A stretch of 64,000 nucleotides of DNA. Source: a virus. Taxonomy: Duplodnaviria; Caudoviricetes. Where the stretch lies: the IMG/VR virus record IMGVR_UViG_2721755587_000001. The stretch is one strand, 5' to 3'. The notes beneath the pieces were generated by a model that was not told the origin of the DNA, ran no database searches, and saw only the letters and a list, made by a program, of their open reading frames with translations. A program made the position numbers and the translations under genes. Within the stretch, counting starts at the first letter, position 1; each line of letters starts with the position of its first letter. Positions 1 to 64,000 of this stretch are shown here, piece by piece.

Positions 1-1098
1 TCAATCCCAAGGTAGGCTAACGTCCATCTCAGAGCGTTCAGGGAACGCCTCCTTGATGTAGATCGCGGTCGTCTTTGCGGTCGTATGGGCTAGCCGTTTC
101 TGGATATCGGCAGCGTCATTTCCATCCCTGGCAGCGTCGGTTGCGCCCAAGGCTCGCAAGTCCTTGAAGACTATTTGATCCGTTACCTTCGCCCGAGATT
201 TGGCGCGTCGCCACATGGAATGCAGGCCCGTTTTAGAGTAGGGCGTTCCGGCCTGACTGGGAAAGAGATAGTCCGTCTTCACTCCATATTTTTTCTTGAT
301 CGCCTTGGCTCGGTCGATAACCACCTGAATGTGGGTCGTGATAACGACATGGACCACCTTGCCGCTGCTGCCGGCGGTCTTGGATGGTTTGAAGCGGATG
401 ACGCCGTCTGAGATTTGGCTCTCGGTCAGATTTCTGACGTCTGTGCCCCGTTGCCAGACCAGGTAGGCCATGTCGATGATGCACTGGAACATCGGGCCGG
501 ACTCGGTCGGTAACTTGTCCTCGCCGACGAGGGCGGCCGCCCGAATCCGCTTGATGGCGTCATGAGTGGGTAGGACCTCTCGGCGCTTAGTCTGGTAGTC
601 GGAAAGGTCCAGGTTATCGCAGGGGTTGTCTTCCCTGAGGCCAAGTTCACTAATCGCCATCTTGAACATCTTTCGGAGGACGTTAGCGTACTTCTGGGCC
701 GAGTTCGCCTTGTCGGAGAAGTTGTCTCTGAGGAAATCGGCGCATGCCTTGGTCGTCACATTGGCCACGAAGAAATCCCGGAAGCTCTCACTGATGGTGT
801 CTGCCATCCGCCCATAGTCAGATTGCACGCTGTCGGTGTACCGCTTGAGCTTCCGCGCCTTCCATTCCGTACAGAGGTAAGGCATCGACCCATCGACCAG
901 GCGCTTGTCCGTGAACAACTCGCTCAGTCGGCTGAACATCTTGCCCTCGCCATCGTCCACCCGGCACAGCTGGATGAGGCGCTGTGTCTTGCCGGTCCAA
1001 GGATTGCGCATGGGGGCGGGCGCGGTGAAGTAGTAGGCTCCGTGGTTGACGATAACGCGCTTCGGCAACCCCTTGTGGCCCTTTCGTGCTCGGCCCAC
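1..1098 (-). CDS. int: Tyrosine recombinase / phage integrase
   Basis: Catalytic motifs: R (WQRGTD), K (PSKT), FKDLR, LAH...TAIY. Confidence 0.92.
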   Translation of the reverse strand: MGRARKGHKGLPKRVIVNHGAYYFTAPAPMRNPWTGKTQRLIQLCRVDDGEGKMFSRLSELFTDKRLVDGSMPYLCTEWKARKLKRYTDSVQSDYGRMADTISESFRDFFVANVTTKACADFLRDNFSDKANSAQKYANVLRKMFKMAISELGLREDNPCDNLDLSDYQTKRREVLPTHDAIKRIRAAALVGEDKLPTESGPMFQCIIDMAYLVWQRGTDVRNLTESQISDGVIRFKPSKTAGSSGKVVHVVITTHIQVVIDRAKAIKKKYGVKTDYLFPSQAGTPYSKTGLHSMWRRAKSRAKVTDQIVFKDLRALGATDAARDGNDAADIQKRLAHTTAKTTAIYIKEAFPERSEMDVSLPWD

Positions 1099-1361
1099 TA
1101 GCGCTTCCTCTGAATCTTGTGCAGCCTGGGTGGTGCAGATCCCATGCCGGATGACGGTGCTGCTGCCAGTGCCGGCGGTGGGGCGCAGGGGTATTGGCAG
1201 TGCATGCGCAGTACCAGTAGGGTATTGTCGGGTCGCTTTCGCGAGGGGATGCCGAGGGCTTGCAGAACATCCATCTGCTTTCCGGCACGCTTGAAGCCAG
1301 TCATCTTCACCAGTTCCTGGGGGGTGAGTTCGAGGGGAGGGGATTCTAGTACGGCGACCAT
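1098..1361 (-). CDS. DUF4224-like putative excisionase
   Basis: Small basic protein LTPQELVKMTGFKRAGKQ...LGIP..RPD abutting int; ATG at 1361. Confidence 0.65.
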   Translation of the reverse strand: MVAVLESPPLELTPQELVKMTGFKRAGKQMDVLQALGIPSRKRPDNTLLVLRMHCQYPCAPPPALAAAPSSGMGSAPPRLHKIQRKR

Positions 1362-1363
1362 GG

Positions 1364-1936
1364 TTACCCCGCAGAACCGAAAAAGGCGGCCAGCAGTGGC
1401 TCGCGGCGGATGAGCTTCCCGCGCTTCAAGTAACGTCGATTGACGTACTTCCGCTGCCTCGCGTGCCAATCCTCGGGGTCGAACTTGTCCCGATACCGTT
1501 GCTGCATTTCACGAGGGGTCAGCTTTTGCGGTTTAGGCTTGCTCTCACCTGGAATCGGTAGGAAGTACGCCTGCAGATGTCCTCGCCGCGTGGCACGGAC
1601 CCAGTCCACGATATGCGCCGAACCATCGTTAACATGCTCGCTGACTAGGCTTCGGATCTGCTCGGCACAAATTCCTGTCAGCTTGCTGGCTTGGAGTGCT
1701 GTGAGAGGTTTGCCATCCTTCATCAGATGCTTGAGCACTTCCCACGTCGGCGAATACTTGCGCGACTTCTTCGGCAGTTCGAGCTCGCGGGCCTTTTCCT
1801 TGACCGCCCCACAGGTGCGACCGGGGAGCAGATGCATACAAGCCTTTACCGGGATCCCTGACCGCCAGATGTCCCGGATGACGTCCAATTCGGGCTCGGT
1901 CCATTTCCTTCTGACGATCTTGATCACGGCTTCCAT
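1364..1936 (-). CDS. Hypothetical DNA-binding protein (KWTEPE Myb-like N-terminus)
   Basis: 190-aa ORF in a tightly packed leftward operon. Confidence 0.55.
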   Translation of the reverse strand: MEAVIKIVRRKWTEPELDVIRDIWRSGIPVKACMHLLPGRTCGAVKEKARELELPKKSRKYSPTWEVLKHLMKDGKPLTALQASKLTGICAEQIRSLVSEHVNDGSAHIVDWVRATRRGHLQAYFLPIPGESKPKPQKLTPREMQQRYRDKFDPEDWHARQRKYVNRRYLKRGKLIRREPLLAAFFGSAG

Positions 1937-2121
1937 TTACATCCCTCGCAGCGCTGGTCCTTGGTGCTTTGGCTGTATTGACAGCCCGTCGACATGACGT
2001 CCAGAACGAAGACCATCCGTGCCATTCGCGTGGTGACGTCCGTTGATTCGGCGTAGATCCATCCGTCCTGGGCGAAATAGCCTGCCTGGCGGTTGTCGTT
2101 GTTGTGGCAGCCGTAGCTCAT
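1924..2121 (-). CDS. Hypothetical small Cys-rich phage protein
   Basis: MSYGCHN...CQY...RCEGCKW; overlaps the next gene. Confidence 0.5.
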   Translation of the reverse strand: MSYGCHNNDNRQAGYFAQDGWIYAESTDVTTRMARMVFVLDVMSTGCQYSQSTKDQRCEGCKWKP

Positions 2122-2256
2122 GCCTCATATCGCATGTGATTGTATGAGGCTAATAATAGCCATATAAGGCTAAACAAGCAAGTTTGATCCTCGTAAAAGT
2201 TCCCCGCTCGGCGGCGGGGATTCTGGCGCGCCGCGTCGTGGTCGCGGGAGGCGGAT

Positions 2257-2439
2257 CTAGCTGGCCTCCGCCGAGAGTTCTTCATGCACGCGCACAATGG
2301 TGATGCGCTCATCGTCAGAGAGCGGTCGAACCTGGCCGGCAATCATGTACTCGAGCAACGGTCGCACCACCGCTTGATCCTCGGCGGCAAGTTCCTCAAT
2401 CTTTGGCGCGATGGCCATCAGGATCTGGGAGTTCGTCAT
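2257..2439 (-). CDS. Hypothetical protein
   Basis: 60-aa ORF downstream of the RT. Confidence 0.45.
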   Translation of the reverse strand: MTNSQILMAIAPKIEELAAEDQAVVRPLLEYMIAGQVRPLSDDERITIVRVHEELSAEAS

Positions 2440-2486
2440 TCCTGGTCATCCCCTTTGTCGAAGCTATGTTGAAAGGTCGGTTTCAT

Positions 2487-3665
2487 TCAGGTTGTATGGG
2501 AGCGATATGCCTTGGTTAGTTGGCGGTTCACTGAATGCCCGCGCTTGCGGACAATGTTTGCGAAGCGAGCCCGATCCGTATGGCTGCCCGTCGCTTGGCG
2601 AAGGAGTCCGAAGTAGCTGTTGGCGGCCGCATGTAAGTCAGCGGCATCCATTTGCCGCAGTCGACGCGCCCCTTCATTGACTGTTCGGGGCCGAGTGGTG
2701 CGTACCCATGGGCTAATGACTTGACCGACAAAGTCGATGCCTCGCTCGACAGGCTGTAGGATGGTTTTGGAAGGATTCAGCCGAGCGCCCAGTTCGCGAG
2801 GCAAGAAGGCTTCGATGTCGTCATGCGCTGCGTTCAGCCACTGGGGCGACTCATGCAGGAGCACGAAGTCGTCCACGTAGCGGACGTAGTGGCGGGCGCG
2901 CACCTGGTGCTTCGCATGCTGGTCAAGCGAGTCAAGGTACACGTTCGCAAAGAACTGGCTGCTCAGGTTGCCGATCGGTAGGCCTCGATGCGCTGGCTGG
3001 TTCAATAGACTCTTATACGGCGGTACCAGCGCCAGCAGTTCGGCCGGCGCTTGCATTTGGACATCCGGGCGCGGATCATGCATCAACACCAATTCGGTCA
3101 GCCACATCCACCAGGGCTCGGTGATACGTGCGGCGAGTTGCGCGCGTAGCACGCGCTTGTCGATGCTGACGAAGAAGTTCGCCAGGTCGCATTTCAGGTA
3201 CCAGGCCGGCCGCGCCCAATTCTTCGTGACACTGCGCACCTTGGACTCGAGGCGGCGCGCGGCGTACAGAGTGCCACGGCCAGGAATGCATGCGCAGCTA
3301 TCTGCGATGAACGAGGCATAGAAGCGCGGAGAAATGTGGTTGTAGAGTAGGTGGTGCACCACACGATCGCGGAAGTCGGCAGCCCATACCTCGCGCGGCT
3401 TCGGGCGTGTGACCACGAAGCAGATCGATCTGCCGGGTCGATAGCTTCCATCGGCGAGCTCGTCGGCAAGCCGGCATAGGTTCCGCTCTAGGTTCTGCTC
3501 GAAGGCGAGGGCATTGTGGGTGTTTCGCTTGTTCTTCCGACAATCGAAGTAGGCCACCACCAAGTCCTCGAAGGAAAAACCAGCAGGAACCGCATCGGCA
3601 TGATCTGCGGACGGCCCGGGCGCGAAACTCGCTACTCTTGTGGTTGTTGTTCTGATTGCCATCAT
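2487..3665 (-). CDS. DGR reverse transcriptase (start uncertain; nearest in-frame ATG is 3665, inside the TR; frame open to 3920)
   Basis: RDRVVHH, YLKCD..NFF, GLPIGNLSSQ (DGR-type GxxxSQ), YVRYVDD, GIDFVG. Confidence 0.95.
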   Translation of the reverse strand: MMAIRTTTTRVASFAPGPSADHADAVPAGFSFEDLVVAYFDCRKNKRNTHNALAFEQNLERNLCRLADELADGSYRPGRSICFVVTRPKPREVWAADFRDRVVHHLLYNHISPRFYASFIADSCACIPGRGTLYAARRLESKVRSVTKNWARPAWYLKCDLANFFVSIDKRVLRAQLAARITEPWWMWLTELVLMHDPRPDVQMQAPAELLALVPPYKSLLNQPAHRGLPIGNLSSQFFANVYLDSLDQHAKHQVRARHYVRYVDDFVLLHESPQWLNAAHDDIEAFLPRELGARLNPSKTILQPVERGIDFVGQVISPWVRTTRPRTVNEGARRLRQMDAADLHAAANSYFGLLRQATGSHTDRARFANIVRKRGHSVNRQLTKAYRSHTT

Positions 3666-3712
3666 TGAAGTTCTGATTCCACGCGTTGTTGGAGTTGCTA
3701 GCGGACTGCGTC
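3603..3712 (-). repeat. DGR template repeat (TR), 110 nt
   Basis: Reads TQSASNSNNAWNQNFNDGNQNNNHKSSEFRARAVRR (10 AAY codons); matches two VRs except at its adenines. Confidence 0.96.
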
Positions 3713-3882
3713 TATTCGTGCTATCTACGTCGCCTCGCCGAAGGCCTGGGCCGATCAGTGGGGAAACTGCGCCAGACCAGCCCTGGTGACTCCCAGCGGT
3801 ATCTGTGATGCGCATGGCGGTGGCCTTGTGAGCCAGCGGCACGACCAGATTAAAAATCGCACGGGCATGACCGCCTTGACGG

Positions 3883-4236
3883 TCATGCAACAGGCGACGA
3901 TGCGGCTCTCCGCCATCCATTGGCTTGCTTCCCGATACTGTTGGTAAGCACTACGGTCTTGGCATACTGCTGCCTAGAGATGAGCCGCTTGTCTACCGAT
4001 AAGCGCAGCAGAAGCTCAGTCACCTGAAGGCGTTCGATCAGGTCCAGTAGATGCGGAGATTTCTCTCGGGCCGTGTTCGCCCGAAATATCAGGACGGTGA
4101 TCTTCACGCACTCGTCGCGGATGACTCCGCCAATCGACGCCTTGTAGTCACGAGGCATATTCTTGGCGAGGTCCGTGACGGCGTCGAGCAGGTCGTATGC
4201 CACCTTGTAGATCGGAAGGCTGGTATGGATGGCCAT
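3883..4236 (-). CDS. avd: DGR accessory variability determinant (Avd-like four-helix bundle)
   Basis: 117 aa; LPIYK..YDL...MPR.YK..IG...IGKQANGW; lies between target and TR. Confidence 0.9.
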   Translation of the reverse strand: MAIHTSLPIYKVAYDLLDAVTDLAKNMPRDYKASIGGVIRDECVKITVLIFRANTAREKSPHLLDLIERLQVTELLLRLSVDKRLISRQQYAKTVVLTNSIGKQANGWRRAASSPVA

Positions 4237-4253
4237 GCTGAATGACTAAATAA

Positions 4254-4880
4254 TCAAGGGACTAATCTGCGGACGGCCCGGGCGCGATACTCGCTACTCT
4301 TGCGGGTGATGGTCTGACCGCCATCACCGAAGGTCTGATTCCACGCGAAGCCGGAGTTGCTAGCGGACTGCGTCGAGGACCAGTGCCATGCCTTCTCGAA
4401 GAGTTCGGGAACATTGGCGTACATGAGACTCAACTCGCGACGTGCCGGCAGATAAAAGTCGGAGTGGCCATCGATTGACAGGCTCCGTGCCCACTGCGCT
4501 GCCGGGTGGGCATGGCGGGAGCAGGACAGTGCCTCGGTGTTTGCCCAACCGTCGAACTCGCTCTTTGCGCCGGTCTCGTCATGGTCAGCACTGCCCCATG
4601 CGATCTCTTCTACCGATGCGTCGGGGTGCGTCGGCACGATCAGGTGATAGTCTGTCTGCCCGTTCTCGCCGCGCATTACCCCGGCATACACGCCTCCCTG
4701 GCCGGCCCATATCTCGCCGATGCGGGGAGTACTGGTGCTTTGCTTGGCGGCAGGTTCCGCTCCTGTTACAAGGCTGTCCAGCCATGCCCTCATGACCGAC
4801 TTCGCGGGAAGGGTCACTTGTGCTTCGCCGACCTGGAAGGTCACGTTCTCTGCAACGTGCGTCATTGGTGTTCGCTCCAC
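4254..4880 (-). CDS. DGR target protein 1, DUF1566/C-type-lectin-like (ATG start possibly 4865)
   Basis: GGVYAG, DFYLPARREL, WHWSSTQ...RARAVRR; C-terminal VR. Confidence 0.9.
   Translation of the reverse strand: MERTPMTHVAENVTFQVGEAQVTLPAKSVMRAWLDSLVTGAEPAAKQSTSTPRIGEIWAGQGGVYAGVMRGENGQTDYHLIVPTHPDASVEEIAWGSADHDETGAKSEFDGWANTEALSCSRHAHPAAQWARSLSIDGHSDFYLPARRELSLMYANVPELFEKAWHWSSTQSASNSGFAWNQTFGDGGQTITRKSSEYRARAVRRLVP
4265..4374 (-). repeat. DGR variable repeat VR1
   Basis: 110-nt match to TR; 13 mismatches at TR adenines plus 1 non-A mismatch. Confidence 0.95.
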
Positions 4881-4925
4881 TGAATAGGTAAAGGAAGGCC
4901 GCTGGCGCGGCCAAGAATGACTGAA

Positions 4926-5579
4926 TTACTGAATTTTTAATCTGCGGACGGCCCGGGCGCGAAACTCGCTACTCTTGAGGTTGAGGCTCTGAAAGCCAGC
5001 ATTGAAGCCCTGAACCCACGCGTCGTAGGAGTTGCTAGCGGACTGCGTCGAGGACCAATAGGGCTCGGCTTCCAGTACCTCACTGCCATCTTCCTGGAAG
5101 AGCAGAACACGGGTCTGTGTGGGGAGCTCCTCCGTATAGGCATATCCAGCCGGAGCGCTGCTGGGGTTCTCACCGTCACGGAAGCCGGCATAGTTTCCGG
5201 CGGTGGGCTTGAGGTTGCGATAGATGAGCTCCAACTCGTCACGCGCCGGGAGGTACCAGTCGTGATTCCCGTTGACCTGCAAGCCAAGCGCCCATTTCGC
5301 GAGATCGCTTCCGGCCTCCGCCATGGCAGCGGTATTGGCCGCGCCGTCAAAGTAGCTGAGCGCGCCATCGACGCGGCTACGATCACTGTTCCAGACGCTT
5401 TCGGCGTGCTCGCCAGTACCTTTGGGGGCGACGATGAGCGCATAGACTCCATCGGCTTGTCGGATCTGCCCGGCGTAGAATCCGCCGCCTGCTGCATCGC
5501 CGGCTCGGAGGGAGTCGGCTTCAACCTGGCTGATGGTGGTCTGTACGGCGCTTGCTTCAATTGTTGTGATCGCGTTCAT
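4926..5579 (-). CDS. DGR target protein 2, DUF1566/C-type-lectin-like
   Basis: GGFYAG, DWYLPARDEL, YWSSTQ...FRARAVRR; paralog of 4254-4880. Confidence 0.9.
   Translation of the reverse strand: MNAITTIEASAVQTTISQVEADSLRAGDAAGGGFYAGQIRQADGVYALIVAPKGTGEHAESVWNSDRSRVDGALSYFDGAANTAAMAEAGSDLAKWALGLQVNGNHDWYLPARDELELIYRNLKPTAGNYAGFRDGENPSSAPAGYAYTEELPTQTRVLLFQEDGSEVLEAEPYWSSTQSASNSYDAWVQGFNAGFQSLNLKSSEFRARAVRRLKIQ
4940..5049 (-). repeat. DGR variable repeat VR2
   Basis: 110-nt match to TR; 13 mismatches, all at TR adenines. Confidence 0.96.
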
Positions 5580-5642
5580 TGCTTTCCTTTCGAGAGGTAC
5601 TGCGCATCAATTGGGGGATGGGCTAAGGGTGAGTCGAATTCT

Positions 5643-5840
5643 TCACGTGTCGACGGCTTTGGATGGGGTAAAGACCTGTTTCGCGTGCATGGTCATCTCT
5701 GAGATGGCAGCGGTTAGCTTCCACGAGGGGTACTCACTTGGCAGTTGCTTCTGGAGTGCGACCCAGTCGGACAGTTTCATCTTGACGGTCAGCACCATCT
5801 CGACGTCGCCAGGGTTATCGATTTGGAAGGTCGCTCTCAT
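5643..5840 (-). CDS. Hypothetical protein
   Basis: 65-aa ORF; ATGA overlap with upstream gene. Confidence 0.5.
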   Translation of the reverse strand: MRATFQIDNPGDVEMVLTVKMKLSDWVALQKQLPSEYPSWKLTAAISEMTMHAKQVFTPSKAVDT

Positions 5841-6292
5841 GCTGGCACTGCCGATATTTCAAGCAACTTGGGGAAACTCTTGCCCCACAGCTTGGCTGGC
5901 TTGTACCCCAAGTCTTTGCAAAGCGCAGCCAAAGCGTCGAGGGCCGTGTCCCCGAATCCTGATGCGGATTCCTGGATATTGATGAAGTCCTTGCGCTTGG
6001 CACACCATTGGTTCCCATCGCGAGAGAGCACGGCTCCGACGCGGCCCGCGTAGATCTGCGCGTCCTCGTCCGTGCCGCCCCACTTGGTGGCCAACTCGGC
6101 CACGCGCTCGGCATTTGCGCCGGCGGCCTTGGCTTCAACCAGGATCTGCCATGCGCCGGCCCGGTCAGTCGGATCGCATGGCCAGAGTGCTACTGCGAAG
6201 GGACTCTCACGGATGTCCGCAGCAGCGTCGGGGGACGGCTTATAGATCAGGCTGCCATTGGTATGCAGGTAGTACCAACCGAGGATGCTCAT
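5837..6292 (-). CDS. Hypothetical phage protein
   Basis: 151-aa ORF; ATGA-coupled. Confidence 0.6.
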   Translation of the reverse strand: MSILGWYYLHTNGSLIYKPSPDAAADIRESPFAVALWPCDPTDRAGAWQILVEAKAAGANAERVAELATKWGGTDEDAQIYAGRVGAVLSRDGNQWCAKRKDFINIQESASGFGDTALDALAALCKDLGYKPAKLWGKSFPKLLEISAVPA

Positions 6293-7395
6293 GCTGCCTC
6301 CTTTGCCAATGCCGCTGGCATTACCTTGTTCGGCGCGCAGTCCCAGCCCTTCACCTCATCGGCCGTGAACTTGCCGGCCTTGGACTTATCGGCGGTGTAG
6401 CCGCAGAACCCGGGCGAATGGAACAGTCGGTGTTCCTCGTGCCATACGACGAACAGTGCGGGGGCTCCCGGGAACAGGACATCGCGTAGCACGCCGGCGC
6501 GCTCGAAGTTCATCGCTTCGACGGCCTTCTGCAGCTCGCGCTCGAGGCGTTTGCGGCGGCGGTCGGCATTGCGCTTGACTCGCAGGTTTTCGGGCTGGCG
6601 TGTGTATAGCTCGAAGCTGGCCTCGTTGTTCAGGTCGTACTTGCCGGTCACGACCCACCACATGTTGTTGATGTTGTAATAGGCGGTCCCGGTCAAGATG
6701 CGTCCGTGGTAGTCTGCAAACCAAACGCGCGCGCCGTGCGTCACGATGTCACCATCGGCGGACCGATTGTTGCCACAGTGGTCATCGCCTCCCGGCCGGC
6801 GGAGCGCCGGATCGTAGTGCCACGATTGCTTGTAGTGGTTGTCGATCCATTCAAGTGCAGTAACGCCGCCCGGTCCTCGCTTCGGTTCCTTCTCCGGCTG
6901 GAACTCATACCTGGTGAAGACATTGCACAGATAGTCGCGGATGCAGTTGCGAGTGCGATTCATCTCAAGGCGCTGCAGGTACGTCATGCGGCGTTCCTTG
7001 CCGAAGTCGTACTTGCCGCCGTTCGGGTTCTCGACGTTCTGCGCGTCCTGCCACATCTCGAACTTGATGCTGCGCCCCGACACAGACAGCTCACCTTGTA
7101 GGTCGCCCTTGCGGCAGGTACGCCGCCGCTCCACAGCCCACCGGGCGACCGTGCCGCCGTAATGCTTCACGTCACGCGGATCAATCGGCTGAACAGTGCA
7201 GCCCCAGCCAAGCCTGTTGAGTTGCTGAACAATGCGGGCGAACACGTCGCGCTTGAAATTCCGCTCCCACGCTTTCTCGGCCTTGTAGCCGCCGGCATTG
7301 CGCGCCGCGCTGAGGCCTTCTTCCCAAACGGCCAGGCTGGCATCTCCAAAGGACAGCATGCCGCTGCGCTCAATGCGGCCCTTGGTCATGGTCAT
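6289..7395 (-). CDS. Hypothetical phage protein
   Basis: About 368-aa ORF; ATGA-coupled to neighbours. Confidence 0.65.
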   Translation of the reverse strand: MTMTKGRIERSGMLSFGDASLAVWEEGLSAARNAGGYKAEKAWERNFKRDVFARIVQQLNRLGWGCTVQPIDPRDVKHYGGTVARWAVERRRTCRKGDLQGELSVSGRSIKFEMWQDAQNVENPNGGKYDFGKERRMTYLQRLEMNRTRNCIRDYLCNVFTRYEFQPEKEPKRGPGGVTALEWIDNHYKQSWHYDPALRRPGGDDHCGNNRSADGDIVTHGARVWFADYHGRILTGTAYYNINNMWWVVTGKYDLNNEASFELYTRQPENLRVKRNADRRRKRLERELQKAVEAMNFERAGVLRDVLFPGAPALFVVWHEEHRLFHSPGFCGYTADKSKAGKFTADEVKGWDCAPNKVMPAALAKEAA

Positions 7396-9146
7396 GCTGC
7401 CTCCGCGATCGGCTGACCTACAACGCCTTGTTCGATCCACTCCGCCTGGATGGTCGATGGCAGGCCGCTGGGCTTCGCCTTCAATGTTCCAGCGATGATG
7501 ACAGTACCGATCTCGCCATCCTGCACCAGGGTATCGAGCCAGCAGATCAGGTCGTTCCGGCCAGTTGCATTTAGCACGTCGAACCGATCAAGCACCATGA
7601 ACCGCAAGCCGGACAGGAAGGCGATGGCTTCCGCCAGCATGGCATTGGCTCGCCATTTTTCGGACTCCGAGCGCCACAAGTGCTCGCGGCCTCCGACTGT
7701 GATTGCCATATCCGGTTCGATTTGCACCAGTGGCCAGGACGACAGATCGGCGGCTACCTGAAGTCGTTCGTTCAGCGGATCCAGCGCGCTTTGCATCAGT
7801 TGGGCCGGGATTCCGTCCGGGGAGAGTGCCTCGATGAGTTTTCCCCAGGCCTTCACGTCAGCGTGGTGCTGCGTAGCGTCCTTGGTCTTCTTGTCGGCAG
7901 CAGCAGCTTGGCGCTGGGCCTCTTCCTGCGTCTGGAGTTCAGCGCGCGCCTTCTTGCCCTCTTCGATGATGCGGGTGACCTCGCGGTGCGCTGCGTCGAC
8001 TTCGGCGGACGTCGGCTTAGTCACAGGCGAGGCTTCCAGCGCGCTGATAGCGCCAGCTGCAGCTTCGGCGTCCGCAAGATCACGCTTGTCGTTTGCGACA
8101 GCCGTTTCAAGCAATTTGAGGGACCGTTCATACTCCGGCAGCTTGGCGGCCGCGTCCGGGTCGGCCAGGGTCTCCGGCGGCTCATAGGGATGCAGCACCG
8201 CGCCTTTGATCTCCACAAGCGCGGCACAATGCGGACACGGCACCGGATTTCCGGCCCGGGCCCCGGAGGCCTTAGCCCGCGTTTCTTCAACCGTTGCCGT
8301 CCACTTGGCGAGCTCGGCTTCATCGATCTTGAGCTTCTCCGCAATGCGAGGCTTCCGGGCGGCACGCTCGCGTAGACCAGCGAGTTGGACGGCTTGTTCG
8401 GCGGCGGATTTCGACTGACCATCGAGCTCACCGGCGCGACGCGAGGCATTGCCATGTTCCGTCGTCAGCGACTCAACCTTGGATTGGGCCGCTTGTAGTG
8501 CTGCAGGATCGGCGGAAGGCTTGGCTGCCTCCCAGCCCTCCGCCTTGACGCCACCATAGGCCTCTCCCGCTACGGCGCGCCACGCGGCTTTACTTTCCCG
8601 TGACTTTGTCTCAGCTTCACCAAGTGCAGTTTCGAAGCTGGATGCAGTCAGCGGCGCAACGGTCTTGATCTTGTCAGCATCGCATCCGCGATCGGCAAGC
8701 ATCTGGGCCACGGCCTTGGGCGTCGTCTCGACCCGCATCATGGCGTACAGGAATTCACGTCGCTGGTCCGGGGTGCTACGCGCGAAAAGGTCGGGGTCGA
8801 GCGTGTAGGGCAGGGCAGCTTGCATCACAGAGGCCTGCGCCATGGAGAGGCCTGGGAACTCGAAAGACTGCGTGCCCTTCGGCAAGATTACAGACGCGCG
8901 CCCACCATCCCACTCGAGGAATGCGCTCCCAGCCTTGAAGTCGTCGTGGAGCAGGCCGGCCAGCTGTCCCTTGTTTTTGATCATGGTGCGCGTGACCACA
9001 CCCGTCATGGCTTGCTTGACGGCCTCAATGATGCTGCTCTTGCCGGCTCCGTTTTCCCCAGTCAGCAGGAGAATGGGGGCAGACAGGCTCAAGTGGGCAG
9101 ATCTCACGCCCAGGATGCCTTCGATAGAGATGCGAGACAGTTCCAT
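7392..9146 (-). CDS. SMC/Rad50-like coiled-coil ATPase
   Basis: Walker A GENGAGKS, long coiled coil with CPHC zinc hook, SESE signature, MVLDRFD Walker B. Confidence 0.85.
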   Translation of the reverse strand: MELSRISIEGILGVRSAHLSLSAPILLLTGENGAGKSSIIEAVKQAMTGVVTRTMIKNKGQLAGLLHDDFKAGSAFLEWDGGRASVILPKGTQSFEFPGLSMAQASVMQAALPYTLDPDLFARSTPDQRREFLYAMMRVETTPKAVAQMLADRGCDADKIKTVAPLTASSFETALGEAETKSRESKAAWRAVAGEAYGGVKAEGWEAAKPSADPAALQAAQSKVESLTTEHGNASRRAGELDGQSKSAAEQAVQLAGLRERAARKPRIAEKLKIDEAELAKWTATVEETRAKASGARAGNPVPCPHCAALVEIKGAVLHPYEPPETLADPDAAAKLPEYERSLKLLETAVANDKRDLADAEAAAGAISALEASPVTKPTSAEVDAAHREVTRIIEEGKKARAELQTQEEAQRQAAAADKKTKDATQHHADVKAWGKLIEALSPDGIPAQLMQSALDPLNERLQVAADLSSWPLVQIEPDMAITVGGREHLWRSESEKWRANAMLAEAIAFLSGLRFMVLDRFDVLNATGRNDLICWLDTLVQDGEIGTVIIAGTLKAKPSGLPSTIQAEWIEQGVVGQPIAEAA

Positions 9147-9210
9147 GGTAGTTCCTTGGGTTGGCTCGCCGTGCAGCCAGCGAAGCCTATTGCAATTCGT
9201 GTGTGCATAA

Positions 9211-9232
9211 CAATAGCCGTATACGGCTATTG
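9211..9232. promoter_or_regulatory. Perfect-palindrome operator (one member of the TAGCC-N6-GGCTA family)
   Basis: CAATAGCCGTATACGGCTATTG upstream of the ATPase/DGR operon. Confidence 0.7.
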
Positions 9233-9267
9233 ATGCAAACACTTTCGCTCTTGTAATAACCGGGGGG

Positions 9268-9489
9268 CTACACTAGCTTCCGGTACACGCGTATGGGAAA
9301 GGTCTTCTCGGAGTTGGCTCGCATGAATTCAGCGCCCTTCGTGCAGATGCGTCCCTGGGCGTCCACGCAAAGCACGTCCTCCGATCGAACTCGGTGGTCA
9401 GTGAACCGACGCTTGGCCCTACTGACCCAGGCCATGAAGGATTCGAACTGAAACAGTTCCTCTCCGACGACTACACTCAGGGTGTTCAT
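9268..9489 (-). CDS. Hypothetical protein
   Basis: 73-aa coupled ORF. Confidence 0.5.
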   Translation of the reverse strand: MNTLSVVVGEELFQFESFMAWVSRAKRRFTDHRVRSEDVLCVDAQGRICTKGAEFMRANSEKTFPIRVYRKLV

Positions 9490-9719
9490 AGGAGATACCT
9501 ACCCCGGTCCACTTGGATTCCGCGCGACTTGATCTCGGCCTCAACTTCCATCAACGAGGCCCGGGTTGAGGACCGGGCGTTGGCTTCCTTGTGGCGGCAT
9601 TCGCCCTCAGCGGCGTTGAAGTAGGACATGTTGCTTGCCAGGTGATGGAACGCTGCGACAATCGCCTCATTGCCTGACACCGTTGGCAGAATCTCCGCCA
9701 GAGTCTGAGTGGTAGTCAT
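9486..9719 (-). CDS. Hypothetical protein
   Basis: 77-aa coupled ORF. Confidence 0.5.
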   Translation of the reverse strand: MTTTQTLAEILPTVSGNEAIVAAFHHLASNMSYFNAAEGECRHKEANARSSTRASLMEVEAEIKSRGIQVDRGRYLL

Positions 9720-10888
9720 GATTGATCCCTTGGGTATTCATCGTGCGCGATACCATCGAGCAGGCGGCCGGCGGCCTTCTTGCCGATGCGCAGCATATGG
9801 TCGTCGCCCTGGCGGAAATGCCCGTCTGGCTCGCGGCCATCGCCGTAGACGTGGATAGCTCTGCCGGCGTGCATCAGATCGCCGAGGAAGCGCAAGTCTT
9901 CTCGTTTCGTGGGCGGTGCCCACTCACCCCATTGCTTAAACAGGAACGGCGTGTCAGCAGCCGCGCACTGGTCGCGAAGGCTGCGGGCCCAGTCCGGATG
10001 CATCGGCCGTGCGCTGGTGCCGCTCTCGCCGCCGACGATTACCCAGTCGAGCAACTTCCGTTCGCTATCGAACTTGAAGCCGTAATCGCGGCTCCAGCCT
10101 CGGACGCTTTCGCATTTGGGGCAGGTATCGCTCACGTCATCGGATGTTCCGTCATCCTTCCCGCACTGGGGGCAACGCGCGCTACCGATTGACCGGTCGT
10201 ACTTGGCTTCGACGCCACAGTCTGCGCACGCGCATGGGCCGCTATCGTTCTCGCTGCCGTGGTGGCCGCAGTCCGAGCATGTCCATGGGTCAAGCCACTT
10301 AGAAATATCGACGGGGCCAAGTAGTGGTTCCATCGACAGGAATCGCACGCACGCAGGCACCGCCAGCAGCTTGGGGATGTCGCGGTCGGCTTCCTCCTGG
10401 TTGCAGATCGTCGCGCCGAGCCAGACGTTCACCGGCCACTCGCCTTGCCCCCAAATGGATTGCCAGCCTTCGCCGTAGTCGATCAGGTCGGTAGCCTCGG
10501 GGACCATTGCAGCGACGTTGCCGATCCGCTTGGTCAGCAGAAGCCAATCCAGATTGGGCGTGGCCTCGATCAGTTTGAACAGGTCCGCGCGCCAGGCCGG
10601 ATCCACAGCGTTGTCGAACACGTCCGCCAGGCTGGCGCAGAAGACCCGACGACGGCGGCCGTTCGCGGCGAAGAACTCGGCGTGCTGCGCGTTCCAGCGT
10701 CGTGGTAGCTTCCAGTTGTCCGGGGAAGTACGGTGGCGATTTTCCTTAGCGCCCCAGGCCACGCGCAGCGTCCGGGCCGGGGTAGATACCTCGGCATAGC
10801 AGTGGTCGCACGCGGGCGACACCTTGGTGCAGCCGATCCACGGGTTGAACGTGGCGTCGGTCCACTCAATCTTTGTGCTTTCGCTCAT
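9716..10888 (-). CDS. Phage Gp37/Gp68 (DUF5131) family protein with a zinc-finger insert
   Basis: TKIEWTD.TFNPWIGCTKVSPACDHCYA, LLLTKR, SMEPLLG, WVIVGGESG, FKQWG. Confidence 0.9.
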   Translation of the reverse strand: MSESTKIEWTDATFNPWIGCTKVSPACDHCYAEVSTPARTLRVAWGAKENRHRTSPDNWKLPRRWNAQHAEFFAANGRRRRVFCASLADVFDNAVDPAWRADLFKLIEATPNLDWLLLTKRIGNVAAMVPEATDLIDYGEGWQSIWGQGEWPVNVWLGATICNQEEADRDIPKLLAVPACVRFLSMEPLLGPVDISKWLDPWTCSDCGHHGSENDSGPCACADCGVEAKYDRSIGSARCPQCGKDDGTSDDVSDTCPKCESVRGWSRDYGFKFDSERKLLDWVIVGGESGTSARPMHPDWARSLRDQCAAADTPFLFKQWGEWAPPTKREDLRFLGDLMHAGRAIHVYGDGREPDGHFRQGDDHMLRIGKKAAGRLLDGIAHDEYPRDQS

Positions 10889-11106
10889 CCTTGATCCTGT
10901 GCATCGTCGCCGGGGTCCCCGGGCATGTTCGCTGGAATATCGCTGGCAATCCATCGGTAGATGGCTTCGCGCATACGGGCCATGCCGCCTTCGTTGTGAA
11001 CCGGAAGGCCGGCCTCGCCCGGGTACTCCTCCCGGGCGATCCGATCCAGTTCGGTCAATAGGCGGTCGCATAGCTCCGGCCAGCGCAAAAGGTCCTCGAT
11101 TCGCAT
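10885..11106 (-). CDS. Hypothetical protein
   Basis: Short coupled ORF. Confidence 0.45.
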   Translation of the reverse strand: MRIEDLLRWPELCDRLLTELDRIAREEYPGEAGLPVHNEGGMARMREAIYRWIASDIPANMPGDPGDDAQDQG

Positions 11107-11147
11107 GACGCTCCCCTTGGCCCGCTTGGACGGCGGGCGACTCTTAG

Positions 11148-12317
11148 TCACTGCATGTCAAAGGAACGCTGCTGCCTTTGCCGGCGAGGCTGGGCAGAGT
11201 CTTGCTGTGCGCTCGCGTTCGGTTGGCGCTTCGCTGCGATTGCGTCCTCGATCTGGACCTTCTGTTCGAGTGGGAGGCTGCGAGCGATGTCGTTGGCGGT
11301 GTCGAAGTCGCCAGATTTGACAGCGTCCATGGCGATGGCCAACATGTCCGGCGCATCCTTTTTTGAGCCGGCCGGCTCCGAAGAGGCTGTAGCGGAGCCG
11401 ACGGTGGTGGTTTCCAGCTCGCTCTCGGTAGCGGTCGCAGTGGTCCTAGCGACGGGATTGGGCTCAACCGTCGTAGCACCCGCGTTCTTTTCGGACTGTG
11501 GGGCGGCGCTTGGCGCTGAGGTAGAGCGGGTGGCGTCGAATTCGGCCGCATACTTGCCGTCCGGCTGCTTCACCACATCAATGATGTCTTCATGCTCCTC
11601 CGTGGTCTTGCCCATGCCCATGACGATGTCAGGAGCATGGGTGTCGCCGAAAAAGGAGCCGGAACGATAGATCAACATCAGGTCACGCAGACTGGTCTGC
11701 CATTTGCTGCCAGGCTTGGCGTACCAGCCTTCTTCGACGGCCATCTTCATACTGACGGGGACAGACTCGACCAGCTCGTCAGTCTTCTTGCCATCCTCGA
11801 TGCGGTAAGCCCAGGCCACGCATTCGATATCGTCCACTGTGACCTCGCGCTCAGCCATGTCATAACGGCGAAGCTCGTCGTTCCAGCCAGTCTTCTCAAG
11901 GTACTTGGCCGAGATACGCCCCCGGTTCGTGATGCGAAAGCGAAGACGCGTGAACAGCCCGGACGCGTTGATAGCAGCAATCTTGAACTTGCCACTCCAA
12001 CGAAGCTTGCCCTCGATGATGTCGGCGTTCTGCATTACCGCAGTGATCGACATGCCGACGGTCTGGGCCGTCTCGATTGCCACCAGGCAATTGCCGAATG
12101 CCGAAGGGTTCTCGATCTCAGTGACCTTCCCATTGACCTTCTTTTCGATGAACTGGCGAAACTGAGCCGGCACAGCGTTGGAGGTCTGGTATGCATTGGC
12201 GATCCGCTGCGCCAACGCGAAACCTCGGCCAGTGAACAGGTCCAACCGTACATCCTGGTTTGCGGGAAGAGCGAGGGAACTCTCGCGAAGTTGGTTGACG
12301 TCGGCTTGATTGCCCAT
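11148..12317 (-). CDS. RecT/Red-beta-like single-strand annealing protein
   Basis: VPAQFR..GNCLVA...VMQN..II.GK, MAV.EGW..K.GSKW, ML.YR; adjacent to a nuclease. Confidence 0.7.
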   Translation of the reverse strand: MGNQADVNQLRESSLALPANQDVRLDLFTGRGFALAQRIANAYQTSNAVPAQFRQFIEKKVNGKVTEIENPSAFGNCLVAIETAQTVGMSITAVMQNADIIEGKLRWSGKFKIAAINASGLFTRLRFRITNRGRISAKYLEKTGWNDELRRYDMAEREVTVDDIECVAWAYRIEDGKKTDELVESVPVSMKMAVEEGWYAKPGSKWQTSLRDLMLIYRSGSFFGDTHAPDIVMGMGKTTEEHEDIIDVVKQPDGKYAAEFDATRSTSAPSAAPQSEKNAGATTVEPNPVARTTATATESELETTTVGSATASSEPAGSKKDAPDMLAIAMDAVKSGDFDTANDIARSLPLEQKVQIEDAIAAKRQPNASAQQDSAQPRRQRQQRSFDMQ

Positions 12318-12346
12318 GGTGGTTCCTCAGTTTTTTGGTATGGTGG

Positions 12347-13183
12347 TTATGCGTGGTAGGGGCAGCGCGGGTAACCAGCACACCACGTCTTGGTGCAGGT
12401 GAAAGCGCCGGGGTTTGGTCGGAAGAGCCCGTCCTTCAATGTCTTGGCCGCCATTTCAATCATTCCGACATACCCTTCCTTTCCGAGGAGGGCGGTCTTG
12501 ACGTCAGGGATGTCTGCTGCCGCAATGGGGGCTTCTTTGGTCGTGCTCAGGCCCACGATCTCGGCTGGGGCCTCCAACTGCTCGTTGAGAGCGACTTCTG
12601 CCATCAGCGTGTAGATGCCGACCTGCAGGTGGTGCGCGCCGATGGCCGCGCGCCTGGTGCCGTCGTCGTTCTTCTCGGTGGCCTGCTTACCGGACTTCAG
12701 GTCCGTGACGCCACGCCGCAGATCCGGTAGCTCGCGGACCCGGTCGATCGTCCCCGTGGTACGCACTACCCCGTAGTCGGTCCGGATGTCCAACGCCGCG
12801 CAGCGAGTCTCGATCGCGACGTAGTGCCTGGTCGGTGCGAATTCGTTGCAGTACTTCGTCGTGAGCTTGATGACGATGGCCTCAGCGTCCTTGAAGTCCT
12901 TCACGTCATCCCAGGCAACCTCTTCCTCCGGGTTATGAAGGGACGCCATGGCGACGGCCACCGCCTCTTCGACGCTTGGTTCCTCGCCACGCAAACGGGC
13001 TGCATCAAAGACGGCCGTTCCAGCGTGGATCGCGGTACCGGTTGCCGCAACGCCTGTTGATGGGATCCGAAGTCCCATGACATTCGAGTAGTACCAGGAC
13101 AACTCGCAGCCGAAGAAACTCTTCCAGCTGGATGCGCGGACAGTGCCGAGGATGTCGCGGACCGCATTCGTGATTTCGCTCAT
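12347..13183 (-). CDS. PD-(D/E)XK RecB/Cas4-like exonuclease
   Basis: GTAIH, GTIDR..DLKSG, QVGIY; C-terminal C...WC..C cluster. Confidence 0.82.
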   Translation of the reverse strand: MSEITNAVRDILGTVRASSWKSFFGCELSWYYSNVMGLRIPSTGVAATGTAIHAGTAVFDAARLRGEEPSVEEAVAVAMASLHNPEEEVAWDDVKDFKDAEAIVIKLTTKYCNEFAPTRHYVAIETRCAALDIRTDYGVVRTTGTIDRVRELPDLRRGVTDLKSGKQATEKNDDGTRRAAIGAHHLQVGIYTLMAEVALNEQLEAPAEIVGLSTTKEAPIAAADIPDVKTALLGKEGYVGMIEMAAKTLKDGLFRPNPGAFTCTKTWCAGYPRCPYHA

Positions 13184-13359
13184 TGTGTCGCTCCAGTAGC
13201 AGACAGCATGGCGAGATCCGTCTGCACGCGGCGTGCGCGCGCATGGAGGTCCTCCCGCTCATGGATAAGGGTCCGGTGCTCACGCTCGTTGCCTCGCAAC
13301 TCCGATTCGAGCCACGAGGCGGCGAGCTTGAGCCACCAGCGTTTGACGATCCTGCGCAT
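13180..13359 (-). CDS. Hypothetical protein (first gene of the leftward operon)
   Basis: Short ORF downstream of operator 13398. Confidence 0.45.
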   Translation of the reverse strand: MRRIVKRWWLKLAASWLESELRGNEREHRTLIHEREDLHARARRVQTDLAMLSATGATQ

Positions 13360-13501
13360 CACATTCGCTCCTTTGCCTAGACGATATGAGCTTAGAATAG
13401 CCACATAAGGCTATCTTGGCAAGAACTTTATTATGCGTATGTGGCTAGCTAGGGTGGGGCGGGAAGTACGCTTAGAGGGGTGTGAAAAATACGAAGTAAC
13501 A

Positions 13502-13531
13502 AAGAAGCCGCGACCGGCGCGGCTTCTTTTT
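13502..13531. terminator. Intrinsic terminator (possibly bidirectional)
   Basis: AAGAAGCCGCG-accgg-CGCGGCTTCTTTTT. Confidence 0.7.
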
Positions 13532-13721
13532 AGGCTTATCCTCCTAACGGAGGGTGCATCTTGGCTAAGGTAGGGAGGGGGATTCCCAAGACTCTTCGCC
13601 TGGTGCCATGAGTTCTCATGGCACAGCCTCAATCACCCAGGAGCTGGGGTGAAAGCTATTGGTAAGCAACTACCTAATTGGATCGCGAGTGGAACCCGCC
13701 GACACAATGAAGACTGAAACT

Positions 13722-14207
13722 TCACTTGCGAGTTCGTCTGACCCTCTTCGTAGCTGGCTGACCAGAGGGTTCTGTGGCATGACTTTGAGATGTCTTCCCT
13801 CGCGTGATTTGCTTAGTTACCGAGGGTTCTACCTTAGTAATCAACTCTGACGGCTCATGAGGAGTGGGGCTACTTCTAAACTCTTGCTCGTTGATTACAT
13901 GCTTTATAAAGGCCTCGACTCGAGCCTTCTCATAGTCAGGTAGCCGCGCGTAGCGATCCATCTCATAGTTTATGCCGGCAGAGTCCTGTCGTATAAGTTC
14001 GCCTGGATCTCGACCAAAGGCGAGACCTAGAGCTTCGAGAATGTCGATGGTGGCTGAGACCTTTCCATTCAAGACTCGGCCGATCGTCGTCTGCCCAAGG
14101 CCCGAAGCATCCGCGACCTTCATCTGAGTGTCTAGATCTGGCCGCTGTGCCATCCATCGGGCCAGCGTCGTCGCCAAAACCATACGGATTGGTTGATGTT
14201 TGTCCAT
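13722..14207 (-). CDS. CI-like XRE HTH repressor
   Basis: TQMKVADASGLGQTTIGRVLNG HTH; divergent from a Cro-like gene; AT-richer. Confidence 0.8.
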   Translation of the reverse strand: MDKHQPIRMVLATTLARWMAQRPDLDTQMKVADASGLGQTTIGRVLNGKVSATIDILEALGLAFGRDPGELIRQDSAGINYEMDRYARLPDYEKARVEAFIKHVINEQEFRSSPTPHEPSELITKVEPSVTKQITRGKTSQSHATEPSGQPATKRVRRTRK

Positions 14208-14414
14208 GGTGATCTAAGAATTTTTAAATTTTAGGTATAGCCACACAAGGCGCATTATAGCCGCGTTCCGTGTGCTCTAAATTGCTCACGAAACTTTTCA
14301 ACCAATCTTGCATGGATAGCCATATAGGACTAAACTTAGGCGTGGTGGCCTTAGTGGCGTGTGGCTATATGTCATTCTATGGTGCGCGCAACGTATACAA
14401 AAGGGAATTCGAAG

Positions 14415-14720
14415 ATGCAGACTCCAGAACCCATGCTGGACTTTGTGATGCGCAAGCATGACGTCTACTACCACCGGAAGCGCGAAGAACTTTCCGCGAA
14501 GAGTGGGGTCCCGCGTCACACGCTCAACAAAGTCCTGCAGGGCCGCACCAAGCAGCCTCTCGCCAGCACGGTGCAGAGGATCTACGACGTCCTCGTAGCT
14601 GCAGAACGCTCGGCAAAGCGAAAGGTGCACAAGAGCGGATCAAATATGGCGGATTTTCTCGCGCAAGAGGCGGCAAAGCGTCTTGGCAACGCGGGACAGG
14701 CCGTTTGCGATGCCCCATGA
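14415..14720 (+). CDS. Cro-like HTH regulator
   Basis: EELSAKSGVPRHTLNKVLQGRTKQP; divergent from the repressor. Confidence 0.7.
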   Translation: MQTPEPMLDFVMRKHDVYYHRKREELSAKSGVPRHTLNKVLQGRTKQPLASTVQRIYDVLVAAERSAKRKVHKSGSNMADFLAQEAAKRLGNAGQAVCDAP

Positions 14721-14871
14721 ACACCGACGTAGCAACTAACCTCTTTCGTCAGAGAACCGCTGAACAGAAGACGGTCTATGGTTGGCCCACCAGGTATTGC
14801 GCCTTGTGCAAGCGCAGCCGCTCTGTTGGCCAGTTCGACGCTGCCAAGGTGGTCTGTCGGAGGCACGCGTA

Positions 14872-15120
14872 ATGCGCGCCTACCTTTCCCGGTTCTGGCT
14901 CTACAGGTGGGTCGCCTATTGTTTAGCCTATCTGGCGGTGTACTGCTTCTTTCTTGTCGACTGCTTCCGATTTGCTTTTCACGGAGCTCGACATGGCGTC
15001 CTCGATGCGGTTGACGAACTGAGGAGCCAAGTACGGACTGTTACCTGGGTATCTGGCGAGATCGAAAGCGCCTACCGGCGCGACAACGGAGATGGAAATG
15101 AACGGAAAAAGGCAACGTGA
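14872..15120 (+). CDS. Small membrane-associated hypothetical protein
   Basis: Hydrophobic N-terminus; coupled ORF. Confidence 0.4.
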   Translation: MRAYLSRFWLYRWVAYCLAYLAVYCFFLVDCFRFAFHGARHGVLDAVDELRSQVRTVTWVSGEIESAYRRDNGDGNERKKAT

Positions 15121-15340
15121 CGTGATCCTCAGCCATCTGCGCCGCGCGGGCAAGCGCGGTGTCACCCTCCAGCACTTGCGTGACGAGTACAAGATCGCCA
15201 CGCCGAATGCTCGCATCAGCGAGCTCAAGCAGCAGGGCATCAATATCCAGAAGCGCTTTCAAGAAGTCGTCCACGACGGCTGGCGTACCCGTGAGATGGT
15301 CTACACCCTCGGCCGCCCGGTTCGCGCGAGCGCCGGCTAA
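15092..15340 (+). CDS. Winged-HTH protein
   Basis: QRDVILSHL...ARISELKQQGINI. Confidence 0.65.
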   Translation: MEMNGKRQRDVILSHLRRAGKRGVTLQHLRDEYKIATPNARISELKQQGINIQKRFQEVVHDGWRTREMVYTLGRPVRASAG

Positions 15341-15697
15341 ATCGAATGGCTTTTCTGCGGTCTTGAGTAGCCACATACGACTAAAAAGCGCCGTATGTGA
15401 GCGCGACAACCGCTCTTCCAAAGCCCCGGTGCTCGCAAGGTACCGGGATCCGCTGATCCGTAGTGTGCCTATGGAGGGGCGGCGAAACCGGCAACGGACG
15501 CACCCTGAGTTACGGCGGGGCTTGCACGCCCCTCTCCCTAGGCGCGGAGACTCCCACGTGGATTACGAATTGGCCGGCAACCGACCTGGTTGGCGGACCT
15601 TCCCCCATCAGCGAACTCTTTCTCCCATGCCATTGTCTTGCTGGCTATGCGCTGGCCTAGCCGTGTCTATGGCGTTCCCACTTGCTCACGGTGCGGC

Positions 15698-17026
15698 ATG
15701 AATTACTACGAGCGCTACGTGGGTGACATCCAACGGGACACCGGGCACCTCTCCTGCGCAGCCATGGGCGTGTATGACCGCCTGCTGGACCACTACTATG
15801 CGACGGAGCGGGCCCTGCCTGCCGACATCGATGCGCTCTGTCGCATCGCACGTGCGATGGATGCGACAGAGCGCAAGGCTGTAGAGGATGTAGTGCGCGA
15901 GTTCTTCCAGCTCGAGGGCGATAGCCTCTATCACCAGCACCGTACCGACGCTGAAATTACCAAGGCGCAGTCCCGCATTGAGGCGGCCCAGGAGAATGGG
16001 AAGCAGGGCGGCAAGGCGACAGCGAAGAAGCATCAGAGCGTCGCATCGCCTGGGTCGCTATATGCGATACGACTGTCGCATGCGACGGTCAAGGTGGGCG
16101 TCAGCACCAATTTCCGAAGCAGGTTGCATCAGCATCGAAAGAAGATTGGTCACCATGTGACCATGGTCCACGTTGTCGCTGTGGATAACATGGGCGAGGC
16201 CTTTGCCGGCCTGAAGAAATCCCTTGGTATTCAGGATGATGCGGACACCTTCGCGCTAGAGGTAGCGCACGAGTCCACCCTTAAATCCTTCATGGATCTC
16301 TATTTGTCGCATACCCAATCCTATGCGACTGGCAATGCGAGTCGCATTGCCAGTCGCACGGCCCACCACACGCCATACACCATTACTACTAGTAGAGAAG
16401 ATAGTGGTGATATGGAAGGCAGTAGCAAGAGCGATGCGACATGCGACTTCACATCACACTTGCTGAATGCGACAACAGGTGAAGCCAACCCGAGGGACGT
16501 CCAACTGGCGATCCTGCTGCGGAAGGGGTATGGGATGGACGCCAGCAGCGGCTCGGTTGAGGTGATCGAGATGGTTCAGCTCGCAGTTTCCGATCGCGAG
16601 ATCCTGGATGCAGTCGAGAATTTCCGGATCAAGAAGCCTGGCGATACGCCCAATGCCAGCTACATCCTGAAGATGATCAAGAGCGTCCGGGAGAAGGCTG
16701 CAAAGGCTGCGGCGGCGGCCAACGGCACTGCATCGAGCGGCGGTGCGCCCGCGCCGGCAAGCACGGACTGGTGGCATTTGGAGGAGGGCGTTCGGACCAA
16801 GGCAGTCGAGTTCAACGTTGTGCAACGCGTCGACAAGAACGAGCACTACCGGTCCTTTCGCATTCGGGTTTTCAAAGCCGCAGGTGAGGGCCCCTGGCGA
16901 GAGGCGGCACTCAGCGAAGCGGCACGCGATAACTCCGAGGAGCACGCTCGCGTCTTTGGGTATTTCTACGACCAGCCACCGGCTCAGATCGGTCAACTCG
17001 CGCAACGGGCGCAAGAGGCGGCATGA
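15698..17026 (+). CDS. DUF1376/YdaU-like replication initiator with an internal GIY-YIG-like segment
   Basis: MNYYERYVGD..RDT.HLS...GVY.RLLD.YY; internal LYAIR...VKVG.S.N...RL.QH. Confidence 0.8.
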   Translation: MNYYERYVGDIQRDTGHLSCAAMGVYDRLLDHYYATERALPADIDALCRIARAMDATERKAVEDVVREFFQLEGDSLYHQHRTDAEITKAQSRIEAAQENGKQGGKATAKKHQSVASPGSLYAIRLSHATVKVGVSTNFRSRLHQHRKKIGHHVTMVHVVAVDNMGEAFAGLKKSLGIQDDADTFALEVAHESTLKSFMDLYLSHTQSYATGNASRIASRTAHHTPYTITTSREDSGDMEGSSKSDATCDFTSHLLNATTGEANPRDVQLAILLRKGYGMDASSGSVEVIEMVQLAVSDREILDAVENFRIKKPGDTPNASYILKMIKSVREKAAKAAAAANGTASSGGAPAPASTDWWHLEEGVRTKAVEFNVVQRVDKNEHYRSFRIRVFKAAGEGPWREAALSEAARDNSEEHARVFGYFYDQPPAQIGQLAQRAQEAA

Positions 17027-17991
17027 AGGCGCACATGGGCATTCCGGCCGGCCAGCGTAACGCGGAGGTGGGAGGCGAGCTCGTCATGCGGGTCGGAATC
17101 CCGCACAAGGGCGGAAAGCTGGCATTCCACGCCTTCAACGAAGGGTTCCCGGCCATGGTCAGCGCAAATGCCTTCTGGAATCCAGCGGCTGGGGGCTTCC
17201 AGTTCCCTCGGGCGACGGACGTCTCGGAACTGGACTTCGCGATGGATAGCGCTGGCTATACCGCGATGAAGATGTGGCAGTCGAAGGGGCAACAGCGGGG
17301 CATGGCGGGTATCTTCCCCTGGACGTACTCGCAATACATCGAGTTCGCGACGCAGTCCGGAGCATCCTGGTGGTCGCAGCCCGATCTGTGCTGCGAGCCC
17401 GAAATTGCCCACAACCAGGAGGAAATCGACTTCCGGATAAATGCCACGGCTACCCTGCTGGAGGGGGTGCTGCGCATTCTCTATGAGTGGCAGAACGAGC
17501 TCGCGAGGACCTGCTCCTCCGCTGTCGTCGCTCATATGCTGAAGCCGCCTGTTCCAGTTCTCCAGGGGTGGTCAGCAGGCGACTACAGGCGCAGCCTGGA
17601 GTTGCTCAACGCCGTTTGGGAAAGATGGCAGCCATGGCTGGCCACGCCGGCGCTCATCGGCGTTGGCTCGGTGTGCCGGCGGACCCTGAAGCACCCAACC
17701 CACGGACTCTTCTCAGTTCTGTCAGCGCTGGAGGGTAATTTGCCTACCGGGTCGCGGCTTCACCTCTTCGGCGTGAAGGGGGCTTGCCTGGCAGAACTCA
17801 AAATGCTCGACTGGGTCGCGTCCGCCGACTCGATGGCCTACGACTATGGGGCGAGAGTGAAGGCGCACCAGACTGGGATCTCGAACTCGATCGCGCACCG
17901 GTCTACGGAGATGAGTCGATGGATGTCGACAGCCTCGGACCTCGTGAGGCCGGCCGCCGGCGATCAGTTCCGTCTGAACCTCTTTGGGTGA
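17023..17991 (+). CDS. DpdA/TGT-like 7-deazaguanine DNA transglycosylase
   Basis: MDSAGY, DLCCEP, PVLQGW, IGVGSVCRR, LHLFGVK, SADSMAY motifs of the TGT-like barrel. Confidence 0.75.
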   Translation: MKAHMGIPAGQRNAEVGGELVMRVGIPHKGGKLAFHAFNEGFPAMVSANAFWNPAAGGFQFPRATDVSELDFAMDSAGYTAMKMWQSKGQQRGMAGIFPWTYSQYIEFATQSGASWWSQPDLCCEPEIAHNQEEIDFRINATATLLEGVLRILYEWQNELARTCSSAVVAHMLKPPVPVLQGWSAGDYRRSLELLNAVWERWQPWLATPALIGVGSVCRRTLKHPTHGLFSVLSALEGNLPTGSRLHLFGVKGACLAELKMLDWVASADSMAYDYGARVKAHQTGISNSIAHRSTEMSRWMSTASDLVRPAAGDQFRLNLFG

Positions 17992-17994
17992 AGT

Positions 17995-18249
17995 ATGAGC
18001 AGGTGCGTTGCATGCGAAAACTGGACCCTGAAGCCTCGCAAGGATGCGGCCGATCCCCGGCTGGCTGAGGAGGATCTTGCGCACGCGAGAATTGGCTGGG
18101 GACGGTGCTTACGAGATGAGTTAAGCCGACGTTGGCACCCCGGCGAGAGCGAGCGCTACTGCGATAGGCATATCCCGATAGTTGAGGAAAAGGTTGCTGA
18201 GCGCCGGGAGTGGATTCAAAAGCAAGGAAAAAAATCCGACCAAGAATAG
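17995..18249 (+). CDS. Hypothetical Cys-containing protein
   Basis: 84-aa ORF. Confidence 0.5.
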   Translation: MSRCVACENWTLKPRKDAADPRLAEEDLAHARIGWGRCLRDELSRRWHPGESERYCDRHIPIVEEKVAERREWIQKQGKKSDQE

Positions 18250-18283
18250 CCACATAGGACTATCAATAGCCTATAATGCATTC

Positions 18284-18712
18284 ATGAGCAGATCGCCGCG
18301 AATGTCCCACGCAGAGTATATGGCGCACCAGCAGCGCGCGAGGGACAAGAAGGTGATTGATGCGGTAAAGCGCTTCCAGGCGCTGGGCCGTCTGCCCAAG
18401 GATCAGAAGAACAAGACCGAGCAAGCCTACGCAGATTTGCTTGATCTGCAGAAGCATCAGGGCTTGATCATCGATTGGAAGTTCCACCCGATGAACGTTC
18501 GCTTGGCCAAGAACACCTTTTACGAGGTGGATTTTCTCGTCCTCACGTCGAGCCTTGTGGTTGAGATTCATGAGACCAAGGGCACGTTCGTGACCGAGAA
18601 AGGCCAGATGAAAATCAAGCTCTGCGCCGAGGCGCTTCCGTGGTTCGTGTTCAAGAAGATCACCAGGTTGCCGGAGAAGCAGGGCGGCGGCTGGGCGATT
18701 GAGGAGTTCTGA
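18284..18712 (+). CDS. DUF1064-like PD-(D/E)XK nuclease
   Basis: NKTE..Y, YEVDF, HETKG. Confidence 0.7.
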   Translation: MSRSPRMSHAEYMAHQQRARDKKVIDAVKRFQALGRLPKDQKNKTEQAYADLLDLQKHQGLIIDWKFHPMNVRLAKNTFYEVDFLVLTSSLVVEIHETKGTFVTEKGQMKIKLCAEALPWFVFKKITRLPEKQGGGWAIEEF

Positions 18713-18846
18713 AGGTGCCGAGCATTCGTGTGGTTTGGTGCGGCATCGGCCGTTGGGGGTTTGGGCTCTGGCGTGCGCCACGCGGCCGGCATGTCTTTGA
18801 GTTCGGTCCGATCGATATCTACATCCTGTGATAGCGGGAGACGCAA

Positions 18847-19113
18847 TTGAAGCAATGCCTTGAATGCCGCCACTACCGTCCCGATCCTCACTTGGGGGGC
18901 GAGGCGGCGCACCTATACGCGCTCTGTGACCGGCCGGGTCGCAAAGGCTCGGAGTATGCCGAGTTTCAGCGTGATCTGCCGTTCCTCTTGGATCTGATCG
19001 CTGGCCAATGTGGGCAGCGCAGCCGCTACTTCGCGCAACGCATTGTCGACCTGCCGCCCGATGCGGAGGGTATCCGCTACCAGTTCCTGACTGCTGAGAC
19101 GGGGGAAGTATGA
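18847..19113 (+). CDS. Hypothetical protein
   Basis: CxxC-containing ORF; ATGA overlap with next gene. Confidence 0.45.
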   Translation: MKQCLECRHYRPDPHLGGEAAHLYALCDRPGRKGSEYAEFQRDLPFLLDLIAGQCGQRSRYFAQRIVDLPPDAEGIRYQFLTAETGEV

Positions 19114-19655
19114 CTCCGACCTACGTTGTTGAGCGCGCGCGCCTCTTCGCCTCCGCTGCCCACGCAGCGGTCGGTCAGCGCCGCAAGTACACCCTTGAGT
19201 CCTATATCGTGCATCCGGCAGAGGTAGTTGGGCTGGTCCGGTCGGTGCAACACACCGACGAGATGCTCGCCGCCGCCTGGCTGCATGATGTCGTTGAAGA
19301 CACCAAGGTCGAGATCGCTCAGATTCGGGCGGAGTTTGGCGAGACTGTCGCACGTCTTGTCTCAGCTGTGACCGATATTTCGCTGCCGGAGGACGGTAAC
19401 CGGGCTGTGCGCAAGACAATTGACCGGGATCACCTCGCCTGTGCGCCTGCACAGGCGAAGACGATCAAACTTGCAGATCTGATCAGCAATTCCCGGAGCA
19501 TCCTAGCGCGTGACCGCGCGTTCGCGATGGTCTACATCCAGGAGAAGGCAGCGTTGCTGGACGTACTGAGGGACGGCAATCCATCGCTTCATGCCGTGGC
19601 GGCGCGAATCGTCGCCGACGCTCTTGAGCGTTTTGGCGAGGCCGAGCAGGCATGA
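19110..19655 (+). CDS. HD-domain small alarmone hydrolase-like ((p)ppGpp hydrolase, Mesh1-type)
   Basis: AH..Q.RKY...YIVHP.EV, WLHDVVEDT, IKLADLISN. Confidence 0.85.
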   Translation: MTPTYVVERARLFASAAHAAVGQRRKYTLESYIVHPAEVVGLVRSVQHTDEMLAAAWLHDVVEDTKVEIAQIRAEFGETVARLVSAVTDISLPEDGNRAVRKTIDRDHLACAPAQAKTIKLADLISNSRSILARDRAFAMVYIQEKAALLDVLRDGNPSLHAVAARIVADALERFGEAEQA

Positions 19656-20968
19656 TCGTTCCGTTCTCCCTTCATTTGGGCGATTGCTTGGACGTCCTGC
19701 GGACGTTGGCGGAGGCCTCAGTCGATGCAATCGTTACTGACCCGCCATACCACCTCACGGACAGCTCGCGCGGAAGCCACGCGCGATCAAGCAATCCCGC
19801 CATGCCCCATGGCCGCCACCGCATCGGTGACAAAGGGTTCATGGGCAAGGTATGGGATGGCGGCGATATCGCACACCGCGTCGAGCTCTGGTTGGAATGC
19901 CTGCGGGTGCTCAAGCCTGGCGGCCACCTTCTGGCCTTCGCCGGCACGCGGACCTATCACCGGATGGCCTGCGCTATCGAGGATGCAGGCTTTGATCTGC
20001 GCGACCAGTTGGGCTGGCTGTATGGATCTGGCTTCCCCAAGTCCCGCAACCTGGATGGTCAATGGCAGGGCTGGGGCACGGCACTGAAGCCGGCTTGGGA
20101 GCCAATTTGCATGGCGCGGAAGCCGCTGGCCGGAACTGTTGCCGCGAACGTGCAGGCCCACGGCACCGGCGCGCTCAATATCGACGCGTGCCGCGTGGGT
20201 ACCGACGATGCGCTCCGTGCCGGAGCCGGAGGGACGTGGGATGCCATGCACAAGCATGAGGGTCGTGGCCGCGCCGGTGAGGCCAGCGCTGAGCGCCGCT
20301 ACACCAGCCAGGGCGGCACTGACTTCGCAATGAAGCCCGGCCCTCGCGGCGGGGACGCCGCCGGCCGCTGGCCCGCTAATGTCATCCACGATGGCTCGCC
20401 GGAGGTGCTGGCGGCCTTTGCTCAGTTTGGCGAGAACAAGGGGCAGACCGCCGCTCTCGCGACCCGGAACAGCGACAAGACCCGGAACACATTCGGTACT
20501 TTTGCCGGTCAGACCGATGCCGAGTTCCAGCCCCACGATTCGCTGGGTTCTGCCGCCCGTTTCTTCTACTGCGCTAAAGCGAGCCGCACGGATCGCAATG
20601 AGGGCTGCGAGCACCTCGAGCGTCAGCCGCTGCACTGGTCGAATGGGGTACAGAACCCGGGGTCCTTCCAGTCAGAAGGTACGGACAAGACGAGTCAGAA
20701 CAATCACCCGACTGTGAAGCCTACGGAATTGATGGGCTACCTTTGCCGGCTGGTGACGCCTCCTGGCGGCGTAGTGCTCGATCCGTTCATGGGGTCTGGA
20801 TCCACTGGTAAAGCCGCGATGCGCGAGGGCTTCCGCTTCATCGGCATCGATATGACGGCTGAATACCTGGGCATCGCCCGCGCGCGAATTGAGCACGAGC
20901 TAACCATCAGGCGGGTGGAGTCAGTGGAGGTATCCGTGCAGCCAGACCTGTTCGGTGCCGCAGCATGA
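19652..20968 (+). CDS. DNA N6-adenine/N4-cytosine methyltransferase (beta class)
   Basis: TDPPY near N-terminus, HPTVKP, VLDPFMGSGSTG. Confidence 0.92.
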   Translation: MIVPFSLHLGDCLDVLRTLAEASVDAIVTDPPYHLTDSSRGSHARSSNPAMPHGRHRIGDKGFMGKVWDGGDIAHRVELWLECLRVLKPGGHLLAFAGTRTYHRMACAIEDAGFDLRDQLGWLYGSGFPKSRNLDGQWQGWGTALKPAWEPICMARKPLAGTVAANVQAHGTGALNIDACRVGTDDALRAGAGGTWDAMHKHEGRGRAGEASAERRYTSQGGTDFAMKPGPRGGDAAGRWPANVIHDGSPEVLAAFAQFGENKGQTAALATRNSDKTRNTFGTFAGQTDAEFQPHDSLGSAARFFYCAKASRTDRNEGCEHLERQPLHWSNGVQNPGSFQSEGTDKTSQNNHPTVKPTELMGYLCRLVTPPGGVVLDPFMGSGSTGKAAMREGFRFIGIDMTAEYLGIARARIEHELTIRRVESVEVSVQPDLFGAAA

Positions 20969-21330
20969 AGAAGCTCGCGGAAACGGTCCACCAGGTCGTG
21001 CAGCTGGTGCAAACACGCCGGCTCTCCCTGACCAATGAGAAGCAGACCCAGTCCGATATCGCGGACGTATTTACGGTAGCGGGCATCCCTTTCGAGCGGG
21101 AAGTGCGCCTGTGCGAGGCCGATATCGTTGATTTCATGGTGGCTGACACCATCGCCATTGAAGTGAAGATCAAGGGGCAGCGCAAAGCCATCTTCCGCCA
21201 ACTCGAGCGGTATGCCGGCCACGACCGCGTGACGCACATTCTCCTGTTCACCTCCGTGGCCATGATGTTGCCTGGGGAGATCGGCGGGAAGCCGGCGCAC
21301 GTGGCTTCCCTGAGCAGGGGGTGGCTCTAA
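20965..21330 (+). CDS. Small PD-(D/E)XK-like protein
   Basis: IVDF...IEVK...QLERY. Confidence 0.6.
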   Translation: MKKLAETVHQVVQLVQTRRLSLTNEKQTQSDIADVFTVAGIPFEREVRLCEADIVDFMVADTIAIEVKIKGQRKAIFRQLERYAGHDRVTHILLFTSVAMMLPGEIGGKPAHVASLSRGWL

Positions 21331-23030
21331 TGCCTTTCCGTAGCTACGGTAACCTCCGCCTAGTAAGCGATCGGTCGCAATGGGTCATGACCGGCCTTGA
21401 GCCGCACGTCGCCATCCGCCTGAAGCACATCTTCCCGCGCATCCCCAAGGCTCAGACGGACGACTTCGTCTTCCCGAATGATCAGGCCCACTGTGCGGAC
21501 CTGGACTGGTTTTGCTCCCGGTATCCGCTGGCAATGTCCGATGGCGATGTCGTGAGTTTGCGAGGTGGCCGGCTGGAGTTTGAGGCGACGCAGGCCGAGC
21601 TGGAGCGGATCCTCACTCCTGACTATGTGCCTCCGGCCTATCTGGGTTTGAGGCCAGGGCAGGTGGTGCGTCCCTATCAGGGGCAGGCTGTCGAGGTGGC
21701 GCTGCGCCGGAAGGGCCTGCTGCTCGGGGATGATCTGGGCCTCGGGAAGACTTACACCGCTGGCGCATTCATGCTCAAGCCCGGCACGCTGCCGGCTGCT
21801 GTGGTGGTGCAGACCCACCTGCAGGTGCAGTGGACAGAGAAGCTGACTGCCTTCACGACCTTGCGGGTCCACAAGATCAAGGGCACCAAGCCATATGATC
21901 TCCCGCCGGCGGATGTCTACATTTTCAAGTACAGCCAGCTATTGGGCTGGGTCGACTTCCTGAGGACTGGCTACTTCAAGACGGTGATTTATGACGAGGT
22001 TCAGGAACTGCGCACCGGTAGCGCGAGCGGGAAGGGTAGCGCCGCCCACGTGCTTTCTGACAACGCGGAGTTCCGGATTGGCCTTAGCGCCACGCCGATC
22101 TACAACTACGGCACCGAGATCTGGAACATCATGCGCGCTATCGACAGTGCGGTCTTGGGACCGACGGGGGACTTCACCAGGGAGTGGACCGACGGCACCG
22201 GTGCCATGAAGGATCCGGAAGCGCTTGGCACCTATCTCCGCGAGCAGCACGTGTTCATCCGCCGGACCAAGCGGGACGTGGGACAACAGGTGCCGCCGAT
22301 TAACCGAATTGTGGAAATTGTGGACACGGACGAGAAGGCCATGCAGGACATGGCGAAACTCGCCCAGGCGCTTGCGCTGAAGGTCACCACCGGCTCATTC
22401 ACGGAGCGTGGGCAGGCTGCCCGGGAACTCGATTTGCTGGCTCGGCACACAACAGGGGTGGCCAAGGCGCGATCGGTTGCCGCCTACGTCCGAATCCTCC
22501 TCGATGCGGATGTCCCAGTGTTGCTCATGGGATGGCACCGGGACGTCTACGACACCTGGCTCAAGGACCTGGCTGAGTTCAAGCCGGTGATGTACACCGG
22601 CAGCGAGTCGCCCACGCAAAAGGAAGAGGCTAAACGGGCCTTCCTGGCCGGCGAGACGAATCTGTTCATCATGTCGCTCCGGTCTGGTGCTGGTCTGGAT
22701 GGGCTGCAGCATCGCTGCTCCACCGTAGTCTTCGGTGAGCTGGATTGGTCGCCCAAGGTCCACGAGCAAATCATCGGTCGGCTGGACAGGGAGGGTCAGG
22801 AGGAGCAGGTAACCGCCATCTACCTGAACAGCGAGGATGGCTCCGATCCGCCGATGGTGGATCTCCTTGGCCTGAAGGCCTCGCAATCCACCGCGATCGT
22901 GGATCCAGGCAGGCTGTTCGAGGCTGTCCATAGCGATGCGTCCCGCATCAAGCTGCTGGCGCAGCAGTTCCTGGGCAAGAAGCGAGCTCAGCCCACGCCG
23001 GTCACGGAACCCGAGTTTGTCCTTACCTGA
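21330..23030 (+). CDS. SNF2-family helicase
   Basis: DDLGLGKT, DEVQ, SATP, GAGLDGL, QIIGRLDR. Confidence 0.9.
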   Translation: MPFRSYGNLRLVSDRSQWVMTGLEPHVAIRLKHIFPRIPKAQTDDFVFPNDQAHCADLDWFCSRYPLAMSDGDVVSLRGGRLEFEATQAELERILTPDYVPPAYLGLRPGQVVRPYQGQAVEVALRRKGLLLGDDLGLGKTYTAGAFMLKPGTLPAAVVVQTHLQVQWTEKLTAFTTLRVHKIKGTKPYDLPPADVYIFKYSQLLGWVDFLRTGYFKTVIYDEVQELRTGSASGKGSAAHVLSDNAEFRIGLSATPIYNYGTEIWNIMRAIDSAVLGPTGDFTREWTDGTGAMKDPEALGTYLREQHVFIRRTKRDVGQQVPPINRIVEIVDTDEKAMQDMAKLAQALALKVTTGSFTERGQAARELDLLARHTTGVAKARSVAAYVRILLDADVPVLLMGWHRDVYDTWLKDLAEFKPVMYTGSESPTQKEEAKRAFLAGETNLFIMSLRSGAGLDGLQHRCSTVVFGELDWSPKVHEQIIGRLDREGQEEQVTAIYLNSEDGSDPPMVDLLGLKASQSTAIVDPGRLFEAVHSDASRIKLLAQQFLGKKRAQPTPVTEPEFVLT

Positions 23031-23035
23031 GACAG

Positions 23036-23512
23036 ATGCCAGACCTCTCTTTTGTCGTTTTCAACCCGCCGGGCCATGGCCAGCCATACCTGGTGCCGTC
23101 CTCCGCGTTCGACATCAAGAGCGTGGAGCGCCTGCGGTGGAAGCACGGCGATGTCATCACCTCGGAGTTCAGGAAACCCAGGAGTGGGCCGCACCACCGG
23201 CAGGTGTTCGGGGGTTTGCTCCGCTTCGTCTTCGAGGCACAAGAGCGGTTTGACACCCCTGAGGCGCTGCGATGCTTCCTGACGCTCAATACGTCCTTCT
23301 GCATCGAGTGCGTGGATCAGGCCACTGGGCAGGTACTGCGTTTTCCTCGCTCCTGGTCATACAGGGAGATGGATGAGACTGAGTTCAAGCAACTGAAGGA
23401 AGAGTTGCTGCCCGTGATCCTGAAGGAATTCTTCCCGCATGAGGGCATAGATTGGCTGAAAGCATCAGTAAATCAGCAGGCTTTCATGGATGGCTTGATG
23501 TCGTTCTTCTAG
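23036..23512 (+). CDS. DUF1367-like protein
   Basis: KPRS..HHR..FG, PRSWSY.EMDE.EF. Confidence 0.6.
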   Translation: MPDLSFVVFNPPGHGQPYLVPSSAFDIKSVERLRWKHGDVITSEFRKPRSGPHHRQVFGGLLRFVFEAQERFDTPEALRCFLTLNTSFCIECVDQATGQVLRFPRSWSYREMDETEFKQLKEELLPVILKEFFPHEGIDWLKASVNQQAFMDGLMSFF

Positions 23513-23634
23513 AGCATGGAAATAGTCTACGGCGACTAGATCAGATTGGCGAAGTTGAAGCAGGCCGGGCATAATTGCACTTGGGTTTCTGGTCCAACAG
23601 CGATACCGGGTCCTAACACTGGGAGGATACTCAG

Positions 23635-24675
23635 ATGACCAACAACGAGCCAGTTTTTCCGATCCTGCCGCCCGATTGGGATGGATCGCCGCCGGCGAAC
23701 ATCGTCAGCCCCTTCTTGCCGCAGCCTGCGCCGTTTAGCCAGGCGTTTATGCTTGAGCAGTCGCTGTTCCAGCATCCGGTACCAGGAAGCACATTCTCGC
23801 TGGAGCAGGCATTCCAAAGCCCGTCCCTGCCAACCAAGGTATTCAAGCCACCTGTGATTGGGCAAACGATCACTGTGGATGGGAAGATCTTTACGATTGG
23901 GGCGCAGGTTGGCGGCGGTTGGTTCGGTAGTGTCTATACGTGTTCGGATGAATGGAACAACGCTCTGGTGGCCAAGGTTTTGGTGCCTAAGGATCAAACG
24001 TACGAGCAGGTACGTGAGAACTGGATGCGAGAGCTAAAGAACCTGCTGCATCTCCGGCACCCAAATATTACCTACGTGCATGCTGCGTTCGAATGGGAAG
24101 ATACTTTTTACCTGATTATCGAACGCTGCACGTGCACGCTTGACCAACTGATCAGCTATCAAGGCCTTCAGCCGGATGCATGGATTCCCCACGTTGGGAG
24201 GGATATCTTGCAGGGGCTTGACTATATTCACGATCAAGATTATGTCCACAAAGATATTCATCCAGGCAACGTTTTCGTAGCGCAGACGTTTGATAGGATG
24301 GTCCCGGGCAAGGAGCCGGTTTGGTCATACAAGATAGGTGATCTGGGGATATCCCGTCTCGAACACGAGATCAACGTTTTCAACACGGTGCTCGCGGAAT
24401 GGATGATGCCACCAGAGGCCCTGGATCCGATGCAGTTCGGAATCGTAGGGAAGCGAACGGACATCTACCATGTCGGCTTGCTGCTGCTGGCGCTACTGTT
24501 TAACAGGATGCCAACTTTCTCGCATCAAGATATTCTTGCGGGTGTGCCGCGTCAGATGGCAGAGAACCACCCATCGAGGTTCGGCCGGGTGATTGCTAAG
24601 GCGCTGCGCCGTCATGTTGCGGATCGCACAGGGTCCGCAATGGAATTTTGGCGAGAGATCCGCGCTGCGATTTGA
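23635..24675 (+). CDS. Hanks-type Ser/Thr protein kinase (moron)
   Basis: GGGWFG, VAK, HKDIHPGN, DLG, PPE, DIY..G; AT-richer; followed by a terminator. Confidence 0.9.
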   Translation: MTNNEPVFPILPPDWDGSPPANIVSPFLPQPAPFSQAFMLEQSLFQHPVPGSTFSLEQAFQSPSLPTKVFKPPVIGQTITVDGKIFTIGAQVGGGWFGSVYTCSDEWNNALVAKVLVPKDQTYEQVRENWMRELKNLLHLRHPNITYVHAAFEWEDTFYLIIERCTCTLDQLISYQGLQPDAWIPHVGRDILQGLDYIHDQDYVHKDIHPGNVFVAQTFDRMVPGKEPVWSYKIGDLGISRLEHEINVFNTVLAEWMMPPEALDPMQFGIVGKRTDIYHVGLLLLALLFNRMPTFSHQDILAGVPRQMAENHPSRFGRVIAKALRRHVADRTGSAMEFWREIRAAI

Positions 24676-24697
24676 GCGCGGCGTTGCCGGAAGTAAT

Positions 24698-24721
24698 AGC
24701 CCCTCCCCGGGGCATTTTTTT
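24698..24721 (+). terminator. Intrinsic terminator
   Basis: GCCCC-tcccc-GGGGC followed by ATTTTTTT. Confidence 0.6.
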
Positions 24722-24796
24722 GATCCTAAATAGCCACAAAGGACTAAACATAGCCTATAATGGATTGGTTAGAAAACATCTTCGATCCTAGTCCAT

Positions 24797-25030
24797 ATGA
24801 GCGAATTCCAGCCGATTACAAAGCCAGAAGACCTCTCTGGTCTGGACGACAACGAGATGGTGAGCGGGTACTGCTCTGGCTATTGCGGTGATGCCGAGCC
24901 TGGTAGCGACAAGTCCCGCGCATTCTGGCATGGCTGGCGAAATGGCGCTGTCGACGGCGGCCACCGGCAGATGGATACGGCCCAGGCCGAGCTCGCGCGC
25001 TGCCTGGTTGCACAACAGAGGCTTCATTAG
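24797..25030 (+). CDS. Hypothetical protein
   Basis: 77-aa ORF after a promoter/operator. Confidence 0.5.
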   Translation: MSEFQPITKPEDLSGLDDNEMVSGYCSGYCGDAEPGSDKSRAFWHGWRNGAVDGGHRQMDTAQAELARCLVAQQRLH

Positions 25031-25032
25031 GG

Positions 25033-25359
25033 ATGGCGAAGAAGGAAGCCACGGCGGACGAGTGCGCCTACATGGGGCGGGTCGCTGCCCTCGGCTGCGC
25101 TGTCTGCCGGCGGCTTGGCTTGGGGCCAACCGCTGCCCTGGTGCACCACCAACGCACAGGCCAGGGCAAGATGCGTGCAAGCCATTACAGAACCTGTCCG
25201 TTGTGTCCTCCTCACCATCAGTTCAGTGGATTCGGTGTCCATGACATGGGCCGGCCCCAGTTCGAGCGCATGTACGGCTTCAGTGAGGTCGATCTAGTCG
25301 AAGAAACGCGCTTTATCCTCGCCCGGTATTTGCCGGCCGAAGAGTTGGCGGCAGCCTGA
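25033..25359 (+). CDS. Ref-like recombination enhancement HNH nuclease
   Basis: VAALGCAVC, VHH.R.G.G...ASH...PLCP.HH. Confidence 0.8.
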   Translation: MAKKEATADECAYMGRVAALGCAVCRRLGLGPTAALVHHQRTGQGKMRASHYRTCPLCPPHHQFSGFGVHDMGRPQFERMYGFSEVDLVEETRFILARYLPAEELAAA

Positions 25360-25374
25360 CCCGGGGGAACATTG

Positions 25375-26091
25375 ATGCAGAGTGAAACGGTAGGGCGGAG
25401 TAGTCGCACAAAGCGGCCTGACCTGGCGAACCTCACCTGGTTTGCCCGGACGCCGGAGCGCCCCCGCAGGACTCGGCCGGCGACAGAATCCACGGATGAG
25501 ATTGTCCGGAAACGGATGGTGGCCGCCCGCAACTTGAACCGGCTTGACCAGAAGGATGCAGCCAAGCTGCTGGGGTACAAGAACAGCGCGCCGCTCTCGA
25601 AGATCGAGGGTGGCCAGGCGAAGATGCCGAAGGGCTTGCTGGTCAAGGCATCGATCGCATATGGGGTGTCAGCCGATTTCCTGCTCGGCTTGTCCGACGA
25701 GCCCGAGCGCGACCCGCGCACCGCCGAGCATATGGCCGTGATCCGTTCCGTGGAGGAGTCTGTCCGCCAGCATACCCATCACATGGCGACTGCCCTGTTG
25801 CGGAATGCCGCCGAGTCTGTCCCGCTGGAGTTGCATCTCAAGCAGATCATCGAGACAGCGCACCGTGCGGCCGAGGCTTTCGATACCGTCTGTCGCAAGA
25901 ACCCTGAGTTCCAGGATGACGTTGTGGCCGGCTCCCGGCTGCAGGCTGCCATGGATTCCTTGGTAGATGCGATCGGCAAGTCCAACCAGTACATGGAGCG
26001 TCGGTCCAGGCTCACCGAGGTCAAGCTTGATCTGGCCGTCGACGGGATGAGCATGCCCCTGTTCGCTGACAGTGAGACAGAGGAGGGATGA
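25375..26091 (+). CDS. XRE HTH transcriptional regulator
   Basis: LDQKDAAKLLGY..SA.LSKIEGG, YGVSADFLLG. Confidence 0.8.
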   Translation: MQSETVGRSSRTKRPDLANLTWFARTPERPRRTRPATESTDEIVRKRMVAARNLNRLDQKDAAKLLGYKNSAPLSKIEGGQAKMPKGLLVKASIAYGVSADFLLGLSDEPERDPRTAEHMAVIRSVEESVRQHTHHMATALLRNAAESVPLELHLKQIIETAHRAAEAFDTVCRKNPEFQDDVVAGSRLQAAMDSLVDAIGKSNQYMERRSRLTEVKLDLAVDGMSMPLFADSETEEG

Positions 26092-26342
26092 TGCTGGATT
26101 TCCTGCTGAACGCACTCAAGTGGTACGGGATAGTAGTTGGCAGCGTCTTTGGGTTCATGATCGCCTTCGTGGTGGTCATGCTCCTGGTCTTGTCCATATC
26201 GATCCGGGCTGCCTCTCCCCGCCAGGTCATCTTGGTAGTCCGAGAGCAGGGGGAAGGGAAGCCCAGAGGCTTGAAGAAGGCGACGCGAGTGAAAACGCAA
26301 TTAGCCGCCACTCAGGGAACCGAACAGAAGGTGGTTGATTGA
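26088..26342 (+). CDS. Small membrane protein
   Basis: One long hydrophobic segment. Confidence 0.5.
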   Translation: MMLDFLLNALKWYGIVVGSVFGFMIAFVVVMLLVLSISIRAASPRQVILVVREQGEGKPRGLKKATRVKTQLAATQGTEQKVVD

Positions 26343-27355
26343 CCGCTCCCGCTAAGAAGACCCCGAAGAGGTCCGCGACTTCCCGGAAACCCGTGGAAGG
26401 GAAGAGCGCTGTCTCGAAGGCTAGCGTACCGAGGAAGGTGCCTCCGGCAAAAGCAAAGTCCCCTGAGGACGTGAAGCGCGTCCGCCAGGCCGCCGCTCAA
26501 CACGCCCGGGAGGCGAGGACCGAAAAGAGAAAATCCCTCGCAGTTGCTATCGCGGCGGATGAGAGTATTGACCCATACCAAGGCCTGCCTGAACGGCAGC
26601 GCCGCTTCGTTGACGAGTACCTCATCTCGCTCAACGGCACCGATGCCTATAAGAAGGCCGGTTTCTCCGTCAAGTCTGACAAGGTCGCTGGGGTCAATGC
26701 CTGCAAATTACTAGCAGACCCTAGGATCGCTCGCGCCATCGATATCCGAAAGAAGGCACGCCAAGAGCGTACTGAGATCAGCCAGGACGTTGTCCTCAAG
26801 CACCTGATGGGCGTCGCCTTCGGGGATGCCAACGAATTGGTGGAGTTCCGCCGTCGCTGCTGTCGATACTGCTGGGGGATGGGCTACCGATACCAGTACA
26901 CCCCTGCGGAGTTCGAGAGCGTGCTTGTGGCACATCAGCGTGCCTGTCGCGAGGCTGAGAAGGAAGACAAGCCACTGCCTCCAGAGCCTGATGAGCGTGG
27001 CGGCGTGAACTTCGACGGACGGAAGGCTCCCAATCCCGACTGCCCGGAATGCTTCGGTGAAGGCCGGGGCTACGTCTTTGTGCATGACACCGGCAACCTC
27101 CCGCCCGAAGCCCTGGCGCTGTATGCCGGCGTGAAGGAAGGGAAGGAAGGTATCGAGGTCAAGACCAAGTCTTCCGACAAGGCCATCGAGATGTTGGCCA
27201 AGCACGTGAACTTCTACGAAGAGAAGGTGCAGGTCAACGTGACCACCGCCACGCCGCAGGAACTGGACGCCATCTACAAGAAGCGCATGGAGGAGACTGC
27301 CAAGCAGGCTGCCTCAGTTGCGCACCGGTCCACCCGCCCGAAGACTGAAGACTGA
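26339..27355 (+). CDS. terS: Terminase small subunit
   Basis: RQRRFVDEYL..LNGT.A...AG, RCCRYCWG, PNPDCPECFGEG, KA.EML.KH. Confidence 0.85.
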   Translation: MTAPAKKTPKRSATSRKPVEGKSAVSKASVPRKVPPAKAKSPEDVKRVRQAAAQHAREARTEKRKSLAVAIAADESIDPYQGLPERQRRFVDEYLISLNGTDAYKKAGFSVKSDKVAGVNACKLLADPRIARAIDIRKKARQERTEISQDVVLKHLMGVAFGDANELVEFRRRCCRYCWGMGYRYQYTPAEFESVLVAHQRACREAEKEDKPLPPEPDERGGVNFDGRKAPNPDCPECFGEGRGYVFVHDTGNLPPEALALYAGVKEGKEGIEVKTKSSDKAIEMLAKHVNFYEEKVQVNVTTATPQELDAIYKKRMEETAKQAASVAHRSTRPKTED

Positions 27356-27462
27356 CCGCCAGTGATCGGTACTCGCTGGCCCTGTATTTCCATACGCATA
27401 TTCCTAGCCACATACGCCTATTTTTAGTACACTGCTTCGGTGAGTACTAACTGGAGACGCAT

Positions 27463-27648
27463 GTGGGAAAGGCTTTCATTGCGCTGGTGGTTGGGTTGGT
27501 TGTCGGCGGCCTCGTAGGGGGATCGCTCTATGAGTCGGCATGGCGGAAGGACTGCCAGCAGCTTGGCTGGCATCGTAGCGACAAGCACGGTGCATTCGAG
27601 TGCCGCCCGACCGCCCAACCCGAGAAATCCTCGTGGAGGGTGGCATGA
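27463..27648 (+). CDS. Small membrane-anchored hypothetical protein
   Basis: Hydrophobic N-terminus; follows operator 27405. Confidence 0.45.
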   Translation: MGKAFIALVVGLVVGGLVGGSLYESAWRKDCQQLGWHRSDKHGAFECRPTAQPEKSSWRVA

Positions 27649-28046
27649 GTGCGCAGCACACGCCCGGCCCTTGGGAGGGAAAAACCGCCGACGGTGCTTG
27701 GTTTGGCGACCACATGTGGGAAGCCACACACCACACAGTCGGCCTGACCCAATCCGTGGCGGTGCATCGTCAGGGCAGAGTGATTGCCCTTGTCGTTCGC
27801 GAGGATTGGGACGATGCCTCACTCGAGGCGGACGCAAATCTCATCATCGCTTCTCCGCTGCTTTTGACTGCAGCTCGCGCAGCAGTGGAACTCCTCCGCC
27901 GGCAGGGCTGGTTGCCTACGTCGACCGACCCCGAGGCCGTTCTATTGCGGCAACTGTGGGCCGCCATTGCCGTTGCTGATGGACAGCAACCGAATGAGCC
28001 AGAAGCCCCGCAACACCTTCTTGTCTCCCATCACCATAAGGACTGA
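27645..28046 (+). CDS. Hypothetical phage protein
   Basis: HTPGPW...ANLIIASP motif common in phage early genes. Confidence 0.55.
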
Positions 28047-28048
28047 TC

Positions 28049-28987
28049 ATGTGGTTTCGCAACCTGACAGTGCATCGCCTGTCCTCGTTCGCTTTCGGCC
28101 CCAGCCAGTTGGCTGAGGCCCTTGCAAAGCATGCATTCGCCACCGCCGGGGGCCTTGAGATGCAGGCTCAAGGGTGGATCTCGCCGCGCGACAACGGCGA
28201 GCTGGTGCATGCCGTGAACGGGCAGATGCTTATTGCGCTCTGCATCGAGAAGAAACTCCTTCCAGCCTCGGTCGTCAAGGAGGTTGTAAAGGCCCGTTCA
28301 GCGGAGCTCGAAAGCCAACAAGGCTTCAAGCCTGGTCGGAAGCAGATGCGGGAGTTGAAGGAATACGTCACGGAGGAACTGCTTCCCCAGGCGTTCCGCG
28401 TCCGCAGTGTCACCCGGGTTTGGATCGATGCAGCGAGCGGCTGGCTAGTGATCGATGCTGGGGCTGGTGCAAAGGCCGACGCCGTGCGCGGGATGTTATT
28501 CAAGTCCATTGACCCGCTGCCGCTGGTCAACCTGCACGTCAACCATTCGCCGGTTGCCGCGATGACGGATTGGCTGGCCACGGACGAGGTCCCAAATTCC
28601 TTCACCATCGACCAGGATGTCGAACTGCAATCATCTAGCGAAAGCAAGGCCACGGTTCGCTATGCCCGCCACCCGGTCGACGCGGACGATATGAGCCGCC
28701 ACATCGCCGCCGGCAAGCGCTGCACGCGCCTGGCGATGACCTGGAGCGACCGCGTGTCCTTCATCCTCACGGATGACCTCACTATCAAGCGTGTAGCGCC
28801 GCTGGACGTGCTCAAGGAAGCCAAGGATGCGACCGGCGACGCTGACGACGCTTTTGACGGCGATTTCCTGCTGATGGCCAGCGAGTTGGCGCTGCTGCTG
28901 GGTGACCTGGTGGGGGCACTCGGTGGCGAGCGTGTCGAAGCCGCTACCGGCCAGGCCACCGAAGCAACGAGCGAGGCGCTGTTATGA
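28049..28987 (+). CDS. rdgC: Recombination-associated protein RdgC
   Basis: [31 protein letters not shown]. Confidence 0.92.
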
Positions 28988-29373
28988 GTTGGCGCTTTGT
29001 CTATCGGGTGCTGCCGGTGCTTGTCATCCGCACTGATCGGCTAATCCCCGCGCGCTTCCAGGGGTACAACCTTGGCCCCGTCATCCTGCTGCGGCCGACT
29101 GCTCGGGCGGCGCTGCTCGAGCATGAGCTCACGCACAGCCGCCAGGTGTACCGCACGCTTTTCCTGATGGGGGCGATCTACTACCTGTCCAAGCGGTGGC
29201 GGCTCCGGTGGGAGGCGGAGGCCTATGCCGTTCAGTGGAAGGCTGGTGACTCGCTTGCCAACCTTTCCACCTTCCTGGCCAATAACTACCACCTTGGGAT
29301 CAGCGTCAGCGAGGCGCAGCGCGCCATCCTCGGTGCCGCCCTCGGGCTTGCCGGCGGCTTCGGCGAAGCCTAG
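28984..29373 (+). CDS. HExxH zincin-like protein
   Basis: LLEHELTH..Q...WEAEAY. Confidence 0.55.
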
Positions 29374-29387
29374 ACGGGAGAGCAACA

Positions 29388-29687
29388 GTGATGGAACTCC
29401 AAGGAAAGCACATCGACACGCTCGTCGCTCTCGTTGAGCGTGGCCCGTTAGATGACGGCGACGTACCAAGTAAGTCAGGCCGCGATGACTTGATCGACAG
29501 CGGGCTTGCCGTCCGGGTCGTGGTTAATGGGGCCGACGGCCATACGGCAGCAACCTATGCCGGGCGCGATGCCTACGCCGAGCATTTCGGAAACGCAGAC
29601 ACGATCAAGGAGGCAAAGGCGTTCCGCCTGGCTGGCCGGGCAATCAACAGCGCGTCCTACACATCGAAAGGGGCTGGACATGAATGA
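29388..29687 (+). CDS. Hypothetical protein
   Basis: 99-aa ORF in operon. Confidence 0.5.
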   Translation: MMELQGKHIDTLVALVERGPLDDGDVPSKSGRDDLIDSGLAVRVVVNGADGHTAATYAGRDAYAEHFGNADTIKEAKAFRLAGRAINSASYTSKGAGHE

Positions 29688-30135
29688 AGCCAAAGAGCTT
29701 GGCGCGCTATCGCCGGAGGAGATGGTCTCCGTCCACCTGCTGCGGGAGGTCAAGCAAGCCCTCGATGACGTGCACGGGGTTTGCCAGGAATATGGCTGCC
29801 CGCAGGGTGCCACGGTCGCAGATTGGCTGCGGGACAAGCTCGCCGCTCCTCGGACGATCGCGGCCCGCTCTATCTCGCCAGTGGCCATCGAGTGGACTAG
29901 CCCGGACGGCACGGACGCGCTCTTTGCCAGCCAAGACATCACGGGAGCGGTCGAGGCAGTTTTGGTACGCCTGGATCCCGGGCATGAAGGCTACGACGGT
30001 GGTCCCATCTATCGTCAGACCTGGTTCTCGATCGTCACCAATGGGTTCATCTGCAGCGCAACCGGGACCCGGCTTCCCAACGTGACCGGATGGGCTCTTG
30101 CCGTGGATTCTAGCAAGGAGGTGAGCCATGGCTGA
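29680..30135 (+). CDS. Hypothetical protein
   Basis: Coupled ORF. Confidence 0.5.
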   Translation: MNEAKELGALSPEEMVSVHLLREVKQALDDVHGVCQEYGCPQGATVADWLRDKLAAPRTIAARSISPVAIEWTSPDGTDALFASQDITGAVEAVLVRLDPGHEGYDGGPIYRQTWFSIVTNGFICSATGTRLPNVTGWALAVDSSKEVSHG

Positions 30136-31873
30136 GCACGAGATCCCGAGTGAGTTGCACGGCGCTGTCATGAACCTGTCGTGCACGGTTCCCGCCGAGT
30201 ACGAAGATGCAGCAGTCAAGATGGGATATCGCGTGGGGCATCGCGACGCGCGGCATGCCGCCGCTGAACTTGTTGCTTCATCACGAGCGGAGCAGGCCGA
30301 GCGACCGGTTCCTGAGAAGGACATGCACGATGGGTTTGGCATCCCTATGTCAGACACCTTGCAGAATGCTGTCCACCGCGTCTATTTCCGTGCGGGCCTC
30401 CTGGTTGCGCGCGCGGACTTGGCGCGCTTTGTCGGGCTGCAAAACCCCGATGTGGCGGCGTCGATCCGCGCTTTCTGGTGGCGCGATTTGAGTGAAGATC
30501 CCGGAACGCCGCGCCTGCTTAAATGGGATGAAATTGCCGACGGCGGGGAAGAAGGCCCATGGACGGCAAAGGAGGTCAGTCCTAGCGTGGAGGCCCTGCC
30601 GATCGCGCTGCAGTTCCTCGAGGGCATGCCAGGCGAAGTGCCGCTCGAAGCATTGCCCCTCACGGAACCCGTGACTGTCGCGAAGGCTCTGCTCGCCGGA
30701 GAGCGGGCTCGCGTCGTTCTGGACAACGGCGTAGGCCCGAAGGCAACTGTGCACCTGGTGAACATCGGGCTGACCGGGTGGGTTCATACGCAGCCCACCG
30801 CAGCGGCATATGCGGAAGGATACAACGCCGGGTCCAGCGCTATGCGCCGAGCCATTGCGGGACCCGAGCAGCGGCTCCGCGCCAAGGCCGCATCTGCTGG
30901 CATTGATGGGCAGGCGAATGTCGAGGCCGCTGCGAAGGCTGCGCGCCATGTCTACTGGCTGCCGGCCTTTCCCGACGACGACTGGGAGCAAGCGTCTCAG
31001 ACTACAAAGCAGAAATGGATCGAAGTCGCCCGCGCCGCCCTCAACTCTGCTCCCTCGGCGTGTGGGACGTGCGGCGATGGTATCCAGCCTGACACACAGA
31101 CTGGAACGACATGTTCGTGCGCGTCGCAGTCCGCTCGCCCGGCACCTGTCAGCCGGGCGCATAAGTCGGTGCGTAAGGACACCTTATGGGATGTCGCAGT
31201 CAAGTTCTCGGAGTCACGCGGCTATAGCAGCCCGCAGTTGGCTATATCGGCGGCTCCTGATCTCCGTGCCCCGTCTGCTCCCATCAATGAGGGTGGCAGC
31301 GAGCCGGTAGCGTGGGCAATCTTCACCGCCGAGGGGAACATCAGGATCTGGTCGGCAAGTAAGACCAATGTCGAAGCCGTGGCAGAGAAGAGTGACTTGG
31401 CTCTGACGCCGCTCTACGCCGCCCCGCAAGCGAGCGCCAAGGCGCTGACGGAAACCGTGCATTCGAAGCTGAAGGAGCTGATCGGAATGCAGTCCGAAGG
31501 CGAATGGGATGACTCCATGATTGAGTCCGACGCGCGCAAGTTCACGGATGCATTGATGCCCATCCTGGCCGCAGAGCAGAGCAGCGAGGACATGCTTGAA
31601 CGCCTTCGCAATCCGATGCCTCCATTCGGCATGCTAGTTCGCACGCTGCGAATCGTCTCCGGTTCGTTGCTCATGGATATGGCGAAAGACCTGCAACTCG
31701 CGCCCTCCGAACTTAGTGCATACGAATGTGGCAGGAAGCCCATCCCAGAAGAACTTCCGCGCCACGCCGCAAATTATTTTGAACGGGAAGGTATCGGAGG
31801 AACTTTGTCTGCTCTGAGCAGGGCGCGCCGAGTCAGCATCCGCGGCGCAATCTCCAAAGGAGAGGGGAAGTGA
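30128..31873 (+). CDS. Mosaic hypothetical protein with C-terminal XRE HTH
   Basis: 581 aa; LMDMAKDLQLAPSELSAYECGRKPIP near the C-terminus. Confidence 0.6.
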   Translation: MAEHEIPSELHGAVMNLSCTVPAEYEDAAVKMGYRVGHRDARHAAAELVASSRAEQAERPVPEKDMHDGFGIPMSDTLQNAVHRVYFRAGLLVARADLARFVGLQNPDVAASIRAFWWRDLSEDPGTPRLLKWDEIADGGEEGPWTAKEVSPSVEALPIALQFLEGMPGEVPLEALPLTEPVTVAKALLAGERARVVLDNGVGPKATVHLVNIGLTGWVHTQPTAAAYAEGYNAGSSAMRRAIAGPEQRLRAKAASAGIDGQANVEAAAKAARHVYWLPAFPDDDWEQASQTTKQKWIEVARAALNSAPSACGTCGDGIQPDTQTGTTCSCASQSARPAPVSRAHKSVRKDTLWDVAVKFSESRGYSSPQLAISAAPDLRAPSAPINEGGSEPVAWAIFTAEGNIRIWSASKTNVEAVAEKSDLALTPLYAAPQASAKALTETVHSKLKELIGMQSEGEWDDSMIESDARKFTDALMPILAAEQSSEDMLERLRNPMPPFGMLVRTLRIVSGSLLMDMAKDLQLAPSELSAYECGRKPIPEELPRHAANYFEREGIGGTLSALSRARRVSIRGAISKGEGK

Positions 31874-32127
31874 GCGACATACGACAACTACCCGCGCCAC
31901 TCGAAACCAGCCGACCAGCGCCGAAGCGTATCGTGCGCCCGTGCGAATGGCAGCTTGTCAGTGCCGTTCAAGCCCTGGAAACACAGATGGGCTCCGTTGA
32001 GGCTTACAACCGGCTGTGCGATGCGGCGCGGAACCTGAAGCAGAAGATAGACGCCGGCCAGGGCCATGCCCAGCACGCGATGTGGGCAACCGACCCGAAG
32101 TGGATTTATCCCGCAGGAGGGGAATGA
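31870..32127 (+). CDS. Hypothetical protein
   Basis: GTGA-coupled ORF. Confidence 0.5.
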   Translation: MSDIRQLPAPLETSRPAPKRIVRPCEWQLVSAVQALETQMGSVEAYNRLCDAARNLKQKIDAGQGHAQHAMWATDPKWIYPAGGE

Positions 32128-32128
32128 G

Positions 32129-33244
32129 ATGAGCGCCATGACTGAGAGCGCAGAGCGGCTGGAGCGCGAGGCTTTTGAGGCTTGGTTTGAAAGTTGGCGT
32201 CGCAGCACTTGGCGGCCGCTTCCGTCTGATCCTCGCATTGAGTGCCCGGCGCATTGGAACACTGCCGCAAGGTGGCATATGGAGATTGCATGGAAAGCCG
32301 CACGCCGAGCCCCAGCGGAGGCCAGGTCATCGGAGATAGAGAGCATGCTGGAACAGCCCGTACGCTTCGATTTTGAAGGTTTCCAGCGATCGTTATCAGC
32401 TACGGTCGTGGCGCGGAATTTGACGTGGAAGCAGGTCGCCGAGGAAACGGGGGTAAGCCAGACGACGTTAAGTCGGATAGCTCACGGACGGAAGCCTGAT
32501 GGTCCTAGCCTCGCGGTGTTGATGTACTGGGCCAATCTGCCGTTGTGCGATTTGGTCAGTCTACCCGCCCCGAATATGGCGGGGGCATACGACCGGGAGG
32601 CTCAAGGGAGCCGGATGACTCGTATGCCCCAATATCAATTCAACGAAGACTGGGCGAAGCGCATGGGTGCTCATACGCCTCTTACCGAATGTTCGGTTCT
32701 AAGCTACGTGAATACACTTCTCGCCCAAGGGTTGGTACCCGCCTCGCGGCCGGCGTGCGCAGCCTGCGGAGGCAATGATGGCGACATTCCTTGCGCATAC
32801 CCGGATGGCACGCATCGCAGTTGTCTCCGCGCTGAGCAGCATATCGCGGTAGAGCGTGGCGGCGATATTGCGGCTGGCCTGTTCCTGCGCACCAAAGGCA
32901 GCGGCTGGAAGGAAGTGCAAAAGACCTTCGCCGGGCAGCCGGACGTGGTGACTCTGTATCACGCGGCGGGTTGGCCGAGCGCTACTGAGGCGCAACCCAG
33001 CGCCACAATGCGCGGCTCGCAGATCCCAGCCGGCCTCCAACACGGCGCGGGAGCCTATGCGCGCTGCTCGTACTGTGGTCGGTACTCAGACAACCCCAAA
33101 TCCCTGTCGCGTGAGAGTTTTCCTTGCGACTGTGGGGAAACGCACGGCTGGTGCGGCTCGTTTGTGAAGCCCAACGCCGAATCGAAGTGGAGCGAGGCGG
33201 GCATCATGGCGCGCCCCGCAATTGCCAAAGGAGAAGCAGAGTGA
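32129..33244 (+). CDS. Mosaic hypothetical protein with internal HTH and Cys clusters
   Basis: LTWKQVAEETGVSQTTLSRIAHG; CxxC motifs. Confidence 0.55.
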   Translation: MSAMTESAERLEREAFEAWFESWRRSTWRPLPSDPRIECPAHWNTAARWHMEIAWKAARRAPAEARSSEIESMLEQPVRFDFEGFQRSLSATVVARNLTWKQVAEETGVSQTTLSRIAHGRKPDGPSLAVLMYWANLPLCDLVSLPAPNMAGAYDREAQGSRMTRMPQYQFNEDWAKRMGAHTPLTECSVLSYVNTLLAQGLVPASRPACAACGGNDGDIPCAYPDGTHRSCLRAEQHIAVERGGDIAAGLFLRTKGSGWKEVQKTFAGQPDVVTLYHAAGWPSATEAQPSATMRGSQIPAGLQHGAGAYARCSYCGRYSDNPKSLSRESFPCDCGETHGWCGSFVKPNAESKWSEAGIMARPAIAKGEAE

Positions 33245-33747
33245 AGAAAACCGCTGTGGTTTCCGAGTGCGGCACTTACCGCTACCGGCTCGGCCGGCGC
33301 TGGGACGATGGCCCGGCTATGCTGTTCGTGATGCTCAACCCATCAACGGCAGATGCCGAGCAGGACGATCCGACCATCCGAAAATGCATCGGGTTTGCCA
33401 CGAGGAAAGGGTTTGGCGCTGTCGAGGTGGTCAACCTGTTCGGGTACCGCGCGACCAACCCCGCCGACCTGAAGGCGGCCGGCTATGACAGCGGGCCCGA
33501 AAACCAGCGTGCCATCACCGATGCGGTGCGCGAATCGATAGACGAGGGTGGCGCTATCGTCCTTGCCTGGGGAGCAAACGCGCGCGGACTAGCGGCTCCG
33601 GTAGTGGTGCAAGGCATTGTCCGTGGGATGGGCGCCAAGGCGCACGCACTGCGGCTGCTGGATGACGGCACGCCTGCGCATCCTCTTATGCTGCCATATT
33701 CGTGCGAACTGGTTGAGGTGGCCGGCGCTGGTGCCATGGTGGAGTAG
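33241..33747 (+). CDS. DUF1643 family protein
   Basis: YRY.L.R.W, MLNPSTAD...DDPTIR, VNLF, AWG, HPL. Confidence 0.85.
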   Translation: MKKTAVVSECGTYRYRLGRRWDDGPAMLFVMLNPSTADAEQDDPTIRKCIGFATRKGFGAVEVVNLFGYRATNPADLKAAGYDSGPENQRAITDAVRESIDEGGAIVLAWGANARGLAAPVVVQGIVRGMGAKAHALRLLDDGTPAHPLMLPYSCELVEVAGAGAMVE

Positions 33748-33751
33748 CGCG

Positions 33752-34231
33752 ATGGCTGAGCAACTGAATCTTGATGAGCTGGAGCGGCTGGCGAAGGTGG
33801 CTACCGAGGACTTTCAGGCCCGCGTGCAGCCGTGGATGATGGCTTGCTTCGGCGCGGAGATCTCAGCCGATGCGCAGGAGCGCAACCATCGGTTCCTTGA
33901 GGAAGCACTAGAACTGGTGCAGGCGTGCGGCGCGACGCAAAGCGAGGCCCACCAGCTGGTCGATTACGTCTACGGCAGGCCGGTAGGAGAGAAGGTACAG
34001 GAGGTCGGCGGAGTCATGGTGACGCTGGCAGCGCTGTGCCTGGCACAGGACCTGGACATGCACGCCGCCGGCGAGACTGAGCTCGCGCGCATCTGGACCA
34101 AGGTCGAGCAGATTCGGGCGAAGCAGGCAGCAAAGCCAAAGCACTCTCCGTTGCCGCAGCACGTTTCCGGGCTAGACATCTACAAGAGCGGCCGCTATTG
34201 GCTGAAGAAACCAATTCAAGAGATCGAATAA
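33752..34231 (+). CDS. Putative MazG-like all-alpha pyrophosphatase
   Basis: RFLEEALEL...QEVGG; acidic residue spacing resembles MazG. Confidence 0.45.
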   Translation: MAEQLNLDELERLAKVATEDFQARVQPWMMACFGAEISADAQERNHRFLEEALELVQACGATQSEAHQLVDYVYGRPVGEKVQEVGGVMVTLAALCLAQDLDMHAAGETELARIWTKVEQIRAKQAAKPKHSPLPQHVSGLDIYKSGRYWLKKPIQEIE

Positions 34232-34791
34232 TGAAAAGCCCAACCTTTGCCCCAGCATACCTGTCGTATTTCCCCATGCTGGCGGAAGTAGCGCAGAAGC
34301 ACGGCTATGCCCTGGCCGCGCACGGCAGCCTTGTTAGCGATTTCGACCTGGTAGCGATCCCTTGGAAGGCGGAGGCCTCGTCAGCCGAAGAGCTGATGCG
34401 GGCAATTGCCAAGTACGCAGACGCATGCATGGATCTGAAGGATGGCCACGGCGTGCCATTGCACGTGCGAGAGCGGAAACCGCACGGGCGCGTGTCCTGG
34501 TCCATCCAATTAGGCAATGGCGCGTACATCGATCTGAGCGTCATGCCGCTGCTTGCCACCCACTCCCCGTCTCCCGTGCAGTCACAGGCTCGGGCGTGCG
34601 GCTGCCACAAGTGCATCAGGGACAAGGACGACGCTTCTGGCATACCACTCGCATTGACGCGCATGGTTCTCTGCCCGACCTGTGGAAACAAGCGGTGCCC
34701 ACGCGCCTCCGACCACGACCGTGCATGTACTGGAAGCAATGAGCCTGGCCAAGAGGGGAGCATCTACCCCAGGCCGCATTTTCAAGACTGA
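34231..34791 (+). CDS. Putative nucleotidyltransferase-like protein with C-terminal Zn finger
   Basis: HGSL..DFDLV motif; CPTCGNKRCP. Confidence 0.5.
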   Translation: MKSPTFAPAYLSYFPMLAEVAQKHGYALAAHGSLVSDFDLVAIPWKAEASSAEELMRAIAKYADACMDLKDGHGVPLHVRERKPHGRVSWSIQLGNGAYIDLSVMPLLATHSPSPVQSQARACGCHKCIRDKDDASGIPLALTRMVLCPTCGNKRCPRASDHDRACTGSNEPGQEGSIYPRPHFQD

Positions 34792-35470
34792 CCTGGAGGT
34801 CCAAACCATGGATGCAGCAAGGCCACTACGGGTTTGCATACGATGCACTGGTCAGCACTCGGTGCAGCACTGCCCTTGGCCATCAGGAGATGACAAATAA
34901 AGGTTGGCGCAATCTAGTGCGGGGCTAAGTGAAAACACCTAGAAAATATATCTGCATGACGTTTTAATCACAAACAGGTGGTGTGCGCACTGCGGAAATA
35001 TCGCCGGAAACCTAAGCGCCGTGCGGGTTTCCGGCCTGATTACCCATCCCGATGCAAAACGCGCTGGCGCTTGGAAAAGGAGATTAGCAAATTTCTTCGC
35101 GCGCGCAACTATTTGATCGGAACGCCTTTTTGGGGCGTTTGCAGAGTGGTCGAAATGCCCTTAAAGTCATCTCCACACCGAATCAAACAAGGGGAGTCAC
35201 CGTGAAACAACAGGGCAAGAGCGAACGCTATTCGAACTCTGCCCCGTCTGACATGCGGGGTGCCGACTACCCAAGGGACGGGAGAACGATGCTGCGTCGA
35301 CCGCGCTGTCAGCGAGACTAGCCCCTGATCCTCCATTCGACCCGGTGCCGCAGCCTTGTAGCCTAGCCGGCAACTGGGCCCATCGCAGTTCGACGCATTG
35401 AAAAACTGCTGGAATCAATAGCCATATGTGGCGCATAATAGTTCGATGATGCTATCGAGGAGGGATTCGC

Positions 35471-35839
35471 TTGAGAACCAAAATCGCTCATATCGCGGCG
35501 CTAGCGGCAATGGGGACGCTTGCTCACCAGCAGCGAGAACCCCAGAGCGCGCCACTGCCAGCACCAGTACCGCCGCGCGTTGAAATCAACCCGGAGCGCG
35601 TTCGACAAGCCATTCATGTCGTATGCCTTAAGCGCATGGGAAAGACCGCCACGTTCACCCGGGAGAACCTGCGTCGTCAGATCGAGTGGGTGCTGCCGCT
35701 GAGCGTGCCAGAACTCGCTCGCCTGCAGACTGACATCAACAAAATGGTTCATGAGGTCATCACCACGCAGCGGGAGGCCGGGCGGGTTCGCCGCGTCAAG
35801 AAAGGGCTGTACCGCTGGGTCGGAGGGCCGTTGGAATGA
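35471..35839 (+). CDS. Hypothetical protein
   Basis: ORF after operator 35419, with RBS. Confidence 0.5.
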   Translation: MRTKIAHIAALAAMGTLAHQQREPQSAPLPAPVPPRVEINPERVRQAIHVVCLKRMGKTATFTRENLRRQIEWVLPLSVPELARLQTDINKMVHEVITTQREAGRVRRVKKGLYRWVGGPLE

Positions 35840-36114
35840 AGGTGCGTGGGTTTGAGGTGCCTGTAGAGATCAAAGCCGCTGCCTTGGCGCGCATGGAACG
35901 CGGGCCTTTCGTGGTGGCAGAGATTGTGCCCTTGGTTAGGAAGATGCTGCCTCCGGACCTTAGAGCTGACTGCACGGTGTTCCGGTTGAGCCATAGCGAA
36001 ATTGCTGATCGCATCGTTGATCGCATTTTGCAGGGTGAGAAGAAGGCCGGCCGAGTTGAGAAGACTGGCCTATACCGCACCGGTTCGCCCATCTGGCGGT
36101 GGGTGTCTGAATGA
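35836..36114 (+). CDS. Hypothetical protein
   Basis: ATGA-coupled. Confidence 0.5.
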   Translation: MKVRGFEVPVEIKAAALARMERGPFVVAEIVPLVRKMLPPDLRADCTVFRLSHSEIADRIVDRILQGEKKAGRVEKTGLYRTGSPIWRWVSE

Positions 36115-36127
36115 TGAAGGCGAGAAA

Positions 36128-36517
36128 ATGACGTGTGACATAAGCGCCATGAGGGCAGCGGCAGAAGCCGCCATAGAGCATGGTGAAAAAATCGGCGAAA
36201 CCGCCTGGTACGAGAAGGGCTCGCTGCAGGGCGTGACCTGCGACATCATCGGTGAAGACGATGACGCCCATATCGCGGGATGCTCGCCGGTAACGATCCT
36301 GGAATTGATCGCCAGGGTTGAGCGCGCGGAGGCAGCCGCCCGTGCATTGATTCACTGGTACAAGCCGGAAGTCGAAGGACTCAAGGCAGACTACCACCCC
36401 TATGACACGTTGATGATGCCCGTGGCCGACTTCGTCAAGGCTGAGATGGATTCGGGGCCTCAGGGACAACTCGACCTTTCCCCCGATCGAGGCAATACCG
36501 CACGGGTGGCGTCATGA
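36128..36517 (+). CDS. Ea22-like hypothetical protein
   Basis: DAHIA.CSP.TILELI motif. Confidence 0.5.
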   Translation: MTCDISAMRAAAEAAIEHGEKIGETAWYEKGSLQGVTCDIIGEDDDAHIAGCSPVTILELIARVERAEAAARALIHWYKPEVEGLKADYHPYDTLMMPVADFVKAEMDSGPQGQLDLSPDRGNTARVAS

Positions 36518-37032
36518 GGTTCAATTTCCGTTGCACCAATGTCGATGTTTGCCTGGCCATGGTCCAGCATTTCGTGGGGATAGGCGACGTGAACATTGCC
36601 TGTGCCGACATCTTCAGCGCAGGCCGTGCAGATGCGATCGTGAGCCCAGCAAATAGCTACGGCTACATGGATGGGGGAATCGACCTGGTCTACATCCGGC
36701 GCTTCGGGTGGGATCTGCAGACGCGTCTGCAAATGTTGCTTAGGGAACGCCACGGCGGTGTGCTGCCCATCGGCCAGGCCGTCGCAGTGCCGACCGGGGA
36801 CCCCGAGATCCCGACCATGATCAGTTCGCCAACTATGGTGCGCCCTAGTCCTGTTCCGCTGTCTCAAAACGCCTACCTTGCGACCCGGGCCGCATTGCTT
36901 ATAGCTCGGAAGTTGGGGGTTGAAATCCTGCTTGGCACCGGCATGTGCACGCTCACCGGCCGCATGGCTCCGGCAGAGAGTGCGGCTCAGATGCGGAAAG
37001 CGTGGGATGAGGTGATGGTGCGGCCGGTATGA
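36514..37032 (+). CDS. Macro domain (ADP-ribose processing) protein
   Basis: DAIVSPANSYGYMDGGID, SPTM, GMCTLTG. Confidence 0.88.
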   Translation: MRFNFRCTNVDVCLAMVQHFVGIGDVNIACADIFSAGRADAIVSPANSYGYMDGGIDLVYIRRFGWDLQTRLQMLLRERHGGVLPIGQAVAVPTGDPEIPTMISSPTMVRPSPVPLSQNAYLATRAALLIARKLGVEILLGTGMCTLTGRMAPAESAAQMRKAWDEVMVRPV

Positions 37033-37322
37033 CGGACCTGGAACTGATCGAGGCAGCAGCGCAGGCAGCTGGTTACGAGACGCAGCGGTACCGCGTGCGC
37101 GAGCTCGAAGTAGTGTACGTGCGCGAGGACGGCGGCGAGTGGGAGTACTTCGACCCGCTACAGGACGATGCCCATGCTTTCCGCTTGATGGTCAGGATGG
37201 CACGGCGGGTAGCCAGCAATGGGGGCAATTTCTCGTGTGCTTTCGCTGAGGTTGATGGCGATCGTGCGAAGGTGCGTCGATCGCTCGCCACGGCTGTTGC
37301 TGGACGGAAGGGACTCCAATGA
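37029..37322 (+). CDS. Hypothetical phage protein
   Basis: FDPL.DD.HAFRL.V. Confidence 0.55.
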   Translation: MTDLELIEAAAQAAGYETQRYRVRELEVVYVREDGGEWEYFDPLQDDAHAFRLMVRMARRVASNGGNFSCAFAEVDGDRAKVRRSLATAVAGRKGLQ

Positions 37323-37594
37323 AGGTCGAGATGGGAAAGATCCCGATCACCATTTCCCTGGACGCGCCGAAGGTCGGCGATGTGTTGCGCGCGAAGGGCG
37401 GCCGGGGAGATACGCGTTTCTGGCTAGTAGCCGCTGTCGCCAATCAGACCGCGCACGTTCTGGGTTTGGACCGCGAAGGGAACATCGTCAGCACTGCTAG
37501 TTACGGTGTTCATGCGCTCGCCGGCCGTGAGATAGTTGGCGCGGTCGAGGACTTCGCGGAAATGCGCCTCAATATCAAATGGGAGACTGTCTAA
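37319..37594 (+). CDS. Hypothetical protein
   Basis: ATGA-coupled. Confidence 0.5.
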   Translation: MKVEMGKIPITISLDAPKVGDVLRAKGGRGDTRFWLVAAVANQTAHVLGLDREGNIVSTASYGVHALAGREIVGAVEDFAEMRLNIKWETV

Positions 37595-37750
37595 GATTCT
37601 GCGTCTCACGCAGAAACGGGTACGCCTTAACCCAAACCGGTGATGACGATTACGGAAAGTTGCGCCGTTTGAGGCGCCCCCGGTATAACAGAATGGTGGA
37701 GTTGATAACCACCGCTGGCGACTTCGACAGCGATATCGAATCCACGAGTA

Positions 37751-39265
37751 GTGCCGGCAGCAAAGACGCTTCCTGAAGACCCCCGCTGGCTGGGCTTTGT
37801 CGATCGCTATGCGTTCGATCTGACGCGCTTCGCAATTGAGGTGTGCGGGATGACCTGCACACATCAACAGATCGACCTCTTCGAATCCATCAACCCGGCC
37901 GGCTCAAGGACGTCTGTTTCATCCGGACACGGCACCGGGAAGACGAGAGCCATTGGTATCACGGCGTTGTGGCATCTGCTGTGCTACTTCCTCAGTAACA
38001 CGATGCTGACCGCGCCGAAGATAGAGCAGGTCCGCAACACAGCTTGGAAGGAGATCACCGATATCAAGGACCTGGTCCGCGCCGGCCCGCATGGGTGGAT
38101 AGCGGACTACTTTGAGGTCGAGGCTGAGCGCGTCTACGTAAAGGGCTACAAGCAGCAGTGGTTCATCATTGCCAAGACTGCCCCGCGCGGCTCGCCAGAG
38201 AATCTGGCGGGTATGCACCGGGACTGGTACCTGGTGATAGCCGATGAGGCCTCGGGCATCCCGGACAACAACTACACGGTGCTGACGGGCGCGTTGACAG
38301 ATGCCCGCAACCGGATGTTGCTGACGAGCCAGCCGACGCGAAACGTGGGGTTCTTCTACGATACGCATCACTCCCTGTCGAAAGCGGAGGGTGGGCCGTG
38401 GAATGCCCTCGTTTTCAACTCGGAGGAATCGCCTCGGGTATCGGACGAGTTCATTCGGGACAAGAAGCTCGAGTACACCGATGTGGAGTACCAGATCAAG
38501 GTGCTCGGCCGGTTCCCCGAGAACATGGACGGTTTTCTGCTGGGGCGCAGCCAGCTCGAGGCTTGCTTCGACAAGGAGGTAATCGGGGACGGCCTGCTTT
38601 ATGGCTTTGTCGCTTCGGCTGACGTAGGGGCCGGCGAATACCGGGACAAATCGATTCTGGTGCTAGCGAAGGTGTCCGGCTATGGTGATTTCGGGCCGGA
38701 CGCGAGACGGGTGCAGGTATTTGGTATCCCCATCATCACGAACACTCGAATCATTCAGGACTTCACTGGTGACGTGTTTCACCAGGTCGCTGAAATTGAG
38801 AGCGCGACCACCCTGGTTGATGCCGGCGGCATGGGGGTGGCGGTCTGCCAGGGTTTAGAGACAAAGGGCTTGCCCAATGTCATACGGGTGAAGTGGGGTA
38901 ATTCCTGCTTCGGTACGAAAAACAAGGAGCGCTTCTTCAATCTGCGCGCGCAGGCCATGGTGCATGCATCTCGGGCGGCCAAGGAAGGCCGGCTGGGCAT
39001 TGTCTCAGGGCCCTGGCGCAAGGACATTCTGGATCAGGGGTCCCGCATCCCCTACCACTTTGATGAGAAGGCGCGCTATGTCATAGAGAAGAAGGAGGAT
39101 ATGCGGGCTGCCGGTATTCCATCTCCAGACATCTGGGACGCAATCTGTTTCCTATTCCTGGAAGACGCCAACTACATCATCGCTGAGTCAAGTTCGACTC
39201 CGGAGGTGGTGACGAAACGCGACGAGGCAAGGAAGGAGGCCGAGGATATGTTTGCGCATGCTTAA
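37751..39265 (+). CDS. terL: Terminase large subunit (P1 PacB-like)
   Basis: SGHGTGKT Walker A, IADEASG Walker B, SQPTR, ADVG and VDAGG nuclease Asp residues, SPD.WD. Confidence 0.9.
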   Translation: MPAAKTLPEDPRWLGFVDRYAFDLTRFAIEVCGMTCTHQQIDLFESINPAGSRTSVSSGHGTGKTRAIGITALWHLLCYFLSNTMLTAPKIEQVRNTAWKEITDIKDLVRAGPHGWIADYFEVEAERVYVKGYKQQWFIIAKTAPRGSPENLAGMHRDWYLVIADEASGIPDNNYTVLTGALTDARNRMLLTSQPTRNVGFFYDTHHSLSKAEGGPWNALVFNSEESPRVSDEFIRDKKLEYTDVEYQIKVLGRFPENMDGFLLGRSQLEACFDKEVIGDGLLYGFVASADVGAGEYRDKSILVLAKVSGYGDFGPDARRVQVFGIPIITNTRIIQDFTGDVFHQVAEIESATTLVDAGGMGVAVCQGLETKGLPNVIRVKWGNSCFGTKNKERFFNLRAQAMVHASRAAKEGRLGIVSGPWRKDILDQGSRIPYHFDEKARYVIEKKEDMRAAGIPSPDIWDAICFLFLEDANYIIAESSSTPEVVTKRDEARKEAEDMFAHA

Positions 39266-39373
39266 CCCCTCTTCATGGGGGGATGCGGTCAGACATAAGT
39301 GAGTCCAGAATACCCACCGATGGCTAAAAATAGTCGCCTAAAAACGGTGACACAGACAAAAGCATAGGAGTTT

Positions 39374-39631
39374 TTGATGGATCAGAAGACGGACGACTCC
39401 CCCATCTATATCACCGGAGACGTGGCCAAGCCCATTCTCCTGGCTATCGAGAAGGTGGTTGCCAAGGCTGCAAAGGACGGGGTCAGCGCTAGTGTCGAGG
39501 AGGTCGGCGATACGCTTGCAGACGGGTTGAGCAACACCGACGAGGCAGGGCGTATTGAGATCCTCCGCGCAATATCGGAAATGCTGATTCACAACTTCGA
39601 AGGGTTCACGCTCAGGCCATCTGAGTGCTGA
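39374..39631 (+). CDS. Hypothetical protein
   Basis: 85-aa ORF with RBS; terminator downstream. Confidence 0.5.
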   Translation: MMDQKTDDSPIYITGDVAKPILLAIEKVVAKAAKDGVSASVEEVGDTLADGLSNTDEAGRIEILRAISEMLIHNFEGFTLRPSEC

Positions 39632-39684
39632 TCCGCTTCAAAGGATAGGGCGAGAGGGGTCTTACCTATCTGGCAGCAGCGAAA

Positions 39685-39720
39685 GAGCCTCGAGACATGA
39701 GCTTGGGGCTCATTTTTTTT
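39685..39720 (+). terminator. Intrinsic terminator
   Basis: GAGCCTCGAG...CTTGGGGCTC followed by a T run. Confidence 0.6.
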
Positions 39721-39887
39721 GCCCCAAATAATGCGTATATGGCTAAAAAAATGCTTGATAAAATAGCCACATATGCATAATATCCAACCGTCACTTGTCA
39801 GGACTTCTAAGGGGAGACGGCTGATGGGCTTCAAGCATACCGCAACCGGGGATACCGTCCCTGGGCTTGGAAACAGGAGGTAAGGCG

Positions 39888-40070
39888 ATGTTCCTTGCTT
39901 GCTTCATCAGTTCGCTCGCCCTTGCCCTTGTTGTCACCGCCATCACCAGGCCACGCACTCTGAACAGCGCCGTCCTGGAGATCGGGGTCGTGACCGTGAC
40001 AGCCCTGTTTTCGCTGTATTGCGCTGCAACGGCCTTTCACTGGGCCTTCCCGCATGCACCAGGTTTCTAG
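39888..40070 (+). CDS. Small two-TM membrane protein
   Basis: RBS AGGAGG; two hydrophobic stretches. Confidence 0.5.
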   Translation: MFLACFISSLALALVVTAITRPRTLNSAVLEIGVVTVTALFSLYCAATAFHWAFPHAPGF

Positions 40071-40093
40071 TCAAGCTCAGCAGGTAGAACAGC

Positions 40094-40318
40094 ATGAAGA
40101 AAGTCACCGGAACTAACGCCCGCGCCCGTTGCAAGCTGCAACCGCAATCAATGCGCACCGAGCCGTATTACGTGAGCCATAACCAGGTCACCAAGGACGA
40201 ACCGCGCCCTGGCTGGTACTGGCGGCGCGCAGCGCGGCTGAACGGAAGGCTGCTGTCGGTGCCCCACGGGCCGTATCTGCAGCAGTGCGAAGCAGCCTCG
40301 GCATCGCAGCGCGATTGA
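40094..40318 (+). CDS. Hypothetical protein
   Basis: 74-aa ORF. Confidence 0.45.
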   Translation: MKKVTGTNARARCKLQPQSMRTEPYYVSHNQVTKDEPRPGWYWRRAARLNGRLLSVPHGPYLQQCEAASASQRD

Positions 40319-40321
40319 CCC

Positions 40322-40648
40322 ATGACTGACGATGCGTTGTACGCGAAGGCCGTCGCCGTGGTGCACGAACGCCAGATCGCATCTATCACCCTGGTCGAGC
40401 GCTGCCTGAAGATCCCCTACGCGGTAGCCATGTCCCTGATGGATCGGATGAGCCAGGAGACCACGTTTGTTCGCAGGCTCCCAACGGGGCTGTTCGAGTA
40501 CACGGCAAATGCCCTGGCGGCAGAGAACGCAACGCTTCATAGGCGGGTACAGGATCTTGAAAGCCAACTCGGGATTTGTCGCGAGGCGCTAGCGGATGCC
40601 GAGCGAGAGCTCGCTGCTGCAAATCGGGAACTGTCATGCCATCGCTGA
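40322..40648 (+). CDS. Stand-alone FtsK-gamma-like winged helix plus coiled coil
   Basis: DALY.KAV..V.E...ASI..V.R.LKI.Y..A..LMD.M matches the FtsK gamma pattern. Confidence 0.7.
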   Translation: MTDDALYAKAVAVVHERQIASITLVERCLKIPYAVAMSLMDRMSQETTFVRRLPTGLFEYTANALAAENATLHRRVQDLESQLGICREALADAERELAAANRELSCHR

Positions 40649-40854
40649 CGACTGTGCCCACGAAAGGGGCCTATCAAGGCTTGTGCAACCGATCAGCCTG
40701 TCTTGCGCCTGGTGCGGACTGGTTTAACCGTGGCACCCGAGCCTACTACTGCGCTCACTGTGCCCAACTCATCAACACTGCGGCACATGGCGACCTCGAT
40801 GCCGGGGAATTGCCGCTCTGTGCGCGCGTCACGGAAGAATCCAACAATGAATGA
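40636..40854 (+). CDS. Small Cys-rich hypothetical protein
   Basis: CNRSAC...YYC..CA. Confidence 0.5.
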   Translation: MPSLTTVPTKGAYQGLCNRSACLAPGADWFNRGTRAYYCAHCAQLINTAAHGDLDAGELPLCARVTEESNNE

Positions 40855-41629
40855 AGAGATGAAGCCCGGTGCGCAGGCACTGACCGTTGCCAGATGGACC
40901 GGATCGGTCTCCCAGCACGCCAATGGCGGGTTTGTCGCGGTCAGCGACTACATGGCGTTGGCGAGCGAGCATGACAGCTGGAAGCGCATGTACGAGGACG
41001 CCGTCCGCAGCCTAGCTTGCATTGATCAGGCTCTGGGCATCCCGGCTGACGAGGCGGGCGGTGCCGCGCCGATCCTGGCGGAAATCGAGCGCCTGAAGGA
41101 AGGAGCGAAGGTGGCCGGAGTTGATGCCAAGCACGAGGCCCTGGAGCTCACTGCGCGCTCCATTGCTCACGGCAACGCGAATGAGTGGGCTGCCCAAGAT
41201 GGAAAGGTCGGTTCTCTGATCGAAAGCGAGTTCTACCCGTTCATCGAAACGGACGTTGCCGCCTACACCGGCGATGATGCTGACGATGAGCGCTTGCGCG
41301 CTTACCTCGCGGCAGCCAACCCAAACACTGTCTTGGAGCTCTTCGATTGCGTTCGCGCGGTCCGGGCTAGTGCTCAGGCCACGGTCGCGCGCCCGCTGAT
41401 GGATGCGAAGTACGGAAACGAGGGATATCACCCGTTCGCGGTTGCATCCATGCCGAAGCTGGGGCTGACGGACGATTTCGCGGGAGACAACGTGCACTTG
41501 GTTCGATGCATTGAGGCCCTGATTTCGCTTGATGCGAACGGCAGTTTAGTGCCGCACGGCATAGGCTGCCATGCGCGCACGCTGCTATCCGCATCGGCAG
41601 TACGGCTCGCCCGGCAGGAGCGCGCATGA
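40847..41629 (+). CDS. Ea22-like mosaic hypothetical protein
   Basis: YLAAANP.TVLEL motif. Confidence 0.55.
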   Translation: MNEEMKPGAQALTVARWTGSVSQHANGGFVAVSDYMALASEHDSWKRMYEDAVRSLACIDQALGIPADEAGGAAPILAEIERLKEGAKVAGVDAKHEALELTARSIAHGNANEWAAQDGKVGSLIESEFYPFIETDVAAYTGDDADDERLRAYLAAANPNTVLELFDCVRAVRASAQATVARPLMDAKYGNEGYHPFAVASMPKLGLTDDFAGDNVHLVRCIEALISLDANGSLVPHGIGCHARTLLSASAVRLARQERA

Positions 41630-43422
41630 TCCACCGCGAATACAAGACGTTCGGCTTCTGCTGCGGCCTGGGCGGCGGGGCCAAGGGCTTCAAGAAGGCT
41701 GCTTCCCAGGTGGGCAACATGATCGCGACCTGGCGCTGCATCGGCGGCATCGACGTCGACCCGGCAGCGGCGCGCGACTTCGAGCACCTCGTTGGCGTGC
41801 CGTGCACAGTGATGGACCTGTTCACCCGGGCGATGTACACCGCCTTCCACGGCAAAGAGCCGCCGGCGGGCTGGCGCGAGGCCACGGCCGCCGACGTTCG
41901 GCGTGCCGCCGGCAACGAGACGCCCGACTGCGTGTTCATCTCGTCGCCCTGTAAGGGCGCGTCCGGTCTGCTGTCCGAGGCGCTCAGCCGCACACCGAAG
42001 TACCAAGCTCTGAACGAGCTGACCCTGCGCTGCGTGTGGCTGATGTGCGAGGCTTGGAAAGACAAGCCCGTCAAGCTGATCGTCTTCGAGAACGTGCCGC
42101 GACTGGCCACGCGCGGGCGGCACTTGTTGGACCAGATCAACCAGATCCTGCGCCACTACGGCTATGCTGTGAATGAGACTACGCATGACTGCGGCCAGAT
42201 CGGCAAGCTGGCCCAAAGCCGCAAGCGCTTCCTGATGGTTGCCCGGCACATGGAGCAGGTCCCGGCCTTCCTCTACGAGCCTGAGATTCATCGCCTGCAG
42301 GGCGTCGGTACCGTGCTGGGCCGCATGCCGCTGCCTGGCGATCCGGCCGGCGGACCGATGCACCGCGTGCCGTCGCTGCAGTGGAAGACCTGGGTGCGGC
42401 TGGCGTTTGTTGAGGCCGGTAGCGACTGGCGGAGCCTGAACAAGCTGGCGGTGGAGAACGGCCACCTCAGCGATTACCTGATCGTGCCCGAATATCGCGA
42501 CGGCTACATGGGGGTGAATCGATGGGACGAGCCCAGCGGGACCGTCGCTGGTCGTAGTGGGCCGACGAACGGCACGTTCAGCGTTGCGGATCCCCGTTTC
42601 GCCAAAAGCGCGAAATGGAATGACGGCCATGCCTACGGCGTGCTGCCGTGGGACCAGCATACGAACACCATCGCTGCGCAGCAGATGCCAGGCCAGGGCT
42701 ACTACACCGTCGCGGACCCGCGTCACGCTGGCCCGGCCAAGCACAATAACGAGTTCCGGATCGTGCCGTGGGGCCACGCCGCCGGCGCAGTAACCGGCGC
42801 CCACGGCACCGGCCAGTGCGTGCAGGACCCGCGCGCGTCGACCGGCTTCGAGGGCGCGGGCAAGTACCGCATCACCGGATTCGACGAGCCGGCCGGCACG
42901 GTCATCGCTCGCAGCGATACCGGCCAGGGCGCTTATGCCGTGGCGGATCCCCGCCCGGGCATGCGGCGCGAGCGCGGCGACCACTACCTGACCGGTGGCC
43001 ACTATGGCGTGGTGGGCTGGGAACAGCCGAGCGGTGCGGTGTCTGCTGCTGCTGGCCACGACAACGGCCGGTGGTCTGTGGCGGACCCGCGCCTGCCTGC
43101 GGCGAACGACAAGCTGATTGCGATCATCCGCGCGCTGGACGGTACCTGGCACCGCCCTTTCACTACGTTTGAACTGGCCTGCCTGCAGTCGCTTGTTGAG
43201 CCCGAGGAATATCTCGAGTTGGACGGGCTGAGCGATCAGGCCTGGCGCGAGCGCATCGGCAACGCTGTGCCGCCGGACGCCGCGTGCGCGATCGCCGAGG
43301 TGATGGGCACCACCCTGCTACTGGCCGAGACCGGCGAGACGTTCATGCTGTCGGCCATGCCGGTGTGGGTCCAGCCCGTGGCCGTGGCGCTGTCGGTGGC
43401 GCAGCCTGCGGAGGTCTCATGA
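41626..43422 (+). CDS. DNA cytosine-C5 methyltransferase with internal repeats
   Basis: FCCGLGG, SSPC, FENV, QSRKR, IGNAVPP. Confidence 0.9.
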   Translation: MIHREYKTFGFCCGLGGGAKGFKKAASQVGNMIATWRCIGGIDVDPAAARDFEHLVGVPCTVMDLFTRAMYTAFHGKEPPAGWREATAADVRRAAGNETPDCVFISSPCKGASGLLSEALSRTPKYQALNELTLRCVWLMCEAWKDKPVKLIVFENVPRLATRGRHLLDQINQILRHYGYAVNETTHDCGQIGKLAQSRKRFLMVARHMEQVPAFLYEPEIHRLQGVGTVLGRMPLPGDPAGGPMHRVPSLQWKTWVRLAFVEAGSDWRSLNKLAVENGHLSDYLIVPEYRDGYMGVNRWDEPSGTVAGRSGPTNGTFSVADPRFAKSAKWNDGHAYGVLPWDQHTNTIAAQQMPGQGYYTVADPRHAGPAKHNNEFRIVPWGHAAGAVTGAHGTGQCVQDPRASTGFEGAGKYRITGFDEPAGTVIARSDTGQGAYAVADPRPGMRRERGDHYLTGGHYGVVGWEQPSGAVSAAAGHDNGRWSVADPRLPAANDKLIAIIRALDGTWHRPFTTFELACLQSLVEPEEYLELDGLSDQAWRERIGNAVPPDAACAIAEVMGTTLLLAETGETFMLSAMPVWVQPVAVALSVAQPAEVS

Positions 43423-44060
43423 TGGGTAGTCAAAAGCTCTTGAATCAGGGCTGGTTGGACCACAGCCCCGTCCGCAAGCCCCGCGCCGGCCATATCGGTG
43501 AACAGGTCTTTGCGGAGCGGTGGCGCGAGTTGATGGCGAGCGTTCCCCTGCATGGAGAGGGCCATCCCAACGAGATGCTCGAGACGATCCTGCGCAATTA
43601 CCACAAGGACCAAGTCGATCAACGCGATGCTACTGTGGCTGCAACGGTGGTCTGCTGGCTTGGCTGCAATTGCGGTCGGGCTATCCTGTACATCGCGAAG
43701 CGATTGAAAGAGCTCGGGGCTGGACCCGAGTCATACCTGTATGCCTGGGCAGGAGAAAACCGGAGGTCTTTGGGGATCAATCGTGGCTACAGGACGATCG
43801 AATACATGCTTGCCCCTGACGACCACTTTGGGCGGCAATGGCCACATGAATCAGAGTTGAGCCTGGTTCGTCGCCCGGAAATTTCAGTCAATGACCTTGA
43901 GGTCGCGGAGCACCTCTTTGCCTGGTTCAGGACTGGCGACGGGGAGGCATGGATCGCAGAGTCTGAGCGGGAAGTAGACCGCCGCCAGGCGGAGGCCTAC
44001 AGGCTCGGGCACGACAAGTGGCGCGCAGAAGCTGTTTGCCTAGGACCACTAGCCGAGTAA
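43419..44060 (+). CDS. Hypothetical protein
   Basis: ATGA-coupled, 213 aa. Confidence 0.55.
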   Translation: MMGSQKLLNQGWLDHSPVRKPRAGHIGEQVFAERWRELMASVPLHGEGHPNEMLETILRNYHKDQVDQRDATVAATVVCWLGCNCGRAILYIAKRLKELGAGPESYLYAWAGENRRSLGINRGYRTIEYMLAPDDHFGRQWPHESELSLVRRPEISVNDLEVAEHLFAWFRTGDGEAWIAESEREVDRRQAEAYRLGHDKWRAEAVCLGPLAE

Positions 44061-44068
44061 AGTTTTTG

Positions 44069-44096
44069 TTGAAAAATATGCATACATGGCTATACT
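44069..44096 (+). promoter_or_regulatory. Sigma70-like promoter with an operator in its spacer, upstream of the ncRNA region
   Basis: TTGAAA-N16-TATACT overlapping TATGCATACATGGCTA. Confidence 0.6.
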
Positions 44097-44099
44097 TAG

Positions 44100-46300
44100 G
44101 CCAATACGAATTCTGCTTCGTTGGTGAAGGCCTCCTCGGCCGTGGGGCACCGCCGAACTGCAGGAAGATTGGCCGGTCGTAAGCGGCCCCGAGCAATCCA
44201 CCGTATTGCACATGCGGCCCGCGCAAGCGGGGAGTCAAACGTCCGTCTCCTACGGCAGCCCGAAAGGACAGGGTAATGTGCAGTGTCCTTGATAGTCGGC
44301 CGCGCCGCCGTGCATCGAAACGCCGGCGCGGCCAGTCTGTCACCAATCTCGGTAAGCACATTCAGCGAGTGCGCTTACCGAGACTGGATGGTGACCCTTC
44401 AAGACGGTCTCTTTAAATGTCTACCAAGGGCGCAGTGGTTCGCTTGAGACACGAACCCGACTGGCCGGCGTAACCGGCTACAGAATGCACCCCGAGAGGG
44501 CCGCGCTGCAGCAGTACGCAGCAATCCGAATGACTGCCGTGGTGGGTGGTCGCTAGGTAGGTCCGACACAAGACTCAGCTAGCGCACCTCTCGCTTGCTG
44601 GCGCGGCTGACAGCGAAAAGTCGGCCACCTGTTGCAAGATGGCTCCGCCGCAGGAGTCTGACGCATCGCCGGACGAGAGTACCCGGCTGGAATTCCTGAT
44701 CGCCACCAGTAGCCGGGTCGCCACCGGCGAAGGAGAAGAGGTGGCAGCGAGACGGTAGCGTGCGGGGCGCAAGGCCCAATCCGTGACTAGCCGGGGAGAG
44801 TACCGGCATCTTCAAGCGTGCGGCTGCCCCGAGCGGGGTATCCCGCGATTCCAGGCCACACACCTATGTGCGGCCGCACACTTGAGGGTGAGAACACGTA
44901 GCGCGTGAATGGACTGGTCCTCCGCGCGGCAGATAGAGAACCGCGACGAGCCGGAGTAGCGACCGGCCACCTTCAGCTTTCAAGTGAGCGTCCTGCTGTC
45001 CAGTGGGCGCGGCCAGAGATGGCGACAAGAGGTGGTAGCGCACCTCAGCAGCTAAAACGCAAATGAGCGATCCGGTGGGCCTTTGGCCACATGACTCCGG
45101 TAGCAGGGTTGGCACGCATAGCCTCCCTGCCTTGTTCCCGAATTGGCGACAGGTGCTCAGGGCGTTCACTTGATGGCATGCATGCGAATGCACCTTTCAG
45201 ACAGGTATAGATTGGACTCTTGGCCTGGCAGTCGGTGGAAGCCCGACCCTTCATGCATCACCATCTCGGGGTCACGGGGTTGTAGCCGGACCTTAAACGA
45301 CGGTCTGACCCGCGCCGGTGTGGTGATGCATGAGGGAATGCGCGGGCTGACGCGCGGCGGATGGAAGCGAACCGGCGGCGACGAATGTCCTGGGCCGTAC
45401 CACGTAAGTGAGCAAAGCGGCGAATACAAAAAATCACCGCGTCCCTGTGCCGGGATCAGCGCCGGCCCCTCAGCCGCAAGCCCGGAGGCGGCGCGCAAGC
45501 GAAAAACACACGGGACGGATTAGCAGAGTGCGGGCGGACCGAAATGCCGTCGCTGGAATCGTAACCAGCACCTTCATGGATGTCTGTTTTCAGAGAAGTG
45601 ACTCGCCCAAATATCATTGGGAAGGAGAACGTAACGTCCAGGGACATCCATGAGGGGCCACCTAGTCGTCAGCCCGTGGGCCGAGCAGGCAGGTGATATG
45701 CGGTGATCCGCGCCCTCTACTGTATGCGGGCTTGGCCGAGTGGTCAGGCAGCGGCCTTCCAAGCCGCCAACGCCGGTTCGAATCCGGCAGCCCGCTCCAA
45801 GAAACCTACCGCACAATAGGGCGGATGCTGGAACCCGTAACCAGCTCTTTCATGCATGGCGATTGCCAAAGGGCCAGCGAAAGCAGCCGCCGACCGCCCG
45901 GCAATAGGTGGCGGCAGTCGTCATGCCTGAAAGTGAAGCGGGGATGCGAGCCCCGTATCAGGACACTCCTCTGTCGAAAGCCAAAAATGCCGCCACTTGC
46001 CAGGCGGAAGGCGCGAGCTGGGAGCAAGAGAAACCTGCATGGACTTTGCGTGCCGCCGGGGTAGCGTCCGGCCACTTTCTTCAATTTCGACAACGGGACG
46101 AAACGAATGGCATACCTGCTCTTGTTGGTGGTGCTCTGCTTCTGGCGTTTTCCCGTGACGCCGGCGCTGTCGGGGGCTGGATCGCCCGCCTGGCGGAGTC
46201 AGCCAAGCCCACAGCCTACTCCACGCCTGGGTGCCAGGGCATGGAAAACGGAGTGGGGTTAGTGGCAGCACCATGACGACTTCAACACGGGAATGTTGAC
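44100..46300 (+). ncRNA. Putative long structured ncRNA / array of tRNA-like modules
   Basis: No credible ORF; many GNRA hairpins, repeated T-arm-like stems and 14-20 bp helices; bounded by a promoter and a terminator. Confidence 0.6.
45726..45799 (+). tRNA. tRNA-Gly (TCC)
   Basis: GCGGGCT/AGCCCGC acceptor stem, GCGGC-CTTCCAA-GCCGC anticodon arm, GGTTCGAATCC T-loop, encoded CCA. Confidence 0.93.
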
Positions 46301-46301
46301 G

Positions 46302-46330
46302 AAACCCGGCTTCGGCCGGGTTTGTCTTTT
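46302..46330. terminator. Intrinsic terminator
   Basis: AAACCCGGC-TTCG-GCCGGGTTT followed by GTCTTTT. Confidence 0.8.
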
Positions 46331-46354
46331 CTGGGGTCGGCTAGATCCGCTAGC

Positions 46355-47047
46355 CTAGATCTTGTCGAAGCTAGCCATCAGCATGAGCCGGCCCGCGGTG
46401 TCAGGGTGCCACGCTTGTACCAGCTCCTTGTGCCGCATCCCAGGCTCGGCGTACAGGATTCTCACCGCGACAATTCCGACGTGGTAGGACCAATAGGCGA
46501 ATGTGCACCTGCCATCGACGTCGTTTCCATTCACTTCTGTCCAGCCCGCGACCCTAGTACCCGGCTCGTGGGACGGTGTTGGACCGATGGCAATGAAGAC
46601 GTGCGGATGCGCCGTTCGAGTAAGAAAAGCACTCGCAAACGGGCGGAGATCGATTGGAACCTTGTGTTCGGCGATTAGACAGCCGAAAAGCTTCACGAAA
46701 TAGAGGTGGGTATCAAGCAAAGCATCCTCCACCGGTTGCTTGAATACTTCAGCCATCTCAATTGAGTCCCCCGGTCGGATAGATGGTCGACTTCTCAGAT
46801 CGCCAGACAATTGCTCCCATGCTTTGTCATACGGCTGGCTGAGATTGTTGTTGCAGTCCGCGCATAGAAGAGCCTTCGACTTGAAGGCCGGATCCATCAC
46901 TGTGCGTTTTGGGACGTTGCGCGCCTTACTCGAGTGAACATAAAGAAGCTTGTTCTGAGAAACGTGCCCAAACAACCCCCTCAGATCGGAGACCTTCATC
47001 AGGTGCTCTCCCGTCTCGGCAGCTTTCCCGCAGATCCAGCAATCCAT
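46355..47047 (-). CDS. HNH-like Zn-binding moron protein
   Basis: CWICG....EH...LLCADCNN; opposite strand to neighbours; own RBS. Confidence 0.6.
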   Translation of the reverse strand: MDCWICGKAAETGEHLMKVSDLRGLFGHVSQNKLLYVHSSKARNVPKRTVMDPAFKSKALLCADCNNNLSQPYDKAWEQLSGDLRSRPSIRPGDSIEMAEVFKQPVEDALLDTHLYFVKLFGCLIAEHKVPIDLRPFASAFLTRTAHPHVFIAIGPTPSHEPGTRVAGWTEVNGNDVDGRCTFAYWSYHVGIVAVRILYAEPGMRHKELVQAWHPDTAGRLMLMASFDKI

Positions 47048-47502
47048 TTCCCCCTCCTGCAGTACGTTCGGTCCTGACGTGAATTCTAAGGCAACAGGAG
47101 ATCAGGCCTCTTGTTGGGGAAGATGGAAAACGGCGTTCCGCTGACTCAATCCCGTATCCCAAGATGAATCCATGCCACCCCGGAAGATCGTGCAGTCGGG
47201 TCACGCGGGTGAGGGGTAAATCGCCCGGACACATGACATGGCGCGGGGCCGTGTCAATCCGACACCCCGCTACGGCAGCGCCCAGCGCGAAAGCGTAGCC
47301 CGATGGGCGCACCACCCAAGGAGATTGAGCATGTGGTTTCCCGTTTGTGTGTTCCTATGGGCCGGTGTCTTCGTGTCTGCCTGTGGCTGGCCGAGCGACG
47401 ACGGTTGAGGCATGCCATGAAACTCACCCCGGCTTACCGGACCCAAGCGATCGAGGAAGGTGGACTGCCGGTCCCCGGCGAGTTGGCGCAACGGAGCGAG
47501 CT

Positions 47503-48186
47503 ATGAGCGTCAAACACTTCGGCAAGAACACGGCCGGCCGAGATTTCGCTGTCGGCGACATCCACGGTTGCTTCTCGCGCCTGCAGGTGAAGCTCGACAG
47601 TATCGGGTTTGACCCATACTGCGATCGACTCTTCAGCACCGGTGACCTGGTGGATCGCGGCCCGGAATCGGAGCAAGTGCTCTCTTGGCTGGACAAGTCA
47701 TGGTTCCATGCGGTGCGCGGAAACCACGAGGACATGGCAATCCATCACTACCGCCACGGTATCGACGTGTACGCATACAACGCTAACGGCGGTGCGTGGT
47801 TCATCGGTATGACCCCGGCGGAGAGGGCAGATTATGCGCTTGCATTCGCCGACCTTCCGGTGGCCATGGAGGTGGAGACTGAATCCGGCTTGGTTGGAAT
47901 TGTTCACGCCGAATGTCCCGTCACCGACTGGTCTCGCCTTGAACTCGCACTGACTGGCCCAGCCAAGCAGATGTACGAGGCTTGGTGTATGTGGCAGGAC
48001 CAGCGCATCAAATGCGTTTGCGATGATGACGTGGCCGGCGTGCGCGCCGTGGTGGTTGGCCACTACGTTGTAGAGCGCTTCACCAGCCTTGGCAATGTGT
48101 ACTACTGCGACACTGGGGCATATCGCCGGGGTCGCGACTTCACGATCATCGACTTGGCGACTATGGAGCCTGTCAAGGCGGCCTAG
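47503..48186 (+). CDS. Ser/Thr protein phosphatase (lambda NinI/PphA-like metallophosphoesterase)
   Basis: GDIHG, GDLVDRG, RGNHE, VHA, GH, DTGA. Confidence 0.92.
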   Translation: MSVKHFGKNTAGRDFAVGDIHGCFSRLQVKLDSIGFDPYCDRLFSTGDLVDRGPESEQVLSWLDKSWFHAVRGNHEDMAIHHYRHGIDVYAYNANGGAWFIGMTPAERADYALAFADLPVAMEVETESGLVGIVHAECPVTDWSRLELALTGPAKQMYEAWCMWQDQRIKCVCDDDVAGVRAVVVGHYVVERFTSLGNVYYCDTGAYRRGRDFTIIDLATMEPVKAA

Positions 48187-48234
48187 CCCTGGGTCAGACT
48201 GACCGATTGTCTCCCGTGCTATCCCGGCATGTTG

Positions 48235-48269
48235 GCCCGCAGCCCACCCCGCTGCGGGCTTTTTTCTTC
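48235..48269 (+). terminator. Intrinsic terminator
   Basis: GCCCGCAGC...GCTGCGGGC followed by TTTTTTCTT. Confidence 0.75.
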
Positions 48270-48319
48270 CCGGAAAATGAAACTCATGGGGATGGGCCCC
48301 GCCTCCCATAATCCTCCGC

Positions 48320-48613
48320 ATGGCAACCAAAATCACCGGCGAAGACGTCCAAGCGATGGTCTCCCATTGGCTGGGCACGCCCCCCAATGGCTATCTCGGC
48401 TCGCCCTATGGCTCGCCGATCAAGGACATGCTCCAGACACCCCAGGCAGCCGGCCTGGCTGATGCCTTCCTTGGGAAGCTGCGGACCGACGTCCCCGTGA
48501 TCACTGCGCTGCCGAACAACGCCGTCAACCTGTACTACCAGGACACCCAGCCGGACAAGCGGAGCATCTTCGTTGAAGTAGCCGGGAAACTGATCGAAGC
48601 GCCAAAAGGCTGA
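48320..48613 (+). CDS. Putative baseplate wedge protein (gp25/W-like)
   Basis: HWL.TP.NGYLGS.YG; directly before a baseplate J-like gene. Confidence 0.55.
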   Translation: MATKITGEDVQAMVSHWLGTPPNGYLGSPYGSPIKDMLQTPQAAGLADAFLGKLRTDVPVITALPNNAVNLYYQDTQPDKRSIFVEVAGKLIEAPKG

Positions 48614-48616
48614 TGC

Positions 48617-50050
48617 ATGTACACGAAGAGCGACTTTGACCGAGCTGTAGCTGACAGGATCCAGGAATACCCAGCCGTTGCCACGCGGTTCCAGGCTGGA
48701 GACCCCACCGTTCTCGCCAGCCTGAGCGCCATTTCGCAGATGGCTTCGATGCTCTCGCAGCAACTCGAGATTGGCATGATGGAGCCCTTCGAGAAGGTGC
48801 GGGACTCCACTGTGCTCGCCGATGCCGCGCTGAAGGGCATCATCCCGGTTGGGACGCCTACCCGGGTAAAGGTTCTGGTGGCCAACCCGACGGCAGCCGA
48901 CTTCGCGCTCATCGCTGGACGTAGCGTTCTGGACCCGACTGGTCGTCCCTACGTGGTGGATACCCCCGTCACAGTGGTGGCCGGCGGCACCGGGTTTGCC
49001 CAACTGCTCCAGCGCCAGACCCGCACGATCGCGCACACGGTCACAGGGTCTCAGCCCTTCTACACCATCGAGGTGCCGCAGCCTGACGACGGCCAGTACA
49101 TCGGTGGGATTGCCCTAGCGGATGCCCATGGGAACGCATTCACCTACGCCCAGGAGTTCACAAACGTCGGCGCTGGCGATCGCATCTTCCACGTGGAATC
49201 AGACGAGTATCGCCGGATCTTTGTGAAATTCGGATATGGCGGGGTGGTGGGATACCAGCCGGCGGCCGGTGAAGCCTTCACGGTGACGGTGAACGACACC
49301 AACGGGAACTTCGACCTGGACCCGGGTAGTCCGTTCGCACTCGAGTACACGCTCGCGCCGCAGGACTCGATGGTGAAGATCACGCTCGATTCGGTATTGG
49401 TGCCGGGGCAGAATCCCATCGATATGGATACCCTTCGGGAGCTCTGCAAGTATCCGTCGACCTATGACGCGAGCGCTGTGTACCTGGGGGAATTCGACTT
49501 CCTTATCCGGCGCAACATGCCGAGCCTCAAGTTCCTGTCCGTCTGGAACGAGACCATTGAGGAGCAGGTGCGTGGGGCGAGCGTCGACAACATCAATCGG
49601 CTGTTTGTTTCATTTCAGCCGCCTGACGGTGGCGATCGGACGACGTACGAGAGTGACATTCGAGCCCTCATCACCAAAGCGGACGACTCGTACGATGTTG
49701 CCTTTGTCATGCCGGTGGTGCTACCAATCGGTACCACCATTGCTGCAACAGTCGCACGAGTTCACGAGCCTACGGCTGTCTCGACGCAGATTCAAGATGT
49801 CTTGCTAGGGCAATACGGGATCGATTCTGCGACGGCCAAGGCGGGGATGTTCTACCCGCAGTACAAGCGCGTGTACGAGCAGTTGCGAGCAAATGTGGCG
49901 GCGCTCCAGGACGGAGGGAGCGATTTTACCGTCAGCATCGGTGCGCTGCCGTCCACGCAATTGCCAGAGCAGTGGCGCTACATGACCGCCGATAGCCTAA
50001 CGATTGCGGTCACGCTGTCCAACTACAACATCGGCTACTGGGGTCGCTAG
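48617..50050 (+). CDS. Baseplate J-like protein
   Basis: 477 aa; FVKFG.G..G..P, ELCKYP; position in module. Confidence 0.65.
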   Translation: MYTKSDFDRAVADRIQEYPAVATRFQAGDPTVLASLSAISQMASMLSQQLEIGMMEPFEKVRDSTVLADAALKGIIPVGTPTRVKVLVANPTAADFALIAGRSVLDPTGRPYVVDTPVTVVAGGTGFAQLLQRQTRTIAHTVTGSQPFYTIEVPQPDDGQYIGGIALADAHGNAFTYAQEFTNVGAGDRIFHVESDEYRRIFVKFGYGGVVGYQPAAGEAFTVTVNDTNGNFDLDPGSPFALEYTLAPQDSMVKITLDSVLVPGQNPIDMDTLRELCKYPSTYDASAVYLGEFDFLIRRNMPSLKFLSVWNETIEEQVRGASVDNINRLFVSFQPPDGGDRTTYESDIRALITKADDSYDVAFVMPVVLPIGTTIAATVARVHEPTAVSTQIQDVLLGQYGIDSATAKAGMFYPQYKRVYEQLRANVAALQDGGSDFTVSIGALPSTQLPEQWRYMTADSLTIAVTLSNYNIGYWGR

Positions 50051-50052
50051 CC

Positions 50053-50931
50053 GTGGAGGACATGACGCCCACTCTGGGGCCACTTCAGAACAGTTGGGAA
50101 GCCAACGAAGTTGAGGCCGAGCTCAAGCAGGTATTTCTGGACCTGTTTGCGACCTATCTTCGTGGGGACGAGCGGGACCTGAATGTCTATGGTACCGCTC
50201 ATCTCGGCTCACTGGATCTGCTGGCCCGGAGTATCAAGCGGGACGGACTCGCCGTATTCGGCGATGACACCAACGCGGTTCGATACCTGTATCGCGCCTG
50301 GCACGCTCGCAATCCTAAGCGGGGTTTGACCTTCCTTCGAACGTACCTCCAATTGCTCTGGCCGGATGGCTGGCGGGTAGAGCAGATGTGGCAGGACAAG
50401 AGTCAGTCCTACCCAACGAAGCTGGTGGCACGAGGTGAACTAGGGGCCAACCCACACGACACCCACTACCTCACAAGCCGCATAACCGTTTCGATTGATG
50501 ACGACAATGAGACGGGGGTAAGTATCCCGCGAGTGTTGCCGGCGCTACGGTCCGTCATGGCCGCGCGCTTCGTACTCGATATCGAGGTGCTGAAGCGTGC
50601 GGGGAACACCATTAGCGTTGCATCAGGGGCGCTCACGGAGACCTTTGGCTTTTATGATGGGCAGTTGCTGGTGGGAGTGCCACCTCCAAGCCCCTCTCAA
50701 TCTGATCTTTCGATGCTCTACACCGCGCTCGATGTCGGCGCGAAGCTGCCATCCGCTCCAGATTCTCTGCTTCCTTGGTACTCGTGGATCCTGGCTGTGC
50801 CGGGCTGGTCCAGTTCTTGGACAGCTTCCCAGCAGCGAGATGCAATTACGCAAAGGCTCGCGGCCTTCGCGCCATATCTGGACGAACTGCATACGCTTGT
50901 CAACGTGACCTTACCGCAAACCTTCCAGTAG
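50053..50931 (+). CDS. Baseplate/tail protein I-like
   Basis: NPKRGL.FLR.YLQ; follows J-like gene. Confidence 0.5.
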   Translation: MEDMTPTLGPLQNSWEANEVEAELKQVFLDLFATYLRGDERDLNVYGTAHLGSLDLLARSIKRDGLAVFGDDTNAVRYLYRAWHARNPKRGLTFLRTYLQLLWPDGWRVEQMWQDKSQSYPTKLVARGELGANPHDTHYLTSRITVSIDDDNETGVSIPRVLPALRSVMAARFVLDIEVLKRAGNTISVASGALTETFGFYDGQLLVGVPPPSPSQSDLSMLYTALDVGAKLPSAPDSLLPWYSWILAVPGWSSSWTASQQRDAITQRLAAFAPYLDELHTLVNVTLPQTFQ

Positions 50932-51054
50932 GGCCGAGCAGATCGAGCGGTAGGCATCCCGGCGAACTGGATATCGATTTCGGGAAATTGCACGGTTCGG
51001 TGGCTGCCCCAGATTGTTATCTTGCGGCTATTGAGCAAGGGCACTGAAAGAGCT

Positions 51055-53196
51055 ATGAGTAACCCGCTGCAGGACAAGGTAGACCAATTCATCGTGGATG
51101 AGGGTCTCAACCATCAGTATGTGAACGGTGACCAGAACACCCTTGTACAGACAGCCGGTGGCCCGGTGCCGTCAATAGCCAAGCAGGCGAAAGACAATGA
51201 TGCGGCTATCAACGCGGCTGGCTTACTCGGTCAGGTAAACGCGAGTAAGGACGCAGCGCAGTCTGCAATGACAGGTGCTCAGTTTGCTATGACCGGTGCT
51301 CAGGCGGCACGCGATGGCGCGCTGATCCAGGCTGGCGTCTATGTGGATGAGCCGACGGGGCGGGCTGCCGTTGCTGATGGGCAGGCTTTCAAAGTGCAAG
51401 GTTCGGGCGTTATCGCGGCTTTTGAATATAGACGCGTAAATAGTGCGTCCGCAACGCTGATAGCGATCTACCCATCGTCGGCTGCTGTATCTGCTTTGCA
51501 GTCAATCCTTCCGTCTCTCGCACCGTCTGGATATGCGTGGGCACTTACTGATGCGTTCTTTAGTGCCGCTATCGGCGTAAAAACGGACGGCACATTTACC
51601 GCAGTAGTCACGGACATCGCGAACCTCGTGGCCACGGTGAGCCGCATCGGAAACCTCACAACGGCATCCTCACCGCCGGCCGGCTACTCTTATGCCTGGA
51701 TGGATTCCCTTGGGCAAATGGCAGCAGGCATTACAACATCTGGTTCGTTCATTATCTCGAATCTAACGGCGCTGCTTACCTCCATCAATCAACTGAATAT
51801 CGGATCGTCGTCCGTAATATCTGAGCAGAGCACGCCAACTTCCGGAGTGTTCTCGATTAAGGACGGCTTTGGGAGTACGGCTGCGCGGGTTAACGCCGAC
51901 GGTAGCGTTGAGGTGGACACGCTAACCGTGCGAGCCCTAAAGGTCACGAGCGTGAGTGCGCAAAGCCTTGCGGTTGCGGCATCTACCGTTTCAGCGCTCA
52001 TGCCAGACATGCCGCACGTCATCAGCTATGGTCAGTCCCTCGGCGAAGGTGTGAATGCGTTGCCACCCTTGTCGACGGTGCAGAAGTACAACGCAGTCAG
52101 TTTCAATGGGGGAGTTCGCGCACAAGATGGCGGCACCGATCCGGCAGTAACGCACGCAAGCCTCATCCCGATGGTTGAAACGCAGTTCGATACCGGGAAT
52201 GGTGTTGCAGGCGAGACACCATTGTCTGGCATGACGGAGTTCATTCACGAGCGTCTAGTTGCCGAGAATCCCGGCTTCAATGCCTCGGCGATGTCATTGC
52301 TCGGCTCTGCTCCTGGGCAGGGAAGCCAATCGATTGCAAATCTGTCGAAAGGTGGCTCTTATTATCAGCGGCTGCTCAATGACGTATCTTATGGCGTCAG
52401 CCTTGCCAATGCAGCGAGCAAGTTGTATCAAACGACGGCAATAACCTGGACGCAGGGCGAGGCGGATCAGAGTCTCGGCACGTCAGCCAGCGCCTATATC
52501 ACCGCGCTAAACACTCTGCTTGCTAATGTGAATTCGGATGCCGCAGCCGCCAGCGGACAATCCCAAGCCGTTCGCATGATCATGTATCAGATGGGCTCAT
52601 ATAAGGCGCTTGGCGGCACCTACCCAACAATCGCATTTGCGCAGCGAGATGCGTGCCGGCAAAACGCCAATATGTTCCTGGCTTGCCCGATGTACCAGTT
52701 CGATAACTCGGATGCTGGCGTGCACCTGACAAACGTGTCGTCAAGGTGGCTGGGTGCCTACTACGGTCTCGTCTATAAGCGGGTCGTAATCGATGGCCTC
52801 GTCTGGAAACCGACCATGGCGACATCGTGGGTCAGGCAGGGAAAGGTTGCTCTAATCAAGTTCAACGTTCCAGGTGGGGGCCTTGTATTCGATACCTCAT
52901 ATGTGACTGACCCGGGGAACTACGGGTTCTCGCTAGTGGATTCTTCTGGCAATCCGCTGACGATCAGCGGCGTGTCTCTCTTGCAGAACGATACGGTAAA
53001 GATCGTTGCGGCCACCGCGATCCCGGCTGGCGCGAAGTGGCGTTATGGCTGGGGCAATGGGACAGCGAACTACGGCAGGACAGCAGGTCCTCGTGGCTGC
53101 TTGCGGGACAGCATGGGCGACACCATCGTCTATGCAGGCGCGGGGAATCAGCCCATGCACAACTGGGCCATCGTTGACGAACAAATTCTCAATTGA
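51055..53196 (+). CDS. Tail spike-like protein with SGNH/sialate O-acetylesterase domain
   Basis: N-terminal GPVPSIAK attachment-type segment; GQSL, WTQGEAD, D..VH catalytic motifs. Confidence 0.75.
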   Translation: MSNPLQDKVDQFIVDEGLNHQYVNGDQNTLVQTAGGPVPSIAKQAKDNDAAINAAGLLGQVNASKDAAQSAMTGAQFAMTGAQAARDGALIQAGVYVDEPTGRAAVADGQAFKVQGSGVIAAFEYRRVNSASATLIAIYPSSAAVSALQSILPSLAPSGYAWALTDAFFSAAIGVKTDGTFTAVVTDIANLVATVSRIGNLTTASSPPAGYSYAWMDSLGQMAAGITTSGSFIISNLTALLTSINQLNIGSSSVISEQSTPTSGVFSIKDGFGSTAARVNADGSVEVDTLTVRALKVTSVSAQSLAVAASTVSALMPDMPHVISYGQSLGEGVNALPPLSTVQKYNAVSFNGGVRAQDGGTDPAVTHASLIPMVETQFDTGNGVAGETPLSGMTEFIHERLVAENPGFNASAMSLLGSAPGQGSQSIANLSKGGSYYQRLLNDVSYGVSLANAASKLYQTTAITWTQGEADQSLGTSASAYITALNTLLANVNSDAAAASGQSQAVRMIMYQMGSYKALGGTYPTIAFAQRDACRQNANMFLACPMYQFDNSDAGVHLTNVSSRWLGAYYGLVYKRVVIDGLVWKPTMATSWVRQGKVALIKFNVPGGGLVFDTSYVTDPGNYGFSLVDSSGNPLTISGVSLLQNDTVKIVAATAIPAGAKWRYGWGNGTANYGRTAGPRGCLRDSMGDTIVYAGAGNQPMHNWAIVDEQILN

Positions 53197-53204
53197 GGTG
53201 AAGT

Positions 53205-53906
53205 ATGGGTGTTAGCCTACAAATCAATGACGCGCTGTTTAAGTATGCGGTCGCGCAGCAACTCCCGAAGACGGCCAACATTGTCGGCCTATTCAAGCTC
53301 GGCGGCGGCGCAGGTGCGGTGCAGAACAACCTTGTTCCTGGAGCGGCGGCAACGTCGCTAGTCGGGTCGCCGACGATCAACGCCAACTCCATGTCGGGGA
53401 CGTACCTTAACGGCCTGAACACTGGCGTGGCGATGCCTGCAACCTTGACGCTGGCTGCCCTGATGAAGGCACCGGCAGCAGCAAGTGCAGTCGCCATGGG
53501 CAACTATGACGGTGCTGCGCCTAAAGGCGCGTGCTTCTATTTCAATGGCAACCTGAATGGACTCTGTGCCGGCAGTGCAGGGAGCGCGGCGGCCAATGCT
53601 GGATCTTTGGCCGGCTTGACCGCTGGGAGCTATTACTTGATGTACGTGACTTACGACGGCGGCACGTTGGAGGTTGGGTATGTCAACAACGGATCATTCA
53701 CCTCCGCCTCTGCTGCGGGAGTGGTTACCGGGATGCCGTCCAGAAACGTGAGGCTGCTCGCCGACTACGATGCAACGGCCACATTCCCGAATACCATCGA
53801 GATGGCACATGCAGGCGTATGGAATGCCGCGCTTTCGCATTCCGATCTTCTGCTCTACTACAACTATCTCAAGAGCCAGCTTGGGTCAGTGCTAACGATC
53901 GGATAA
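53205..53906 (+). CDS. LamG/concanavalin-like structural protein
   Basis: Beta-rich, G/A-rich; C-terminal VWNAALS. Confidence 0.5.
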   Translation: MGVSLQINDALFKYAVAQQLPKTANIVGLFKLGGGAGAVQNNLVPGAAATSLVGSPTINANSMSGTYLNGLNTGVAMPATLTLAALMKAPAAASAVAMGNYDGAAPKGACFYFNGNLNGLCAGSAGSAAANAGSLAGLTAGSYYLMYVTYDGGTLEVGYVNNGSFTSASAAGVVTGMPSRNVRLLADYDATATFPNTIEMAHAGVWNAALSHSDLLLYYNYLKSQLGSVLTIG

Positions 53907-53977
53907 GCGCCGCATGATACAGAGGGAATCTGCGCCGCTTGTGAAGGGCGCCTTGGCCTTCGCGCGGCTTTGTATGG

Positions 53978-55088
53978 TTACGCATTGGCAGTGACTGGGT
54001 CAGTCTCTGCTGTGGAGCGCTGCGCGGGGAATAGATGATCACGAAGGCGCAGACTTGGCCGTTCAATGGCCTTGGTGATGATGACTGCCAGGATGATCGC
54101 GCCGCCGTATTTCATGGAAAGCTCGACGACTGGCGGGATAGTGCCAAGGCCGGATTTCAGCCACATCCTTTCGAGGGCTCTGAACATGACGAACTGAAAG
54201 ACATACGTGGCATATGAGTAAGTGCCGATCCAAGCCACAAAACTCGCGAGTCTATTCCGCGAGGTGACCGTGCGACCGTCGAGAATCAGGAGCAGGAAGG
54301 CTGCCGCCCCGATGTACGCAATCGAGTATCCATACAGTCGCAATTAGTACCTTTTCAGAATGGGCGAAAACCAAGAAGGAGACGCTAGCTGCCGCAACGG
54401 CCGCCCAAAGCCACTTGTACTTGAGGAGAGATGAGAACATCTCCGGCAAGAAGAACTTCGCGTACGCCAGCAGCACGCCGCAGGCTAGGGAGTCAATTCG
54501 GAACTGCGTCTGAACCTGGAGTGTGTGCGGATCAACGCCAAGTATGCTGCCAGAGACCCGCGCCACCAAGGCGACAACCATTATCCCGGCGAGAACCTTG
54601 GGAACACGCCTAATCTGGGCGACTCCCAGCGAGAACGCTGATGCGAGTAGGGCGAAGAGCAGATAGAAATGCTCCTCGACTGCGAGGCTCCATAGATGAC
54701 TGAGAGGCGTGAGCCAGTAGTTTTGCAAATGGAGAATCGTCTGAGGGACAATCTCCATGGGCTTATATCGGCCAGTCACTACGAGCAGCGCAATATACAA
54801 ATAGAGGACGGGCCATATCTTGAAGGCTCTACGGATCAGGAATCGTCCTGCGGCAAATCCACCAGTCCGCTTTATTTCGCTGAAGATCAGGCCGCCGACG
54901 AGGAACCCGCTTAGCACGAAGAACAGATCAACGCCGGCCCACCCTATTGTCCTGCCAGGCGCCTGCATCCAATCTAGTACAGCGTAGCCAGTATGGACGT
55001 TGAAATGCCAACCAACCGCAAGAAGAATCGCAACCCCACGCGCAAAGTCGAGTTCAATCAGGCGCGGCTGACCGAGTGTGTTTTTCAT
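53978..55088 (-). pseudogene. Acyltransferase-3 (OafA-like O-acetylase), frameshifted near 54332
   Basis: LDFARG.AI, GVDLFFVLSG, RRAFKI, HLWSLAVEEHFY in one frame; G.YSY..Y and IERP..RLR in another. Confidence 0.8.
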
Positions 55089-55245
55089 CTTCAGCAGATT
55101 GAGATCAAGTAGGCCCGCGGCGCGGTCCAATCTGGCAGCGAGTATACGGTGGCTGCGTATTCTGGGATCCCCCAGTTCGGGGGGGTACGCATCTCCACCG
55201 GAGCCGGTTTTCGGCAAATAGCCGCACCAGGGTGGCTTTTTTATC

Positions 55246-55449
55246 TTAGGGCGTCCATGTACGCACCAGTCTTGATTTCAGGGGCCAGGGCCTGAATGCA
55301 AGAATCCAGACGCAGACCAGAGGCCCAAAAATAGGGATCAGGGCTAGATACTCGTAGCCCGACTCGAAGCGGGCCATCCGGAAAACCTTCCGGAATGGGA
55401 AGAACCAGAGCGCCTCGAAGACGAGGAAACCCAGCAGGTAAATGCTCAT
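55246..55449 (-). CDS. Small membrane protein
   Basis: Two hydrophobic segments; LIPIFG...LAF.PWP. Confidence 0.5.
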   Translation of the reverse strand: MSIYLLGFLVFEALWFFPFRKVFRMARFESGYEYLALIPIFGPLVCVWILAFRPWPLKSRLVRTWTP

Positions 55450-55740
55450 AGCGGCCTCATGGTGCAGTGCACACGTTGGAAGCAGTGTACGGCCGGTCTG
55501 CATTCTTTGATCCCCCAATATTGGGGGAGCGTTTGAGTCTGAACTCGAATTGCTCCCCACCCCCTAGCATTTCCTCCATCCAAAGCCGGTTACCGAGTTG
55601 CCCGAATAGGCAGAAACCGAAGTGCAACCACACCCCGGCCAGAGCGGGCATTTTCTTTTCCGGGGTCACAAATGCCCGAACCAATCAGCGCCGGCCCCCC
55701 CCCCGCGCCTGCACTGCGCCCGGCCGCCTGATCTTGCCGC

Positions 55741-56400
55741 TTACTCTGCCGCTTTGGCTCTTGGCGCACGCGGCGCAGCCTCCGCATTCATCCGATCGGC
55801 AGGGTAAGGCTGCATGAAGCTCCTAGCCCGCTCCGGATCCCGGCAGGTCAGCCAGTCGTCCCATTCCGCCCGAGGTACGATGACGATCATTCGCTTTTCC
55901 TTGCCTGGCGCATGGAAGCGGCTCATCAGCGGATGCTTGTCCGAGTTGATCGTTAGCATGGTGAAACTGAATACCTCGGTGCCGGCGTCGCCCGGCCACG
56001 CCCGCCAAAGGCCAGCGATGGCGAAATCCGGCTCGTCCTTCAGCCAGATCCGCCAGCGGACTGACTTGGGCCCGCTCTCGTAGTTGGGTTCATAGAACGC
56101 GCTGGCCGGTACCAAGCAGAGTTGCCCCTTCTTCCATGAACCGGAGAACGAGCGCTTCTCGCCAACCGTCTCCGATCGTGCATTGGTGGTATCGAACTTG
56201 GCCACACCGGGTGGGATTCTGGCCTTCGGCACCATGCCAAAGGTTCCGACCAGCGCTTGGCGCGCGCCGTCGCCGGCGGCCACGATGATTGGCGCTGCGT
56301 AATCCGGCCAGGTCTCTGGCGGATAGTCCAGGGCGGGCGGCTCGACGCCGTAGACGTCACGCAGCAACTGGCGCTGGACAGGGGCGTAGTTATTGCACAA
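55741..56400 (-). CDS. SOS response-associated peptidase (SRAP/YedK)
   Basis: N-terminal MC, NARSET, FYE, FTMLT, H....EKRM. Confidence 0.9.
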   Translation of the reverse strand: MCNNYAPVQRQLLRDVYGVEPPALDYPPETWPDYAAPIIVAAGDGARQALVGTFGMVPKARIPPGVAKFDTTNARSETVGEKRSFSGSWKKGQLCLVPASAFYEPNYESGPKSVRWRIWLKDEPDFAIAGLWRAWPGDAGTEVFSFTMLTINSDKHPLMSRFHAPGKEKRMIVIVPRAEWDDWLTCRDPERARSFMQPYPADRMNAEAAPRAPRAKAAE

Positions 56401-56402
56401 GG

Positions 56403-56738
56403 CTAGTCCCTCCGATTTTTATTGCGAGTGTAGACGCTTTGCTGCGGCGGCCCGAAGAACTCCCGCTCCCATGCCTCCCGTTCCTCGATGCATGGTTCGC
56501 CTTGAATCTCCGCGCGGAATTTGTCGAGAATCTGCATGTGGGAGGCATGGCAGCCGCAGTCGTATGCCTTCTGCAACTGGTTGGCGCGCACCAGCAGTAT
56601 GCGCAAACGATGGATCTCCCACAGGAGCTCGCGGACCTCAGGGCACGGGTTGCGCGCATAGATCGCACGGAGCTCGGCGGCGGTACGCCTCGGATACTCA
56701 TAACGTCCGTCCGGACCAATCGGTAAATTTCGCGTCAT
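56403..56738 (-). CDS. Hypothetical protein (SRAP operon)
   Basis: LLWEIHRLR; 2-bp gap to SRAP. Confidence 0.55.
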   Translation of the reverse strand: MTRNLPIGPDGRYEYPRRTAAELRAIYARNPCPEVRELLWEIHRLRILLVRANQLQKAYDCGCHASHMQILDKFRAEIQGEPCIEEREAWEREFFGPPQQSVYTRNKNRRD

Positions 56739-56741
56739 GAC

Positions 56742-57146
56742 TCAGGATTTCTGGGCTGGCAAGACGCGTTGCGCCTTCTCCGCCACTCGGCGGTGCTTTT
56801 CCTGTGCCTCTTCCCAACTCGATGAGGTGAACACCTTGTCGACGGAGGGGCCCTTCAGATGCGTCAGGAAGACCGGAATATCTCCCCTGGCGTCTGACCA
56901 CGGGCTGAAGCAGGTCCAGACGTGAGCACCTTGGTAGGGCAGGTCAGTTCGGAGCACAAAGCGGCGGAAGCCATCCTTAAGGAAGCGGTAGTGAGAATGT
57001 CCGTCCAGGACGTGTACCGGCCGACCGTTGGGGTCCAGGATGTAGAGGCGCATGGTGAACGGATCTCCATAGGCATCCGGAGTGCCGCCGCGCACCGCAT
57101 GGCGTAGCGCGCGCACCCAAGGCTCTGGGGCATCACTCAGGGTCAT
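56742..57146 (-). CDS. Hypothetical protein (first gene after the LexA box)
   Basis: ATG 57146, 15 nt downstream of the SOS box. Confidence 0.5.
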   Translation of the reverse strand: MTLSDAPEPWVRALRHAVRGGTPDAYGDPFTMRLYILDPNGRPVHVLDGHSHYRFLKDGFRRFVLRTDLPYQGAHVWTCFSPWSDARGDIPVFLTHLKGPSVDKVFTSSSWEEAQEKHRRVAEKAQRVLPAQKS

Positions 57147-57161
57147 TTTGTCAGAAAACCA

Positions 57162-57177
57162 CTGTATGAATGTACAG
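57162..57177. promoter_or_regulatory. LexA (SOS) box
   Basis: CTGTATGAATGTACAG (CTGT-N8-ACAG) upstream of the SRAP operon. Confidence 0.8.
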
Positions 57178-57269
57178 TATAACTCAGCTGGGATGCGGAG
57201 CGGAAAACTAGCCAAGGATGCATGACTGCCGCCGCTGACAATGGGGAAACGGTATCTCCATTGGCTGCT

Positions 57270-58112
57270 ATGCAAACCGAAGTCATTCGCTACAACCTCC
57301 GAGACCGGGGCCGCCAGTTCCGAGGCAAGGAACGCAATTTCGACGTGCCGCGCATCGTTGCAACTGTGAACGGCGGGGCATGCCAGGAGAAGGTGCGTCA
57401 CCGGGACATGTTCGGCTACTTCGGGCACTGGCCCCGGGTGAAGTTCGGCATGAATCCATCGGAAGGTGGCCTGGTGGACGGCAAGCAGGTGGCAGTCGAG
57501 CCGGCCTTGGTAACGATCTCCCTGAAGGCCTTTGACGATGGGACGATCGAGCATCAAGCCGAGTTTCTCGATACGAACGCCGGCCGGCTGGCTCAGCGCC
57601 TGTACGCGAGCAAGGCGGGAGGATTCTCATCCGCCATCGATGAGTTGCGCCCCGAGTTCTACGGTTTTGACTACGTGCTCGAGCCAAACTACACCAAGAA
57701 TCGGGGCTATGACCTGGCGCTGGATGGGGTGCTGGGTACGTTCGATGCTGTCGAGGCGGTAGCCGAGTACCAGGAGCAGATCGCCGGCATCGGCAAACTC
57801 TTGGACTGTGTTCAGCAGGACCGGGACAGGGCGGTGGGCGATCTCGATCGCGCTCTGTCGGTAGTTGGCAGGATGGAGGCGGAGATTGTGCAGCTCCAGT
57901 CCATGCTGATGAAGAAGGGGGCGGCGGCTACCCTGGACTCTATTGGCACGCTTGAATCGGTCATGCCAATCGTGACGGATTCTGACGCTACCCACCGACT
58001 CCAACGGACCATCCAAGGTTTCAGGACCGCAGTCCTGGCACGCATCGATGAGCCTAAGCAGGCTGAAGAGCCGGCCCTAAAAGGGTTTATGAGCCGGCTT
58101 CTGGGCCGCTAG
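57270..58112 (+). CDS. Putative prohead processing protease (P1 Pro-like)
   Basis: GY.GH, GGFSSA, GFDYV.EPNY. Confidence 0.6.
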   Translation: MQTEVIRYNLRDRGRQFRGKERNFDVPRIVATVNGGACQEKVRHRDMFGYFGHWPRVKFGMNPSEGGLVDGKQVAVEPALVTISLKAFDDGTIEHQAEFLDTNAGRLAQRLYASKAGGFSSAIDELRPEFYGFDYVLEPNYTKNRGYDLALDGVLGTFDAVEAVAEYQEQIAGIGKLLDCVQQDRDRAVGDLDRALSVVGRMEAEIVQLQSMLMKKGAAATLDSIGTLESVMPIVTDSDATHRLQRTIQGFRTAVLARIDEPKQAEEPALKGFMSRLLGR

Positions 58113-58114
58113 CA

Positions 58115-58957
58115 ATGCAAGAGACAAAAAAGGCCTTCGGGCACTATCTCGGTGGGTACTACTCGTCCCTCGTGCCGACCACCCCTGCCATGACCGAGTT
58201 CTGTGCTCGCGGGCTGAAGTCATGCATCGTCTACGCACCGGGCCGGATGATCGACGCAGCCGAGGAGATGCTCGCAGCCTGGCGCAGGAACGACAACAAT
58301 GGTCAGCCGGGTAGCAGTGCGTTCCTCCCAGTGATGATCGTGGCATTGGCCAAGGACTACGTACCGGTATCTGGCGATTTTTCGCGCCAGGTTGGTGACG
58401 ACGAATGGATCACAGTGCCGGCAGACGAGAAGGGTCGCATTTTCAAGTTGCGACAGATGCAGGGGGATCGAAGGGCGCAACTGCTGATCGCGGCCGCCGA
58501 GGAGGAGAGCGCCAGGAGCTTGGCAGCTCAGTTTTGCCTCTGGGTGGCCTCCGTTCCCAATCGGCGTTTCTACGCGACATACCGGTTCGCGGGCCTCGAT
58601 CACCAGTGGCCGGTAATGATCGAGAACATCGACACGCCGGCGCAGAGCATCCAGACGGATGAAAAGAACCTCACCCTGCTGGTGGTCGATATCATGCTGC
58701 GCGAATCGATTCCGCTGTTCCGCGCGCCCAAGGGGGATGAGCCGAACGATGGCAAGGGCGATGGTTCGCCGGAGGATCCCAACGGCTATCCATACACCCG
58801 AGTGATCCGCATCACGGACGAGGTGGTGGGCACGGAAATGCAGGTGGACGACACTTACCAGGTGCCCATCTTTGGTGGGGGTGCCATCGCGATCGCCAAC
58901 ACCGACGATGCGTTGACGACGCTCCTCAACTCGACCATGCCAAGCCATAACCTATGA
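58115..58957 (+). CDS. Putative tail completion/structural protein
   Basis: 280 aa in the late operon. Confidence 0.45.
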   Translation: MQETKKAFGHYLGGYYSSLVPTTPAMTEFCARGLKSCIVYAPGRMIDAAEEMLAAWRRNDNNGQPGSSAFLPVMIVALAKDYVPVSGDFSRQVGDDEWITVPADEKGRIFKLRQMQGDRRAQLLIAAAEEESARSLAAQFCLWVASVPNRRFYATYRFAGLDHQWPVMIENIDTPAQSIQTDEKNLTLLVVDIMLRESIPLFRAPKGDEPNDGKGDGSPEDPNGYPYTRVIRITDEVVGTEMQVDDTYQVPIFGGGAIAIANTDDALTTLLNSTMPSHNL

Positions 58958-59430
58958 CCAAGCGTCTCATCCAGGCATCGATCACCGGGTTTGAGGGCGA
59001 GCCGAGAACCGTCTATTCGCTGTATGACCTGGACACGGGTCTCTTGGTCGTCAACAAGGAGGTGGCGTTTCGAGAGGACCGATTTGGCGGTTGCGTGATT
59101 GTCAGCAACGCAGAGTTGCCCGCGCGCGAGGCCCTCTTCACCGTTGATCACTTCCCGGAAGCCATTGAGGCATTCTTCGAGTTGAGCCGGGGGAAGCAGA
59201 TCCACATCGAGGATAAGGCGAGCCGGAGTAACCCTACTCACTGCATCCAGGATGACGGCCTCAGCACCAACGGTGGTCGGACCTACCGGATCAATCCCAA
59301 CACCTTGAATTGCCAGGTGGCCGTCATGGCCACCTGCTGGTATGTCAAGCGGTCACGTACCCTAAACAAGGTCGTGAACATGGCCGATCGCCTGCTTGAG
59401 ATCCAACGCGGCGGCATATTGAGCGTCTGA
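58954..59430 (+). CDS. Hypothetical morphogenesis protein
   Basis: ATGA-coupled in the late operon. Confidence 0.45.
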   Translation: MTKRLIQASITGFEGEPRTVYSLYDLDTGLLVVNKEVAFREDRFGGCVIVSNAELPAREALFTVDHFPEAIEAFFELSRGKQIHIEDKASRSNPTHCIQDDGLSTNGGRTYRINPNTLNCQVAVMATCWYVKRSRTLNKVVNMADRLLEIQRGGILSV

Positions 59431-59507
59431 CCGTTACGGAAAACGCCGAGCTTGGCGCGATAGGGCATTCCCGACAATGACTCCACTAGTCTTAGGAGTC
59501 CGGCGGG

Positions 59508-60728
59508 ATGCCAACTTCCATTCCATTGACACCTACCGTCACCGCAGACGGGCTGACTGCGCTATTCAATGCGCAGAACACAGGTGTCGAACTTGCAATC
59601 ACCCACATCGCACTGGGAACCGGGCAGTATGTGCCCGATGGTACCGAGCACGCGCTGCAGAACGAAAAGCTTCGCCTGCCGATAGCCGGCGGCGGGCGTA
59701 TTTCGCCCACGCAGATCCAGGTCTATGCCAGTGGGCGCGCGAATGCAGGTCAACCATTTTGGTCTGGCGAGATTGGGTTCTACGCCGGAAGCATACTGTT
59801 TGCGGTCTATGGCCGGACGGCTGCGCCTTCGCTGTACGTGTCGGATGAGATTTCGACCACGATATCGTATTCCCTTGGCTTCAAGGCGCTGCCGCCCGAC
59901 AGCATTACCGTCACGGTCGACCCCAATGCAGCCTCGGTACCGCTGCTGATCGGTCAGCACGTCATTGACCCCAATGCGCACCCTCAGTACGCGCCGCTGG
60001 ACAGCCCGACGTTCATCAATACACCACGGGCCCCCACCCAGCCGGCCAGCGACAACAGCACGCTGCTAGCTACGACCGCTTTCGCGCAAGGAGCGATTGC
60101 GGCCGCTATCCTGGCCGATACGATCGGGCGAGTATTTTTCAGTCCGCGCACGACTGCGCCGGCCGGATCCATCAAGCTCAACGGTGTGCTTCTGCTCCGC
60201 GCCAACTATCCCGCTTTGTGGCAGTTTGCGCAGGCGAGCGGGAATCTGGTTTCAGAAGCGGCTTGGCCGGCGAGTCCTGGCAGTTTCTCAACTGGCGATG
60301 GGGCGACGACATTCCGGGTCCCAGAGGTTCGAGGGGAGTTCATTCGTGCGTTGGACGATGCACGCGGTGTCGATTCCGGCCGAATCATAGGGTCCTGGCA
60401 GGGCAGCCAGAATCTGTCCCACGCACACGGAGCGTACGCGGACGTGCAGGGTTACCACTCGCACGGTGCCACTACCTCGTACAACGGGGACCACAACCAC
60501 AGCACCAGTTTCTATCGCAGTTCCTTGAACAACCATTACGGCGGGGAGCCATTAGACCCGGCCCTGAATCCAACAAGCGACCCGATTTACACCAGCACGA
60601 ATGGGGGGCACGTCCACAGCATCATCGGCGATGGCAGCCACAACCACAACATTACGGTGTACGCCGACGGTAGCGGGGAAGCCAGGTCACGAAACGTCGC
60701 CTGGCCGATGTTCATGCGCGCCTATTAA
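59508..60728 (+). CDS. Tail fibre protein with collar domain
   Basis: ITHIALG.G, H.QYAPL.SP.F...P.APT, YP.L, GDG.TTF.VP..RGEFIR..D..RGVD, HxH repeats, RNVA. Confidence 0.9.
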   Translation: MPTSIPLTPTVTADGLTALFNAQNTGVELAITHIALGTGQYVPDGTEHALQNEKLRLPIAGGGRISPTQIQVYASGRANAGQPFWSGEIGFYAGSILFAVYGRTAAPSLYVSDEISTTISYSLGFKALPPDSITVTVDPNAASVPLLIGQHVIDPNAHPQYAPLDSPTFINTPRAPTQPASDNSTLLATTAFAQGAIAAAILADTIGRVFFSPRTTAPAGSIKLNGVLLLRANYPALWQFAQASGNLVSEAAWPASPGSFSTGDGATTFRVPEVRGEFIRALDDARGVDSGRIIGSWQGSQNLSHAHGAYADVQGYHSHGATTSYNGDHNHSTSFYRSSLNNHYGGEPLDPALNPTSDPIYTSTNGGHVHSIIGDGSHNHNITVYADGSGEARSRNVAWPMFMRAY

Positions 60729-60740
60729 GGAGAGCCCATC

Positions 60741-61307
60741 ATGTTGCTTCATCACTTCGACAGCGAAACGGGGCAGTATCTGAGCAGTACGCTGGCAGAG
60801 GCCGACCCTCGCAATCAGGACCGCTGGTTGCAGCCGGCCTTCACCACTCCGGATGCGTTGCCCGATCGAACTCGCTATACCTGGCCGGTGCGGCGGGCTG
60901 ACGCATGGGTACTCGTCCCCGACTACCGGGGCGTGCTTGCCTACCGGCAAGACACGGGCGAGGCGGTCGAGGTCATCCAGATTGGGAAGACGCTGGCCGA
61001 TCTGGGTCTGGCAGATACCCCGCGCCCGTCCAGCGACTACTCCTGGGAGGCAGGGGGATGGGCCTTGAACTCAACCTTGGTGGATACCAGGCTGCGGGCA
61101 GAGGCCTTGGCGGAAATGGAGAGACGCGTCATCCAGGCACGGCAAATGACCGCCGGCAAGGCGGATGCGTTCGCCGCCGGGCTTCTCTCGGATGCCGAAG
61201 TCGCAAGCTTCAAGGCATGGGCAGCATATCAGCTCGCCGTGGCAAAAGTCGTAGACCAGGCCGGGTATCCTGCCAGCATCGTCTGGCCGGATCCTCCAGC
61301 AGCGTAA
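60741..61307 (+). CDS. Tail fibre assembly chaperone
   Basis: W.LVPDYRG, W..Y..A...V.Q.GYP..I.WP.PP. Confidence 0.85.
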   Translation: MLLHHFDSETGQYLSSTLAEADPRNQDRWLQPAFTTPDALPDRTRYTWPVRRADAWVLVPDYRGVLAYRQDTGEAVEVIQIGKTLADLGLADTPRPSSDYSWEAGGWALNSTLVDTRLRAEALAEMERRVIQARQMTAGKADAFAAGLLSDAEVASFKAWAAYQLAVAKVVDQAGYPASIVWPDPPAA

Positions 61308-61313
61308 GCCGGC

Positions 61314-61694
61314 ATGAGCATCGAGCAGAATACCGCCTCGGTCAGCGACTTCTACAAGCGCGTCCGGACATTCGCCTCGCAGACCCCAGTCTGGGGTACA
61401 GCGCTGCGCTACCAGACCATGCCGGACGAGCGCTGGGACATGACTTTGGTCTCACAGCGCGTGTATGGCAGGCGGGATGAGTTTCTGGCTGTCATGGCGG
61501 CCGCCGGCCTGGACTCGATCGAGCAGCAACTGACGGAGCAGTTGCTGGTGCTGCCAACCGAGGCGCAGTTGAAGGACATCAAGACGGCGGCCGGGTTTGT
61601 GAACTTGGCCGATGATCGACCAGTCACGAGCCCGACGGCCATCCCGCCAGAGTACGCGCTGCTCCTTGGCAGCCTCACCAACGGGACAAGTTAA
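61314..61694 (+). CDS. Putative baseplate LysM/X-like protein
   Basis: D.TLVS.RVYG.R.E...V..AAG. Confidence 0.5.
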   Translation: MSIEQNTASVSDFYKRVRTFASQTPVWGTALRYQTMPDERWDMTLVSQRVYGRRDEFLAVMAAAGLDSIEQQLTEQLLVLPTEAQLKDIKTAAGFVNLADDRPVTSPTAIPPEYALLLGSLTNGTS

Positions 61695-62702
61695 GTGGCA
61701 CCTCCACGTTCGAAGGCCGACCAGATCAAGGACCTGGTCAATCATCGTGGCTCGGTCAAGGAGGCTCGCGAGCGCCTCAAGGCCGACCAGGACAGGCGGG
61801 CGCGTGCATCCACACTCCTATCCCCGGCGGACGTCCGGGGCGAATACGATGCCGAGCGAGTGCTTAAAACAACACTCGGCGGCGAACTGCGGACGATCAC
61901 GGTCGAGGATCTGCAGGCGTTTCGTGACAACATTGCCACGATTGGGCGACACTACAAAAAGGGCCTGACGGCCCAAAAGGTGATCAACCTGGCCCGGCCG
62001 GAAGACCGGGAGAGGGCGAACCAGCAGATCCACCATGCGATTCCGGCTGGCGCGAATCGCGGAACTGTGCGGTTCATCACCAATGCCGGGCCAAATTCCG
62101 ACGTGGCGCGGCATCATGTCCATGTGGATTTAATGGGCTACTCGGTGGCCACGGCATCGCCGCTGGACCCGAAGAAGCTCGCGACGGAGCTGGTGAAAAA
62201 GAGCCCGCTGCGCCTATGGTGCGACTGCGGGCGCTGGCGCTTTTGGTATGGGTACATTGCCACGATTGGAGGCTTCAACCTCGTCTACAACGAGACCGCG
62301 TTTCCGAAGATCAAGAACCCCATGCTGACTGGCGTGGCCTGCAAGCATATCTTGCGGGTGATGCACGAGCTCCAGCGGAGCACGTCGATCCGTAACGTGG
62401 TGGCTCAGATGATCGAGCGCGGCCAGTCCGACGAGGCTAGGAAGCACGCCACTATTAGCAAGGAGCAGGCCGAGAAGATCGCCAAGCAGCAGGCGCGCAA
62501 GCGAAGCGAGATCCAGGTCAAGCACCCACAGAAAGAGGTCAAGGCACTACAGAAGATCGTCGCAGCGAAGAAGGCCCCGCCGAAGAAGGACGCCGACCAG
62601 GCGCGATTCGATGCTGAGCGCAACTTGCGCCGGCTGAAGGAACTCGGCCAGATCTCCGATGCGGATTTCAAGACGATCATGACGACGTTGAGGAAGAAAT
62701 AA
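61695..62702 (+). CDS. SWIM-type Zn-finger phage protein
   Basis: CDC.R...ACKH. Confidence 0.55.
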   Translation: MAPPRSKADQIKDLVNHRGSVKEARERLKADQDRRARASTLLSPADVRGEYDAERVLKTTLGGELRTITVEDLQAFRDNIATIGRHYKKGLTAQKVINLARPEDRERANQQIHHAIPAGANRGTVRFITNAGPNSDVARHHVHVDLMGYSVATASPLDPKKLATELVKKSPLRLWCDCGRWRFWYGYIATIGGFNLVYNETAFPKIKNPMLTGVACKHILRVMHELQRSTSIRNVVAQMIERGQSDEARKHATISKEQAEKIAKQQARKRSEIQVKHPQKEVKALQKIVAAKKAPPKKDADQARFDAERNLRRLKELGQISDADFKTIMTTLRKK

Positions 62703-62704
62703 CC

Positions 62705-63211
62705 ATGCTAAACAAGGTCCCTCAAGACATCAACAGGGCGGCGCGTGCGGTGGTGCTACGCCACCCGAACAATATGGACTGTGCCGTCTATCGCAAGGTC
62801 GTCAACCGTGCCAACATGCCGCCGGACGACTTGGGAGGATTGCCGACGCTCGGCGGCTTGGCCGTGCTCGATTCTGAAGACGAGCCAGACGTCGACTGGG
62901 ATGACCTGGGATACGGCAAGCTCCTCATCACCGAAGCCTACGGCGGCGGCCAAGTCGTGAACCGAGACGACGCGATCGACATGACATCGGCCCAGATGTA
63001 TGCCCTGGTGGAGTTCGTTGACCTGCATACCGATCCCGACAGGCGCGTGGTGCAGAAACATGATGTGGTCTACCTGCTGCTAGCCGACGAGATCAAGATC
63101 GCCTACGAGGTTATGGAAGTTGATGGGGCGGTCAACATTCCCCCATACGCACGGAAATATCTGCTGTCCAAGCGAGACGACCTCACGTACATCGGCGGCT
63201 TTCCTGACTAA
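62705..63211 (+). CDS. Putative head-tail structural protein
   Basis: 168 aa in the late operon. Confidence 0.45.
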   Translation: MLNKVPQDINRAARAVVLRHPNNMDCAVYRKVVNRANMPPDDLGGLPTLGGLAVLDSEDEPDVDWDDLGYGKLLITEAYGGGQVVNRDDAIDMTSAQMYALVEFVDLHTDPDRRVVQKHDVVYLLLADEIKIAYEVMEVDGAVNIPPYARKYLLSKRDDLTYIGGFPD

Positions 63212-63423
63212 ATGGCTAGCTGAACCTCAATAACGTCGAAGCCCTGGCCACGAACGCAGAGGTACTGGCCTTGGGCGGCCTCATTTACCGCCTTGCGCGC
63301 GTCGTCGCGCTTCAGACCCCGATCGCGCAGTTCCCGAACAGCCGCAGCCTTCGAATAGGCGAGTGCAAAGCTGTTCACGCCGGCATATGCGCCATTCCCG
63401 ATCTTGATCCTTGTGGTGCTCAT
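63208..63423 (-). CDS. Small hypothetical protein under operator control
   Basis: ATG 63423 with RBS; operator at 63459. Confidence 0.5.
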   Translation of the reverse strand: MSTTRIKIGNGAYAGVNSFALAYSKAAAVRELRDRGLKRDDARKAVNEAAQGQYLCVRGQGFDVIEVQLAI

Positions 63424-63586
63424 AGTGGGAGTCCTTGCTTGTCAATTTGAGCTAATAATAGTCATATAAGGCTAAAAAGGCAAGCGCAATTATGCCGTCT
63501 AGAGCGGCAACCATTGGCAACCGGAAAAACCCTCGTAGTCCAGCCAACGTGGCCCCGTACCATCGCCTCATCTATAAGGGGCGAGC

Positions 63587-64000
63587 ATGTCTTGGCTTGA
63601 TTACTGCATTCTCACTGGCGCGGAGGCGAATCAACTTGCCGCCGGCCACCTACCAGCAGCAAATACCATCGGTGGCAATGTCGCAGTTTCCATTGAGTCT
63701 GAGGATGGGTCACCGTTAGTCCTATATGGCTTGGTCGTGGGTGTCAGCTTCACGGCGGAGAAGGTTCGCTATGCCGTCGCATTCGCCGTTTCCCCGGAGC
63801 CGCGCGATGGTCTCACCCTATACGCCGTCGTCGGCGGGATCCCGTCCGAACTGGTGTCGCCCAATGACGCGGGCACTCGGGATGGTGTAAGCGAGGATGC
63901 TTTCGCTCTGCTCGAGCGCGCCGCCCATGACGGGGCATTCGGGGACAACAACCTTCCGTTGCCTACGCCTGCGCAGTGCCTGGCGAACGACTACAAGGTC
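63587..64000 (+). CDS. Partial ORF (runs off the window), possibly a large polyvalent/DarB-like virion protein
   Basis: Open frame MSWLDY...LPLPTPAQCLANDYKV, resembling the PT.AQ..AGNYK motif of InPase-like domains. Confidence 0.45.
   Translation, partial: MSWLDYCILTGAEANQLAAGHLPAANTIGGNVAVSIESEDGSPLVLYGLVVGVSFTAEKVRYAVAFAVSPEPRDGLTLYAVVGGIPSELVSPNDAGTRDGVSEDAFALLERAAHDGAFGDNNLPLPTPAQCLANDYKV

Follow-up and report, generated by a model that had tools for sequence, protein, structure and literature searches.

Positions 2487 to 5579 of the window, the 64,000-nt stretch of phage DNA that we analyzed, hold a DGR whose components all lie on the minus strand in the order target2-target1-avd-TR-RT. 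The first-pass annotation had described this region as a complete two-target DGR in the BPP-1 layout, and we confirmed that description to the base. The genes for RT, Avd, and the two targets are all intact. The hallmarks of a DGR RT are a catalytic YxDD motif and an [I/L]GxxxSQ motif, and the translation of the RT gene (2487 to 3590, minus strand) contains YVDD and IGNLSSQ. Its conserved core of 367 aa matched Pfam RVT_1 (59.2 bits) and PHROG 1423 (E = 3.8e-123), and the reading frame is open further upstream, across TR, up to an ATG at 3920. The RT shares 89% identity with that of a Cupriavidus ulmosensis locus and 64 to 69% with those of Magia, Haboob, and LPPA56. The 117-aa accessory protein Avd (3883 to 4236, minus strand) matched bAvd PF22296 with 50.6 bits against a cutoff of 40, as well as PHROG 3206 (E = 6.8e-33), which is annotated as "Avd protein of DGR."

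Upstream of avd lie the two targets, both stand-alone DUF1566/C-lectin proteins encoded on the minus strand. Target 1 (4254 to 4865; ~203 aa, of which ~55 aa are an N-terminal extension) has its ATG at 4865, in a frame that extends to a GTG at 4880; it matched PHROG 4245 (E = 5e-34) and scored 32.2 bits with Pfam Lcl_C, below the cutoff of 34.9. Target 2 (4926 to 5579; 217 aa) scored 45.3 bits with Lcl_C, above the same cutoff, and matched PHROG 4245 with an E value of 9e-33. The two are paralogous, with 34% identity (E = 9e-26).

TR (3603 to 3712), VR1 (4265 to 4374), and VR2 (4940 to 5049), all on the minus strand, align without a gap, just as previously described. Of the 110 bases of TR, 34 are adenines. 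Read in the target frame, 33 of these occupy the first or second codon position, and 10 codons are AAY. VR2 departs from TR at 13 adenines and nowhere else. VR1 also departs at 13 adenines, all inside TR 3641 to 3690, and additionally carries one non-A change that the earlier account had not listed (TR T3626 to A, Phe to Tyr). Thus, 26 of the 27 mismatches fall on TR adenines, for which the binomial probability is ~1e-12. Eight sites are altered in both VRs, and because the bases are unlike at seven of these, VR1 and VR2 appear to have undergone homing independently, as had been proposed. Nine of the 10 AAY codons differ from TR in one or both VRs, and the 11 diversified codons, 9 of them AAY templated, lie at the C-terminal face of both targets. 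The target stop codons follow the VR ends by 11 to 14 nt (11 nt for VR1). As read from these base changes, the repeats show one TR feeding two VRs through what appears to be adenine-specific mutagenic retrohoming.

The non-A change persists in VR1, so VR1 has not been rewritten since that mutation arose; the change weighs against current activity of the DGR in the window.

Candidate cis elements and genomic context

A G+C-only stretch of 18 nt is common to TR and both VRs and sits near the 3' end of TR, at 3607 to 3624. Directly 3' of VR1 is an AT-rich element of repeated heptamers, TTGATTATTTAGTCATTCAG (4237 to 4264, minus strand), which is not present 3' of TR, and an AT-rich heptamer element, AAATTCAGTAATTCAGTCATTC (4915 to 4939, minus strand), lies 3' of VR2. 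As candidate IMH-type elements, each VR has a G+C-only 3' end followed by its own AT-rich element, and VR2 is additionally followed by a G+C hairpin with a 4-nt loop (GGCCGC-GCCA-GCGGCC; 4897 to 4912, minus strand), which occurs downstream of VR2 only. The hairpin sequence is identical in two Cupriavidus relatives, loci L004 and L006. Across the clade of related cassettes described below, at least two heptamers were found 3' of 204 of 332 VRs versus 1 of 151 TRs.

The cassette lies 1.4 kb from a tyrosine integrase gene (1 to 1098, minus strand; Pfam Phage_integrase), which closes the leftward unit, and a tRNA-Pro(GGG) gene lies beyond the integrase end, ~100 nt past the window start. Upstream of the DGR and transcribed in the same direction are genes for a RecT-like annealing protein (11148 to 12317, minus strand) and an early recombination exonuclease (12347 to 13183, minus strand), both recognized by PHROG. 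The unit begins at an immunity-type divergent region (13722 to 14720) consisting of an HTH repressor-like gene (13722 to 14207, minus strand), a promoter-like site (14281 to 14254, minus strand), and a Cro/repressor-like gene (14361 to 14720, plus strand). The earlier placement of the DGR in a leftward, putatively early operon near the integrase was supported, the leftward unit spanning from the repressor/Cro-like region at ~14 kb to the integrase. The host genome is Cupriavidus-like, with 8.4 Mb in two replicons. No repeat of at least 16 nt of the tRNA-Pro region that could mark attR was found within the window or the 16.7 kb beyond it. Judged from its sequence, the element is an intact standard DGR inside a tRNA-Pro-integrated prophage of a Cupriavidus-like chromosome.

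The gene at 59508 to 60728 had been called a tail fibre without a VR, and both parts of that statement were upheld. Searching the whole genome with TR returned VR1 and VR2 and no third VR, indicating that no tail gene is diversified.

The target proteins

That the targets are paralogous DUF1566/C-lectin proteins of ~200 aa without a signal peptide was borne out by sequence and hydropathy. Neither has an export signal by a crude hydropathy test (not SignalP): maximum values were 0.6 to 0.8, and the N termini lack a signal-like hydrophobic stretch or cysteine. Neither matched Mtd or a tail family in Pfam or PHROG. Comparing the sequence of target 2 with PDB chains was uninformative, and its placement came from a fold search alone, in which the AF2 model (pLDDT, 87.9) matched 8q4e, the Lcl C-terminal domain, best, followed by C-type lectins.

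The same features recur in the clade. Its targets are stand-alone DUF1566/C-lectin proteins with a median length of 194 aa; the upper tail of the length distribution is inflated because the ORF caller chose wrong frames for many apparently long targets in high-G+C DNA. No 19-residue Kyte-Doolittle segment reaching 1.6 was present in 223 of 237 targets, and only one of the 237 has an N-terminal hydrophobic run of at least 9 residues. Outside the VR, the scaffold is conserved, with 28 invariant and 27 near-invariant columns among 32 orthologues, and Tyr, Asp, Gly, Asn, and Ser are abundant at the AAY-templated sites of 294 distinct VRs, a composition resembling that of binding paratopes. Type-1 targets have a conserved N-terminal extension in common. 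N-terminal fusions are few: DUF551 at one locus (L100), Cys-rich N termini at two (L138 and L160), and a domain of ~85 aa in one group (L008, L101, and L022).

DUF1566 domains also occur at the C termini of phage tail fibres, an observation that weighs against a nonvirion role.

A clade of related cassettes

The context of the cassette had been considered unusual. It is not: a large RT clade is normally organized in this way, as is visible in the annotated genomes of Magia, vB_E192a, LPPA56, and Haboob. The clade is sharply bounded, with RT identities of 64 to 89% inside it; the next RTs from sequenced phages reach at most 36%, and that of BPP-1 reaches 32%. It comprises more than 600 matching loci in Beta- and Gammaproteobacteria. 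The window fits this Magia-type clade by its RT identity, by small DUF1566 targets upstream of avd-TR-RT, and by a position in the repressor-to-integrase arm.

In 161 loci that we analyzed, there were 332 VRs, every one of them upstream of the RT gene and on its strand. Most loci had two VRs (n = 90) or three (n = 41), with one at 17 loci, four at 3, and none at 10. The median number of adenine mismatches was 13 (332 VRs), and 282 of 327 VRs had no non-A mismatch. An integrase gene neighbored the cassette at 62 of the 85 loci with sufficient downstream flank. Other recurrent neighbors were an S24 CI-type repressor, a C5 methylase, ParB-N, DUF2303, a dNMP phosphatase, HNH, RecE/YqaJ, and DUF5131; no structural gene family recurred within 10 kb at the 161 loci. 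The layout of two small targets in the early arm is the rule for a large, little-described DGR group.

At two loci, L085 and L086, TR is the same, and sequence identity reaches 99.2% across 2643 nt; of the 20 differences between them, 14 fall inside a single 107-nt VR, all 14 at TR adenines. This is indirect evidence, drawn from sequence comparison, that the Magia-type clade may be active in nature. Loss of the DGR does occur, since Medea1 keeps both target types but has degenerate 3' elements and has lost RT and Avd. Might the cassette in the window likewise be a frozen relic whose VR differences merely record past homing? The example of Medea1, the non-A mismatch in VR1, and the failure to find an attR end within 16.7 kb beyond the window are in keeping with such a state, but the ORFs, catalytic motifs, TR, and cis elements are all intact, and we regard it as improbable. 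It concerns the activity of the element, not its identity, and would be compatible with any functional reading.

The carriers span tail types, including the myophage Magia (PMC7883833) and the siphophages Haboob, which has a tape measure protein and TipJ, and Cruim01 (PMC11256456). The Magia genome announcement (Microbiol Resour Announc 2021, PMC7883833) holds the sole mention of the early-arm layout in the literature that we searched. The papers describing Cruim01 (PMC11256456) and vB_E192a do not mention a DGR, and a 2024 survey (PMC11661182) contains nothing about the Magia-type clade. Related cassettes have gone unremarked in vB_E192a, vB_PL1, LPPA56, Haboob, phPA-G, Cruim01, SC_8_H2H8_2017, and vB_Sb_QDWS.

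Proposed function of the targets

The cassette would be transcribed with the leftward, repressor-proximal arm, comprising the repressor, recombination genes, targets, avd, TR, RT, and int. Cotranscription with that arm would place its expression early after infection or induction, during phage DNA replication, and progeny genomes could then carry new VR variants. The targets lack an export signal, a membrane segment, and a tail-docking domain and are therefore most likely cytoplasmic. Both labels, "early" and "cytoplasmic," are ones that we infer from gene position and sequence. Virion proteins, too, are without signal peptides, a point that weighs against a nonvirion role. Nevertheless, such a role is favored by where the genes lie, by the lack of export signals, and by the occurrence of the module in phages of different tail types, and we put the probability that the targets act inside the cell at roughly 0.55. 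Each would then be a single-domain protein whose hypervariable face binds some variable molecule of the host or of a competitor, instead of a virion receptor-binding protein.

Alternatively, the targets might be accessory adhesins, made in the cytoplasm, held noncovalently on the baseplate or tail fibres in the manner of T-even gp38 on gp37, and used for receptor switching. Receptor switching in BPP-1 is the only phage DGR function shown experimentally (PMC5758913, PMC8008677), and tail-fibre C-terminal domains are among the structural neighbors of target 2. In addition, the conserved type-1 extension could be a docking peptide. Against this stand the lack of a recurrent structural family within 10 kb at 161 loci, the sharing of one module by phages of different tail types, the absence from the targets of the Mtd trimerization and fibre-attachment domains, and the fusion of the lectin domain in some relatives to DUF551 or Cys-rich N termini instead. 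On balance, we think it unlikely that the targets are adhesins. Two further observations run counter to a nonvirion role: the N-terminal extensions of 20 to 55 aa could serve as docking peptides, and in PMBT3 a homologue sits at the end of the lysis/structural block, an arrangement that also suits adhesins.

A function on the side of the lysogen seems less likely again. Here, the prophage would express the targets to the benefit of its host, and in the cytoplasm these hypervariable proteins would sense or block other mobile elements, superinfecting phages included. At many loci the cassette is downstream of a CI-type repressor gene on the same strand, and the Haboob cassette follows a glycosyltransferase gene of the lysogenic-conversion type; a tie between cellular DGRs and defence-like proteins has also been proposed, according to a passage in PMC8008677. 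A binder alone, however, is no defence system, and the targets have no fused effector domain. Since avd and RT are the only conserved adjacent genes, we set aside a defence system with an adjacent effector.

For targets that act intracellularly, our leading guess is that they inhibit variable factors of host defence or takeover. A search of the literature for DGRs with counterdefence, or for DUF1566 with antidefence or early genes, found nothing specific. A bolder extension, which we consider doubtful, is that the clade as a whole amounts to an "antibody-like" repertoire of early cytoplasmic lectin-fold binders that neutralize variable host defence or takeover targets. In that case, the adaptation of phage lineages to new intracellular barriers would resemble that of BPP-1 to new receptors.

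Relation to known DGRs

The closest described counterpart is Magia (MT701587), a phage of Burkholderia cenocepacia whose DGR comprises gp44 (RT), gp45 (Avd), and gp46/47/57. Apart from the RT identity given above, the window shares with Magia and its relatives the order of small targets-avd-TR-RT, a cassette in the leftward nonstructural arm between repressor region and integrase, and short, lectin-fold targets without export signals. It differs in its Cupriavidus-like host and in having two adjoining targets of ~200 aa, whereas those of Magia are 120 to 155 aa, with one further target placed remotely; one Magia target opens the leftward operon as its first gene. The Haboob cassette adjoins the repressor, 11 kb from int, rather than lying 1.4 kb from int as here.

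With BPP-1 (mtd-avd-TR-brt), the cassette has in common its gene order, Avd, A-specific transfer from TR to VR, a VR at the C terminus of a C-lectin fold, and, at the level of sequence, a G+C-rich stretch with a hairpin 3' of a VR (here VR2 only). The RTs are only 32% identical, however, and Mtd, the target in BPP-1, is a trimeric protein of the tail-fibre tip (381 aa) encoded in the tail module, whereas here the early arm encodes two single-domain DUF1566 targets and none of the tail genes has a VR. We rejected identity with the BPP-1/Mtd tropism-switching cassette, given targets without a match to Mtd or tail proteins and VRs found solely in the early arm.

A VR in a DUF1566-type lectin fold also characterizes the "category d" DGRs (Wu et al. 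2018, PMC5758913), such as that of Legionella LdtA, and about half of the DUF1566/CLec2 targets in that category are short, domain-only proteins (PMC5758913). LdtA carries an export signal and is a surface lipoprotein, unlike the targets here, which are encoded in a prophage early operon. By the hydropathy test, neither target has an N-terminal export or lipoprotein signal, and an LdtA-type surface lipoprotein was rejected. In Quimbyvirus (Benler et al. 2021, PMC8008677), too, a phage DGR has a nonstructural target; it adjoins methylases and nucleases, and a role in phage-host conflict has been proposed for it (PMC8008677). Quimbyvirus differs in its Bacteroides host, an additional structural target, and a frameshifted RT, whereas the targets of the Magia-type clade are all nonstructural.

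The clade occurs in temperate phages of Burkholderiales and Pseudomonas, hundreds of them, and its DGRs rewrite small, signal-less putative binders of the early arm and never tail genes. If the targets do act intracellularly, phages would be using targeted hypermutation in their conflict with the host inside the cell, and the targets could provide natural scaffolds for the evolution of cytoplasmic binders. What the copy in the window adds to the clade is little more than a host of the Cupriavidus type and a clean example with two targets. Culturable members of the clade are Magia, Haboob, vB_E192a, and Cruim01.

Two paralogous targets are rewritten from one template

The diversity-generating retroelement (DGR) had been described from a three-way gapless repeat, and our repeat comparison recovered it exactly: both variable repeats, VR1 (4265-4374) and VR2 (4940-5049), align without gaps to the template repeat (TR; 3603-3712), all on the minus strand. 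As had also been claimed, 13 TR adenines are changed in each VR. Those of VR1 all fall within 3641-3690, and VR1 carries one further, nonadenine change (T3626 to A in TR numbering, Phe to Tyr); VR2 is mismatched at its 13 adenines only. Adenines make up 34 of the 110 TR bases and 26 of the 27 mismatches in the two VRs, for which we calculate a binomial probability of ~1e-12. Eight sites are altered in both VRs, and because the bases differ at seven of them, each VR was written in an event of its own, as the first-pass annotation had proposed. In the target reading frame, 33 of the 34 TR adenines occupy codon position 1 or 2, and 9 of the 10 AAY codons in the TR are changed in one VR or both, the diversified codons numbering 11 in total. 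At their 3′ ends, both VRs share with the TR an 18-nt G+C-only stretch, past which they part from it into an AT-rich repeated heptamer element; a hairpin (GGCCGC-GCCA-GCGGCC) also lies 3′ of VR2. The targets are thus diversified by mutagenic retrohoming of the ordinary kind. A search with the TR across the whole 8.42-Mb, two-contig genome found no VRs beyond VR1 and VR2, so the gene at 59508-60728, whose identity as a tail fiber was confirmed, is not diversified, in agreement with the earlier reading.

The reverse transcriptase (RT) ORF (2487-3920, minus strand) matches RVT_1 (59.2 bits) and PHROG 1423 (E value, 3.8e-123) and contains the motifs IGNLSSQ and YVDD, and the accessory variability determinant (Avd; 3883-4236, minus strand) matches PF22296 at 50.6 bits (cutoff, 40). 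The RT frame runs uninterrupted from the avd stop across the entire TR (3590-3920, minus strand). Among related loci (L004 to L163), it was free of stops from before the TR start in 123 of 137; only 10 loci had an ATG in frame between the end of the TR and the RT core, and the median distance from the TR end to the conserved RT N terminus was 13 nt. Either RT would begin at a non-ATG codon just past the TR or the TR would also encode an N-terminal RT extension.

Target 1 (4254-4865) and target 2 (4926-5579), both on the minus strand, are 34% identical (E value, 9e-26), and each matches Lcl_C/DUF1566 and the C-terminal part of PHROG 4245. For target 2, AlphaFold2 gave a model (pLDDT, 87.9) based on 32 orthologs, and the solved structure closest to it was the C-terminal domain of Legionella Lcl (8q4e), followed by C-type lectins; together, these matches uphold the description of the targets as DUF1566/C-lectin-like paralogs. 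Their architecture is a single lectin-fold domain with an N-terminal extension of 20 to 55 amino acids, and the scaffold outside the VR is conserved (28 invariant and 27 near-invariant columns in the 32 orthologs). Among 294 distinct VRs, the residues at AAY-templated sites were mainly Tyr (20%), Asp (16%), Gly (15%), Asn (14%), and Ser (9%); Cys, Ala, and Pro were nearly absent. This composition is paratope-like and could stem from selection, from the RT error spectrum, or from both.

The cassette belongs to a clade resident in a probable early arm

Every gene from ~14.2 kb to position 1 points leftward. The arm opens, behind a promoter-like site, with an HTH repressor-like gene (13722-14207, minus strand) that faces a Cro/repressor-like gene on the opposite strand. 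An exonuclease and RecT come next, followed by a DUF5131-type protein, an AAA_23 ATPase, and a UVR-motif protein, then by the two targets, avd, the TR, and RT, and finally by three small ORFs and the integrase. This gene order, together with a tRNA-Pro ~100 nt past the window start, places the cassette in the nonstructural leftward arm of a tRNA-integrated prophage, and the order suggests that the arm is the early operon.

Confirmed loci retrieved with the RT core numbered 241 among species-representative genomes and 376 among viral contigs, with RT identities of 64 to 89% among the 160 loci kept. The nearest RTs come from Cupriavidus, followed by Burkholderia, Paraburkholderia, Janthinobacterium, Massilia, Pseudomonas, and many MAGs. 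Eleven sequenced-phage records fall at 64 to 69% identity (two of Magia, and vB_E192a, vB_PL1, LPPA56, Haboob, phPA-G, Cruim01, SC_8_H2H8_2017, vB_Sb_QDWS, and zrk29-1), and they are set off by a sharp gap, all other sequenced-phage RTs being at most 36% identical (32% for that of Bordetella phage BPP-1). A gapless TR-against-locus scorer applied to 161 loci found 332 VRs, all upstream of RT and on the RT strand. Of these loci, 90 had two VRs, 41 had three, 17 had one, 3 had four, and 10 had none. VRs had a median of 13 adenine mismatches, and 282 of 327 VRs were free of nonadenine mismatches. Since 90 of the 161 loci have two VRs and the median clade target is 194 amino acids long, two small targets are the norm. 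The first-pass annotation was right to see a two-VR DGR outside the tail genes, but the context that it called unusual is normal for the clade.

We clustered all ORFs of the loci and searched representatives against Pfam and PHROG. Where at least 6 kb of flank was available (85 loci), 62 loci had an integrase downstream within 7 kb and on the same strand; of 103 loci, 40 had an S24 CI-type repressor upstream, also on that strand. Further recurrent neighbors were a C5 methylase, a ParB-N protein, DUF2303, a dNMP phosphatase, an HNH endonuclease, a RecE/YqaJ exonuclease, and DUF5131; no structural family recurred among the clustered neighbors. The cassette setting in the annotated phages matches that in the clade loci. 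The integrase adjacency stressed earlier is incidental, because the Haboob cassette is close to the CI repressor and 11 kb away from int; the conserved feature is the place between repressor and integrase. Carriers include a myophage, Magia (PMC7883833), and two siphophages, Haboob, whose tail is lambda-like, and Cruim01 (PMC11256456), and so the module travels with the early arm and not with the tail type.

L085 and L086, two viral contigs with identical TRs, are 99.2% identical over 2,643 nt, and 14 of their 20 differences fall in one 107-nt VR (L085, 9207-9313; L086, 366-472), all at template adenines, which we take as evidence from nature that homing in the clade has been recent. VR differences number 15 and 16 in loci L121 and L034, all of them likewise at adenine sites. 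At least two AT-rich heptamers lie 3′ of 204 of 332 VRs versus 1 of 151 TRs, and this VR-specific element is conserved across the clade. These differences and the conserved element argue that the clade is active in nature; judged only by its intact parts, the window's own copy would be active too.

A nonvirion role is favored for the targets

By a crude hydropathy test (not SignalP), neither window target has a hydrophobic N terminus, consistent with the earlier remark that no signal peptide was obvious. By the same test, 223 of 237 clade targets lacked any segment with a 19-residue hydropathy of at least 1.6, and only 1 had a hydrophobic run of at least 9 in its N-terminal part. Signal peptides are absent from virion proteins too, many tail fibers are capped by DUF1566 domains, and the PMBT3 homolog adjoins lysis/structural genes, all of which would suit accessory adhesins. 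We nevertheless consider adhesins unlikely and favor, at a probability of roughly 0.55 to 0.6, a role within the cell, whether infected or lysogenic, given the gene position, the lack of export or docking domains, the independence from tail morphotype, and the fact that in Magia one target is the opening gene of the leftward operon. Within such a role, binding and neutralization of variable host factors, for counterdefense or takeover, is attractive, if unlikely. Sensors acting on the lysogen side seem very unlikely: only avd and RT are conserved beside the targets, which leaves such a sensor with no obvious effector partner.

N-terminal fusions in a few clade targets may be clues to function. 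The L100 target (7962-8870) is fused to DUF551 (Pfam E value, 2.1e-12); those of L138 (7816-8820) and L160 (7811-8821) carry a Cys-rich segment that looks zinc binding, and others have an additional N-terminal domain of ~85 amino acids without family assignment.

Pseudomonas phage Medea1 (MW862109; L174, 6581-8400) encodes two early-region DUF1566 proteins, 46 to 48% identical to the window targets and representing both target types, after its ERF/YqaJ/SSB genes. No RT or Avd was found in Medea1, which has an HNH-like gene in that position. One target retains the G+C-rich and AT-rich 3′ element and a hairpin, and one has a degenerate 3′ element. These proteins look like orphaned DGR targets; the target proteins are thus retained even in a phage that has lost the mutator.

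Wu et al. (2018) cataloged DUF1566 "category d" DGR targets, about half of them short and domain only (PMC5758913), and the window targets are likewise single-domain DUF1566 proteins. The Magia announcement noted a potential DGR, whose short targets are genes 47 and 57, and guessed at host range (PMC7883833). Benler et al. (2021) placed the Quimbyvirus DGR target in a defense-related island and stated that earlier phage DGR targets were structural (PMC8008677), and Roux et al. (2021) classed viral nontail targets as "unknown" (PMC8144416). We found no treatment of the early-operon DGR clade as such in the literature. The window copy is one among hundreds in the clade, and culturable relatives offer better systems for work on target function.

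Other features of the prophage

A TGT/DpdA-like gene (PHROG 1279), immediately past the replication initiator, and two large DNA methyltransferase genes (17023-17991, 19652-20968, and 41626-43422) make the prophage appear heavily invested in DNA modification. Two further genes, at 23635-24675 and 47347-48186, encode a Ser/Thr kinase-like protein (PHROG 2361) and a NinI-like Ser/Thr phosphatase (PHROG 246). Terminase-like genes occupy 26339-27355 and 37751-39265 (at 26.3 and 37.8 kb), and baseplate, tail fiber, and O-acetyltransferase genes lie at 48 to 63 kb (within 48617-64000); no portal or capsid gene was seen among the proteins scanned. Large plus-strand ORFs run on past the window, and a search of the window and of 16.7 kb beyond it (L173) found no attR repeat. 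A mosaic late region or a prophage longer than 80 kb may account for this. A tRNA-Gly(UCC) gene (45726-45799) lies inside the prophage, in a stretch poor in long ORFs.

Follow-up and report, generated by a model that had tools for sequence, protein, structure and literature searches.

A gene-free stretch of 2.2 kb in a Cupriavidus prophage (positions 44069 to 46330 of the window, the 64,000-nt stretch of viral DNA that we analyzed) consists of a chain of folded RNA modules. Between a promoter-like site and a terminator lie one genuine tRNA-Gly, tRNA-shaped look-alikes, and long spacer hairpins. The evidence supports the view that this stretch is a non-coding, single-strand-oriented unit of tRNA-like modules, and we consider it probable, though well short of certain, that the array is a self-contained non-coding transcription unit of processed tRNA-shaped modules. 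From 5′ to 3′, it contains the following features.

44069 to 44096, plus strand: sigma-70-like promoter (TTGAAA, 16-nt spacer, TATACT), matching 10 of 12 consensus positions.
44100 to 44339, plus strand: 5′ structured stretch inside a 904-nt fold with z = -6.8; homolog-free in the fetched loci.
44340 to 44483, plus strand: module X, with a long hairpin, a highly conserved core, a small hairpin, and a 3′ GCCGG/CCGGC hairpin (44464-44478).
44478 to 44700, plus strand: module Y, a multi-hairpin RNA of ~205 nt that ends in a T-like hairpin (44668-44687).
44790 to 44892, plus strand: T-like hairpin (44790-44807) and, 3′ of it, long spacer hairpin Ha (hairpin scan, folds).
44883 to 44976, plus strand: cloverleaf M1, with an 8-bp closing stem, three inner arms, and a T-like arm abutting the closing stem.
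44975 to 45180, plus strand: long spacer hairpin Hb, which holds branched cargo of ~150 nt; a 71% identical copy occupies the same relative place in an IMG/VR locus (L059).
45170 to 45254, plus strand: cloverleaf-like module Cc, with a T-like hairpin (45231-45247); weak full-length matches to covariance models R1 and R2 (10.5 to 10.7 bits).
45247 to 45337, plus strand: long spacer hairpin Hc, with a 17-bp foot; 84% identical in Ralstonia phage p2110.
45330 to 45473, plus strand: module M2, the canonical family member (R1, 64.1 bits; R2, 66.8 bits; family covariation).
45552 to 45661, plus strand: T-like hairpin (45552-45569) and, 3′ of it, long spacer hairpin He (hairpin scan, folds).
45650 to 45720, plus strand: small closed module with GAGGG/CCCUC closure and two inner hairpins, just upstream of the tRNA; homolog-free and predicted from the fold of one sequence.
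45726 to 45799, plus strand: tRNA-Gly, anticodon UCC (ARAGORN; Rfam tRNA, 66.4 bits).
45827 to 45937, plus strand: T-like hairpin (45827-45845) and, 3′ of it, long spacer hairpin Hf; L059 and Burkholderia phage BcepIL02 carry homologous pieces.
45929 to 46080, plus strand: cloverleaf-like module M3, with a 7-bp closing stem and a T-like hairpin (46055-46072), predicted by folding.
46080 to 46301, plus strand: structured 3′ tail (fold of -103 kcal/mol over 256 nt).
46302 to 46332, plus strand: intrinsic terminator, with a 9-bp stem, a UUCG loop, and a U tract.

The first-pass annotation of this DNA had found no credible open reading frame (ORF) in the array, and this was borne out. GC content by codon phase was flat across 44069-46330, whereas that of the flanking genes was not, and the 10 longest ORFs had no Pfam or PHROG match; a 51-codon ORF in the 3′ tail (46107-46262) has neither such a match nor gene-like codon-phase GC. 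The terminator proposed at 46302 is intrinsic and has its U tract. The promoter/operator proposed at 44069-44096 stood as a promoter only: the spacer has just an 8-bp palindrome, no inverted repeat was reported there, and the site has no second copy in the window. Every recognizable element is on the plus strand, including the tRNA, M2, and the R2 matches ranked next after M2, all three of which coincide exactly with predicted modules. Folding energy showed no strand asymmetry (mean difference, -0.3 kcal/mol) and was thus uninformative. Likewise, three RNA-seq runs carrying the same species label gave zero coverage of 43000-47500, and because this extended to the flanking prophage genes, the runs are uninformative on expression of the array.

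These observations bear on the idea that the stretch acts as DNA (recombination sites, a replication origin, or a packaging site) or conceals minus-strand protein genes, to which we give very little credence. The palindromic hairpin stems do match both strands, and minus-strand ORFs have been annotated over the homologous stretches of phage P1 (plp/upl) and p2110. However, the family model described below matches one strand only and is always co-oriented with tRNAs, helices of the family and of module Y use G-U pairs, a repeated motif of the protein-binding type was not seen, and both the codon-phase signal and protein-family matches are absent. Two other candidates were dropped. The loops and their spacing vary too much for CRISPR-repeat mimics; integron attC-like cassettes are disfavored by the one-strand model match, the G-U pairs, and the lack of an integron integrase among the annotated genes.

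All ten T-arm-like hairpins previously listed (at 44464, 44668, 44712, 44790, 44950, 45231, 45449, 45552, 45827, and 46055) are present, and the T-arm of tRNA-Gly has the same stem. Hairpins of the 5-bp GCCGG/CCGGC type number 11 in the array, compared with 0 to 5 per 2-kb bin elsewhere in the window. Most of the listed hairpins had been described as followed by a strand able to close an acceptor-like stem. Six are indeed followed by a CYTTCA-type strand at a distance of 0 to 2 nt, and the hairpin at 46055 is followed by CACTTTC, but the one at 44712 has no such strand; those at 44464 and 44668 need to be reassigned, as they are the 3′ hairpins of the larger conserved modules X and Y, respectively. 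The acceptor-like closures 44883/44968, 45331/45467, and 45929/46073 pair as claimed. The five long helices form in minimum-energy folds, and their feet overlap the closing strands of neighboring cloverleafs, so that the interlocking is real. The reported richness in GNRA loops also held: there are 13 GNRA-capped hairpins, compared with 4.1 ± 2.0 in shuffles and 2 to 7 in coding stretches of equal size.

Module M2 is the best defined of the modules and clearly belongs to the tRNA-shaped family, a "kissing cloverleaf" type of phage RNA that covariance models R1 and R2 define; neither the rest of the window nor the rest of the 8.4-Mb genome yields another strong match to these models. Members of this family share a closing stem of 6 to 8 bp, a 5′ hairpin, a hypervariable center, and a 3′ T-like hairpin, and the loops of the two hairpins are complementary. 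The 3′ strand of the closing stem runs directly on from the 5-bp T-like hairpin, and the 5′ hairpin, with its GGCUGA loop complementary to UCAGC, begins 3 bases past the closing strand. M2 has both of these arrangements: positions 45331-45336 pair with 45467-45472 to form the closing stem, and the GGCUGA-loop hairpin is separated by a 93-nt variable center from a T-like hairpin with a UCAGC loop (45449-45466). The stack of acceptor and T stems amounts to 11 bp, short of the 12 bp in tRNAs. Because GGCUGA and UCAGC are invariant in 23 distinct members, these loops offer no covariation, and the kissing helix that we predict between them is suggested by their complementarity.

Covariation, which had been proposed as a check, was seen as compensatory changes in the M2 family and in modules X and Y. 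Within the family, they occur in 8 of the 21 modeled pairs, and 98.5% of alignment cells are paired, compared with 34 to 45% when the partners are slid. The closing stem, for example, is UGAGGG/CCCUCA, GGAGGG/CCCUCC, or, in P1, GUGGUG/CAUCAC. Burkholderia phage Mica and two Cupriavidus genomes carry copies of module X with 83 to 86% identity, and 6 of 37 predicted pairs show compensatory changes (4 sequences). Module Y has 9 homologs in prophages and IMG/VR, with compensatory changes in 19 of 45 predicted pairs. Covariation in aligned homologs thus backs folds of their own for X and Y.

The remaining modules of this kind are more divergent. M1 folded alone (44883-44976) forms a four-arm cloverleaf, and its full-length match to R2 is weak (44884-44974; 10.4 bits, E of 0.05 in 2.6 kb), as is that of M3 (45929-46079; 8.5 bits). 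The weak family-model matches of M1, Cc, and M3 (E of 0.04 to 0.16 in 2.6 kb) all lie on the plus strand at predicted module borders; these candidate members have the architecture of the tRNA-shaped family, but their loops are not complementary. The tRNA-Gly(UCC) is the sole tRNA, as the other modules miss RF00005 even at E ≤ 10.

The idea that the modules are tRNA mimics was sustained in part: M2 is tRNA-shaped with covarying stems, and ACC follows the closing stem directly in 24 of 43 distinct family members (ACCA in 10 of 43), but this tail, common and not universal in the family, is replaced by GCCG in the M2 of the window.

Members of the family turned up in 44 IMG/VR contigs and 7 of the 78 Cupriavidus species genomes, as well as in several further Proteobacteria, on a Burkholderia plasmid (pBVIE05), and in phage P1. 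In 11 of the 44 IMG/VR loci, canonical tRNAs lie within 1.7 kb of the member, without exception on the same strand and downstream of it. In P1, the member is unannotated, lying beneath the plp/upl ORFs of the other strand; it shares the repressor-controlled leader of the ban operon with tRNAs, downstream of Pban, a promoter under C1-operator control. Adjoining the array of pBVIE05 is a divergent gene annotated only as hypothetical, which we read as a probable helix-turn-helix gene. The central insert of M2 is near-identical in the prophage and in pBVIE05 except for one inner hairpin, where a different stem has been rebuilt under a GNRA loop; the stems of the module covary. The stretches 44100-44340, 44700-44975, 45475-45720, and 45940-46300 had no homologs in the fetched loci. 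A search for whole-prophage relatives through the upstream 258-aa protein returned one weak match only, too little for a syntenic alignment across the whole 2.2 kb.

Between relatives, modules are present or missing as units. Locus L059 carries Y, Hb, M2, and Hf in the order of the array with the intervening modules absent, and phages Mica, BcepIL02, and p2110 carry single modules. Related phages thus keep order-preserving subsets of modules, which argues for an array over one large RNA. The first-pass annotation had allowed for a single ornate RNA, folded into one particle of ~2.2 kb in the manner of GOLLD or ROOL, and we regard this as quite improbable. The dense structure throughout, including the fold of the 5′ ~900 nt, would fit such an RNA; GOLLD and ROOL are large, highly structured non-coding RNAs carried by phages and prophages, often beside tRNA genes. 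However, each of those RNAs has one conserved fold and assembles into cages, whereas the array is a variable string of independent modules that are wholly present or wholly missing in relatives and that occur alone in unrelated phages; neither model matched at E ≤ 10, and the long-range helices lack homolog support.

Decay offers another account, in which the stretch is a functionless array of phage tRNA remnants and integration scars. Remnants of this kind do exist in relatives: one Cupriavidus relative has a degenerate tRNA inside a spacer hairpin and a truncated tRNA-Gly after its M2 copy, a tRNA-Tyr-like element of pBVIE05 carries a large insert, and Mica has a pseudo-tRNA. Against this, the M2 core is conserved nearly base for base, with compensatory changes, from Cupriavidus to Xanthomonas, Delftia, and P1, and its loops are unlike those of tRNAs; covariation in X and Y is likewise unexpected of pseudogenes. 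We therefore consider decay very unlikely as an explanation of the array.

In most family members, the 5′ closing strand has an alternative partner that lies upstream, in the foot of the long hairpin before it; by reading, this is also the case in P1, where the sequences differ. Because of this second partner, the cloverleaf may be neither the sole fold nor the first to form. Such mutually exclusive pairings, upstream or downstream for each closing strand, could mark a cis-acting leader or switch, thrown during transcription or by processing, that controls read-through or stability of a phage operon and releases no trans-acting RNAs, and the position of the P1 array as leader of the ban operon and the location of the array before genes in several IMG/VR loci fit that idea. 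Nevertheless, we think it improbable here: in the window, a strong terminator closes the unit and the gene that follows is encoded on the other strand, leaving no downstream target to control, and tandem modules that share closing sequences yield alternative pairings even without a switch function.

Comparison with known families yielded partial likenesses. In Rfam release 15, no family matches the tRNA-shaped family, and searches at the gathering threshold and at E ≤ 10 returned only the tRNA and weak terminator look-alikes. The families that had been suggested for comparison (GOLLD, ROOL, C4 antisense RNA, and YrlA) gave no match in 43900-46500 at E ≤ 10 with permissive filters. The C4 RNA of P1 and the CI RNA of P4 are small RNAs that RNase P excises from a longer transcript through mimicry of the top of a tRNA. 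The P1 array is similarly placed behind a repressor-controlled promoter, but C4 has adjoining known target sites, whereas no complementary targets were found for the array, nor a match to C4 at E ≤ 10. In the tRNA scaffold that Ponchon and Dardel are reported to have engineered for producing recombinant RNAs in E. coli, a cargo RNA takes the place of the anticodon arm and is processed and protected like a tRNA. The hypervariable insert of the M2 family is located at exactly the position of the anticodon arm; however, the scaffold is man-made, and the family is natural, with an elbow predicted to come from a loop-loop helix and not from the D-loop/T-loop contacts of tRNA.

By architecture, the nearest catalogued relative is STnc100/PasD. 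STnc100 (RF02076), PasD1, and PasD2 are, like the array, prophage-borne and intergenic near tRNAs. STnc100 and PasD are related small RNAs from prophages of Salmonella and pathogenic Escherichia coli and are Hfq-bound base-pairing RNAs of enteric bacteria (bioRxiv 10.64898/2026.05.13.724894); that description, in contrast to what we find for the array, mentions neither a tRNA-like shape nor arrays. The STnc100 model found no match in 43900-46500 at E ≤ 10, in the whole host genome, or on the P1 copy of the M2 family. Another module of the P1 array matched it below threshold (33.4 bits; cutoff, 47); by reading, this module has a closing strand, an AAUGCG-type hairpin, and a T-like hairpin at its end. 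More distantly, in mascRNA (the 3′ end of MALAT1) and the tRNA-miRNA units of murine gammaherpesvirus 68, a tRNA-shaped element embedded in a longer non-coding transcript recruits RNase P and RNase Z, which release RNAs from it. A leader-trailer helix lies around the tRNA-like element (PMC8457004). The feet of the spacer hairpins may be analogous to that helix, but these are single units of eukaryotes or eukaryotic viruses with no sequence relation to the array, whose own processing we infer. We found nothing relevant in the literature on the array RNA or the plp/upl stretch of P1. The earlier suggestion of an undescribed system thus holds in that neither an Rfam 15 match nor a paper was found, but the family is not specific to this phage, occurring as it does in P1.

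Under the explanation that we favor, a processed array, a single transcript is assumed to run from the promoter at ~44100 to the terminator at 46323 and would fold module by module into the true tRNA-Gly, the tRNA-shaped RNAs (one canonical, three or four divergent), the conserved structured modules X and Y, and five long spacer hairpins. Each tRNA-shaped module would combine a D-like hairpin on its 5′ side with an acceptor-like closing stem that runs on into a T-like hairpin of 5 bp. Pairing between the D-like and T-like loops would give the canonical module a tRNA-like elbow, and a hypervariable, swappable arm takes the place of the anticodon arm. Host tRNA-maturation enzymes would then cut the chain at its tRNA-like elements, RNase P acting on the 5′ side of the closing stems before 3′ trimming; the ACC(A) tail of other family members suggests CCA repair there, and RNase III might cut the long hairpins. 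This would release the tRNA along with several stable small RNAs, whose scaffold would ensure processing and stability while the variable central arms do the work.

An antisense role, raised earlier, was not upheld, as complementarity to the prophage or host genome did not exceed chance: the longest complementary or repeated runs were 13 to 15 nt against the rest of the window and 16 to 18 nt against the 8.4-Mb genome, both within the range of shuffles or chance. A more specific and rather unlikely version of the processed array is that the modules are true tRNA mimics, matured by RNase P and, for members with ACC(A), by the CCA-adding enzyme, that serve as an early-infection scaffold with exchangeable arms. 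Possible uses of such mimics include sequestering host factors or defense toxins that target the tRNA elbow or acceptor end and delivering different effector arms. In this version, the conserved either/or pairing of neighboring modules would set the order in which they fold and are released.

Phage genomes are usually read as a nearly continuous series of protein genes, and here 2.2 kb is given over to folded RNA. One of its modules has a core with almost the same bases in distant Proteobacteria and in P1, among the best studied of phages, and yet this module is absent from Rfam 15. Such conservation points to contact with a universal host component, of which the machinery that handles tRNAs is the most plausible. 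Should the modules undergo tRNA-like processing, they would represent a natural counterpart of the tRNA scaffold used in RNA engineering and would constitute a new class of early phage RNA relevant to tRNA-directed defense systems. P1 provides an immediate, tractable system for the tRNA-shaped family.

Genes for a terminase, a C5 DNA methyltransferase, a NinI-like phosphatase, a baseplate protein, and a tail fibre mark the window as a prophage, and its host belongs to the genus Cupriavidus (genome of 8.4 Mb in two contigs). The array occupies window positions 44069-46330, between two ORFs.

Features of the array and its surroundings (window positions)
3709-3899, minus strand: RT-15 RNA, strong Rfam match (190.9 bits)
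Ending at 44060: left neighbour, a 258-codon ORF
44069-44096: sigma-70-like promoter
45726-45799: tRNA-Gly(UCC), the sole tRNA (ARAGORN and Rfam)
46302-46323: intrinsic terminator
Ending at 46355: right neighbour, a minus-strand ORF

The array is without coding signal. GC by codon phase is flat across it, whereas in the flanking genes it is, as usual, low at the second position and high at the third, and its ten longest ORFs matched nothing in Pfam or PHROGs. Hairpins of the GCYGG-loop-CCRGC type number 11 in the array versus 0 to 5 per 2-kb bin in the rest of the window; a CYTTCA-type strand follows six of the copies within 2 bases, and CACTTTC follows a seventh. GNRA-capped hairpins are enriched about threefold (13, versus 4.1 ± 2.0 in shuffles), and minimum-energy folds contain all five long helices. 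The promoter, terminator, tRNA, recurrent hairpins, long helices, and lack of coding signal described in the first-pass annotation were thus borne out. The “operator” it had also named was not substantiated: the segment is a promoter spacer with only an 8-bp palindrome and no second copy in the window. Positions 44740-44762 of the array recur in the same sense, with 22 of 23 nt identical, within an ORF of the same prophage (31292-31314), probably by chance.

By BLAST against phages and same-genus genomes, the array is a mosaic in which different 60- to 200-nt pieces recur separately, in Ralstonia phage p2110, Burkholderia phages Mica and BcepIL02, and a few Cupriavidus genomes, always in non-coding or doubtfully annotated DNA. 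Opposite-strand “hypothetical protein” CDSs cover homologous RNA modules in p2110 (L021, 3484-4164) and BcepIL02 (L023, 4047-4313). One IMG/VR locus, L059, carries module Y (44478-44700 in the window), the long cargo hairpin Hb (44975-45180), module M2 (45330-45473), and the unit of long hairpin Hf (45827-45937) in window order, and the intervening window modules are absent. This ordered subset speaks against one large ornate RNA, which had been offered as an alternative to a precursor of several small RNAs; the first-pass interpretation is partly supported. Judged from sequence, the stretch is an array of modules rather than one RNA.

The L059 array, too, lies downstream of a gene that we read as a C5 methyltransferase. 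Directly between promoter and RNA array is a minus-strand ORF (1821-1534), presumably acyl-carrier-protein-like, whose final codons reach into the 5′ end of module Y. A DNA methyltransferase gene lies upstream of the RNA array in the window (41626-43422), in phage P1 (dmt), and in L059 (2207-3451), with one ORF in between in the window and L059; this shared neighbourhood may be synteny or chance.

The M2 family was collected from IMG/VR with a strict 24-base pattern from the M2 5′ end, which 44 contigs matched. The aligned copies have one common architecture.

Parts of the M2-family RNA, in order
Part 1: 6-bp closing stem
Part 2: 5-bp hairpin (loop GGCUGA) after a three-base gap
Part 3: centre of 32-175 nt without common sequence
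Part 4: GCCGG/CCGGC hairpin with UCAGC in its loop, exactly complementary to the loop of part 2
Part 5: 3′ closing strand directly abutting the GCCGG/CCGGC hairpin, as in tRNA

R1, a covariance model of this family, scored the window M2 at 64 bits and found no other match in the window or the host genome. Copies were present in 7 of 78 Cupriavidus species genomes, and full-length matches also occurred in Pandoraea, Pararobbsia, Delftia, Xanthomonas, and other contigs. Two contigs of less than 1 kb assigned to unrelated organisms, Desulfocarbo (L086) and Chromohalobacter (L097), carry matches identical in score, length, and GC, which points to contamination common to both or to a highly mobile phage.

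The closing stem varies as UGAGGG/CCCUCA, GGAGGG/CCCUCC, CGAGGG/CCCUCG, AUAGGG/CCCUAU, and GAAGGG/CCCUUC, with GUGGUG/CAUCAC in P1. When distant members are included, 8 of 21 pairs changed on both sides, and 98.5% of cells were paired versus 34 to 45% with partners slid; the alignment was model-fitted and hence biased toward structure, but the closing strands can be seen by eye to be complementary. The predicted loop-loop helix is invariant in sequence across the family; because its loops never vary, the sole evidence for it is complementarity. The closing stem is followed by ACC in 24 of 43 distinct members and by ACCA in 10 of 43 (GCCG in the window copy), a tail that in many members reproduces the discriminator-plus-CCA 3′ pattern of tRNA. 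Of the 44 IMG/VR loci, 11 have canonical tRNAs no more than 1.7 kb from the M2 copy, in every case on its downstream side and in the same orientation. A tRNA-like shape, this tail in many members, and linkage to tRNAs characterize the family. The predicted fold is that of a tRNA-shaped RNA in which an acceptor-like stem stacks on a T-like arm, a D-like arm is present, kissing loops form the elbow, and an arm of free form takes the place of the anticodon arm. In a Cupriavidus relative (L029, minus strand, ~1640-1365), a degenerate tRNA sits inside a spacer hairpin/leader-trailer helix; downstream come an M2 copy and, after it, a truncated tRNA-Gly. The first ~15 nt of the latter (through the D-arm start) are joined to the T arm, leaving it without most of the D arm and the whole anticodon arm.

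Plasmid pBVIE05 of Burkholderia vietnamiensis G4 carries a copy 81% identical to the window M2. The central insert is nearly identical, the closing and D-like stems show compensatory changes, and one inner hairpin has been rebuilt with a different stem under a GNRA loop, so that selection also acts on the “variable” arm. The plasmid array begins next to a small gene of divergent orientation, hypothetical in the annotation, which we read as a helix-turn-helix regulator. It holds two M2-type modules plus a tRNA-Tyr-like element that contains a large insert and is enclosed by a leader-trailer helix. That element (L142, 2125-2262) has normal D and T arms, a possible GUA anticodon loop, a variable region of ~60 nt, and a flanking leader and trailer that pair.

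In phage P1 (NC_005856), R1 matched positions 69819-69916 (51.9 bits). The annotated order there is the dmt methyltransferase, the C1-operator-controlled Pban promoters, a dicF-like stretch, tRNA-Asn, and tRNA-Thr, then ~0.8 kb with only the minus-strand ORFs plp and upl, and then tciABC, tRNA-Ile, and ban. Upstream of the P1 copy are a GCCGG/CCGGC hairpin and a long hairpin, which together with it make up the triplet also seen in the window, and the P1 array sits behind a repressor-controlled promoter. The plp/upl ORFs (minus strand; L128 873-1442, P1 69472-70041) overlie plus-strand structured RNA modules, namely the M2-family copy at 69819-69916 and the T-like and long hairpins upstream of it, and may be annotation artefacts or overlapping genes.

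Conserved folds with covariation extend to other modules of this non-coding stretch, whose elements are strand-coherent. Module Y has nine homologs, with compensatory changes in 19 of 45 predicted pairs, and module X (44340-44483) has four, with changes in 6 of 37; both end in a T-like hairpin of the same kind. The broader model R2, run without filters over the 2.6 kb around the array, ranked 45170-45254, 44884-44974, and 45929-46079 next after M2, all full-length, on the plus strand, and weak (E 0.04-0.16). They coincide exactly with modules predicted in the first-pass annotation from acceptor-like pairings, and 44883-44976 alone folds to a clean four-arm cloverleaf. Since the common architecture comes here with loops that are not complementary, we regard the three as look-alikes, not proven family members.

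The 5′ closing strand of M2 has a second possible partner in most family members, a strand 70-90 nt upstream, and this pairing would form the foot of the preceding long hairpin; as we read the P1 sequence, the same alternative pairing could form there with different sequences. Neighbouring modules may simply have closing sequences in common, as tandem duplication or joint-to-joint recombination would produce; alternatively, the choice between the two pairings may have a role in folding or processing. The array would be transcribed as a single transcript, RNase P would cut at the closing stems, followed by 3′ maturation, and RNase III might cut the long hairpins; stable small RNAs would be released, their central arms acting in trans. 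Antisense action had been among the initial suggestions; complementarity of the array to the prophage or host genome was within chance.

The array had been put forward as an undescribed system, and Rfam 15 at E ≤ 10 indeed yielded no family besides tRNA. STnc100 had no match in the array region or in the host genome, and its model gave a sub-threshold match to a module neighbouring the M2-family copy in P1. The array thus resembles STnc100 in architecture and context without belonging to that family. PasD and STnc100 have been described as prophage sRNAs that are related to each other and whose function is unknown (bioRxiv 10.64898/2026.05.13.724894). Our literature search found no paper describing the M2 family or its P1 stretch. 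The stretch is an unusually long phage structured-RNA array of about a dozen modules, built around tRNAs and tRNA-shaped RNAs, uncatalogued in Rfam 15 yet present in phage P1.
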